NCBI GenBank assembly: GCA_003170115.1
Contig: PMZS01000194.1
Location: forward strand, 1-38,074
Source: Spirochaetaceae bacterium
Lineage (GTDB): Bacteria; Spirochaetota; Spirochaetia; SZUA-6; Fen-1364
Direction: 5' to 3'
DNA: 38,074 nucleotides
Below are positions 1 through 38,074 of this stretch, one piece after another. Under the pieces are notes generated by a model. It saw only the letters and a program-made list of their open reading frames with translations, did not search any database and was not told the DNA's origin. Position 1 is the first letter of the stretch; each line of letters starts with the position of its first letter. The position numbers and the translations under genes are program-made.

Positions 1-172
1 TGACGGTCCTGACGTACATGCCACATAGTAGCACGACTCATTGCGCAGTTGTCAAGGTAATTTAAGCTATTTCAGAGTAATCGACAGACTATTGTGTCAC
101 TACGTTTTCAGCCTCCGAAGAAGACCAATTATCCAAAAACCCAATAAAAACGGGCCTTTCTCAGTAGGCCGA

Positions 173-376
173 TCACGAAATCACTGCGAGAAACCCCGAA
201 CATGGGCTAGGCTTTACATCCGCCCAGTTCTCGGCCGCCGCTCGCGAGGTCTGTCCGGTGCTCAAGGCAGAGATGTACTGGCCGTCTTCTCCTCGGAATC
301 GGCAGTAAAAGACGAAGGACCCTTTCTTTTTTGTGAGTCTCCGATAGACTGAGAAGGGCCGTTGCGAACGCTCCAT
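173..376 (-). pseudogene. Truncated tyrosine-integrase remnant (N-terminal arm-type DNA-binding segment only, 67 aa)
   Basis: ATG at 376 preceded by SD GGGAGG (rc of 383-388). The product FSVYRRLTKKKGSFVFYCRFRGEDGQYISALSTGQTSRAAAENWA resembles integrase N-termini. No catalytic domain follows: stop at 173, then AT-rich DNA. Lies about 90 nt beyond the 3' end of tRNA-Val. Confidence 0.4.
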
Positions 377-489
377 CAAACACCTCCCGCCTGACCGCAA
401 GTGAATGCTACACTCACGGTTACAGGTGATGCTTTTTGGAAGGTCCGTTTTCGGTCCCTTCTCAATTCCTTGCTCTGTAAGGCCTTAGA

Positions 490-564
490 TGGGCGGCACT
501 GGACTCGAACCAGTGACCCCCAGCGTGTCGAGCTGGTGCTCTAACCAAACTGAGCTAGCCGCCC
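490..564 (-). tRNA. tRNA-Val (anticodon GAC), CCA not encoded
   Basis: The reverse complement folds by hand into a 75-nt cloverleaf. Acceptor GGGCGGC/GCCGCCC; D arm GCTC-AGTTTGGTTA-GAGC; anticodon arm CCAGC-TCGACAC-GCTGG; 5-nt variable loop GGGTC; T arm ACTGG-TTCGAGT-CCAGT; discriminator A. Confidence 0.85.
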
Positions 565-575
565 TGATTGCAGAG

Positions 576-605
576 ACAATAGACAGGGCGCGGCGCAAGT
601 GTCAA
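576..605 (-). promoter_or_regulatory. Putative sigma70-type promoter of tRNA-Val
   Basis: On the minus strand: TTGACA (rc of 600-605), 18 nt, TATTGT (rc of 576-581), ending 11 nt upstream of the tRNA 5' end. Confidence 0.4.
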
Positions 606-648
606 GACAGAAGGCTCGCGCGCTTCCGCGATTCCGGGAGCGACCCTC

Positions 649-2340
649 TCAGTGCCTGGGTCGTATCCTGCCGCCTGCCCGTGCGGCGGTGACATGGCCT
701 TTCTCCAGCTCCGTTGCGGGGAGAAGCACGGCAAGATCCACGAGGCGCGCCGAGCTGCCATCAGCTCTTCGAACGGAGCCCGAGATTCCCCCGATCGCCT
801 CCGCCTCACCGCCGCCAGGCGTCTGCAGGGCAACTTCCTTTCCGCCGACGACGTCGAAAAGCAGGACGACCGCTCCCCGGGGCGTCTTCACGACCACGCC
901 TTCGCGGGGATCGCGTGTATCATTCATGCGCATCGTCGGAAGACTGGCGCCTTCGAGAACGTAGGCCGGCGTTGAGAGTCCCGCCTCAATGCATTCGACC
1001 ACGGAAGAGGCGAGGATCGCATACCATGTATCTCCCGCGCGCGCAAGGACGAACTCAGAGGAGCGGCTCATCAAGGCCGCGGCAGAACGGATCGTCAAAA
1101 GGATGGATGCACTTTCGCCTTTCTGGCTCTCCACCTCGAGAATGCCCGCTTCACGGGCCAGGCGACGCTGAACCGCCGCAAGCGCGAGTTGTAACTTCTC
1201 CCCGTCGAGAGCGCTGCCTTCGAGGAAGAATCGAAGGAAGAGATTCTCCCCCGAGGCCCGCGCAGATATCGAAAGCCTGGCCGCGCGCGCTGCTGCTCCT
1301 CGCCTTGAGCGCCTTCCGCGATTCTTTGACAGGCCGATCATGGCGCGCACGCAACTTTTAGTTAGGATGATCACGGTTTCGGCACGGGCGGCGTCCACCT
1401 CAAGGTTCGTCGGCTCCTGGAAGAGTTCCACGGCCCGGCCCGCATTCCGTGCCGTATTGCGCACAAGGCGCGGCACATCTTCAAGAAGTGCGTCCAGGCG
1501 AACGCTTCGAAGGGATCCGAAAGCAGTTTCTGCCTTCTCCGCCGCGCGCGTCCCCAGGAGGGCGGCCTCCCTCACTACCGCGGCGCTCCGCGACAGGGAC
1601 TGCTCCAGCTCCGAGGCGTTCACACTGAGACCGCTCACCATCTCTGCAAGCTCCGCGGCAACAGACGCCGTTGACTCCCCGCGCGCGGCGCGTCCAAGCC
1701 CTGCGGGAAAAGCTTCGCGCAATCCTTGAACAGCGAGCTCGTGGGCTGCCAGGGCGGCCAGCGTACGTTCAGTAATGCCTGCCGAATCCTCGGCCGCACG
1801 GGCAAAGGCCGCGGAGGCGGCCCTCGAGTGACTCGCCGCTTCACCCGCCGCGATCAGCCGTGCAGCCTCGACCCGCGCCCAAAGCATGGGAGCGCCCGAG
1901 AGCACGGGCGGGAGGGTCCACGCTCCGGGGTGTGCGAGTACCTCTTCCAGGGACGCCGCCGCGGAGGACGCCGAGGACGGCTCGGCGCCGCCGGCGGAGA
2001 CGGAGTCCAAAGCATCGCGGGCAATCCGCGCAACCGACGCGAGCATGGATCCCAACTCCGCGGTGACGGCCAGGGAGCCCGATCGGGTTGCCCGCACAAT
2101 GTCCTGAACACGGCGAGCGAGACGGTCCACGTTCGGCATGCGGCGGGAGTCGATGGCCGATTTCAGCGAATGTGCCGCACGGTAGGCCTCGTCGAGGAGC
2201 CCCGGGGCTTCCGCGGGGTCACGGGAGGATCCGAGAGACTTCTCGAGCAGCGCGAGCTGGTGCCTCGCGTTTTCCGCGGCGTCTTCGCCCAGACTCTCGA
2301 TGGAGAAACCGCCGTCCGGCAGTTCGTCGTTCATGACCAT
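649..2340 (-). CDS. CheA-like protein: HPt (P1), degenerate HATPase-like core (P4) and CheW-like (P5); predicted pseudokinase
   Basis: ORF 649..2508. I prefer the in-frame ATGs at 2340/2334, which sit just downstream of a TTGACT-16-TACAAT promoter. HPt motif AAHSLKS. The block PRLVRNTARNAGRAVEL..LEVD..LSISARASGENL..ILEVESQKGESASILLTI is colinear with CheA P4, but the N box, G1 and G2 are lost. C-terminal CheW-like block: FVLARAGDTWYAI...GAVVLLFDVVGG. Confidence 0.75.
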   Translation of the reverse strand: MVMNDELPDGGFSIESLGEDAAENARHQLALLEKSLGSSRDPAEAPGLLDEAYRAAHSLKSAIDSRRMPNVDRLARRVQDIVRATRSGSLAVTAELGSMLASVARIARDALDSVSAGGAEPSSASSAAASLEEVLAHPGAWTLPPVLSGAPMLWARVEAARLIAAGEAASHSRAASAAFARAAEDSAGITERTLAALAAHELAVQGLREAFPAGLGRAARGESTASVAAELAEMVSGLSVNASELEQSLSRSAAVVREAALLGTRAAEKAETAFGSLRSVRLDALLEDVPRLVRNTARNAGRAVELFQEPTNLEVDAARAETVIILTKSCVRAMIGLSKNRGRRSRRGAAARAARLSISARASGENLFLRFFLEGSALDGEKLQLALAAVQRRLAREAGILEVESQKGESASILLTIRSAAALMSRSSEFVLARAGDTWYAILASSVVECIEAGLSTPAYVLEGASLPTMRMNDTRDPREGVVVKTPRGAVVLLFDVVGGKEVALQTPGGGEAEAIGGISGSVRRADGSSARLVDLAVLLPATELEKGHVTAARAGGRIRPRH

Positions 2341-2342
2341 CA

Positions 2343-2370
2343 ATTGTACGCCCGTCATTGACAAAGTCAA
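2343..2370 (-). promoter_or_regulatory. Putative promoter of the CheA-like gene (leaderless spacing)
   Basis: Minus strand TTGACT (rc 2365-2370), 16 nt, TACAAT (rc 2343-2348). ATG codons follow 2 and 8 nt later, with no SD. Confidence 0.35.
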
Positions 2371-2424
2371 GCAACCGTGCGCGCAACACACCGCACGGCG
2401 TAGCGTGCGCGCATCCTCCTGTAA

Positions 2425-2453
2425 TTGACTGCGCAGGGGGGCCTGTGTAGTAT
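2425..2453 (+). promoter_or_regulatory. Putative promoter of the REC-PilZ gene
   Basis: TTGACT (2425-2430), 17 nt, TAGTAT (2448-2453), then a 23-nt leader with SD AGGAG (2466-2470) before GTG 2477. Confidence 0.4.
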
Positions 2454-2476
2454 GGGCTTTACAACAGGAGGTGCCC

Positions 2477-3190
2477 GTGGTTTTTCTTGTGGTCGAGAGC
2501 TCGCTCACCGTACGCGAGTCCCTCTGCTACGTCCTGCTGGCGTTCGGGATCCGCGGCATTCCGGTTGCCAACAGGAAAGCGGCCGTCGAAGCCCTCGGCA
2601 AGGGCGTTGCGATCGACGGGGCCATCGTCGACGTCGACAACAAGGATGTCGACGGCATCAAATTCATCACGGACCTGAAGGAAGCGGAGACCACGCGCGG
2701 AATGTCGGTGATCGTGCACACCATCCAGACCAGCAAGGATTCGGTCATGCGCATGGTCGATCTGGGCGTCGCGGGATACCTCCTGAAGCCCTTCCGCCCC
2801 GACACGGCCAAAGTGAAGCTTGCCGGAATATTCTCAAAGCTTGCCACCCACAACAGCCAACGGCGGCACATCCGAATCAGGCCGAGTCCCGATGAGCTTG
2901 CGCGGGTGAGCTTCCGCCTGGGCCGCTCGACGCAGCTCACGTCCGGGAGAATCGTGGACATCTCCCTCGGTGGAATGGCCGCGGAGCTTTTCAACCTGCC
3001 CGACAACGAGGCGATCGCCGAGGGCACTTCCCTCTCCCGGATGGAGATCGCGCTCGCAGGGAAAGTGTTCTCGCCTTCCGCGAGCGTCGTGGTCTACAAG
3101 TCCAAGGTGCTCGCTGTACGTTTCGACATCCTCAATCCGACCGATAAAAAGACGCTGGAGCGCTATATTTTCAAAAGCATATCGTCATGA
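2477..3190 (+). CDS. Response regulator with receiver (REC) domain fused to a C-terminal PilZ (c-di-GMP binding) domain
   Basis: GTG 2477 lies 6 nt after AGGAG. REC hallmarks: phospho-acceptor context AIVDVDNKDVDG, T in IVHTIQ, K in YLLKPF. PilZ motifs: RRHIR (RxxxR) and DISLGG (DxSxxG). Confidence 0.85.
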   Translation: MVFLVVESSLTVRESLCYVLLAFGIRGIPVANRKAAVEALGKGVAIDGAIVDVDNKDVDGIKFITDLKEAETTRGMSVIVHTIQTSKDSVMRMVDLGVAGYLLKPFRPDTAKVKLAGIFSKLATHNSQRRHIRIRPSPDELARVSFRLGRSTQLTSGRIVDISLGGMAAELFNLPDNEAIAEGTSLSRMEIALAGKVFSPSASVVVYKSKVLAVRFDILNPTDKKTLERYIFKSISS

Positions 3191-3215
3191 TATGCTTCGC
3201 CACTTGGAGGTGCAC

Positions 3216-4376
3216 ATGGGAATGTTGAAAAGTACCCGGGCACTGGCACTATCCGCACTCCTCGGGCTTTTCCTTTTCCTTGCCGGCCTCGCCTTCCCCG
3301 CCAACATCATTGTGCCGAAAATGGACCTCATTACCCGCGGAGGGATGGACGGCGGCGCCTTCACCCTGCAGACCTTCGGCGATATCACTCTCGAGGTGCA
3401 GGGGGGATACAAGTTCGGTGGATCGCTGGCGTTTAACGTCCAGAACCTGAACCTTGAAAACCTCACAGCTACCCCGCTTCCGCTGGGCTTTCTTTCCGCG
3501 AGCATCATCATTAGGGACCTCTTTTCAGCGCCCCTCTCCCTGACGTATTTCGTGGGACAGGACGACACTTTTTGCTCGGGAGATGGCTTCGCGCTCTTCG
3601 GCGCCCAGCCGATCATGACCGCCTACAGGGGATTCATGTATTTTCCCACCGGACCGGTCTATGACGGAATCTACCAGGTGCAGGGGACGGGCGCCAGGTT
3701 CGAGTTCGTGCCGAAAATCGAAGCCCTGAGCTTCGATTTCTATCTCTACGAAGACACCCGCTCCCAATTCCCCGGCATTTCGCCTCCTGCTCCTCCAATC
3801 ATCAGCTCGCCGGGGACGTATTCCACCGATGTAAGGTTCCTCCTGAACTACGCGGCGATCAAGGTCGAAGGCTTTGCCGGCTCGACCCTCACGCCGAAAT
3901 CGCAGGACTATTACTTTCGGGGTGGGATCCTCTTCTATGCCACGAATCGCAACGTCGAGTTTCTTGCCCAGATCGGAATTCCTAAGTGGGATCCCGGGGT
4001 GGACAGCACTCTCAACATCAATCTCTTCTACCTTCTGGTCGAGCCGCGGCTCCACCTGGGCTCGTTCTCGATTGTTCCCACGTTCTTCTGGCACCCGTCC
4101 TACTACATGCAGGCAGGACCCAATCCGGGCGAGGCTGGTTCCTTCGACGTGAACCTGAACATCGGGTATGGGGATCCGTCGAAGGACACTCTCCAGGGAG
4201 GGCTGGAGAACAATTTCAGGTTCCAGTCCGCCACCCAGGGGGAGTTCAAGCTCTCCCCGTGGCTCGGAGTCAGCACGCCGGGAGTCCTCTGGAAAGTGAA
4301 GGTCGATGCGAAGCTTTGGCCATTCAGCTACTCGGACCTCTTCGCGGTATTCGTGGGAGCCCAGGCGGAGTTCTGA
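3216..4376 (+). CDS. Secreted beta-rich hypothetical protein, possible outer-membrane beta-barrel
   Basis: ATG 3216 lies 5 nt after GGAGG (3206-3210). Signal peptide MGMLKSTRALALSALLGLFLFLAGLAF. Alternating hydrophobic/aromatic, Gly-rich composition. C-terminal ...FVGAQAEF ends in Phe like OMP beta-signals. The upstream part of ORF 2970.. overlaps the REC-PilZ gene and is discarded. Confidence 0.6.
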   Translation: MGMLKSTRALALSALLGLFLFLAGLAFPANIIVPKMDLITRGGMDGGAFTLQTFGDITLEVQGGYKFGGSLAFNVQNLNLENLTATPLPLGFLSASIIIRDLFSAPLSLTYFVGQDDTFCSGDGFALFGAQPIMTAYRGFMYFPTGPVYDGIYQVQGTGARFEFVPKIEALSFDFYLYEDTRSQFPGISPPAPPIISSPGTYSTDVRFLLNYAAIKVEGFAGSTLTPKSQDYYFRGGILFYATNRNVEFLAQIGIPKWDPGVDSTLNINLFYLLVEPRLHLGSFSIVPTFFWHPSYYMQAGPNPGEAGSFDVNLNIGYGDPSKDTLQGGLENNFRFQSATQGEFKLSPWLGVSTPGVLWKVKVDAKLWPFSYSDLFAVFVGAQAEF

Positions 4377-4382
4377 CGGACG

Positions 4383-5279
4383 ATGCGGACATCCAAAGCG
4401 CGGCTGACGTATGTCCTTTGCCTCCTTTTCGCCGTGCTGGGGGCCGGTGCAGTTGCCGGCCTCGACCTGGGCATAGAGACATGGGTGGGCAACCTCGGGT
4501 TTCGTACCGACCGCGCGTCGTCCGACACGAGGCTTCCCGGCGGAGACTATTTCTGGGGGCTGTCGGTGTTCGGAACGCAGCCTCTCACGGACACGGTCAG
4601 CATGGAGACTGGTTTCTATTCCGACCCCGTGCTCCGCAACCTGTCGCGAACGATTTTCACGTACACTACGAAGTTTCTCAGCGTGGGAATGGGGCCCATT
4701 TTCGGGCTTTTCAATGACATCCGCACGCCGGTGAAGTCCGGACTGTCCGCCTCGGTGAGGCTTGAATACCCTGGAGTCATTTTCGTAACCCTGCGTTCAG
4801 ACAGCTCGATCGGCGGATCGCTCGTGCAGACTGGCGACTACACGCAGGAGCTTACGGATGTCACGCTCGGCGTCTACTTTCCCAACGCGATCTGCACGCT
4901 GGCCTGGACCAGTCGATCTTTTCAGCAGAAAGCGTCATCGCAGAACGTCACCGATGGCCTCACTGAATACACTTTCGCGGCCGAAGTATTCAAAAAAAAC
5001 GTGCCCTACCGTCTGCGCGTGTGGCTGGCGTACCAGGACCTCGCGAGATCCTACGATGCCGGCTCCACGACAACCGCGACGCTTGGATCCGTCATTCTTG
5101 GGACCCAGGTGGAAGTGACGCTGGCAGGGCCGCTTGTGCTCAGGGCAGGGCTCGAAGGGAACATCTACTCCTTCGGGCTGGGATCGCTCGTCGGCGGCGA
5201 TTCCGCGTTCCTTTTCCGCTCGTACGCCGGATTGAAGATGAACCTGGATTTCAACCCCCTCGTGTCTCGATTCCTTTAA
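4383..5279 (+). CDS. Secreted beta-rich hypothetical protein, possible outer-membrane protein
   Basis: Starts 6 nt after the previous stop. Signal peptide MRTSKARLTYVLCLLFAVLGAGAVAG. Beta-strand-like alternating pattern throughout. I recognise no family. Confidence 0.55.
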   Translation: MRTSKARLTYVLCLLFAVLGAGAVAGLDLGIETWVGNLGFRTDRASSDTRLPGGDYFWGLSVFGTQPLTDTVSMETGFYSDPVLRNLSRTIFTYTTKFLSVGMGPIFGLFNDIRTPVKSGLSASVRLEYPGVIFVTLRSDSSIGGSLVQTGDYTQELTDVTLGVYFPNAICTLAWTSRSFQQKASSQNVTDGLTEYTFAAEVFKKNVPYRLRVWLAYQDLARSYDAGSTTTATLGSVILGTQVEVTLAGPLVLRAGLEGNIYSFGLGSLVGGDSAFLFRSYAGLKMNLDFNPLVSRFL

Positions 5280-5295
5280 GCGTGCCCACCGAAAG

Positions 5296-5323
5296 AACGG
5301 GCCCCCCTTTCGGGGAGCCCGTT
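5296..5323. terminator. Bidirectional intrinsic-terminator-like hairpin between convergent genes
   Basis: AACGGGCCCCC / GGGGaGCCCGTT forms an 11-bp GC-rich stem (one bulged A) with a 5-nt loop CTTTC. It sits between the stop of 4383..5279 (+) and the stop of flaA (-). The flanking T-tracts are only moderate. Confidence 0.55.
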
Positions 5324-5353
5324 GTATCGTCTCGTCTTGTGTCAGGAGCCTGT

Positions 5354-6376
5354 CTACTGCGCGGGCTTTGTCGCGTCCATCTTCTGCTGTTCGAGGAACC
5401 GGAGAACCTGGATATTGCCAAGTCTCTTGAGGTCGGCCATCCGGCGCGCCTCCTGACGCTGCTGCAGAATGCCCCAGATCGCTTCATCGTTGATGTCGCG
5501 CTGGGTCTCGATGATCGCCTTGTCGTAGGTAACCTTGATATCCTTCAGGTAGGTGACAAAGTCGCCGCCCTCCTGCGCCGCGTCACGGTAGATGACGATT
5601 CCGACCAGCTTCACGTATGGCTCACCCTTCGGGTAAAGGGGGAACTTCCGCAGCTCCCGGTTGCGGACGTCGGTCACGTAGTTCGGGTTGTTCCAGGTGA
5701 GCGTCCGCCAGCCATCGAACTGCAGGTAATCCATGAAGATCGTCTGGTCGTTCCCGTCCTGGTCGGAAACGATGACCCCAATGCCGTTGGGGAAGTTCGC
5801 GCCATACACCGTGAGTGAGAGGCTCTTCAGGACGCCGACGTTCTTCACGACGCCGTAGCCGTTGAACTTCTCTCCCTTCCCCTTGTCCGCGTCCACGGTG
5901 ACGAGTCTCGACCCCTGCAGGGCATCCTTGTCCGCATATGCGGGGATGTCGAAGGGGGGCTTGATCATCGCCCACGAGTTGTACGGTTCAACCGGAAAAT
6001 GGATGCGGACCCCGAGGACCTTTTTGTTCGCGATGTCCTCACCATTGAACTGCTTCGCGTTCGAGTTCGTCGACGCTTCCTTGGTCATGGTGACGCTCTG
6101 ATTGGTGATTGACCGCGCGGAAGAGGCAAGGGTCACCTGCCAGTTGCCGAGGGCCAGCGACGATTTCATCGCCGCTTTCTCTTCATCGCTGAAGGACGCG
6201 CCTGCGACCGGGCTGTAGTCGATAAGCGTCAACCCGTTTTCAGTCGGCGTCTTGTTCGTCCCCACGGTCTGATCGGAACCAAGCTTGGTGAAATCGATCA
6301 GCACGGATTCGTCGGCAAAGAGCGCTGTTCCGCCGAGAAGAAGCCCGACGATAACAATAATGAACAGCCTTTTCAT
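5354..6376 (-). CDS. flaA: Flagellar filament outer layer (sheath) protein FlaA
   Basis: ATG 6376 preceded by AAAGGAG. Signal peptide MKRLFIIVIVGLLLGGTALFA, then ADESVLIDF. MIKPPFDIPAY, GYGVVKNVGVLKS, WNNPNYVTDVRNRE and RDAAQEGGDFVTYLKDIKVTYDKA closely match Treponema FlaA as I remember it. Confidence 0.95.
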   Translation of the reverse strand: MKRLFIIVIVGLLLGGTALFADESVLIDFTKLGSDQTVGTNKTPTENGLTLIDYSPVAGASFSDEEKAAMKSSLALGNWQVTLASSARSITNQSVTMTKEASTNSNAKQFNGEDIANKKVLGVRIHFPVEPYNSWAMIKPPFDIPAYADKDALQGSRLVTVDADKGKGEKFNGYGVVKNVGVLKSLSLTVYGANFPNGIGVIVSDQDGNDQTIFMDYLQFDGWRTLTWNNPNYVTDVRNRELRKFPLYPKGEPYVKLVGIVIYRDAAQEGGDFVTYLKDIKVTYDKAIIETQRDINDEAIWGILQQRQEARRMADLKRLGNIQVLRFLEQQKMDATKPAQ

Positions 6377-6420
6377 GCAATGCTCCTTTCGCTGCTGGAA
6401 CCTTCCCGGATACAAGGACA

Positions 6421-6448
6421 ATTATAGCAACGGGGTGTCCTTTGTCAA
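6421..6448 (-). promoter_or_regulatory. Consensus sigma70 promoter of flaA
   Basis: Minus strand TTGACA (rc 6443-6448), 16 nt, TATAAT (rc 6421-6426). A 44-nt leader carries SD AAAGGAG. The -35 hexamer overlaps the stop codon (6445-6447) of the upstream GerMN gene. Confidence 0.65.
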
Positions 6449-6948
6449 ATCTTTTTCTTTTCCGTGAAGATCGGCGCCTGCCCGTCGATGAAGAAGACGA
6501 CTTCAGCGAAGCGCGGGAAGTTCAGCTTCAGTGAGCGTGTGAGCGCGGCGAGAGCCTGCGGCCCCTTCAGGGGAACCTCGGGGTCGTCGACGAGGATCTG
6601 CGGCGTGAGGTCGAGGTACAACGTTCTGCCGCTCACCATGACTGCGATCACCGTCGCTCCCCTCGGAAAAAGACGCAGCGCATCGTGGCGCGTAGGACCG
6701 AGGAGCACGTTGTCCGCGATTTCCTGCACGTTCGCTTCCAGGGTCTGGTGACGCGGAACGAATCGCATCTCCGCCACGATGCGCCCGGGCAGCTGCGAAG
6801 GGAAGAAGAGTATCCGAGAGACCTTCGAATCCCCGAAGAGAAAAAAGAGCACGAGGGACACCACGAGTGTTCCGATGAAGGCGGCTCCCACAGCCGCCGG
6901 CGTCCCCCGGAGACGCATGCGCAGAAGAAAATCCAATCTATCGAGCAC
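6445..6948 (-). CDS. GerMN domain-containing membrane-anchored protein
   Basis: GTG 6948 lies 5 nt after GGGAG. N-terminal TM segment AAVGAAFIGTLVVSLVLFFLF. GerMN-like pattern: VLLGPT...LFPRGATVIAVMVSGRTLYLDL...ALTRSLKLNFPRFAEVVFFIDG. Overlaps the amidase stop by 11 nt. Confidence 0.75.
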   Translation of the reverse strand: MLDRLDFLLRMRLRGTPAAVGAAFIGTLVVSLVLFFLFGDSKVSRILFFPSQLPGRIVAEMRFVPRHQTLEANVQEIADNVLLGPTRHDALRLFPRGATVIAVMVSGRTLYLDLTPQILVDDPEVPLKGPQALAALTRSLKLNFPRFAEVVFFIDGQAPIFTEKKKI

Positions 6949-7984
6949 TGCCGCTCCCGCTCCGTTCGAATCCCTGGATGAATGCCTTCACTCCACTGTA
7001 CATGCCCTGCGCCACTTCGTTCAAGTACGCGGGGTCCGCGAGGCCCACGGCCTCCTCGGCATTGCTCACAAAACCAACCTCCGTGAGGACGGCGGGCATC
7101 CGCGCGTTGCGCACCACGTACCAGTCGTTCTGGCGCAGGCCCCGGTTGGCGCTCTTCTGCCCGAGGCTCGCCTCGAGTCCGGAGAGTATGTTCTGCGCCA
7201 GTATCGTGCTCTCCAGGGAGATCTCCTCTTCGCGCATGCTGTTGAGAATGGGAAGGATGTCGAGGTTCTCCTTGCCCGCGGCCTTCTCGTCGACGAGCGT
7301 GCGCTCGTAGGCGGGCGGGAGGCACCAGACCTCGAATCCGGAGGCTGTCTTGTTGAACGGAGAGGTGTTGGCGTGAATTGAGACGTACAGGATCGTATCC
7401 TTCGTCTTTTCCAGGAGCGCATTGGCGATGACGACGCGCTCCTCCAGGGACACGAACGTATCGTCGTTCCGAGTGAGAATCACCTCTTTCTCGGGGAACC
7501 CTTCCTTCAACAGTGCCGCAAGCGTGCGCCCCACGCTCAGCGTGATGTCCTTCTCCATCAATGGCACCTGCTTCTTCCCCGAGGAGACGCTGCCCACCGC
7601 CCCGCTGTCCTTGCCGCCGTGTCCCGGATCAAGAAGGATGTACTGCACGCGTAGGTGCTCCCCGGCGTGCGCCAGGCGGTCCTTCTGCACCGCGTCCCCG
7701 ATTTCCCCAACGGCCGCCGTGGTAAGCCACACCCCGCCGTTCCTTCGAACCGGTGCATCGATCTGCACCTTGATCCGGTAGTTGATCAGGGCGCTGTCAG
7801 CCCCCACGGCGACGGCGATCCTGTCGTCTCCGAACGAGATGACGCCCGCGTCCCGCAGAGGATCCCATTCGAGCGTGGCCCCCAGGTCGTTCGTGAGAGA
7901 CAGGATGTTCTTGTCCTGTGCGCCGATCAAGGCGCCGACTGCGAGCAGTGCACACACGAGGGCTGCGACTCTGGTGGACCTCAT
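6938..7984 (-). CDS. N-acetylmuramoyl-L-alanine amidase (Amidase_3 / AmiC-like) with signal peptide
   Basis: Signal peptide MRSTRVAALVCALLAVGALIGA. Catalytic-domain motifs ILLDPGHGGKDSGAVG, YVSIHANTS and NDWYVVRNARMPAVLTEVGFVSN. The start ATG overlaps the upstream stop (ATGA at 7981-7984). Confidence 0.9.
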   Translation of the reverse strand: MRSTRVAALVCALLAVGALIGAQDKNILSLTNDLGATLEWDPLRDAGVISFGDDRIAVAVGADSALINYRIKVQIDAPVRRNGGVWLTTAAVGEIGDAVQKDRLAHAGEHLRVQYILLDPGHGGKDSGAVGSVSSGKKQVPLMEKDITLSVGRTLAALLKEGFPEKEVILTRNDDTFVSLEERVVIANALLEKTKDTILYVSIHANTSPFNKTASGFEVWCLPPAYERTLVDEKAAGKENLDILPILNSMREEEISLESTILAQNILSGLEASLGQKSANRGLRQNDWYVVRNARMPAVLTEVGFVSNAEEAVGLADPAYLNEVAQGMYSGVKAFIQGFERSGSGSAR

Positions 7985-9576
7985 GAGTGGAGGAGAAACT
8001 CCCTGAGAAGGCCGCTGCGCACGGCCTCGCGAATGCTGTCCAGCACGTAGACGGCGCCCTGGCGCCCTCCTCTCACAAGCGCGCGCCAGAAGATACCGGA
8101 GAGATGGAAGCCGGCCCCGCCCGACAGCAGGCCTCCTCCCTGCTCGCAGGCCAGGCGGACCGATTCCGCGAAATCAATGCCGTGCCAGTCTCTGTCATGG
8201 AGAGCTTCCCATCCCGGCAGAGTCTCGATGGCAAGCGGTGCCGCGGGGTCGATACCAGTCAGCTCTCCATGACAGGCTGGCATCGCCTGGATTTGCGTCA
8301 TGAACTGCAAAGGGAGTCCGTCGAAGCAATCGTGTCCCGCTTCTCGAAACAGATGATCATTGGTTGCCTTGACCAGCGGGCGAAGTCGAATCTGGAATAA
8401 TCCAAGCGCGCGGCTGGCTGCTGCTTCAGCCCCGATCAGGCTCTCGGAAACTGCAAGCACGTTCCCGCACTTCTGCACATTGTTGGAGGGAAAGACTACA
8501 GCGTCTCCCCCCGCTATCCTGAGAAACACCTCCGCAACTCCCGGCACCTGACGCGCCTCTTCCGCACCGCTCAGCCGCTCGACGACTCCGGGGATTGAGA
8601 TCAAGGCGCGCTCCGCGCACACCTTTTCCTGCCGGGGCGTGAGATTGCCCGCTGGCAGACCCACCGCGATATTCAGAGCGGCCTCGGTCACCTCGACCCC
8701 GGAGGCCAGGGGGAAAGTCCACCCCGACATGTAGCCTCCGGAAAGTCGCGCGGCAATCTCGCCGACCATTGGCCCCCTCGGGGTCAGCTTGATGTCGCCC
8801 TTGGCGGCACCGTTGTCGATGCCAAGAGCCTTGATTCCTGCAAGGAAGACGGATTCGATTTCCTGCACGCTTTCCGGGGCGAAACCTGTCGGCATTGTAT
8901 GCCCCATCTCTACAAAGGACGGCGGAAACCGGATCAGCCTGTCCGCAACACCGCAGACGATGACCTTCCCCCTGTCCACGATCGCGTCGAGGCTGAACTC
9001 GGGGCCCTCCATATACTCCTCGATGATGACTCGCGATGTTCGCGAGAGGCTGAAAGCCACCCGGCACGCTTCGCCCAATTCGTCGGAGTTCTCAACTCGC
9101 TTGACCCCCCGTGCTCCCATGTTGTCCACGGGCTTTACCACGAGGGGAAAGGTCATCCCGGCGGCTTCGAGGCGTGCACCGGGGTCACCGGTACCGGCCC
9201 AGCAGACGAACCGAGGACCAGGCACTCCGGCAGCCCTGAAGGCTTCTCGCATGAGGCATTTGTCCGTAGCGCGCATCGCCGTGGCGTAGGAGATACCGGG
9301 AAGCCCCAGCTTCTCGGCGACCCATGCCACGGAGGATGAGAAATCGGTGCCCGCGGTAAAGACCCCGTCGAGGCCCGACTTCTCCCGGACGGAGCTCGCA
9401 AAAGCCAGGAGCCCATCCTTGTCCTTCAGATCGATACATTCGAAGACGTCCGCACGTGCTCGTGCGATCGCGTTCGGATTACCGTCCGCAAGCAGGATCC
9501 GCCATCCCTTGCGCCGGGCGATTCGGATGCCCGGCTCCTGCATGACTCCGCCGCCGAGGATCAGGATCGTGGTCAC
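7981..9576 (-). CDS. ATP-grasp domain carboxylate-amine ligase with an unassigned C-terminal extension of about 130 aa
   Basis: GTG start overlapping the upstream stop (GTGA). Rossmann-like N-terminus ILILGGGVMQ. ATP-grasp blocks FPLVVKPVDNMGARGVKRV, VIIEEYMEGPEFSLDAIV and GAAKGDIKLTPRGPMVGEIAARLSGG. I could not assign the last ~130 residues (PLVKATNDHLF...LREFLLHS). Confidence 0.8.
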   Translation of the reverse strand: MTTILILGGGVMQEPGIRIARRKGWRILLADGNPNAIARARADVFECIDLKDKDGLLAFASSVREKSGLDGVFTAGTDFSSSVAWVAEKLGLPGISYATAMRATDKCLMREAFRAAGVPGPRFVCWAGTGDPGARLEAAGMTFPLVVKPVDNMGARGVKRVENSDELGEACRVAFSLSRTSRVIIEEYMEGPEFSLDAIVDRGKVIVCGVADRLIRFPPSFVEMGHTMPTGFAPESVQEIESVFLAGIKALGIDNGAAKGDIKLTPRGPMVGEIAARLSGGYMSGWTFPLASGVEVTEAALNIAVGLPAGNLTPRQEKVCAERALISIPGVVERLSGAEEARQVPGVAEVFLRIAGGDAVVFPSNNVQKCGNVLAVSESLIGAEAAASRALGLFQIRLRPLVKATNDHLFREAGHDCFDGLPLQFMTQIQAMPACHGELTGIDPAAPLAIETLPGWEALHDRDWHGIDFAESVRLACEQGGGLLSGGAGFHLSGIFWRALVRGGRQGAVYVLDSIREAVRSGLLREFLLHS

Positions 9577-11360
9577 ACTTGTCCCTTCACGGCATATGCC
9601 TCGAACGTGTCACCCAGCCGCAGAAGAACACTGACTGTGCGCAGTGCCACTGCTGCTGCTCCCCACCTGCCGGCTGCCCTGCCGAGCAGCCCGGGAAACC
9701 GCTCCGGGTGATGGCCGGTGACTCTCACGCGCTGGAGCTTCAGGCCGTACCTCGCCAGTATTTTTCCAAGCTTTCGAGGGGAGAAAATCGTGAAATGGTC
9801 CCCTGGGCTGTTCAGGAGAAATCCTTGAAGATGGCGCCGCGCGGAAATACCACAGCCGTTCGGTGTGGAGAAGGCAAAGACGCCGCCCTCCGGAAGGAGC
9901 GCGGTGGCCTTGCCCAGCACTCCATCGGTGTGCGGGAAATGTTCGAGCACGTACCAGAGTGTGAGGGCGGCGATATGCCGGGGGAGCTTGTTCCGCTCCA
10001 CCTCTTCGAATCCCGCGCAGATCGCGGGCACACGGAGTGCCTTCCTCACGTACGATACGGCTCCCGGCGAGACGTCCAGCCCGAACCCGTGCATCCCGGA
10101 GTCGGCAAGGGCGGCCAGGAAAGGCCCATAGGCGCACCCGACATCGAGAACAACTCCTTCTGACGTCCGGCCAAGCAGCCGACGAATGATCGCGACCCGG
10201 GGCCGCGAGGCTGCCTTGATTGATTCGAAATCGTCCACGTAGGTCCGCCCGTACTGCGCCTTGTACTCAGTCGAAAAGTACGCGGTATCGTACTTCTTTC
10301 GACTGCCGGCGAAGCTTTCAAGCGAAATGGTCCCGCATGTCGCGCAGCGTCGGTAGGTCCGGTCTGAAAACCGGGCGATGACAACGTTGCCGGTTCGACC
10401 GCACACCGGGCAGTCCTTGCTCCCGACGACGCTGAGAGAGCCGAGCACGCGCGCGAGTTTCTTTCCCCGTTCGCTGCCCACTTTTTCATTGAATTGATCG
10501 ACGTGGCCCTGGAGTCGAACCGGGTCCGCCAGCAGCTTTTTCAGAGCGTCTGCGCGCACGGTCCCGATCCCGATCATCGAAAACCCGGCGGCGGCGCCGA
10601 GTCGGGCATGGTACCTCGAAGGGTTGAAGAGGATAGCAGGGATCCCGACGGCAAGTGCCTCGAAGGCACCCATGCCAAAGTGTGTGATCAACAGGTCATG
10701 CCGGCTGAGCATGCCCGCAAGACCGTGCGGGGCGCGGATGACCTTGACGCCGTCGGGCCACTCGCGCCTTCCGGACAGCGGGCCTTCCACGACCGTGAGC
10801 TGCCCTGGCAGGAAAAGCCCAGCCGCCACAACAGACTGCGCCAGCCGCTCGCCCAGGTGTTCACCGTCCTCACCGCCGAGGCTGACCAGAATTTTCTTCC
10901 AGGCCTTCGCCGGCTTCGTGCGCACGCGGCGTGGAAGGAAGAGAAACGAAGCATCGGCCAGGTTGGCGCCGGATCTGCCAGGAAGCCCTGGCAGGGTATC
11001 CAGAATGAATGATGCAAAGTTGCGCGCCTCTCCACCTTCGTCAAGGAAGGCAACCAGACCGTGCGTCATCAGCTCCTCGAGCTCCCGTGTCGAAGTCCTC
11101 CGCGCATCGACTATGATCAAGTCCCAGCGCCTTCCCCCCGGGATTTGCGGCAACGCGGCGGGTCTCGGACGCCTCGGGTTCCTGGCAAGTTCTTCAGCCA
11201 GGAGCCTCCTCGCACCCTGACCCAGGTGACGCGTAAGGAAGGATACATGGGATCCCAGTTGCTCGGAGAGCTTCAAGCAACGGACAAGATGTCCCACGCC
11301 CTCCCCCGCTCCACCGGCTGGAACAAGAAGGAATGAGCGTCGTGTGTCAGCTTTCGCCAT
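9573..11360 (-). CDS. Fusion protein: PseG/SpsG-like GT-B (UDP-sugar hydrolase/transferase) domain, Zn-ribbon and class I SAM-dependent methyltransferase
   Basis: ATG 11360 lies 6 nt after AAGGAG; the longer ORF to 11387 starts at GTG. N-terminal half: PAGGAGEGVGHLVRCLKLSEQL...ILVSLGGEDG...LLITHFGMGAFEALAVGIPAILF (PseG/MurG-like). Then CPVCG...CATCG (Zn ribbon). Then the SAM motif I VLDVGCAYGPFL. Confidence 0.75.
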   Translation of the reverse strand: MAKADTRRSFLLVPAGGAGEGVGHLVRCLKLSEQLGSHVSFLTRHLGQGARRLLAEELARNPRRPRPAALPQIPGGRRWDLIIVDARRTSTRELEELMTHGLVAFLDEGGEARNFASFILDTLPGLPGRSGANLADASFLFLPRRVRTKPAKAWKKILVSLGGEDGEHLGERLAQSVVAAGLFLPGQLTVVEGPLSGRREWPDGVKVIRAPHGLAGMLSRHDLLITHFGMGAFEALAVGIPAILFNPSRYHARLGAAAGFSMIGIGTVRADALKKLLADPVRLQGHVDQFNEKVGSERGKKLARVLGSLSVVGSKDCPVCGRTGNVVIARFSDRTYRRCATCGTISLESFAGSRKKYDTAYFSTEYKAQYGRTYVDDFESIKAASRPRVAIIRRLLGRTSEGVVLDVGCAYGPFLAALADSGMHGFGLDVSPGAVSYVRKALRVPAICAGFEEVERNKLPRHIAALTLWYVLEHFPHTDGVLGKATALLPEGGVFAFSTPNGCGISARRHLQGFLLNSPGDHFTIFSPRKLGKILARYGLKLQRVRVTGHHPERFPGLLGRAAGRWGAAAVALRTVSVLLRLGDTFEAYAVKGQV

Positions 11361-12096
11361 CGCCCGCTCCTTCGACCGCTGCGGCACGTGCCGGCGAGCG
11401 CTCCTTGAGCCACGCCACTACGCTTTCGATTTCGATCGGTTTTCCCCCGTACAGGTCCAGGAAAAGCCGAGTCACTACGTCGAGGTCCGCTCCAGTATCG
11501 ACCGTCACCCGTCCCTCCGCGTATGCGGCGTAAGGTGGGGCCTGGGCCTCGAGAATTTTGAACCGCTCAGGATGCCGGTAGAGAAAGGTGGTGATATGCT
11601 CCCTTTCGTCCGGCAGGGTGGAATCGCGCTCCGCTTCGAACAACGACCCGGCACTCACCACCTCAATGCCGGAACCCCACGGGACGCCGAGGTAGTGGCT
11701 GAGATCTGCCCGAGCCCTTTCATGCTCCTCGATGATATCGCGCGCCAGGCGCGCGGAGGCAAGCGGGTTGTCGCCCGTGGCGCGAATCACACGGTCGGTT
11801 CCGTACAGGCGGCCGGCCATACAGTAGCGGGCGAGCACGTCCTCGTCGGGACCGGCGAGAACCTCGTATCCCTCCGCCGCGGCCAGCGGACGAAGCGCCT
11901 CAACGCTCTTGCCGTCTGTCAGGAGAGCACGCACGTCCGCGGGCACCGCCGCCAGAGCCCGCATGACGTGCTGGATGAGGCACCCGCCGGGGAGGGGGAG
12001 TAAAGCCTTGGAGGGCAGCCGCGTGGAGCCGAGACGCACCTGGACGTAGATGCCTGTTGACACGTCAGGAACGCTCCCAGCCATCGACGAGGTCAC
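11347..12096 (-). CDS. SpsF/NeuA-like cytidylyltransferase family protein
   Basis: N-terminal YVQVRLGSTRLPSKALLPLPGG plus RATGDNPL and GVPWGSGIEVV resemble acylneuraminate/SpsF-type cytidylyltransferases. The start is uncertain (GTG 12096, ATG 12084 or GTG 12063). Overlaps both neighbours. Confidence 0.7.
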   Translation of the reverse strand: MTSSMAGSVPDVSTGIYVQVRLGSTRLPSKALLPLPGGCLIQHVMRALAAVPADVRALLTDGKSVEALRPLAAAEGYEVLAGPDEDVLARYCMAGRLYGTDRVIRATGDNPLASARLARDIIEEHERARADLSHYLGVPWGSGIEVVSAGSLFEAERDSTLPDEREHITTFLYRHPERFKILEAQAPPYAAYAEGRVTVDTGADLDVVTRLFLDLYGGKPIEIESVVAWLKERSPARAAAVEGAGDGES

Positions 12097-13027
12097 GGGG
12101 ATCGCGGCGGAACCTGAACCGGTGCGTGCGCACCCAGCGGCGGACGATCCGGAACTCCTTCACCGCATAGAAAGGGCCGGTATCCGAATGAAGCATGAAG
12201 TCCAGCGCCCGCCATGTCGGGAGGACGCCCATTTCCCTGCGCATCCTCACGGCCATGTTCTTCAACCAGACCTGCTTGTAGCCCTCGTCCGGTGTCGTGT
12301 CTTCCTCCGGAGGAGAGCCGGTGTAGGTCAGCCTCATCCTGAGCGTGCCAAGGAGCCGCTCGCCCCAGAGGAAACAACGCAGGCCGAAATCCAGCTTCTG
12401 CCAGTAGGGGTTGGCAATGCCCGGATCGTAGCCGCCCGTCTGCGCGAACTTCAGGCGATTGTACAGCCCGCAATAGTCGAACGGGAAAAGGATCCTCTCT
12501 CCCTCGACACGCGGCACATGGTAGGCCATCGAGAAGCGCCTCTTCTTCCACATCGGCGCCTGCCAGGTGGGGATGGGCTCGTCGCGAACCGTGCGCGCCA
12601 CCGGCACAGTGCAGAGCACACCTGATTTCTCCATGGATCCGAGGAGCGCCGATGGAAACTCGACAAGCCTCGTGTCGCTCCAGCTGACCATGACCATCGG
12701 GGCACGGGCCTCGTCGATTCCGATGTTCACCCGGTCTCCCGCCGTGCTGCGGTCGGCGACCAGGAGAAATCTCACCTGGGGGAACTCCCGTGAAAGCGGT
12801 TCCACGTCCGTGGATGACTCCGATCCCTCGATCCAGAGAATTTCCCCGAGGGACCGTGCGAGAAGATCCTTGAGCATATCGGATTTGAACAGCCTGTCCC
12901 CCCTGCCCAGGACGAGCAGCGTGAGAGGAAAGGGGTGGCGCCGCACGCGGTCCCATCGGGGGCCGCCCACGACGGTGTACGGGCTGCGGGAACCGGTCTC
13001 AGAAATTGTACGTGTAGTATTCATCAC
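12065..13027 (-). CDS. Hypothetical protein, GT-A (family 2-like) glycosyltransferase fold suspected
   Basis: Coding-looking ORF coupled to both neighbours. TGGYDPGIANPYWQKLDFGLRCFLWGERL resembles the GGFDE...EDxDL..R...G block of GT2 enzymes. I found no clear DxD motif. Start GTG 13027 or ATG 13024. Confidence 0.45.
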   Translation of the reverse strand: MMNTTRTISETGSRSPYTVVGGPRWDRVRRHPFPLTLLVLGRGDRLFKSDMLKDLLARSLGEILWIEGSESSTDVEPLSREFPQVRFLLVADRSTAGDRVNIGIDEARAPMVMVSWSDTRLVEFPSALLGSMEKSGVLCTVPVARTVRDEPIPTWQAPMWKKRRFSMAYHVPRVEGERILFPFDYCGLYNRLKFAQTGGYDPGIANPYWQKLDFGLRCFLWGERLLGTLRMRLTYTGSPPEEDTTPDEGYKQVWLKNMAVRMRREMGVLPTWRALDFMLHSDTGPFYAVKEFRIVRRWVRTHRFRFRRDPRDLVDGWERS

Positions 13028-14486
13028 AGGCGGCGCAGATCCCCGGGTAGTCGCCGGAGAGGTGCGAGCGGTGGATCCCTCGCGCCGATTCCCAGATAGC
13101 CGAGAGATCGTCCTCCAGTGCGTTTCCCAGCTTCATGCTTCCACGGATGTCTTCCTTGCACAACGGGACCGTCCCGTCCAACAGGATCGCCATGTCACGC
13201 TTCAAGTGCCAGCACGTGAATCGCTTCAAGGGAGAAAGGTCCGCCACTTTCCGGTCCGGCAGCGCACCGCTGAACGCGTCGTACTTCTGGATGATGACGT
13301 TCTCCGTTCGCGCTTTCCACGCGCGGAAAAAGATCTCCAGGTCATCCTCGTTTTCCTTCATGCGAACCGCCTGCACCCAGGTACGGCCCGGGAAAACCCC
13401 CAGGAGCTCCTCCGCCGTTTTCGACGCGGCAGCGAAACCCTCTCCGCGAAGCTTCCGATACGCCGTTTCATTGGACGCATCAAGGGACACGATCCAGCGA
13501 GGCTGCTTTTCCCTTGCCGACTTGATGCGCGGGAAGATGCCCGATTCCCACCCGATGCCCGACGTCTCGATTACCAGCTCGATGCCTGGGACGTCGAGGG
13601 CCGCGAGGATCATCTCGTAAATGCGGGGGTGCAGGGCCGGCTCCCCCCAGAGGGAGATGTCGACAACGGCGTCACCCGCGAAGTTCGCGATCTTCGTGAC
13701 CAGGCGGGAGAAGCTTTCCAGCGGCATCGAGCCGGTCTTCTCCAGTATGTTCCCGCCGATGAGCGGGTACGGGCAGTACGTGCACGCCTGGGGGCAGCGT
13801 TCTACGATCTGAACAGGAAAAAACGCCGGCAGCGTGCGGTGGACTTTCTGGTTCTCACGAAGAAGCGCGCATGCCCCCTGGGCATCGCGGACGCCACCGG
13901 CCACGATCCGCGAGAGCAGCATGAAATTGCGCTCCGAGTCCGCTGTCAGGGAAAGGCGCATCAGACGCATGTCATGCGGGGAGATCTCCGTCTCGATGTC
14001 GAACGAGTTGATGTCCTTTTTCAGTACCGTGAACAGCATGTCCCGACGGAGCGCAACCGCCTCGTCTGCCATTCCCCGGAGTCTCTTCAAGGATTCACAG
14101 GTGAGAAGCTCCGGCGTGATTCCGTATGGGTATCCATCCGCAAACGTGTAATCGGCCCAGTACCGCACATGGTTCGCATGCATCCGCGCGGCAATCTCCG
14201 AGTCAAGAAACGGGCAGTCCGCGAAAAAATAGAAGATCGTGTCACAGCCTTCCGCAGCGGTTGTCATTTCCGAGAGGAGCTCCGCAACTGTCCATGAGGA
14301 GCGAACGATCGATCGTACACCCTCGGGCATGTCCGCGGGCTTCGAAAGGAAGACAACTGTCTCTGAGACTCCGGGAAGGGCTTGGCCGAACTCCAGCGAG
14401 CGATTGAAAGATGATTTTCCTTCCCAGAGCGGCCGGAACGCCGGCGCGCGCAAGTCAATCCCGTTGATAAGCGAGATGTTTTTCAT
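12999..14486 (-). CDS. Radical SAM / SPASM-domain protein with an N-terminal nucleotidyltransferase-like domain (spiro-SPASM-type)
   Basis: ATG 14486. Radical SAM cluster motif CPQACTYC (CxxxCxxC). C-terminal Cys-rich SPASM-like tail: FTCWHLK...PLCKEDI...GICAACDEYYTYNF. N-terminal ~170 aa (FFADCPFLDSEI, ADGYPYGITPELL) resemble the C-terminal part of SpsF-like enzymes. Confidence 0.8.
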   Translation of the reverse strand: MKNISLINGIDLRAPAFRPLWEGKSSFNRSLEFGQALPGVSETVVFLSKPADMPEGVRSIVRSSWTVAELLSEMTTAAEGCDTIFYFFADCPFLDSEIAARMHANHVRYWADYTFADGYPYGITPELLTCESLKRLRGMADEAVALRRDMLFTVLKKDINSFDIETEISPHDMRLMRLSLTADSERNFMLLSRIVAGGVRDAQGACALLRENQKVHRTLPAFFPVQIVERCPQACTYCPYPLIGGNILEKTGSMPLESFSRLVTKIANFAGDAVVDISLWGEPALHPRIYEMILAALDVPGIELVIETSGIGWESGIFPRIKSAREKQPRWIVSLDASNETAYRKLRGEGFAAASKTAEELLGVFPGRTWVQAVRMKENEDDLEIFFRAWKARTENVIIQKYDAFSGALPDRKVADLSPLKRFTCWHLKRDMAILLDGTVPLCKEDIRGSMKLGNALEDDLSAIWESARGIHRSHLSGDYPGICAACDEYYTYNF

Positions 14487-14497
14487 ATCCTTCGTTG

Positions 14498-14527
14498 ATA
14501 ATATCGACAGATTAACAGGAAGTTCAA
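14498..14527 (-). promoter_or_regulatory. Possible promoter of the seven-gene operon
   Basis: Minus strand TTGAAC (rc 14522-14527), 18 nt, TATTAT (rc 14498-14503), ending 11 nt before ATG 14486, within the only AT-rich stretch of this intergenic region. Confidence 0.3.
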
Positions 14528-14530
14528 GAA

Positions 14531-14570
14531 ACTGGCTGCTCCGCAGCAAATCACTGGCTGCTCCGCAGCA
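14531..14570. repeat. Two tandem 18-nt direct repeats (22-nt period), each containing a palindrome
   Basis: ACTGGCTGCTCCGCAGCA at 14531-14548 and again at 14553-14570. Each copy carries GCTGC-TCC-GCAGC. Located in the divergent intergenic region between the operon start (14486) and xseA (14623). Confidence 0.8.
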
Positions 14571-14586
14571 CGGCAGAGGCCGCGCA

Positions 14587-14615
14587 TTGCCAATCGTGAA
14601 GCGCCGGTGTAACCT
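14587..14615 (+). promoter_or_regulatory. Possible xseA promoter at leaderless spacing
   Basis: TTGCCA (14587-14592), 17 nt, TAACCT (14610-14615), 7 nt, ATG 14623. No SD in between. Confidence 0.3.
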
Positions 14616-14622
14616 GCCTCAT

Positions 14623-15846
14623 ATGCCGGCCAGCCCCGCGGAGCGCGTTTATACCGTGACCGAGATCACCCAGCTCATCAAGGCAACCCTCGAGGAGGGT
14701 TTCCCCTGGGTGACCGTTCAGGGCGAGATATCGAACTTCAGGCCCGCCAGCTCGGGCCATTGGTATTTCAGCCTGAAAGACACGGATGCGCTCATTTCCG
14801 TCGTGATGTTCAAAGGCAGGCTGGACGGGGTGCGTTTCACGCCCGCGGACGGCACTCTCGTGAAGGCCGCGGGAAGCGTCTCCGTGTACGCCCGACGCGG
14901 CAACTACCAGCTTATCTGCGAGTCCCTCATCAAGGCAGGCGAGGGAGATCTGCTTGCCCGGATGGAAGAGCTGAAGCGCAGGCTCGCCGCGGAAGGCCTT
15001 TTCGACCTGGACCGCAAGAAGCCGCTCCCCCTCTATCCTTCACGTGTTGCCGTGGTGACATCTCCGACTGGCGCCGCGGTCCGCGACATCCTGCGGGTCC
15101 TGCGGCGCCGCAGCGCCGGGGTGGACGTGGTGATCGTTCCCACGCCGGTACAGGGCGAAGGCGCCGAAGAACGCATTGCCCGCGCCATCGAGATTGCCGA
15201 TCGTCATCGCCTCGGAGAGGTCATCATCGTGGGAAGGGGTGGAGGGTCCCTCGAGGACCTTCTGGCATTCTCATCCGAGATCGTCGTGCGCGCCATCGCC
15301 GCGTCCAGGACCCCGATCATCTCCGCGGTCGGACACGAGACGGACGTCACCCTCTCGGACCTTGCGGCCGACGTTCGCGCCCCCACCCCGTCGGCCGCCG
15401 CTGAGATGGTGGCAGCCTCGCGCCCGGACCTGCTGGCGCGAGTGCGCGGCATGCAGGATTCAATGGCCTCCGGATTGCGCCAGCGGACGGAGCGCGTAAG
15501 ACTTCTCATGGCGCAGTTTGCCGCGGAAAACCTCGCGCGCAACGTCCGACTGTTCGTCCGACCCCTTTCCCAGACGGCCGACTACGCGCGGGAGGAGCTG
15601 ATGCAGGGATTCCGGGAAATGGTGAGGGCGCTTCGGCACCGCACCGCCCTTGCATCGCGGGAGCTTGCATCGTACTCGCCCCTGGAGATCCTTGCCCGCG
15701 GATACGCGGTGGTCACCCATGAGCCCACGGGGAAGATCCTGCTCTCCCCTGCCCACGTGCAGCGCGGAGAACTTCTTTCCATCAGGCTCTCGCGCGGAGG
15801 GATCCGCGCAACCGTGGAGGATACCAATGCCGGCGAAAAGCAGTGA
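14623..15846 (+). CDS. xseA: Exodeoxyribonuclease VII large subunit
   Basis: From ATG 14623: MPASPAERVYTVTEITQLIKATLEEGFPWVTVQGEISNFRPASSGHWYFSLKD, then RVAVVTSPTGAAVRDI, IIVGRGGGSLEDL and PIISAVGHETDVT. The upstream part of ORF 14239.. is antisense to the radical SAM gene and intergenic. Confidence 0.95.
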   Translation: MPASPAERVYTVTEITQLIKATLEEGFPWVTVQGEISNFRPASSGHWYFSLKDTDALISVVMFKGRLDGVRFTPADGTLVKAAGSVSVYARRGNYQLICESLIKAGEGDLLARMEELKRRLAAEGLFDLDRKKPLPLYPSRVAVVTSPTGAAVRDILRVLRRRSAGVDVVIVPTPVQGEGAEERIARAIEIADRHRLGEVIIVGRGGGSLEDLLAFSSEIVVRAIAASRTPIISAVGHETDVTLSDLAADVRAPTPSAAAEMVAASRPDLLARVRGMQDSMASGLRQRTERVRLLMAQFAAENLARNVRLFVRPLSQTADYAREELMQGFREMVRALRHRTALASRELASYSPLEILARGYAVVTHEPTGKILLSPAHVQRGELLSIRLSRGGIRATVEDTNAGEKQ

Positions 15847-16105
15847 TTCCAAAAAGGCTCCCCTGGGTTTCGAGCAGCGCCTGGAGCGGCTGGAGCATCT
15901 CGCCGAAATGCTGCGCGACGGGAATATCCCCCTTGAGGATGCAGTGGCGATCTTCGAAGAGGGGATGAAGCTGTCCAAGTCACTGGAAAAGGACCTGTCG
16001 AGAGTGGAGCGGAGGGTGGAAATCCTTACGCGGGAACCAGCGAGCGAGGCCGATGATCCGGGCCTTGCCCTTTTCCCGGAGCTCGATGAGGAGGAGAAGG
16101 AATAG
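15827..16105 (+). CDS. xseB: Exodeoxyribonuclease VII small subunit
   Basis: ATG 15827 lies 6 nt after GGAGG and overlaps the xseA 3' end by 20 nt. FEQRLERLEHLAEMLRDGNIPLEDAVAIFEEGMKLSKSLEKDL is the typical XseB pattern. Confidence 0.9.
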   Translation: MPAKSSDSKKAPLGFEQRLERLEHLAEMLRDGNIPLEDAVAIFEEGMKLSKSLEKDLSRVERRVEILTREPASEADDPGLALFPELDEEEKE

Positions 16106-16109
16106 TCGC

Positions 16110-16164
16110 CGCGGATTCGCGTCGCGGTATTCCGCGGATTCGCGTCGCGGTATTCCGCGGATTC
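16110..16164. repeat. 23-bp tandem repeat (2.4 copies) built from five CGCGG(T)ATTC sub-motifs
   Basis: CGCGGATTCGCGTCGCGGTATTC at 16110-16132 and 16133-16155, plus a partial CGCGGATTC at 16156-16164. Can form CGCGG-TATT-CCGCG hairpins. Lies between the convergent stops of xseB (16105) and the DUF192 gene (16176). Confidence 0.85.
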
Positions 16165-16175
16165 AGGCAGCCGAT

Positions 16176-16604
16176 TCATGGGAAACGATTCGGGAATTGA
16201 AACTTGTCCCCTTCGCTGATGCCGAGCTCAGCGAAGGCGCCCTTTCTCATTTCCAGAGCGTAGCGGGCAGACAGTCGGGAGCGCACGATTGTCTCGGAAA
16301 AGGGTTGCATGTCCTCGATCTGCAGAATCTTTCCATCGGCCGCGAGAAATGCAATGGAAAGCGGGCTCGGCGTGTTCTTCATCCAGAATGAAAGGTGATC
16401 ATCCCGGTCGAACACGAATATCATGCCGTCCCGGGGCCCCAGGTTCGCCCTCTCCATGAGTCCGCGTTCCCGCTGCGCTTCGGTGCGTGCCACTTCCACG
16501 GTTAGCGATTGCCCGGCGGCGCGGAGCGTGACACGTTCTGGTGGAGATTGGCATGAGGAGAACCAGGCTGAGATCAGGATGAACGCAACGACCTTACTGG
16601 ACAT
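16176..16604 (-). CDS. DUF192 domain-containing lipoprotein
   Basis: Lipobox-like ISAWFSSC. RERGLMER..GMIFVFD...SFWMKNTPSPLSIAFL..GKIL...ARYALEMRKG matches the DUF192 pattern. Confidence 0.8.
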   Translation of the reverse strand: MSSKVVAFILISAWFSSCQSPPERVTLRAAGQSLTVEVARTEAQRERGLMERANLGPRDGMIFVFDRDDHLSFWMKNTPSPLSIAFLAADGKILQIEDMQPFSETIVRSRLSARYALEMRKGAFAELGISEGDKFQFPNRFP

Positions 16605-17868
16605 GGACCATCCAGCCCTTCAGGTATTCACCTTCAGGGTGCGAGGCGGCAACCGGGTGATCGAGGTCCGCGTGCAGCTCGCCCAGCAGCCGTGCCGCCC
16701 TGCCGGACCGCAGGGCCGCCTCCGCGACGACCTGCTGGAACGTCGCCCGGTCCACGGCCCCCGAGCAGGAAAAGAGAAAGGCCAGGCCTCCGGGTGAGAG
16801 GATGCGCAGGCATTGTTGAAAGAGGCTGAGGTAGCCTTTCAGTGCCCCTTCACGCTCGACCCTGCGGCGGGCGAATGGCGGGGGATCAGCCACGAGCACG
16901 TCGCAGCGCGGCGGCGACTCGAGGAACGTGAAGACATCCGCCTGCACCCATTCGAATGCGTCGCTCTTGAGGCCCGGGGAAAGGCTCACGCTCGCTTCCG
17001 CCAGGTCGAGGGCGCTGCGGGAGCTGTCCACCGATATCACTTTCCGCGCACCGGCGGCGGCCGCGCGGAGTGCGACGGCACCGGTGTATGAAAAAAGATT
17101 GAGCACGGTCTTGTCCCTGCTGCAGCGCGATATCAGGGTCCTGTTCGCACGCTGGTCGAGATAGAAGCCCGTTTTCTGGCCGTGGGCAAAATCGACCCTG
17201 AGCCGCACCCCTCCTTCGCGGATCACCGTCGAGCCCTCGCCCTCACCACGAGCGTAGCCGGAGGCCGTGCTCAACTTTTCCACGCGGGCAAAGTGCTCAT
17301 CCCTGCGGATGAACACGTGAAGGTCTGACCGCATGCCCCGGAGGCTGTCCACGATCCTCTCGAGCCCCGCCTCGACGCCCCGGGTGTGCGGGCACACGAC
17401 GGCCGTGTCGGCGTAGAGATCGATCACCAGTCCTGGAAGGAAATCACCTTCCGCATTCACAATGCGATAGGAATCGGTGTCGAGGCCGAGCCCGGTTCGG
17501 AGGCTCCAGGCCGCTTTTATGCGCTGCTCGATCCAATCCTCCTCGGGTTTTTCAGCGGAATAGGACACCATCCGCACCGCAATGAGGCTTTCGGGCGAGT
17601 GCTGGCCCCACCCTATCACGGACCCGTCCGCGGCGCGGACAGGAAGGATGGACCCCGCGGGAGCGGACTCGTCGACATACGCAATGGCCTGGCTGTAGAT
17701 CCAGGGGTGATGCCGGCGGCGCACTGGGCCGTCCCGGCCTTCCTTGAGGAGAATGCCCGGCGCCGAAGGCGCGTTTCTCTCCCGGGTTTCAGAACTGCTC
17801 AAGAAACTTCTCGCGAGAGAGCTGATCGAGGTCTTTCTGTGCGCCGCCTTTGGACAGAATCGCGGCAA
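16594..17868 (-). CDS. rlmI: Class I SAM-dependent rRNA methyltransferase, RlmI-like (PUA + MTase)
   Basis: LLKEGRDGPVRRRHHPWIYSQAI (RlmI-type N-terminus), QKTGFYLDQRANR, VLNLFSYTGAVAL and VADPPPFA. The start is uncertain: the ORF begins at TTG 17868 inside the upstream gene, and TTG 17802 is an alternative. Confidence 0.8.
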   Translation of the reverse strand: MPRFCPKAAHRKTSISSLARSFLSSSETRERNAPSAPGILLKEGRDGPVRRRHHPWIYSQAIAYVDESAPAGSILPVRAADGSVIGWGQHSPESLIAVRMVSYSAEKPEEDWIEQRIKAAWSLRTGLGLDTDSYRIVNAEGDFLPGLVIDLYADTAVVCPHTRGVEAGLERIVDSLRGMRSDLHVFIRRDEHFARVEKLSTASGYARGEGEGSTVIREGGVRLRVDFAHGQKTGFYLDQRANRTLISRCSRDKTVLNLFSYTGAVALRAAAAGARKVISVDSSRSALDLAEASVSLSPGLKSDAFEWVQADVFTFLESPPRCDVLVADPPPFARRRVEREGALKGYLSLFQQCLRILSPGGLAFLFSCSGAVDRATFQQVVAEAALRSGRAARLLGELHADLDHPVAASHPEGEYLKGWMVHVQ

Positions 17869-18364
17869 AAGTCCTGTTGTCGACGTACTTCACCGTGAGA
17901 GGGCGCTCAAGGGAGAACCGCACGGGTTCCGACAGCCAGACGCTCTCCTCCGGGCTGAGACTCGTGGGCTGGCCGTACTTGGTCGACAGCGTGTTGAAGA
18001 GGGAATAGTGGTCAAGCTTCTGGGCATCGAGAACGAGGATCATGATGAAAAGGCGGCTGTCGGCGAACTGGAAATACGCGCGGCGCACGTAGGTGGTGCC
18101 CTCACATTCAATGAGGTATTGGCTGGTCTGAGGGAGGAAGCTCACGTCGGGGTCCCCGCGGTAGCGGAACAGCGGATCCGCCTTCAGGGCTGCCTTTACC
18201 TGGTCCAGCCCCATCCCAAGGGACACGTTGCGGAAGCTCGAGGGAAGTGCCGCAGCCGCGGCGGTCGTGCCGGGAGCGCCCTGAGCGAACGCGGCTGACG
18301 AACAGAGGATGATCACAAGAGCACGGACTAAAGGGCGCATAGGTCCTGCCATGGCTGTACTCAT
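17789..18364 (-). CDS. Secreted hypothetical protein
   Basis: Signal peptide MRPLVRALVIILCSSAAFAQGA (start ATG 18364 or 18340). Ordinary coding composition. No family recognised. Confidence 0.6.
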   Translation of the reverse strand: MSTAMAGPMRPLVRALVIILCSSAAFAQGAPGTTAAAAALPSSFRNVSLGMGLDQVKAALKADPLFRYRGDPDVSFLPQTSQYLIECEGTTYVRRAYFQFADSRLFIMILVLDAQKLDHYSLFNTLSTKYGQPTSLSPEESVWLSEPVRFSLERPLTVKYVDNRTFAAILSKGGAQKDLDQLSREKFLEQF

Positions 18365-18406
18365 TCATATATCGGCGAAACAGGCAACCGGTCAAAGCCC
18401 GAGAGA

Positions 18407-18426
18407 GCCTCTGATCTGGCAGAGGC
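18407..18426. promoter_or_regulatory. Perfect 7-bp inverted repeat in a divergent promoter region
   Basis: GCCTCTG-atctgg-CAGAGGC (18407-18426), between divergent genes starting at 18364 (-) and 18494 (+). Confidence 0.4.
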
Positions 18427-18457
18427 GGTCCTTAGATCCACGGGCCTTCGATCCGCC

Positions 18458-18487
18458 TTGAACTCCACGCCGGGGGAGAGATACAAT
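18458..18487 (+). promoter_or_regulatory. Putative promoter of the PEGA lipoprotein gene at leaderless spacing
   Basis: TTGAAC (18458-18463), 18 nt, TACAAT (18482-18487), 6 nt, ATG 18494. Confidence 0.4.
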
Positions 18488-18493
18488 GGGTCC

Positions 18494-20191
18494 ATGAGGA
18501 CTCGGGCTCCCCTGCAAATGCTGTGTGCGATGATCTGCGCAGGCTCCGTGCTTTTCGCCGTATCCTGCGCGACCTCGAAGGGCGCCACGCTCGGTAAGGT
18601 CATTTCGGCGCAAGACTCATCGGCCGGTTCCCAAAGGTCTTCGGGCAACCCGCCGCAGGAGCCGTCGCAGAACCCGCCGGGCAGCAGCAAGGGCCTGCAG
18701 GTCCTGACGGATCCCCCCTCCGTGGAAGTCTGGATCGATGGAGATTTCAAGGGCCTCTCGCCGTTTGTCATGGAGGACATCTCCACAGGATGGCACCGGA
18801 TCCTGCTGAGGAAAGAAGGGTATTACGAGAGCTCCGCATGGGTGGAGTTCAAGGGCGATCCCCTGCTCTTCCAGTCAACCCTCGCCGAGATAATCGGTTT
18901 CCTCCAGATTACCGCCACCCCGCCAGACATCACCGTGACCGTGGACGGCCAGGTCATTCCGCAGGGAACACAACAGGTCCCCGTCGGCCACCACGAGGTC
19001 GTCCTGAAAGCATTCGGGTACACCCCTTACACGACATCGGTCGTGATCGCAGAGAAGGCAGTCACGGCCTTGTCCGTGTCCCTCGAACCTGCGCCCTTCG
19101 ACGTCACCGCCTTTTCGATTCCGAAGACTGCGGTCAATCCCGCCAATCCCGGCATGATCGGGTCCCTCGAGGTGAACTTCTCCGTGACCGGTCCCGGGGC
19201 GGGGGAGATCCACGTGGTCGATTCAAAGGGTGACGATGTCTACACGCGTGCGCTTTCCGATTTCACCACCTGGGAGCAGTCCTGCACCTGGGACGTGCAT
19301 TCCTCCACAGGGCAGGCGCTCACCGACGGCGTGTACACTTTGAGGCTTGTCGCAACGGGACACGGTGGGCAGGCTCCCGTGACAAGGGAGACGCAGTTCA
19401 CCGTTGACAGTGCCCTCAAGGTAGCCCCCCGCAGCGTGTGGAGCGGCAGTGCCGGCCTCCTCTACGCCCCGGTGGCGGAGATTCTCCCCGAGGGTGACTT
19501 CCAGATCGGGATGCTGGGCGCCGGGCTGTCGGACCCGAGCCTCGGCATCGAGGCGCCCGTGCAGCTTGGCGTACGGATTGGCGTCGCCCCGGGGATGGAG
19601 CTCGATGCTTCGGCCGGTGTGATCGCCACGTCCACGGTCCTTCCTCTCACCGCAGGCGTTGCAGCCCGCTGGAATCTGCTCAGGCCGCGCGGCGGAACTG
19701 GCACGTCCGCCGCCATACAGGTAAAGCTTGCGGGCCAGGTCTCCACAACCCAGGACAGCGTAAATCCGCTCATGACGGATACTTTCGCCAACTTCACGGG
19801 GATCAGTGTGGAGCTGCCCCTCCAGCTCACCGTGGGGGCGCTGAGCGGACTGCTTTCCTTCGGGGCAACCGGGTCCGTGTGGTATCCGTACCTGTTCAAG
19901 GCGGACGGCGTCACGCCCCGGTTCGGCCCTGTTGCCTGGCTCTATATTCGCGCGGGAATCCTCCTGGATCTGGGGCCCGTGAGCGCGGGTATTTCAGCGA
20001 GCACCCGTACACAGCAGCTCCCTGGAGGAATAGCCTTCCTGAGCTCGCCGATTCCCTTCGAGGCGGGAGCGGAAATCCACTGGCTCATCCCCGGTACGAG
20101 GCTCATGATCTCCGGCATCTTCGCCGGGGAGTACCAGGACTCCGACAACTATTTCTTCATGGGCGGAGGAGGGCTGGGGTTCCTCTATTGA
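18494..20191 (+). CDS. Lipoprotein with two PEGA domains, a FlgD-Ig-like domain and a C-terminal beta-barrel-like region
   Basis: Lipobox LFAVSC. PEGA-like LQVLTDPPSVEVWIDGDFKGLSPF...HRILLRKEGY and LQITATPPDITVTVDGQVIP...HEVVLKAFGY. FlgD_ig-like VNPANPG...IHVVDSKGDDV...WDVHSSTGQALTDGVYTLRLVA. Gly/aromatic-rich tail ending GGGGLGFLY. Confidence 0.75.
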   Translation: MRTRAPLQMLCAMICAGSVLFAVSCATSKGATLGKVISAQDSSAGSQRSSGNPPQEPSQNPPGSSKGLQVLTDPPSVEVWIDGDFKGLSPFVMEDISTGWHRILLRKEGYYESSAWVEFKGDPLLFQSTLAEIIGFLQITATPPDITVTVDGQVIPQGTQQVPVGHHEVVLKAFGYTPYTTSVVIAEKAVTALSVSLEPAPFDVTAFSIPKTAVNPANPGMIGSLEVNFSVTGPGAGEIHVVDSKGDDVYTRALSDFTTWEQSCTWDVHSSTGQALTDGVYTLRLVATGHGGQAPVTRETQFTVDSALKVAPRSVWSGSAGLLYAPVAEILPEGDFQIGMLGAGLSDPSLGIEAPVQLGVRIGVAPGMELDASAGVIATSTVLPLTAGVAARWNLLRPRGGTGTSAAIQVKLAGQVSTTQDSVNPLMTDTFANFTGISVELPLQLTVGALSGLLSFGATGSVWYPYLFKADGVTPRFGPVAWLYIRAGILLDLGPVSAGISASTRTQQLPGGIAFLSSPIPFEAGAEIHWLIPGTRLMISGIFAGEYQDSDNYFFMGGGGLGFLY

Positions 20192-20194
20192 GGC

Positions 20195-20518
20195 TCAGCC
20201 CCGCAGGACGAGAAGGACAACGAGACCCACAATAAGAGCGCCGAGGACGACGGCGGCGGCGCGGTAGAAGCCCGGGGGCAGCCCCGGTTTTCTGCGCCTG
20301 CCGTTGCCAGGTTCAGCCAAAGGCGATTCATTCGATGTCGTGCGGAATCCACAGACGGGACAGCCGGAGCGAAATTCGGGCGCCCGTCCTTCGTACCCGC
20401 ATTTTGGACAACGCACGGCGGTGAACACGCTGCCACAGGAAGGGCACGTCGAGGCCCCGGCGCGGACCTCGGCTCCGCAGGCTTCACAGAAATAGCGCGG
20501 TCTCACCCGTGGTTTCAT
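20195..20518 (-). CDS. Double zinc-ribbon protein with C-terminal transmembrane anchor
   Basis: From ATG 20518: CEACG..CPSCG and CPKCG..CPVCG pairs, then a Pro/Arg linker and the TM segment AAAVVLGALIVGLVVLLVL. The stop lies 3 nt from the convergent stop of the PEGA gene. Confidence 0.6.
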   Translation of the reverse strand: MKPRVRPRYFCEACGAEVRAGASTCPSCGSVFTAVRCPKCGYEGRAPEFRSGCPVCGFRTTSNESPLAEPGNGRRRKPGLPPGFYRAAAVVLGALIVGLVVLLVLRG

Positions 20519-20546
20519 AGAGTGTGCCTTGTCACGACTTTCGGCA

Positions 20547-20575
20547 TTGCCTCCCTGAGCCCACGTGTTTATACT
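20547..20575 (+). promoter_or_regulatory. Putative ychF promoter
   Basis: TTGCCT (20547-20552), 17 nt, TATACT (20570-20575), then a 31-nt leader with SD AAGGAGAAGGG before ATG 20607. A divergent TTGATT-18-TATAAA pair on the minus strand overlaps it. Confidence 0.45.
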
Positions 20576-20606
20576 GCCGGCTGATACGCGCAATCAAGGA
20601 GAAGGG

Positions 20607-21659
20607 ATGGAAACCGCGATCATCGGCCTGGCTCGCTCGGGCAAGACGACGATATTCAATGCGTTGACCGGCCAGGCAGCGCTCACGGGAGACGCGGCCG
20701 GCGGCCGGAAGCAGGCGGCGCTCTCCGAAGTGAAAGTCCCCGACGAAAGGCTGGACAAGCTTGCGAGCCTGTACGAGCCGAAGAAGCTCACCCATGCCAG
20801 CGTGCTCTTCAAGGACCTGCCGCTGGACCATGACGAGGAGGGGGGGATCACCGCGGCGAGCCTTGCGGACGTGCGGCGTGCGGATGCCGTGGCGATCGTG
20901 ATCCGGGCGTTCTCGAACGATTCGGTGATGCCGGCCCTGAAGGATTCCGCCCCGCTGCGGGACCTGCGTAAGGTCACCGATTCCCTTGTTTTCGGGGACT
21001 ACGAGATCGCTGAGAAGAGGCTGGAACGCCTGGACAAAGAGGCCAAGAGAGACACGCGTGAATACCATCTCCTTCGACAGATCGTCGACCGCCTGGGCAC
21101 CGGCACTCCCCTGGGCGCCGGATTCTTCTCGGCCGAGGATGCCCGCATTTTCGCCGGCTTCGGATTTCTCACCGCCAAGCCGCTCTTCGTCATCATCAAT
21201 ACCGGCGGGACTTCCCTTGCGCACGAGGACCTTCTCCGCCAGGCCGCGGAAAGCGGTACGGACTCTTTTGACATTCGGGGCGATCTCGAGATGGAAATCG
21301 CCCAGCTCCCACCGGCCGATCAGAAGGATTTTCTTGCGGACATGGGCCTCGAGGAGCCGGCAAAAAACCGGTTCCTCCGTCACGTCTATTCGACCCTGCA
21401 CCTGGTGAGCTTCTTCACCGTGGGGGACGACGAGTGCAAGGCCTGGAGCATCCGCGAGGGCACCACCGCCGTGGCCGCCGCGGGGGAGATCCATTCCGAC
21501 CTGGCAAAAGGTTTCATCAGGGCGGAGGTTGCGCGGTGGCAGGATGTGGTTGAAAGCGGGGACTTCGCGGCAGCGAAAAAGGCGAACAAGCTCCGCCTGG
21601 AGGGCAAGGAGTACGTCGTGCGGGACGGCGACGTTCTCCTCATCCGCTTCAACGTGTAG
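20607..21659 (+). CDS. ychF: YchF-family P-loop NTPase (DUF933 C-terminal domain)
   Basis: METAIIGLARSGKTTIFNALTG (P-loop). C-terminal FFTVGDDECKAWSIREGTTAVAAAGEIHSDLAKGFIRAEV...RLEGKEYVVRDGDVLLIRFNV is typical of YchF/OLA1. Confidence 0.9.
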   Translation: METAIIGLARSGKTTIFNALTGQAALTGDAAGGRKQAALSEVKVPDERLDKLASLYEPKKLTHASVLFKDLPLDHDEEGGITAASLADVRRADAVAIVIRAFSNDSVMPALKDSAPLRDLRKVTDSLVFGDYEIAEKRLERLDKEAKRDTREYHLLRQIVDRLGTGTPLGAGFFSAEDARIFAGFGFLTAKPLFVIINTGGTSLAHEDLLRQAAESGTDSFDIRGDLEMEIAQLPPADQKDFLADMGLEEPAKNRFLRHVYSTLHLVSFFTVGDDECKAWSIREGTTAVAAAGEIHSDLAKGFIRAEVARWQDVVESGDFAAAKKANKLRLEGKEYVVRDGDVLLIRFNV

Positions 21660-22713
21660 CGCCCATCGCGGGTGCCGGGAAAGTGGAGTAGTAAAACTCC
21701 TCCCATATCCCCAATGCCCGGTCGTACCAGCCGGCCGTGAGATCGACCGTCGGCGAGGTTCCCGCGGCCGAAAGGACCCCCGATGCCAGGTCATCCGCTC
21801 CCACGTCCAGCTCCACCGCGGTTCCAAGTGTTTTCACGGTCCCCAGCAGTCGGGGAGCTGACCCTTTCTGCCACAGGATGCACGCTCCTCGATCGCCCCT
21901 GGCCATTGGCTCGATCTCCAGCGTGAGGGGGTTCTCTCTTCCCGCGGCGCGGGTGTCGAAAACATACAGAAAATACGAGACAGAAGGTGAGAAGCCGCCA
22001 GGCACATTCAGGGCCAGCTTCAGGCCGTCGGAGTCCAGGGAGCCCTGCACGGACGCGATCCGAGTGCCCGTCTGGGTCCAGGAACGCGATTCAGAGATCG
22101 ACAGAACCTTGAAGCTTCCGCTGCTTTCCCGGGTGAAAACAGCCGGGTCGAAAGAAGAAGAGAAAGTGACGATAGCCGGCAGCCCCGTGGTCCCCGTGGG
22201 CGCTCCTGTCCCCTCAGTGTCCGTGGTTCGGTTCGACGCGACAGTCGTGCCCTGGGCAGAGGCAGGGCGAGCGTACTGCGCGAGCTTTCCGACACCTCGT
22301 CGTACGTTGAGCTGTGCCGGGCTCGCAAATACCGCGTAGAAACGCTCTCCGACGCTGCTATCGGCCTGCAGGGCCACCACACGGACAGGGAAATCATCCG
22401 CATCCAGCTGCGCGAAAAAGCCGACAAGAAGGTGCACACCCTCCGTCAGGCCTGTGAGCTTCGCCTCTGCCTGGGGAGCCAGGGCGGCGAAGGTGGCGCC
22501 GGTGTCCGCCGTGGAAAAGTATGCCGCCACCTTGCTCGCAAGGAGCGGGCTTCCGGCCGTCAGGCCGGAGAGCTCCTTCGGATCGATCACGTAATAGAAG
22601 GTCGAGTCCTCCTGGTTCTGCAGGGACACGACGGGGCTCTGCCCGAAGGCAAGCGCGCAGGTAAAAGCGGCGGCGGCCGCACACAGCAGTGTCTTGTTCA
22701 TTGGTCTCCTCAT
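21649..22713 (-). CDS. Secreted hypothetical protein (last gene of the TPR / sensor-phosphatase operon)
   Basis: ATG 22713 overlaps the upstream stop (ATGA); an alternative ATG is at 22701. Signal peptide MNKTLLCAAAAAFTCALAFG. No family recognised. The 3' end overlaps ychF by 11 nt in convergent orientation. Confidence 0.6.
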   Translation of the reverse strand: MRRPMNKTLLCAAAAAFTCALAFGQSPVVSLQNQEDSTFYYVIDPKELSGLTAGSPLLASKVAAYFSTADTGATFAALAPQAEAKLTGLTEGVHLLVGFFAQLDADDFPVRVVALQADSSVGERFYAVFASPAQLNVRRGVGKLAQYARPASAQGTTVASNRTTDTEGTGAPTGTTGLPAIVTFSSSFDPAVFTRESSGSFKVLSISESRSWTQTGTRIASVQGSLDSDGLKLALNVPGGFSPSVSYFLYVFDTRAAGRENPLTLEIEPMARGDRGACILWQKGSAPRLLGTVKTLGTAVELDVGADDLASGVLSAAGTSPTVDLTAGWYDRALGIWEEFYYSTFPAPAMGATR

Positions 22714-25700
22714 TTCCGACGCAGCACGAGGATCGTAAGGTCATCATACTGGTCGTCTTCCTGTGCGTGCGTGAAGGTGGCATAGCCCGTGGCCTGCTCA
22801 CTCTCCACCCGGTGTGAAAAATATCGTTCGTATTGAAGGAAATGTTCCTTCAGGAAATCAGCGACCTTCGACTCCATTGTCACTTTGCTCTCTGCTCCTA
22901 GTCGTGGATCCGGGACCATGCGGTAGACCTTCTCCACCGAGACCAGGGCGAGAACCGCCTCTCTCGCGGTGCCCTGACAGGCAGAGAAGTCGAACAGGAG
23001 CTCTTCGTCAGGAATCGGATTATGGCTCCTGGTCAGGGTGTACCGTCCCCTGCTGAATACGGAGTTTATGATTCCGTCAATGCGAGCCTCCCCTAATTCT
23101 TCGGTGGGGCTGCCCTTCTTGTGTGTATCCAGGTGCTCCTGGCCCTCAGCAAGCCCCGGCTCGTCGCACTTCATCTCCCGGAAATTGGCATCGCGGAAAT
23201 TCCGATGCGCTTCCTCGAAACCGTCAGTTGCGAGAAAGAGCGCGTCACCGTTCGCCAGGCTGTGCTGGACCTGCCTGTACGGGGTCTTCATGTCGACGAG
23301 CATCGTGGGAAACATTCCCGCCGCGGGCGAATCGGGAAGTTTTCCATGGACAGTGCTCCTCTTCTCGACGCTGTAGGTGTTGATCTTCGTGTCCCCCGCA
23401 TTGCAGATGGTCGCCACGCCCGTGGCCGAATTGTACAGGCACACCGTGAGGGCCGCGAATCTCCCAATGAAGCCGCGCTCTTCCACCATGTCATTGATCG
23501 TGTAGACGAGAGGCTCGAGGCGCTCAAGCTCCTTGAGGGCGCGCTGCCGTGCCTGCGGATCCTTGATCTGTGCGATGTTGTCTTTGCGCTTGGGCCAGTT
23601 GCGGAAATAGTTGATAAAGAGGGTTGCCACCTCCACCATGATAAGCGCGGCAGACACTCCCTTGCCGGAGACGTCGCACTTGATGAGGGCGTAATAGGTA
23701 TCGTCCAGCCTCCTGAAATCGAAATAGTCACCCGAAACGCCTTTTGCGCCCTTGTAGTAGCCGTAGATCTCCAGCCGGGGGTTCTCCTCTTCCGCCGTGC
23801 TGGTCTCCCCGCCAGTCTTGTCTTTCACCAGCGGGAGGAACCGCTTCTGGACATCAATGCCCTGAAGGAGTTCCTTGTTCGCAATGGCGGCCTTGACCAG
23901 CCCCTGCGTCATCTCGTTCACCGTTTCCGCCAGCAAGCCGATCTCATCCCGGGTTCCGACCTCGATGTTGTGATCCTTGAGCTGCTCCTTGTCATCCGTG
24001 TCGCGGATGATCGCCACGCCACGGGCGAGCCGACGGATAGGGGTGACGGTGATGCTTGCCATGATGATCGCGCCGAGAATACCAAGTGCAATGGCGACGA
24101 GGGCGATCAGGCCTGCGAAACTCACGATGACTCGGATCGAACCTTCGATCTGCCGATTGATCGTGTCCGTCCTGACCTGCAGGCGGATCATTCCCTGGTA
24201 AAAGGTCGTATCCGCCAGGTTCTGGGCGCGGTTGTAGAAGACCACGGGCTTGTAGAAAAGGTACGTGGGCGAAAGTCGTGAGTTTGGGTCAAACGGTTGG
24301 AGGGTGCCCGAAGAGCTGTACAGGTTCTTCGCCTGGGTGTCGATGTCCGTGCCTGTCTGCGCAAGACGATCGTTCACCGCCTTGAGCTTGGCCTTGGAGT
24401 CCCCATCCGTCTTCCCCTGGAGTGCCTTCGCCTGCCCCTGCAGGTTTCGATACTCCTCAACGAGGCTGGCGAGCTTTGTCGCGCCTTCCGAGTCGATTTT
24501 CTTCTGCAGAGCCGGGATCACCGAGCGGGCCAGCTCGTCGTTCACCGTTTCCGTGCCTCTCCTGAAGGTCCCTGCTTTCTGCTCGTCGGCGAAGCGCTTT
24601 TCGTCGCTGTCCCAGATCGCGTCCTTCGGGTCAGTCGGGCGGAAGGCGTGATCCGGGCCGCTGATGGTCGTGAAAACCGCGTCGGCCATCGTGGAGCGCA
24701 GGTTGGACATGCCCACCGCGCCGAAGAAGCCCTGTTCCTGCTGAAGGAACAGAGACTCGGCGCTGGATGCAAGGGCGCCGAGAAGTATGTTCGCGCTGTC
24801 CTGCAGGCCGGTGGCGAGGGAGGCTCTCTGCCTGCTTACCGTCTGGTACCCAAGGGGAATGGAGACGATGAGGACGATCATTGTCACGAGGATCACCATG
24901 AGAAGGGTGAACTTGAGCCTCAGGCCGATGCCCTTTTTCTTCAACGCCTGCATCCGATTTTTCCTTTCCTCCCAATGTGGATTGGGGCGGCTCTCCAGAA
25001 GGGCCACGACCTCAGCCCTGACCGCGGCTCCCTCCAGCGCGAGCGCGACGATCTTGCGGAATGCAAGCACCGACAGCGCGGCCAGGAGCGCCACTACCAG
25101 CACCACGAGGAGCCCGTCGAACGAGAAGACATAGCGCGGGGATGGCCCGACAATCCATTTCGGCAGGAGGATCTGGAAATTGCCAACCTTCACGGTGCCG
25201 GGCGACTGGAAATCGAACATCGCCCCGGGTGTGAAGTACAGCACCTCCTGCCCGGTGGGGCGCTTCTGGAGGAGGCCGATCCGGTAAGAGCCTGATTCCC
25301 GATTGTCGTCCAGGGTGATGCCGGAGATCTGTCGGTCGGTGATGGTGAGCGGCGGCGCGGGCTCGAGCTGAATGTCCCACGGAGGATTCCTGTGACCGCG
25401 GTCCAGGTAGATGCTGGAGATCGGCCCATTGTCCCGGAACCCCCGGCCGAAGATCGTCACCTTTACTGTCCCGAGCACGGGATCCCTTTGCGTGGTGACC
25501 AGATCAACCCTGGTCACTACCTGGTAGTGACCCAGCTCCAGTGCGATCGTGGACGGCGGGCTCATGTTACCTGCCCGGTCCAGGGCCTGGACGGTGAGCA
25601 CGTAGACGCCGTTGTCCTTATTGGAGAAGACGAGGTCCGTGGTGTTCGTCACGACCCGCGCAGGCGGAGCCAGGAGCGGCACCCGGGACTGGACGTAGTC

Positions 25701-27500
25701 CGCCAGGGTGGCCCACCCCGGCTGCAGGTTATACGTGTAACCGACGATGTCCTTGTCTCCCGCGGACACCCAGCGAACCGTGAAAGAGTTCGCGTCGATC
25801 GGGTGCGAATGAGCGTCACGATGGTCCGGCGGCTCCGCCGGCGCCGTGAGTATGAGCGATCCGTCGGGGGCAAGCACTTCGAAGCTCACCGCGCCAGGAG
25901 GGGTTGCGTCTCGTACGTACGACACTGAAGACGGTGTCGTCGACACGTTTCCCGCGAGGTCCTCGGCGATGATGGAGAACGTCCAGGTCCCGTCCCTGTC
26001 GACCTTTTGCGTGGAATACAGCGCCTTTCCCGTCGATGTGAGCCCGGATACTGACTGCCTTTGCTTCTCGACCGTGGTGACACCGTCGCTGTACGTCCAG
26101 CTGTACCGGTACTCCCTGATGCCGGAAGGGTCGGGCGGCTGGGGCTCGGTCCAGCTCACCGTCACGGTTTCCCTGTTCGAGGGCTGCCCCGGCACGAAGT
26201 CCACCGGCCTCACGACCGGTACTCCCACCGATGTGAGCGGCCGCAGCTGGACGAGCGCTGATGGACTGCTGGAGGAGGCCTGGTTCTCCCAGAAGATGAA
26301 CAGCGAGTTCCTGAACTGCACGGCATGCGGGAAAATCGCGTTCACGACATCCGTATTCTGGAGGAGCTGGGACTGCCAGGTCCTGCCCTTCTGCGAGAGG
26401 GTGATGCGGGAGGTTCCCTTCGACCCATCCGCGAAAAGAACGTATTCCTGTCCGCGGAGCTGCAGGACGTGGGCGAAACGGGACGGCGAATCGGAGGCAA
26501 CGATTTCCGGTGCCGTCGTGATGGTTCCCTGGGCATCCAGGCGCGCTGACCAGATCTGCGGGTCGATCTTGCCAAAATCGGAACGTTCCCAGACCAGCGC
26601 CAGGCCATCACCGATAGCCGCCACCTGCGGCCGCTCGTTTTCAAACGCAAGCGGATCCGTACCGAAAATGGCCCTGCCGCCAATCAGTGTCTTCTCTGAT
26701 GTGAGGGGGCGTGCCGGGTCCCAGGCGGCCCCTCCGTCCGAGCTTCTCTTGACGTAGAGCTGCCACGTGCTCGTCATGTCCGAGCGGTTCGCGCGGGACT
26801 CGAAGACGACGTACTCTCGACCCTGCAGGGTGGCGTGCGCAGGCTGCAGCTGAGGGCCGCCAATGCCATCCGCGGCATTTGTGAAGGGTGCGAGCTCGGA
26901 CCACGAGCGGCCGTCCCGTGAATTGCTGAACGCAAGAGTGACGGATCCGGAGGCGATATCCGCGTTGTGGGAACCCTGGGAAAGGAGCAGGAGGAATCCT
27001 CCTCCGTTCGTCGTGTAGAGGTGCGGTGCGCCTATGGATGCCTTTGCCAGGATCCGCTGCACCTGCTGGAAGGTGGCCCCCCTGTCCGTGGACTGCAGGA
27101 TCACCGCCTCACTGTCCGATGCCGCCACCGCCACCAGGATCCGGTCGTGCGAATCCATCACCATGGAGTACATGCGGGGATCGCTTCCCTCGGTGACCTC
27201 GGTGTAATGAATCGGGCCGAAGAACCGGGAGTGCGTGTTCCACGTCACGCCATCGGAAGAGACCGCAACTGAGAGGAAGATGTCGCCGTTGGTGCGATCC
27301 GTCTGCGATCGGGGCCGTATCTCCTGCCACGCGAGCCCCATAAGCGACGAACCGACCATCGAGCTGCTGGAGGACATGCCCGGCGGCACGAAGACATGCG
27401 GATTCTCCCAATACAGCGTCTGAGCCGCTCCTGGCGATGCGGCCGCCAGGAGAGCCGCGAGACACGTCGCGAGCCGTGAAACTGTGCGGCGCCTGCTCAT
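22710..27500 (-). CDS. Large multidomain sensor: signal peptide, BNR/Asp-box beta-propeller-like region, FN3/Ig-like domains, three TM segments, HAMP, PP2C/SpoIIE-type phosphatase
   Basis: Asp-box-like SSDGVTW, STDRGATF, SRDGRSW and SSDGGAAW. FN3-like VTVSWTEPQPP..IREYRYSW and LDRAGNMSPPS. TM segments LLVVLVVALLAALSVLAF, FTLLMVILVTMIVLIVSIPLGY and VIVSFAGLIALVAIALGILGAIIMA. HAMP: PIRRLARGV...RDEIGLLAETVNEMTQGL. SpoIIE: VSGDYFDF...IKCDVSGKGVSAALIMV...DGFEEA...DDLTILVLRR. Confidence 0.85.
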   Translation of the reverse strand: MSRRRTVSRLATCLAALLAAASPGAAQTLYWENPHVFVPPGMSSSSSMVGSSLMGLAWQEIRPRSQTDRTNGDIFLSVAVSSDGVTWNTHSRFFGPIHYTEVTEGSDPRMYSMVMDSHDRILVAVAASDSEAVILQSTDRGATFQQVQRILAKASIGAPHLYTTNGGGFLLLLSQGSHNADIASGSVTLAFSNSRDGRSWSELAPFTNAADGIGGPQLQPAHATLQGREYVVFESRANRSDMTSTWQLYVKRSSDGGAAWDPARPLTSEKTLIGGRAIFGTDPLAFENERPQVAAIGDGLALVWERSDFGKIDPQIWSARLDAQGTITTAPEIVASDSPSRFAHVLQLRGQEYVLFADGSKGTSRITLSQKGRTWQSQLLQNTDVVNAIFPHAVQFRNSLFIFWENQASSSSPSALVQLRPLTSVGVPVVRPVDFVPGQPSNRETVTVSWTEPQPPDPSGIREYRYSWTYSDGVTTVEKQRQSVSGLTSTGKALYSTQKVDRDGTWTFSIIAEDLAGNVSTTPSSVSYVRDATPPGAVSFEVLAPDGSLILTAPAEPPDHRDAHSHPIDANSFTVRWVSAGDKDIVGYTYNLQPGWATLADYVQSRVPLLAPPARVVTNTTDLVFSNKDNGVYVLTVQALDRAGNMSPPSTIALELGHYQVVTRVDLVTTQRDPVLGTVKVTIFGRGFRDNGPISSIYLDRGHRNPPWDIQLEPAPPLTITDRQISGITLDDNRESGSYRIGLLQKRPTGQEVLYFTPGAMFDFQSPGTVKVGNFQILLPKWIVGPSPRYVFSFDGLLVVLVVALLAALSVLAFRKIVALALEGAAVRAEVVALLESRPNPHWEERKNRMQALKKKGIGLRLKFTLLMVILVTMIVLIVSIPLGYQTVSRQRASLATGLQDSANILLGALASSAESLFLQQEQGFFGAVGMSNLRSTMADAVFTTISGPDHAFRPTDPKDAIWDSDEKRFADEQKAGTFRRGTETVNDELARSVIPALQKKIDSEGATKLASLVEEYRNLQGQAKALQGKTDGDSKAKLKAVNDRLAQTGTDIDTQAKNLYSSSGTLQPFDPNSRLSPTYLFYKPVVFYNRAQNLADTTFYQGMIRLQVRTDTINRQIEGSIRVIVSFAGLIALVAIALGILGAIIMASITVTPIRRLARGVAIIRDTDDKEQLKDHNIEVGTRDEIGLLAETVNEMTQGLVKAAIANKELLQGIDVQKRFLPLVKDKTGGETSTAEEENPRLEIYGYYKGAKGVSGDYFDFRRLDDTYYALIKCDVSGKGVSAALIMVEVATLFINYFRNWPKRKDNIAQIKDPQARQRALKELERLEPLVYTINDMVEERGFIGRFAALTVCLYNSATGVATICNAGDTKINTYSVEKRSTVHGKLPDSPAAGMFPTMLVDMKTPYRQVQHSLANGDALFLATDGFEEAHRNFRDANFREMKCDEPGLAEGQEHLDTHKKGSPTEELGEARIDGIINSVFSRGRYTLTRSHNPIPDEELLFDFSACQGTAREAVLALVSVEKVYRMVPDPRLGAESKVTMESKVADFLKEHFLQYERYFSHRVESEQATGYATFTHAQEDDQYDDLTILVLRRK

Positions 27501-30500
27501 GATATGTTCAGCTGGACCTCGAGCCGCTTCTTGAGCCTGAGCAGGGGTCCGTAGGTCTTGTTCCGTGGCGACCTCGCGTCGTTCCAGATTCCCATGACCT
27601 TGTCGTAGGCGTCCTGGTAGGCGCCGGAAAGGAAGAGGCTGTAGGACTCGTTGTACGCCTGGGTGTCAGCCGGAGAAAGAGCCGCAAGGGCGGTGCTCCC
27701 CATCTTCGTGCGGATCAAACCGTCCAGCCTGACGGCATCCGTGCTGTCTGGATTGACGTGCAACGCCTGTTTCAGCAGGTCCAGCGCGCCCTGGTACGCC
27801 TCCTGGGTTCCCTGCTGCTGGAGTACATTCGCCTGCTGGACAAGGGCGGTCGATTGGGCGATCTGCTGGGCAGTCGGCGGGCGCCGCGCGAGACCAAGGG
27901 CGTACTCCAGTTCCTGGATCGTCCCCCTGGTCTGGGCGGCGAACTTCGGATCGAGCTTCGAGTAGTCAAGCAGCGCGAGGTAGGCGGTTTTCTGTCCTTC
28001 GATGTTGCTCGTGTCCGCCCCCATCCTCATGTACGTGGCAATCTGGGCCATGGCGTCTTTCTGGAAACCCGCCGGGTCCGTTTGTTTCTTGATCATGAGC
28101 TGGAGCACCTTCGCCGCCCCGTAGTTCGGGGCCACCGCGAGGGCGTCCTTCACATTCTGGGTGGCGTCGGCAAGCTTTCCGGCGGCCAGGTTGTCCTGGG
28201 CATTCTTGATGAAAGCATTCACCACGTCCGCCTTCGCGTCCAGCCGCGATATCTCCCGGCCCTGGCTGAGCTCGACCGCGGCCTGGATGGTGAGCCTCAG
28301 GTTGTCGAAGGGAGGATAGCTGGCTTCCTGGTTCTGGCTCCAGGCCCGCACCGCGGTATCCAGTGAATCGCTTGCCCCCAGGAAGTCCTTCACCACGATG
28401 AGCTTGTTGATCGCCGTCACCGCCTTCTGGGCCGCATCCACCGAGAGCTTGTTCTGGAGGTTCACGATCTGCCCATTGATCTCGTCCCGATCCCGCGTCG
28501 TGCGGTTCGCCGCGTGATCCGTGTACGCTTCCGTGAGGGATCTCAGATAGGCGGCGGTCGCCGGCTCGAGCGCCGAGGCCGCTCCATCGGGGTCTCCGCG
28601 GGCCAGGGCTGCCTGCGCCTGCGCGAAATTGTTGTCCCCTTCCCGGCTGGCCAGAGCCGCGTCGTCGACCTGGCGCAGCGCCGAAGCTGAGAGCGTGGTG
28701 ATGCGCGTCTTTTCCGCCTGTGCGGTCTGGAGGACGAGGTTGTACCCGCGCCGCTCGGAGCTGCCCTCAAAGAGGGCGGTGAATTCCGGAGCCGCCTTCA
28801 CGTATGCGTTGTCCGATTGGAGCTTCTGCTCGTGCGCGACAATGTCTGCGATCAGGGAATCGAGATTCCCGTCGGCGGTCTTCAGGACCTCGATGGCCTG
28901 ATCGGGATGCTTCACGGCAAGCCCTGTGCCGGAGGGGAGTTGCCCGTTCACTGTGCCATCCTTCAGGTCTTCGGCCCGTGTCCGGAGAGCCACTGCGTCA
29001 TCAAGGCGCTTCGGGAACGCGGCACCGCCAATGAAGGCGATCCTCAGCGCGTAGGCAACATCACGAGACCTGAGGTCGGCGGCCGCGAAAGCCCGAAAAA
29101 GAGACGACATGTACACCGCGGAATCGCCGAGTGAAGCGGCCGCATCAATCACATCCGCCTTGGATTCCCACGCTTTTCCTCGCGCCGACCACGCGGCGTC
29201 CTGTAATTGCGCCTCGCTCGCTCGGCGCGCCAGGCTTACGCGGGCCGACGCGAGCTGCACTGCTTCGGCCGCAAGGCTCACTGATGAAGCATCCGCGCCG
29301 GCCGAAAAGGAAGGCGCAGCGGGCATCGCGTCCAGGTCTTTTCTGTACACGATCAGCAGCCGGTATCCCCGAGATTCCGCGGCGTACTCCTGCGCCACCA
29401 GGGCACGACCGAGCGCCTCCTTCATCGCGCGGGATTCCTCGTCGGAGAGCTTCCATCCCGATGCAGCGTTCATGCCGAACCGCGCCGAGACGAGAGCCGC
29501 CGCCCTGGCAGCAAGGATGCTTTTGGAAGGGATTTCCGCGAATGCAGCGTCCGCGGCAGCAAGCCCTCCCGATTCGTACGCGGCTCGCGCGGATTCGAAT
29601 ACAGCGGTGACAGCGGAGTTGGTGGCGTCTGCCATTTGTTGAGCCTCACCTGCCCAGAGGAGCCGCAGCGCGGGGGCGATGCCTTCTGTTCGGCTCTCTC
29701 GGCCCCGGCAGAGCCACACGAGGTATCGGAGGTACAGGTTTACCCTGCTCTTGTCCGAGGAAAGCTGGATCGACCGGCTGATTTCGGCAATCGAGGAGGT
29801 CCAATCGCGGACGAGGCCCTCCGCGGCGGCGGCCTGGAGGAGTGGCGCTGTGGTGGCGTCGAATTGCGCAGCCCGGTCCTGCGCGGTGCTCTCGGACGCT
29901 GAAGGCAGGGCGAGAAGGGCCTGCACGGCGGGCAGGATCGCCGGGAGCGCGGGTGCCGATTTCTGCTCCTCCCTTGCGGCAGTGACAATGCCAGCGGTGG
30001 CCCGTTTGACGCTCGCGACTATGATCTCACCATAGCCCGCGGCTTCAAACTGGGACAGAGGAAGGGTCACACCCGCCTTCTCCGGATCGGTGAGTGGGAG
30101 AAGATACAGCGCAAGGGCGTCGGCGGCCTTCCCATCCTGCAGAAGGCCGTATGCGCGGTTCATAAGCTTGAGGAAACCAAGGAGCACCTCGGCCTGGCCC
30201 GTCATTCCGGCCGCCCGGGCAGGGTCGATCCGGTGCAGCTCGGGAATGAGTACCTGCATTTTCGCGACATCCCCGGCTTCGATCGCCTTGCCCAACTCCT
30301 CGAGCACGGCGTTGTAGTTCTGCATGACGACCATGATCTGTGTCATGAGCCGGCTCGTCTCGTCCCGCAGGTTCGGATCCTTGCGTTGAATCGTGGCCAG
30401 GAGCTTGAGAGCCCCCGAATAGTCCTGTTGCTGAATGAGTCTTTCCACGTCAGAAAGGCGCGCCTCCGGCTGTCCTCCCGCCCATACCACCGCGGTGACG

Positions 30501-30661
30501 GGAAGCCAGAGCGTGAGGCAAAGAATAAGCGCGCGGGCTTTCAGGCTATGCGTCGGCACAGAACCCCACACTGGTATTATCGACGAAATGCCATGGCTGG
30601 TCACCCCTAATAGCACCGCCTCCCCAGCATCTTGCGGCTGCCTCTCTATGGAATAACGCAC
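27497..30661 (-). CDS. Large alpha-helical TPR-like repeat protein with N-terminal signal/anchor
   Basis: 1054-aa ORF whose stop overlaps the next start (ATGA at 27497-27500). Hydrophobic LKARALILCLTLWLPVTAVVWAGG near the N-terminus. TPR-like segments: DYSGALKLLATIQRKDPN, AGKLADATQNVKDALAVAPNYG, QEAYQGALDLLKQALHVNPDS. The true start is probably GTG 30559 rather than GTG 30661. Confidence 0.7.
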   Translation of the reverse strand: MRYSIERQPQDAGEAVLLGVTSHGISSIIPVWGSVPTHSLKARALILCLTLWLPVTAVVWAGGQPEARLSDVERLIQQQDYSGALKLLATIQRKDPNLRDETSRLMTQIMVVMQNYNAVLEELGKAIEAGDVAKMQVLIPELHRIDPARAAGMTGQAEVLLGFLKLMNRAYGLLQDGKAADALALYLLPLTDPEKAGVTLPLSQFEAAGYGEIIVASVKRATAGIVTAAREEQKSAPALPAILPAVQALLALPSASESTAQDRAAQFDATTAPLLQAAAAEGLVRDWTSSIAEISRSIQLSSDKSRVNLYLRYLVWLCRGRESRTEGIAPALRLLWAGEAQQMADATNSAVTAVFESARAAYESGGLAAADAAFAEIPSKSILAARAAALVSARFGMNAASGWKLSDEESRAMKEALGRALVAQEYAAESRGYRLLIVYRKDLDAMPAAPSFSAGADASSVSLAAEAVQLASARVSLARRASEAQLQDAAWSARGKAWESKADVIDAAASLGDSAVYMSSLFRAFAAADLRSRDVAYALRIAFIGGAAFPKRLDDAVALRTRAEDLKDGTVNGQLPSGTGLAVKHPDQAIEVLKTADGNLDSLIADIVAHEQKLQSDNAYVKAAPEFTALFEGSSERRGYNLVLQTAQAEKTRITTLSASALRQVDDAALASREGDNNFAQAQAALARGDPDGAASALEPATAAYLRSLTEAYTDHAANRTTRDRDEINGQIVNLQNKLSVDAAQKAVTAINKLIVVKDFLGASDSLDTAVRAWSQNQEASYPPFDNLRLTIQAAVELSQGREISRLDAKADVVNAFIKNAQDNLAAGKLADATQNVKDALAVAPNYGAAKVLQLMIKKQTDPAGFQKDAMAQIATYMRMGADTSNIEGQKTAYLALLDYSKLDPKFAAQTRGTIQELEYALGLARRPPTAQQIAQSTALVQQANVLQQQGTQEAYQGALDLLKQALHVNPDSTDAVRLDGLIRTKMGSTALAALSPADTQAYNESYSLFLSGAYQDAYDKVMGIWNDARSPRNKTYGPLLRLKKRLEVQLNIS

Positions 30662-30681
30662 CGCGCCGATGTATACTCTGA

Positions 30682-31926
30682 ATGGAAATGCGTATCCGGC
30701 GGCCGGCCCTCATCCTCGCCTTTCTCGCGACGACACAGCTTGCCACCTGGGCCCAGCAGAATTTCTACTCCGGCTGGACGAGCCTGCTGCAGTCCATGGC
30801 GGACAGCAATACAGGGCTGCGCTCCTTCCCCACCCTGCTCATCCCGATGGGAGGGCTCGCGGAGGGAATGGGAACCGCCTACACTGCCGTTTCACGTGAC
30901 GCGGGCTATATAGAGTTCAATCCCGCGGGCAGCTCCATCCTGCCGACCTCCGAGCTTGCGCTGTACCACCATAGCTGGATCGCCGACTCGAACCTTGAAG
31001 GGGTGGTGTATACCATCAGGTTCGACGACCTGGGAATCGGTTTTGGAGGCAAGTTCCTCTACGTACCATTCACCGCGTACAACGAATGGGGCGCGGCCGT
31101 CGCAAACAACTACATCAGCGAGACCGTTGGCACACTGAACGTTTCCTACAACTTCCTCTCAAGCTACTATTTCTACGGGGTGGCCGTGGGAGCAAATATC
31201 AAGGTTGCCTACCGCAATATCCCCGACATTGCTTCCCTGTCCGTCTACAACCAGTCCGCGCTCGCCTTCATGGCGGACATCGGCGCTCAGACCAGCTTCA
31301 ACCTGCTTAAGTTTTACAATTCGCAGTCCAAAAACTTTTCCGTGGGCCTCGTGGTGAAAAACCTCGGTATCTCCACTCTCTCGGACGAGTCTCTCCCGCA
31401 GATGGCAACCGCGGGGCTCGCGTGGACGCCTCTTCGGCCGTGGACAATCGCCTTCGATTTCACTTACCCGTTCAGCTTCCCCGGTCAACCGCCCGCGGAA
31501 GTCTGGAATGTCGCGATCGGCACGACGGTCGCACTGACGAGCTTCCTCTCGGTCCAGGGAGGCGTCCTCATGAAGGCGGACAACCCGCGAATCAGCGTCG
31601 GGGCGGCCCTCACCATCGGGACCCTCGCGCTGACCATGAATTACAACCTGGATCTCAGCGGCTCCCTGAATCCCGTGGACAAGTTCAGCGTGCAGGCGAA
31701 GTTCGACCTGGGGGACTCGGGCCGATCGGCACGCGCCCAGGAGGCGGAGGCGGTGTACCTGCAGGGCGTCGAGGAGTTCGCCAATGGGAATTACGAGCAG
31801 GCCCTCGCCCTCTGGCAGGAGGTGTTGAAGCTCGACCCGAAATATCTGCCCGCGGCGGACAACATCCGCACCGTGCAGCGGACCATCGCCCTCCAGGAAC
31901 AGACCCAGACAGCGACGCCGAAGTAG
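30682..31926 (+). CDS. UPF0164 / FadL-PorV-like outer-membrane beta-barrel protein with a C-terminal TPR-like tail
   Basis: Signal peptide RRPALILAFLATTQLATWAQ. GLAEGMGTAYTAVSRDAGYIEFNPAGSS resembles the conserved N-terminal motif of the treponemal UPF0164/FadL-like family. Beta-strand pattern throughout. Tail: AEAVYLQGVEEFANGNYEQALALWQEVLKLDPKY. Confidence 0.6.
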   Translation: MEMRIRRPALILAFLATTQLATWAQQNFYSGWTSLLQSMADSNTGLRSFPTLLIPMGGLAEGMGTAYTAVSRDAGYIEFNPAGSSILPTSELALYHHSWIADSNLEGVVYTIRFDDLGIGFGGKFLYVPFTAYNEWGAAVANNYISETVGTLNVSYNFLSSYYFYGVAVGANIKVAYRNIPDIASLSVYNQSALAFMADIGAQTSFNLLKFYNSQSKNFSVGLVVKNLGISTLSDESLPQMATAGLAWTPLRPWTIAFDFTYPFSFPGQPPAEVWNVAIGTTVALTSFLSVQGGVLMKADNPRISVGAALTIGTLALTMNYNLDLSGSLNPVDKFSVQAKFDLGDSGRSARAQEAEAVYLQGVEEFANGNYEQALALWQEVLKLDPKYLPAADNIRTVQRTIALQEQTQTATPK

Positions 31927-31933
31927 CCCGCAG

Positions 31934-33076
31934 GTGAACGGGAGAGACCCACTCGAGTCCGCCGAGCATCCCATCCCCGAGCAGACGCTGCGGCGTATTC
32001 CGCTCTATCACCAGATTCTCGCCGAGATGCAGGCACGCAGCGAGGCCTACGTCTCCTCCCGGCATCTGGCCCAGTTCTTCCGCATCGACGATACGCAGGT
32101 CCGCAAGGACGTCTCCCTCATCGGCTACAAGGGCAAGCCAAAGGCAGGCTACTCGATCCTTGGTCTCAAAAAAGCAATCGAGGAATTCCTCGGGATCAAC
32201 TACGAGAACACCGCCATCCTCATCGGCGCCGGACGGCTCGGCTCGGCTCTCAGCCAGTATCCCGGGCTGGCCGAATACGGACTGCGGCTGGTGGCGATTT
32301 TCGACAATGACGCGGCCCGGACCGGCACCGTGCTGGGCACCTTCACCATCCTCCCAATGGAGTCGCTCCAGAGGGTCGTGCGGAGCTTCGACGTGGGTAT
32401 CGCGATCCTCTGCGTCCCCAAGGATGCCGCCCAGAGCGTTGCGGGCCGCGTGGTCTCGCTTGGCATCAAAGCGATCTGGAACTTCTCCCCGACCCAGCTC
32501 ACCGTCCCCGCGGATGTCATCATCCGGCACGAAAACATCGCGCTGGGCCTCGCAATCCTTTCTCACTACCTGAAGCGCCGGAAGAAGCAGGATTCCTCCG
32601 CCTCGGCGGCCGGGGTCAGGGAGAACCCGCCGCAGAAGCTCATCGATATCTTCGCTCGCTGCCAGCCGAAACGGGAGTTTCTCGTCCAGATCCTTGAAGA
32701 AACCCAGAAAGCCCTCGGATACATCTCGCGGGAATCGATCGGCCACATTGCCGATTTCCTCAACATCTCCCCTGAGCGGGTCGTGGAGGCCGCGGCATTC
32801 TACCCGCTTTTCCGCACCGAGCCCCCTGCCCGCTACCGCATTGCCCTGTGCCGGGGCGAGACGTGTTCACGCAAAGGGTCCGAGGACCTGCGCGAGGTCA
32901 TCGGGCGCGAGCTGCACATCGCTGATGGCGAGACGACCGCGGATGGAAAGTTCAGCCTGGAAATGGTCCCCTGCCGCGGCTTATGCGCCGAAGCGCCGAC
33001 CGTGAGCGTGAACGACCGCATTATCCCTGTACGGTCAGCCGAGGATTTCGCTTCCCACCTTCGCACCCTCGCTTGA
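31934..33076 (+). CDS. rex: Redox-sensing repressor Rex fused to a NuoE/HydC-type thioredoxin-like [2Fe-2S] ferredoxin domain
   Basis: GTG 31934. Rex: IPEQTLRRIPLYHQIL, SSRHLAQFFRIDDTQVRKDVSLIGYKGKPKAGY, Rossmann ILIGAGRLGSAL, IAILCVP. After the linker KRRKKQDSSAS: ILEETQKALGYISRESI...VVEAAAFYPLF...RIALCRGETCSRKGS...EMVPCRGLCAEAPTVSVN (Cx4C...Cx3C). Confidence 0.85.
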   Translation: MNGRDPLESAEHPIPEQTLRRIPLYHQILAEMQARSEAYVSSRHLAQFFRIDDTQVRKDVSLIGYKGKPKAGYSILGLKKAIEEFLGINYENTAILIGAGRLGSALSQYPGLAEYGLRLVAIFDNDAARTGTVLGTFTILPMESLQRVVRSFDVGIAILCVPKDAAQSVAGRVVSLGIKAIWNFSPTQLTVPADVIIRHENIALGLAILSHYLKRRKKQDSSASAAGVRENPPQKLIDIFARCQPKREFLVQILEETQKALGYISRESIGHIADFLNISPERVVEAAAFYPLFRTEPPARYRIALCRGETCSRKGSEDLREVIGRELHIADGETTADGKFSLEMVPCRGLCAEAPTVSVNDRIIPVRSAEDFASHLRTLA

Positions 33077-33101
33077 CAGCGAATACCAGCTCGGATTCAC
33101 T
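33073..33101 (+). promoter_or_regulatory. Possible internal promoter for mazG at leaderless spacing
   Basis: TTGACA (33073-33078, overlapping the rex stop codon), 17 nt, TTCACT (33096-33101), 7 nt, ATG 33109. No SD. The -10 match is weak. Confidence 0.25.
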
Positions 33102-33108
33102 GGCCCCC

Positions 33109-33921
33109 ATGCCAGACGCACCCGGCGCATTCGCGCGTCTTCTCGCCATCATCCAGCGGCTTCGCGGTCCTGATGGATGTCCCTGGGACCGCGAGCAGAG
33201 CCCTCGGACCCTCCGGGCCTCTCTGATCGAAGAGGCTTGGGAGTGCGTGAGCGCAATCGACAACGCCGACGATCCGAACACGGAGGAGGAGCTGGGCGAC
33301 CTGTATCTCCTTGTGACGATGATGGCGTGGATGAAAGAGCAGGAGGGCACTTTCACGGTCGAATCGGCGCTCACGCATATAGCCGATAAGCTGGTCAGGC
33401 GACACCCCCACGTTTTCGGCGGGGCAGCGCGCGGGAATGCCGAGCAGGTACTCGTCCAATGGGATGCGATAAAGGCTCAGGAGAAAACCTCGAGAGCAGT
33501 TCCCGCCTCGTCGCTGGACGGCGTGCCGGCGTCATTCCCTCCGTTGGAGAAGGCGGCGAAGCTCCAGAAGAAGGCCGCGAAAGCAGGGTTTGACTGGCCG
33601 GGCCCGGAGCCGGTGTGGGACAAGATCGATGAAGAGCTGGGCGAGCTGCGCAGCGCGCTTCAGGCCGGAGCCCCGGTGGAGATCGAAGCGGAGCTCGGCG
33701 ACCTCCTGTTCTCCGTGGTCAACCTGTCACGGCTGCTGGAAGTGGATCCCGCCCTCGCGCTCCACCGCACGAACGTGAAGTTCGAGCGCCGTTTCCGAGA
33801 GGTGGAACGGAGACTGGCGGAAGAAGGGGCCACGCCGGTGGAGGCGGGGCTTGTTCGGATGGACGCGCTCTGGAATCAGGTCAAGGCTGAAGAATCGGAT
33901 GCACAGAATACCTCAAAATAG
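33109..33921 (+). CDS. mazG: Nucleoside triphosphate pyrophosphohydrolase MazG
   Basis: From ATG 33109: FARLLAIIQRLRGPDGCPWDREQSPRTLRASLIEEAWE, EELGDLYLLV, KLVRRHPHVFG, and a second MazG repeat EELGELRSAL...ELGDLLFSVVNLSR. Confidence 0.9.
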   Translation: MPDAPGAFARLLAIIQRLRGPDGCPWDREQSPRTLRASLIEEAWECVSAIDNADDPNTEEELGDLYLLVTMMAWMKEQEGTFTVESALTHIADKLVRRHPHVFGGAARGNAEQVLVQWDAIKAQEKTSRAVPASSLDGVPASFPPLEKAAKLQKKAAKAGFDWPGPEPVWDKIDEELGELRSALQAGAPVEIEAELGDLLFSVVNLSRLLEVDPALALHRTNVKFERRFREVERRLAEEGATPVEAGLVRMDALWNQVKAEESDAQNTSK

Positions 33922-36167
33922 CCCGCGGGCTGCAGGCCGCGGCCCGTGGCCCACGTCGAGATGCGCGTGGCAGTGCTCGATTCCCACGTGCCCTCAGCCT
34001 GCATCGTCTTGCGGATGGAAGGGCCGGATGCCGGGAGCCGCAGCACCCGGCTTTGGCCCTGCCGGTCGGTCACTTCAAAGTCCGCTCCCCAGTACAGGGA
34101 CATGAGGGAGCGCCGCCGGGCAGAGCCGCTGTCCGCAGCAATCCCCGCGCGCAGGACGCGCAGACCTTCCGGCAAGCCGTCGTTCACGCGGGCAACATAG
34201 CTCTCCGCCGAATCAAAGTCGTGCAGGTCGATTCCCGCAACCTCCTGGTCCGAATTGAGTCCGAGGCTCAGGGGATTGGCGAACTCCAGTCTCGGCTTGG
34301 GGTTGTAGCCTTCCGTGAATCGAGCCGAGTATCCGGCGCGAGCCACCGCCCGTTCGAAGACGGTCATGAGATCGAGGTGGGAAATGAAGGCGGCGGCGCC
34401 CGTCTTGGAAAATGCAAAAATCAGGCGCTGCCATGGGCCATGGGAGCCTCCAGGGACCTCGTGGGCGCGCAGCCTCGAGCTGGGCGGGCCTGGGGCCGCC
34501 TGATTGGGCGGCAAGTCCGTGACGGCGCTCGTGGAGAGAGCCAGCGAAATCCGGTCCCAGGGCAGCGCTTCCTGTGGCGCGCGAATCCTGCATGTTTCAC
34601 CGAGGACATCCCAGTCCGCGCCCGCAATGACCTGTCGCCACAGGTCCAGCTTGACGTGCTCTTCCCAGGCATCCAGTCGGGCCCCGCGCCGGTAGGCTTC
34701 CAGCACGAGCCTCCCGGCCCTTTCGTCTCCCCGTGAGACAATGCCCTCCAGAAGGGAAAGGATGGGCGCGTGGTAGCCAATCTTGAAGCCGTCTCCCGCA
34801 AGGCTCTTCCGGACAGACATGATCCGGTCCATGGCCGGCCCTTCAGCGATCTGCTCCGTGCGCTGCCAGGGAGTATGCGGCTTCGGAATGAAAGCGGCCA
34901 CGTTCACGTTCAGGCTCATGCCAGTCGCCGCGCGCACGGCACGCAGGAAATCCACGATCGGCGTCGTCTCGTCCTTGTCGAATGAGGGGGGCAGCCCCAC
35001 CATGAAGTAGAATTTCGCCGCTTTCCAACCCTGCGCCTTCGCCTCCCGGAGAAGGCCGATCACCTTGTCCTGCGCAACGCTCTTCCGCACTTCATGCTGC
35101 CACTCCGGGGTCGCCGTCTCTACTGCAAATGTCAACCCGCTCTTTCTCACCTCGGAAATGTCTTTCAGAAGCCCCAGCGCAAGGGAGTCCACCCTGAGAG
35201 AGGGAAGCGCAAAAGAGACCTTGCGCGGAGCGTAGAGCGCGTTCAGCTCACGCACGAGGCCGTGGATTCCGCGGAAATCTCCCGAGGAGAGCGACGAGAG
35301 CGTGACTTGCCGGTATCCGGCGCGCTCGACGAGAGACTGCACCTCCCCGGCGATTGCATCGAGCTCCTTCAATCTCCCAGGTCGATACAGAACCGTCGCG
35401 TGGCAGAATCGACAGGCATTCGGGCACCCGCGCATGATCTCCACCGTCCCGTGATCCTGCACGACACGCATGCTGGGAACCGGAGAAAAGGTGTCCGCCC
35501 TGCAAGAGGCAAACCCGCGCCAGAACGCCCGGCGCACCATGTCCGGCTTCCCCCTGTGCCAGATGCTGGGCTGAGCCCGCAGGTACGCAAGCAGGTCCGA
35601 CCTGTTCGCGCCCCGGCGTTTCAGCGCAACAAGGGCGGGGAAGGTCGCGTGAACCCAGCCTTCTGCCTCGCCGATGAATACCACATCCGCGAAGGATCCG
35701 AGGGGGGCCGGGTTGGTCGCCGCCGGACCGCCGACAATTACGATCGGTTCCTTCTCCCCGCGCTGAGAAGCCTCAAGGCAAATGCCTCCCGTCTCGAGGA
35801 TCGCGAGCAGATTAGTGAGCGTGAGCTCGTAGCCGAAGGAGAACCCCAGCAGGTCGAACTCGGAGAGCGGCGTGCCGGATTCCAGCGAACGCAGAGGCAT
35901 CCCCGCCGCCTTCAAGGCCGCCTCGAAATCGGGCGCCGGGGCGAAGACGCGCTCACAGGCGACATCCGGCATTGAGTTCAGGAGGTTGTACAGGATCCGG
36001 ATAGCGGAGTTGGACATCCCGATCTCGTACAGGTCGGGGTACGAGAGGGCGATCCTCAGCGCCGTGCCTGTCTTGGTGATCGCGCCGAACTCCCCGCCCA
36101 CGTATCGGCCGGGCTTTTCAACCTTCCGAAGCAGCTCGGCGAGGTCCCTCGGAATCAGCGCCGCCAT
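33876..36167 (-). CDS. B12-binding-domain radical SAM protein fused to a DUF2344-type C-terminal domain (TIGR03960/TIGR03936-like)
   Basis: N-terminus LLRKVEKPGRYVGGEFGAI...ALSYPDLYEIGMSNSAIRILYNLLN. Radical SAM motif CPNACRFC. C-terminal FSKTGAAAFISHLDLMTVFERAVARAGY...TEGYNPKPRLEFANPLSLG. The start lies 1 nt after the rodA stop. Confidence 0.9.
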   Translation of the reverse strand: MAALIPRDLAELLRKVEKPGRYVGGEFGAITKTGTALRIALSYPDLYEIGMSNSAIRILYNLLNSMPDVACERVFAPAPDFEAALKAAGMPLRSLESGTPLSEFDLLGFSFGYELTLTNLLAILETGGICLEASQRGEKEPIVIVGGPAATNPAPLGSFADVVFIGEAEGWVHATFPALVALKRRGANRSDLLAYLRAQPSIWHRGKPDMVRRAFWRGFASCRADTFSPVPSMRVVQDHGTVEIMRGCPNACRFCHATVLYRPGRLKELDAIAGEVQSLVERAGYRQVTLSSLSSGDFRGIHGLVRELNALYAPRKVSFALPSLRVDSLALGLLKDISEVRKSGLTFAVETATPEWQHEVRKSVAQDKVIGLLREAKAQGWKAAKFYFMVGLPPSFDKDETTPIVDFLRAVRAATGMSLNVNVAAFIPKPHTPWQRTEQIAEGPAMDRIMSVRKSLAGDGFKIGYHAPILSLLEGIVSRGDERAGRLVLEAYRRGARLDAWEEHVKLDLWRQVIAGADWDVLGETCRIRAPQEALPWDRISLALSTSAVTDLPPNQAAPGPPSSRLRAHEVPGGSHGPWQRLIFAFSKTGAAAFISHLDLMTVFERAVARAGYSARFTEGYNPKPRLEFANPLSLGLNSDQEVAGIDLHDFDSAESYVARVNDGLPEGLRVLRAGIAADSGSARRRSLMSLYWGADFEVTDRQGQSRVLRLPASGPSIRKTMQAEGTWESSTATRISTWATGRGLQPAGYFEVFCASDSSALT

Positions 36168-36168
36168 C

Positions 36169-37509
36169 CTAGTATCGGAGCCTTCGCCTGCTGATATTCA
36201 TGAGGATTCCCACCCCGATAAGCCCTGCCCACAGCGAGGATCCTCCATAGGACAGGAACATCAGCGGGATGCCCGTGACCGGCATGATTCCAATGGCCAT
36301 GCCCACGTTGACCATTACGTGGAAAAAGATCATGGAAAGAATCCCCGTACCGGCGAGCATGGCGTAATCTTCACGTGACGCCCAGACGATGCTGATTCCG
36401 CGCATGAGGATCGCGAGAAAAAGGCCAAAGACCAGCAGCCCTCCAAGGAACCCCCATTCCTCCGCGAGGATAGAGAATATGAAATCGGTGCTCTGCTGCG
36501 GCAGAAACTGGTAGTGACTCTGCGTGCCGTGCAGCCAGCCCTTCCCGAGCAGGCCGCCGGAACCGATGGCGGTCACGGACTGGATGATATTCCAGCCCGC
36601 TCCCTGGGGATCGATCTGCGGGTTGACAAAGATCACCAGCCGCATGATCTGGTAGTCCTTCAGGACGATCCTCAGGGCTGTGGACAACAATCCCCCGGTG
36701 ACGAACAGCCCCGCGGCCCATGCGATCCAGAAATAGTGCCGCTGACGGAAGGATCGCCATCCCAGGAACGCCAGACCCGAGACCACGGCAGCCGCCAGCA
36801 GGAGATATTTCATGATGTCCGGATCCGAGAGGAGCCCGAAAAAGGACGCTCCGCCAGACCCCGCACGTGCGTGCAAGGTAGGGATCGCGGCGAGGATGAA
36901 AGCGAACACTCCGGCGAACAGGATGAAGAGGAGATGGCGGACCTGTGCTCCGGCGACGAATCCCATCAACAGGAATATGGGGAGGAACGCCAGCGCTTCT
37001 CCCATATCCGGTTGCAGGAGGATCAGGGCAATCGGCACGAGAACGATCACAAGACCGAGGAGAAAACGCGGAAGCTCTCGAACACCATTGCCGATTCCGG
37101 CAAAATAGGCGGAAAGAAACAGAATGGTCGCGATCTTCATGAATTCCGCGGGCTGGATGCCGATTTCTGAAAACCCCAGCCAGGATCGGGCGCCGTTCAC
37201 CTGCCGGCCAATGACCAGGGTGAGAAGGAGCAGGAAGAGACACCCGGCATAGATGTACAGAGAGAACATCCGGAGCGTCGTGTAGCTGAGCAGTGCGAAG
37301 CACACGAGCAGGACCATGCCGGACAGGGACCAGACGATCTGGCGGATGAACTCCGCCGAAACCTGCACGCCGCTCGCGTTGATACCGCTGGAGTAGATGA
37401 AAAGGATGCCCACGCCCAGGAGGACGATGGTCGCCCCGAAGAGAACCATGTCGAATGACGCGAGGGTGAGCTTCCTCAATCCACCCTTCCCACCACCGGT
37501 GCGTACCAC
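36169..37509 (-). CDS. rodA: Rod shape-determining protein RodA (SEDS family)
   Basis: About 10 TM segments. GARSWLGF..IQPAEFMKI, NIIQSVTAIGSGGLLGKG, LPQQSTDFIFSILAEEWGF and MPVTGIPLMFLSYGGSS are SEDS signatures. Start is GTG 37509 or TTG 37479 (the latter overlaps the mrdA stop as TTGA). Confidence 0.9.
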   Translation of the reverse strand: MVRTGGGKGGLRKLTLASFDMVLFGATIVLLGVGILFIYSSGINASGVQVSAEFIRQIVWSLSGMVLLVCFALLSYTTLRMFSLYIYAGCLFLLLLTLVIGRQVNGARSWLGFSEIGIQPAEFMKIATILFLSAYFAGIGNGVRELPRFLLGLVIVLVPIALILLQPDMGEALAFLPIFLLMGFVAGAQVRHLLFILFAGVFAFILAAIPTLHARAGSGGASFFGLLSDPDIMKYLLLAAAVVSGLAFLGWRSFRQRHYFWIAWAAGLFVTGGLLSTALRIVLKDYQIMRLVIFVNPQIDPQGAGWNIIQSVTAIGSGGLLGKGWLHGTQSHYQFLPQQSTDFIFSILAEEWGFLGGLLVFGLFLAILMRGISIVWASREDYAMLAGTGILSMIFFHVMVNVGMAIGIMPVTGIPLMFLSYGGSSLWAGLIGVGILMNISRRRLRY

Positions 37510-38074
37510 GGCTTCAGCGTTGCAATCGCCTCATCGTAGGTCTGGTGCGCGAAAATGCCCTGGAAGATGAGGTTGGCGGCCTTCGGCGCCCACCATTCCC
37601 AGTTGTCGGAGGCTTCCACCATGACCGCGACGACGACCCGGTCATCGAGAGACGACGTCTCGTAGGGGCCATACGCCACGAACCACGAGTGCCAGGACTT
37701 GATCTCCACGCCGGCCACGACCTGCGCGGTGCCGGTCTTGCCCGCGATGTCCACGGCCTTCGTCGTCATGACAGGGCCCGCGGTCCCCTTTGTGATGACG
37801 CCGCGCAGCGCCTGCTGGACGGTCTGAAAGGACTGGCGGCTGACGGGGGACTCATGGAGGACCTCAGGTTTCATCTCGGTGATCACCTGGCCCGTCCGCG
37901 GGTCGGTGGTCCGCAGGAGCACGTGGGGGAGGTAGACGACCCCCTCGTTCACGACCATCGCCATCGTATCGGCGAGCTGCAGCGGGGTCATGGTCACGTC
38001 ACCCTGGCCGATGGAGATGTTCAGCGTGTCGCCGCCGACCCACTGCTTGTGCTTGACCTTTTCCTTCCACTCGG
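37476..38074 (-). CDS. mrdA: Penicillin-binding protein 2 (transpeptidase), C-terminal part; 5' end outside the window
   Basis: The frame stays open to the window edge (...EWKEKVKHKQWVGGDTLNISIGQGDVTMTPLQLA). KTGTAQ (KTG box). HSWFVAYGPY. Immediately upstream of rodA. Confidence 0.9.
   Translation of the reverse strand, partial: EWKEKVKHKQWVGGDTLNISIGQGDVTMTPLQLADTMAMVVNEGVVYLPHVLLRTTDPRTGQVITEMKPEVLHESPVSRQSFQTVQQALRGVITKGTAGPVMTTKAVDIAGKTGTAQVVAGVEIKSWHSWFVAYGPYETSSLDDRVVVAVMVEASDNWEWWAPKAANLIFQGIFAHQTYDEAIATLKPWYAPVVGRVD

Follow-up and report, generated by a model that had tools for sequence, protein, structure and literature searches.

Seven successive minus-strand genes upstream of flaA in the window (the whole 38,074-nt stretch of DNA analysed here) form two modules placed end to end, A (g1-g4) and B (g5-g7), and not one functional unit. 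In the reading we prefer, to which we give a probability of about 45%, module A would tailor a CMP-activated ulosonic sugar of the nonulosonic type, probably for flagellin, module B would serve peptidoglycan remodelling or cell separation, and flaA would be transcribed mainly from its own promoter. The pathway types are known, and the variant seen at this locus is uncharacterised. The features are as follows.

14498-14527, minus strand: candidate g1-g7 promoter, TTGAAC-18-TATTAT, between g1 and the divergently oriented xseA
12999-14486, minus strand: g1, spiro-SPASM protein
12065-13027, minus strand: g2, predicted GT-A-fold protein (alternative start ATG 13024)
11347-12096, minus strand: g3, SpsF/KdsB-like cytidylyltransferase (CTP_transf_3)
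9573-11360, minus strand: g4, PseG/SpsG-like GT-B N-domain, Cys4 zinc ribbon and class I SAM methyltransferase
7981-9576, minus strand: g5, cytoplasmic ATP-grasp ligase of the L-amino-acid-ligase type
6938-7984, minus strand: g6, secreted N-acetylmuramoyl-L-alanine amidase (Amidase_3)
6445-6948, minus strand: g7, GerMN (Germane) domain protein, membrane-anchored
6421-6448, minus strand: flaA promoter, TTGACA, 16 nt, TGcTATAAT; sigma-70, 12/12 match, extended -10
5354-6376, minus strand: flaA, periplasmic-flagellum sheath protein (PF04620 FlaA, 246.7 bits)
5302-5316, minus strand: terminator-like hairpin with T-rich tail behind flaA

A sequence-only reading of this DNA had described an overlapping minus-strand chain of seven genes ending about 70 nt before flaA, and the ORF list bears this out from 12999-14486 down to 6445-6948. 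Every junction overlaps, by 26-29 nt at g1/g2 (g2 starts 26 nt within the 3′ end of g1), 20-32 nt at g2/g3, 14 nt at g3/g4, 4 nt at g4/g5 (GTGA), 4 nt at g5/g6 (ATGA) and 11 nt at g6/g7, and a 68-nt spacer separates the g7 stop from the flaA ATG at 6376. We place the g1 start at ATG 14486, in agreement with orthologue N-termini, the longest ORF starting at TTG 14549; the candidate promoter, a weak 9/12 match that alone is not above chance, lies upstream of the former and downstream of the latter, and thus favours 14486. The window also holds rodA and a PBP2 fragment on the same strand as g1-g7.

The comparison of gene order in related genomes, which that reading had proposed, found this order, just as tightly spaced, in 80 genome loci reaching down to 35-40% identity, so the arrangement is more than chance, even if xseA (lying divergently about 70 nt away in 47 loci) and other neighbours are syntenic too and the conservation is therefore in part general synteny. 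The g1/g2 overlap is exactly 26 nt in 74/77 loci, g2 and g3 lie at most 20 nt apart in 72/72, the median overlap is 4 nt for both g4/g5 and g5/g6, and g7 and flaA are separated by a gap every time (57-235 nt). Among about 160 related loci compared, a recurrent breakpoint falls between g4 and g5. When co-occurrence was counted in the 80 loci retrieved with g5, module A, g5 and the amidase occurred together in 47 (47 of the 57 informative loci being contiguous), g5 and the amidase without A directly upstream in eight, and A with g5 lacking the amidase in none. Where A is absent, module B is preceded by RodA after PBP2 (locus L118) or by NamZ (L110), and the g5-g6-g7-flaA neighbourhood is retained where A has been lost; we take the same adjacency to hold for Borrelia and Treponema pallidum. 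In one Treponema locus (L069), flaA does not lie 3′ of g7. Module A, as g1-g2-g3/4, stands alone without g5-g8 in an oral-metagenome Treponema, in T. phagedenis, where a CDP-alcohol phosphatidyltransferase gene precedes it, and in T. putidum, where a glycerol-kinase-like FGGY gene overlaps its end. In T. pallidum, three merged ORFs, TP0284_285, TP0286_287 and TP0288_289, lie next to one another (PMC3265458), one g1 homologue is named 'TP_0285', and TP0284-0289 are probably module A. The block is conserved in spirochetes, with its three parts (A, B and flaA) often, not always, joined in Spirochaetia.

The -35 hexamer of the flaA promoter includes the g7 stop codon TGA (6447-6445), and a ribosome binding site (aaaggag) lies 6 nt 5′ of the ATG. 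A promoter matching at least 10/12 positions with a 16-17 nt spacer, about 45 nt 5′ of the flaA ATG, recurs in 45/49 loci, and the gene 3′ of flaA (4383-5279) is convergent. Transcription of flaA would thus come mainly from its own strong sigma-70 promoter, with read-through from upstream possible; the sequence-only reading had missed that T. denticola flaA is co-transcribed with four upstream ORFs (PMC9481697). Given this conserved promoter and the recurrent g4/g5 break, its description of the seven genes as a single translationally coupled unit just before flaA was overstated.

Profile search of the seven products, with fold comparison for some of them, upheld the earlier domain guesses, and added that g1 is a full-length member of TIGR04321 (556.7 bits, cut-off 250; Radical_SAM 52 bits, SPASM 35 bits). 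This spiro-SPASM family, overlooked before, is NCBIfam-curated and uncharacterised, and a literature search on its name found no paper. The N-domain of g1 (about residues 1-215) is cytidylyltransferase-like, and its Foldseek match is the Leptospira cytidylyltransferase 6oew, also the best solved relative of g3 (profile E 2.6e-40). The radical-SAM core CX3CX2C (C231/C235/C238) is intact in this lineage, while the SPASM domain is truncated (C425, C443, C484, C487), the protein ending right behind CxxC; in the AF2 model (pLDDT 93) the C-terminal part matches SuiB, CteB, anSME and BtrN. The radical-SAM cysteines are missing from many Treponema orthologues, having been lost repeatedly with the remaining g1 conserved. 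No Pfam or NCBIfam family matched g2, which by its AF2 model (pLDDT 86) is predicted to be a cytoplasmic GT-A-fold glycosyltransferase-like protein, the top Foldseek matches being polypeptide GalNAc-transferases (probability 1.0, TMq 0.55-0.63); a search of 1.84 billion representatives gave 184 clusters of homologues at E<1e-30.

PF02348 (CTP_transf_3) matches g3 at 64 bits, and g3 scores highest against KdsB models, not PseF or NeuA; among its orthologues KdsB-type models match 29/29, below cut-off, and PseF three. It is fused to g4 in 20/69 loci, and both proteins fall far under the PseF and PseG equivalog cut-offs, PseG TIGR03590 matching 26/36 g4 orthologues but never above cut-off (best 1.5e-12). 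The g4 N-domain nevertheless carries the PseG-type GxGxGH..R motif (conserved G19/G21/G23/H24/R27), followed by conserved zinc-ribbon cysteines (C317/C320/C339/C342) and a methyltransferase (Methyltransf_23, 72 bits) whose nearest solved structures are the sugar C-methyltransferases TcaB9 and 5t64 and whose nearest relatives are Zn-ribbon-bearing NDP-sugar methyltransferases.

In module B, g5 matches ATP-grasp_4 (57 bits) and LAL_C2 (55 bits), has the L-amino-acid ligase 3vot as best solved relative (E 2e-20) and ends in a conserved, uncharacterised extra stretch of about 130 aa. The amidase g6 (PF01520, Amidase_3, 154 bits; AmiA/B/C and CwlD models match sub-cut-off) combines a signal peptide, seen as a hydrophobic N-terminus in the translation, with a Cu_amine_oxidN1-like domain and Amidase_3. 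The GerMN call for g7 held for the family, Pfam Germane being significant in 25/31 orthologues (best E 6.4e-13) and weak in the Brucepastera copy, but the window copy itself lies under threshold.

In the preferred reading, module A would be a cytoplasmic, spirochete-specific sugar-nucleotide tailoring set. Here g3 would convert a 2-keto-3-deoxy (ulosonic) sugar to its CMP-activated form, the PseG/SpsG-like part of g4 would act as nucleotide-sugar hydrolase in a route of pseudaminic/legionaminic type with core enzymes encoded elsewhere, and the methyltransferase half may methylate the sugar or its acyl side chain. The cytidylylated intermediate may dock on the cytidylyltransferase-like domain of g1, which, where the CX3CX2C cluster is kept (this lineage included), would modify it by radical chemistry; g2 would act as a GT-A transferase, and the sugar would most probably go onto the FlaB flagellin core. 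In module B, g6 would split septal or lateral murein with g7 as its membrane-anchored partner, and g5 would catalyse amide-bond formation, with a substrate probably related to murein peptides. What these enzymes act on, flagellin as acceptor and what g5 does are inferred; the gene structure, the domain and fold assignments, the modular break, the promoter and the absence of the radical-SAM site from many orthologues are shown directly.

In B. subtilis, synthesis of legionaminic acid depends on SpsG, and its transfer onto the surface of the forespore on the putative cytidylyltransferase SpsF (PMC7439481). The FlaB proteins of T. denticola are decorated with a pseudaminic-type sugar that bears a 2-methoxy-trihydroxyhexanoyl group, whose 2-methoxy group needs O-methylation, and pseI (TDE0960) lies at a separate locus (PMC13439194, PMC9862357); a cross-complementation panel took in synthase orthologues of both T. 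pallidum and T. denticola, entered there as LegI/PseI-similar (bioRxiv 10.1101/2022.03.25.485807). Since a flagellin transferase of the Maf type is already present in T. denticola (bioRxiv 10.1101/2023.12.03.569772), g2 is left without an assigned role, and the g1 cysteines are absent in exactly the Treponema clade with the known glycan, so radical chemistry cannot be a requirement for that glycan. As noted earlier, the window holds no dehydratase, aminotransferase or NeuB/PseI-type synthase; the recurrent neighbours of the 80 loci include no core nonulosonic-acid gene, which counts against a nonulosonic acid. No described pathway of this composition was found, in line with the earlier claim. 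Flagellar glycosylation and envelope modification had been offered as competing hypotheses for the whole block; each probably fits one half instead, since Treponema with pseudaminic-type glycosylation of their flagellin have A by itself, and g5 goes with the amidase and in other loci adjoins PBP2-RodA or NamZ.

The A/B translational coupling of most lineages could mean a common cell-wall function. PseG and MurG are both GT28-fold proteins with a Gly-rich/His motif near the N-terminus. It is thus conceivable, if unlikely, that all seven genes serve the wall, A's CMP- or CDP-activated methylated sugar being placed by the MurG/PseG-like GT-B and GT-A enzymes on lipid II, peptidoglycan or a wall-linked polymer that B remodels: the modules are coupled (median g4/g5 overlap 4 nt) and contiguous in 47/57 informative g5 loci, g4 matches PseG only weakly, B adjoins PBP2-RodA or NamZ where A is absent, and rodA and the PBP2 fragment share the strand in the window. 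Against this, module A is without a membrane anchor or lipid-carrier enzyme, and we know of no such decoration from spirochete muropeptide studies. A also stands alone, distant from wall genes, in oral Treponema and T. phagedenis, and the three adjacent T. pallidum ORFs TP0284-0289 are probably this module too (PMC3265458).

About equally improbable is that A, unconnected with nonulosonic acids, makes another cytidylylated metabolite (a Kdo-like 8-carbon sugar, a cofactor or a lipid head group), with g1 mainly a non-radical scaffold or binding protein, as the KdsB preference of g3, the repeated cysteine loss in an otherwise conserved g1 and the variable phosphatidyltransferase and FGGY neighbours would suggest. 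T. pallidum, however, is without LPS. Yet it appears to retain module A (PMC3265458), and the PseG-type motif and SpsF/SpsG-like pairing or fusion point to the nonulosonic route (PMC7439481).

FlaA is Sec-exported and, in T. pallidum, reportedly not glycosylated (Wyss 1998), which counts against all seven genes acting on flagellin or the sheath. That reading, the least likely, has g5 add an unusual N-acyl chain to a nonulosonic acid and the amidase and GerMN protein open murein for periplasmic flagella; it would explain the constant position beside flaA, and in its favour are the adjacency that survives loss of A, the T. denticola co-transcription (PMC9481697) and the need for a ligase to build the amide-linked hexanoyl chain of the T. 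denticola glycan (PMC13439194), but flaA has its own conserved promoter and is not downstream of g7 in L069, and the Borrelia amidase operon is described as promoting cell division, not motility (PMC11863449).

Among known systems, module A resembles B. subtilis sps (SpsF, SpsG, SpsA) and Campylobacter/Helicobacter PseF/PseG in its CTP_transf_3 cytidylyltransferase, PseG-like GT-B domain with the GxGH..R motif and GT-A protein, making CMP activation of an ulosonic acid plausible. It differs from them in that the cluster and its conserved flanks hold no dehydratase, aminotransferase, acetyltransferase or NeuB-type synthase, in that g3 and g4 score well under the PseF and PseG cut-offs, in the fusion of the PseG-like domain to a Zn-ribbon methyltransferase, and in the addition of a radical-SAM/SPASM protein that itself carries a cytidylyltransferase-like domain. 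As to TIGR04321 membership, g1 differs in nothing, the family having no assigned substrate. With SPASM/twitch enzymes (anSME, SuiB, CteB, BtrN) g1 shares the radical-SAM core, the first SPASM motif C-x12-G-x4-C and the overall fold; unlike them it has just four auxiliary cysteines because it ends after CxxC, a cytidylyltransferase-like N-terminus where they have an RRE domain for peptide recognition, no gene for a precursor peptide at its locus, and many orthologues without the SAM-cluster cysteines. Module B recalls the cell-separation amidases (AmiA/B/C; BB_0666) in having a secreted Amidase_3 directly 5′ of a small GerMN gene and then flaA, and B. burgdorferi bb0665-bb0667, which includes BB_0666, is described as a cell-division-promoting operon (PMC11863449, citing Yang & Li 2009; PMC11185795); here, unlike in those systems, the partner of g6 is a GerMN protein and not a LytM activator, and an ATP-grasp ligase is translationally coupled to g6. 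That ligase, g5, shares the ATP-grasp fold, LAL_C2 and a conserved catalytic core with L-amino-acid ligases (BL00235/3vot, RizA, BacD) and ATP-grasp murein side-chain ligases, but unlike them it bears the extra conserved C-terminal domain and lies not in an antibiotic or dipeptide cluster but beside an amidase, PBP2-RodA or NamZ.

The seven consecutive, overlapping minus-strand genes that lead up to flaA (g1 to g7) may be a composite of two modules: module A, the spiro-SPASM sugar-nucleotide set of g1 to g4, and module B, the ATP-grasp, Amidase_3 and GerMN genes g5 to g7. Their coordinates and junctions in the ORF map agree with those of an earlier sequence-only reading, and since the upstream xseA gene is divergent, the block begins at g1.

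12999-14486, minus strand: g1; overlaps g2 by 26-29 nt (ORF map)
12065-13027, minus strand: g2; overlaps g3 by 20-32 nt (ORF map)
11347-12096, minus strand: g3; overlaps g4 by 14 nt (ORF map)
9573-11360, minus strand: g4; overlaps g5 by 4 nt, GTGA (ORF map)
7981-9576, minus strand: g5; overlaps g6 by 4 nt, ATGA (ORF map)
6938-7984, minus strand: g6; overlaps g7 by 11 nt (ORF map)
6445-6948, minus strand: g7; followed by a 68-nt spacer, then flaA (ORF map)
Start at 6376, minus strand: flaA (PF04620, 247 bits)
5302-5316: terminator-like hairpin at the end of flaA

The g1/g2 overlap (26 nt, window 12999-13024, minus strand) is dual coding, where the conserved g1 tail CDEYYTYNF and the conserved g2 head (MNT..) are read from the same DNA in different frames. 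A 576-aa plus-strand ORF at 12567-14297 was rejected as a gene: it lies antisense to the conserved g1 and g2, and its GC3 is 0.64, against 0.70-0.83 in the seven opposite-strand genes (scored with g1 and g2 left out), so that high G+C probably produced it as an artefact. The idea of a riboswitch or another RNA element in the spacers was likewise discarded, as the sole Rfam or ARAGORN match in the window is a tRNA-Val (GAC) at 490-564 on the minus strand.

A g1 scan of species-representative genomes yielded 80 loci, every one from Spirochaetota (MAGs from peat, fen and sediment, together with Treponema and Oceanispirochaeta). The order from g1 to flaA, whose conservation had been proposed as a check, holds down to 35-40% identity. 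The g1/g2 overlap is exactly 26 nt in 74 of 77 loci, g2 and g3 are at most 20 nt apart in 72/72, g4/g5 and g5/g6 overlap by a median of 4 nt, and g7 and flaA are separated by 57-235 nt in every case. The cultured Brucepastera parasyntrophica (CP084606) has the same layout, divergent xseA included. Conservation of the order is in part general synteny, because further neighbours are syntenic too (xseA, a PEGA protein, DUF192, SpoIIE, YchF and RelA_SpoT-TPR). Adjacency to flaA is not universal, and a Treponema locus (L069) has no flaA after g7.

Elsewhere in the window, two very large overlapping genes occupy 22710-30661 (minus strand), the first of 1596 aa with BNR/Ig-like, HAMP and SpoIIE phosphatase domains, the second of 1054 aa without a family match; a SpoIIE/HAMP gene also recurs as a neighbour in related loci. 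They are followed by a UPF0164 domain fused with a TPR repeat at 30682-31926 (plus strand), UPF0164 being known mainly from Treponema, and by an unusual fusion at 31934-33076 (plus strand), where one ORF joins a Rex-like N-terminus (Put_DNA-bind_N and CoA_binding) to a thioredoxin-like [2Fe-2S] ferredoxin. The region 33876-37997 (minus strand) carries a radical-SAM protein with Radical_SAM_N2 and DUF2344 directly downstream of rodA (36169-37509) and of part of a PBP2 transpeptidase gene at the edge of the window, all three on the strand of g1-g7.

The composite structure is seen where the two modules occur apart. In T. putidum, an oral-metagenome Treponema and T. phagedenis, g1, g2 and g3/4 (g3 and g4, whether separate or fused) stand alone, followed in T. 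putidum by an FGGY kinase, an Fe-dependent alcohol dehydrogenase and ruvB. At that locus (L073, 15136-17805) there is a 4-nt overlap between the g3/4 fusion and the FGGY carbohydrate kinase that follows it, with the Fe-dependent alcohol dehydrogenase next, and these two enzymes may be additional members of the pathway in that lineage. One g1 relative bears the source name 'TP_0285'. In T. pallidum, TP0284/285, TP0286/287 and TP0288/289 are each a single gene (PMC3265458), and we infer that these three adjacent genes correspond to g1, g2 and g3/4. Module A is a spirochete-wide set that seems to have survived genome reduction in the syphilis agent as well.

The reverse case came from metagenome contigs, which were searched with a Treponema-type g5 profile and their neighbouring genes mapped. 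Module A, g5 and the amidase occur together at 47 loci, while eight carry g5 and the amidase, mostly with GerMN and flaA, without module A directly upstream; module A and g5 with no amidase were seen together at none of the g5-profile metagenome loci. This places the breakpoint between g4 and g5 and groups g5 with the amidase. Where module A is absent, the gene before g5 is RodA after PBP2 (L118), the exo-muramidase NamZ (L110) or unrelated, the ATP-grasp/amidase/GerMN/flaA set lying behind PBP2-RodA at L118 76-3298 and behind NamZ at L110 1533-2894.

The 68-nt spacer between g7 and flaA contains a sigma-70 promoter sequence with TTGACA, a 16-nt spacing and TGcTATAAT, which matches at 12/12 positions and has an extended -10 (window 6421-6448, minus strand); the g7 stop codon lies inside its -35 hexamer. 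Matches of at least 10/12, with a 16-17 nt spacer and about 45 nt before the flaA ATG, are present in 45 of 49 loci. flaA thus has its own predicted promoter, and the block together with flaA departs from the pattern of a single operon, which would give one transcript and contain neither an internal promoter nor an internal terminator. The sequence-only reading of one coupled unit before flaA therefore stands in its seven overlapping genes, but it gives way at the recurrent g4/g5 breakpoint and at flaA's own promoter. The T. denticola flaA gene (TDE1712) shares a transcript with four ORFs upstream of it, driven by a sigma-70 promoter ahead of TDE1716 (PMC9481697), so that read-through and a dedicated flaA promoter can coexist. 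The constant flaA promoter also offers a clean element for expression studies.

Profile annotation, suggested earlier as a check on the seven products, bore out the main assignments (Radical_SAM 52, SPASM 35, CTP_transf_3 64 and Amidase_3 154 bits). g1 is a full-length member of TIGR04321, 'spiro-SPASM protein' (556.7 bits against a cut-off of 250, residues 11-495 of 495), a curated and named but uncharacterised family; a literature search on the family name 'spiro-SPASM' found no paper. Its radical-SAM motif CX3CX2C is present as C231-x3-C235-x2-C238 (PF04055), and the SPASM domain PF13186 exceeds its cut-off of 21.5 bits. Against the full SPASM criterion of seven or eight cysteines and two auxiliary clusters (CX9-15GX4C ... 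CX2CX5CX3C ... C), the SPASM part of g1 is short, with just C425, C443, C484 and C487, all invariant, and a C-terminus 8 residues past the CxxC; these four would be consistent with one auxiliary cluster of a twitch-like kind. The AF2 model (pLDDT 93) has two parts, an N-domain of about 215 residues with the fold of the Leptospira borgpetersenii cytidylyltransferase 6oew (TM 0.72), and a radical-SAM/SPASM body nearest SuiB, CteB, anSME and BtrN.

The CX3CX2C motif is intact in the window copy (13777-13800, residues C231-C238) and in 110/110 close relatives. Of 73 genome loci, 17 lack it, whether g3 and g4 are separate or fused in the lineage; loci with the loss, from Treponema and other lineages, include L023, L044, L058, L060, L063, L066, L068-L074, L076, L078 and L080. 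Among 119 relatives of the T. putidum g1 copy, 62 lack the motif as well, including proteins of T. pedis, T. phagedenis, T. vincentii and strain OMZ 788 and the protein named 'TP_0285'. The four C-terminal cysteines, the CDEYYT[YF]NF tail and the N-domain residues are kept despite the loss. The conserved role of g1 is therefore independent of SAM radical chemistry, which implies a non-radical core function, and the radical step looks like an optional decoration retained in free-living lineages. Its repeated loss in host-associated Treponema makes the testable prediction of a glycan chemically unlike that of free-living relatives.

g2 has no Pfam or NCBIfam family and belongs to a small family of its own (184 clusters at E<1e-30 among 1.84 billion representatives). 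Because its profile gave a nucleotidyltransferase as the only match among PDB sequences, and a marginal one (E 0.023), a fold search was needed: the AF2 model (pLDDT 86) has a GT-A fold, for which the best Foldseek matches are the GT27 polypeptide GalNAc-transferases (probability 1.0, TMq at most 0.63). A single invariant Asp stands at the expected strand end of the DxD site (W116-S/N-D118), and we take g2 as a putative GT-A transferase. g3 falls in the CTP_transf_3 superfamily, its best solved relative being again 6oew. KdsB-type models match 29/29 g3 orthologues, all below cut-off, and PseF (TIGR03584) matches three of these, at best with 3e-7 and below cut-off, so among the 29 none reaches the equivalog level of a PseF/NeuA CMP-nonulosonate synthetase.

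g4 consists of a PseG-like GT-B domain, a Cys4 zinc ribbon and a class I methyltransferase whose closest solved relatives are the NDP-sugar methyltransferases TcaB9 and 5t64. PseG (TIGR03590) scores 24.8 bits with the window copy against a cut-off of 153.6, and its matches to 26 of 36 orthologues all stay below cut-off. Within the GxGxGH..R motif, conservation across the 36 is complete or no lower than 90% at G19, G21, G23, H24 and R27; in PseG, the His of the corresponding loop, GxGHxxR, is the proposed catalytic residue, as known from the C. jejuni structure. g3 and g4 form one ORF at 20 of 69 loci, in Treponemataceae (L073 12497-15139; L045, L050, L054, L055, L057, L059, L061 and others), giving a fused protein of 810-890 aa. 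As had been noticed for the window, no dehydratase, aminotransferase or NeuB-type synthase accompanies these genes: a 4,6-dehydratase, aminotransferase, N-acetyltransferase or NeuB/PseI-type synthase was found neither in the 38 kb nor among the recurrent neighbours of the 80 loci.

Module B is best read as a putative murein module made of a predicted amidase, a GerMN partner and a cytoplasmic amide-forming ligase. g5 is an ATP-grasp protein of the L-amino-acid-ligase type (LAL_C2; 3vot match, E 2e-20). g6 exceeds the Amidase_3 cut-off of 27 bits and its translation begins with a hydrophobic, signal-like segment, as befits a predicted secreted N-acetylmuramoyl-L-alanine amidase. g7 is a predicted membrane-anchored GerMN protein, where Germane (PF10646) matches 25 of 31 aligned orthologues (best 6.4e-13) and does not match the window copy, and the motifs LLGP, Y.DLS, NFP and G align across the orthologues. 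In B. burgdorferi, bb0668 is flaA. The B. burgdorferi amidase BB_0666 has been grouped with the divisome (PMC11185795), and a passage citing Yang & Li 2009 describes the bb0665-bb0667 operon as promoting cell division (PMC11863449). Wall splitting in spirochetes may be determined by the trio of ATP-grasp protein, amidase and GerMN protein.

The composite reading, to which we give a probability of about 0.45, fits the breakpoint data best and is preferred over the alternatives. Here module A would supply the last steps of an ulosonic-acid route, activation and tailoring, its elements being a KdsB/SpsF-type cytidylyltransferase and a PseG/SpsG-like enzyme (fused in Treponemataceae), a sugar-type methyltransferase, a GT-A transferase, and a second cytidylyltransferase-like domain tethered to the radical-SAM enzyme in g1. 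Legionaminic-acid synthesis in B. subtilis requires SpsG, and the putative cytidylyltransferase SpsF is required for transfer of the sugar to the forespore surface (PMC7439481). On Treponema flagellins the glycan is a pseudaminic-type sugar bearing a 2-methoxy-4,5,6-trihydroxyhexanoyl chain; filament assembly cannot do without this sugar, and its synthase gene, TDE0960, is at another locus (PMC13439194, PMC9862357). A cross-complementation panel included the LegI/PseI-similar synthase orthologues of T. pallidum and T. denticola (bioRxiv 10.1101/2022.03.25.485807). Given this parallel and these flagellin data, the flagellin glycan is the most economical target of module A. The case is circumstantial. 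Against it, g3 does not reach the equivalog level for PseF nor g4 that for PseG, a core nonulosonic-acid (NulO) gene is never adjacent, a Maf transferase is already present in T. denticola (bioRxiv 10.1101/2023.12.03.569772), and the very clade with the known glycan has a radical-dead g1. If module A does finish or activate the T. denticola flagellin sugar, on which filament assembly and motility depend, it would supply missing pathway steps and offer pathogen-specific targets.

That module A instead decorates peptidoglycan, making the whole block a cell-wall unit, is unlikely; the 4-nt overlap of g4 with g5 would suit it, and the breakpoint data are better fitted by two modules. A product outside the NulO family is improbable as well, the better matches of g3 to KdsB-type than to PseF models leaving room for it and the SpsF/SpsG parallel pointing the other way. 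An all-flagellar block, with g5 adding the acyl chain and the amidase opening space for the flagella, would explain the nearness of flaA but is more doubtful still, given the separate predicted promoter of flaA and the lack of flaA after g7 at L069. A bolder proposal, which we hold a long shot, is a new CMP-activated, methylated ulosonic-acid derivative, radical-SAM-tailored in free-living lineages and placed on peptidoglycan or lipid II rather than flagellin by the MurG/PseG-like GT-B and the GT-A enzymes; such a spirochete-specific murein decoration would have its synthesis coupled to the amidase/GerMN/ATP-grasp remodelling set and to the sheath protein of a periplasmic flagellum that rubs against the wall.

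All domains of the block belong to known superfamilies and g1 to a named family, whereas how they are combined, what the pathway makes and what g2 does are undescribed, in line with the earlier statement that no described pathway has this composition. g1 was also compared with the SPASM enzymes that mature RiPPs. No small conserved ORF adjoins g1, the divergent neighbour being xseA in 47 loci, and a role as RiPP maturase was rejected: whereas those enzymes come with a precursor peptide gene and a peptide-recognition domain, g1 has neither and bears a cytidylyltransferase fold as its N-domain.
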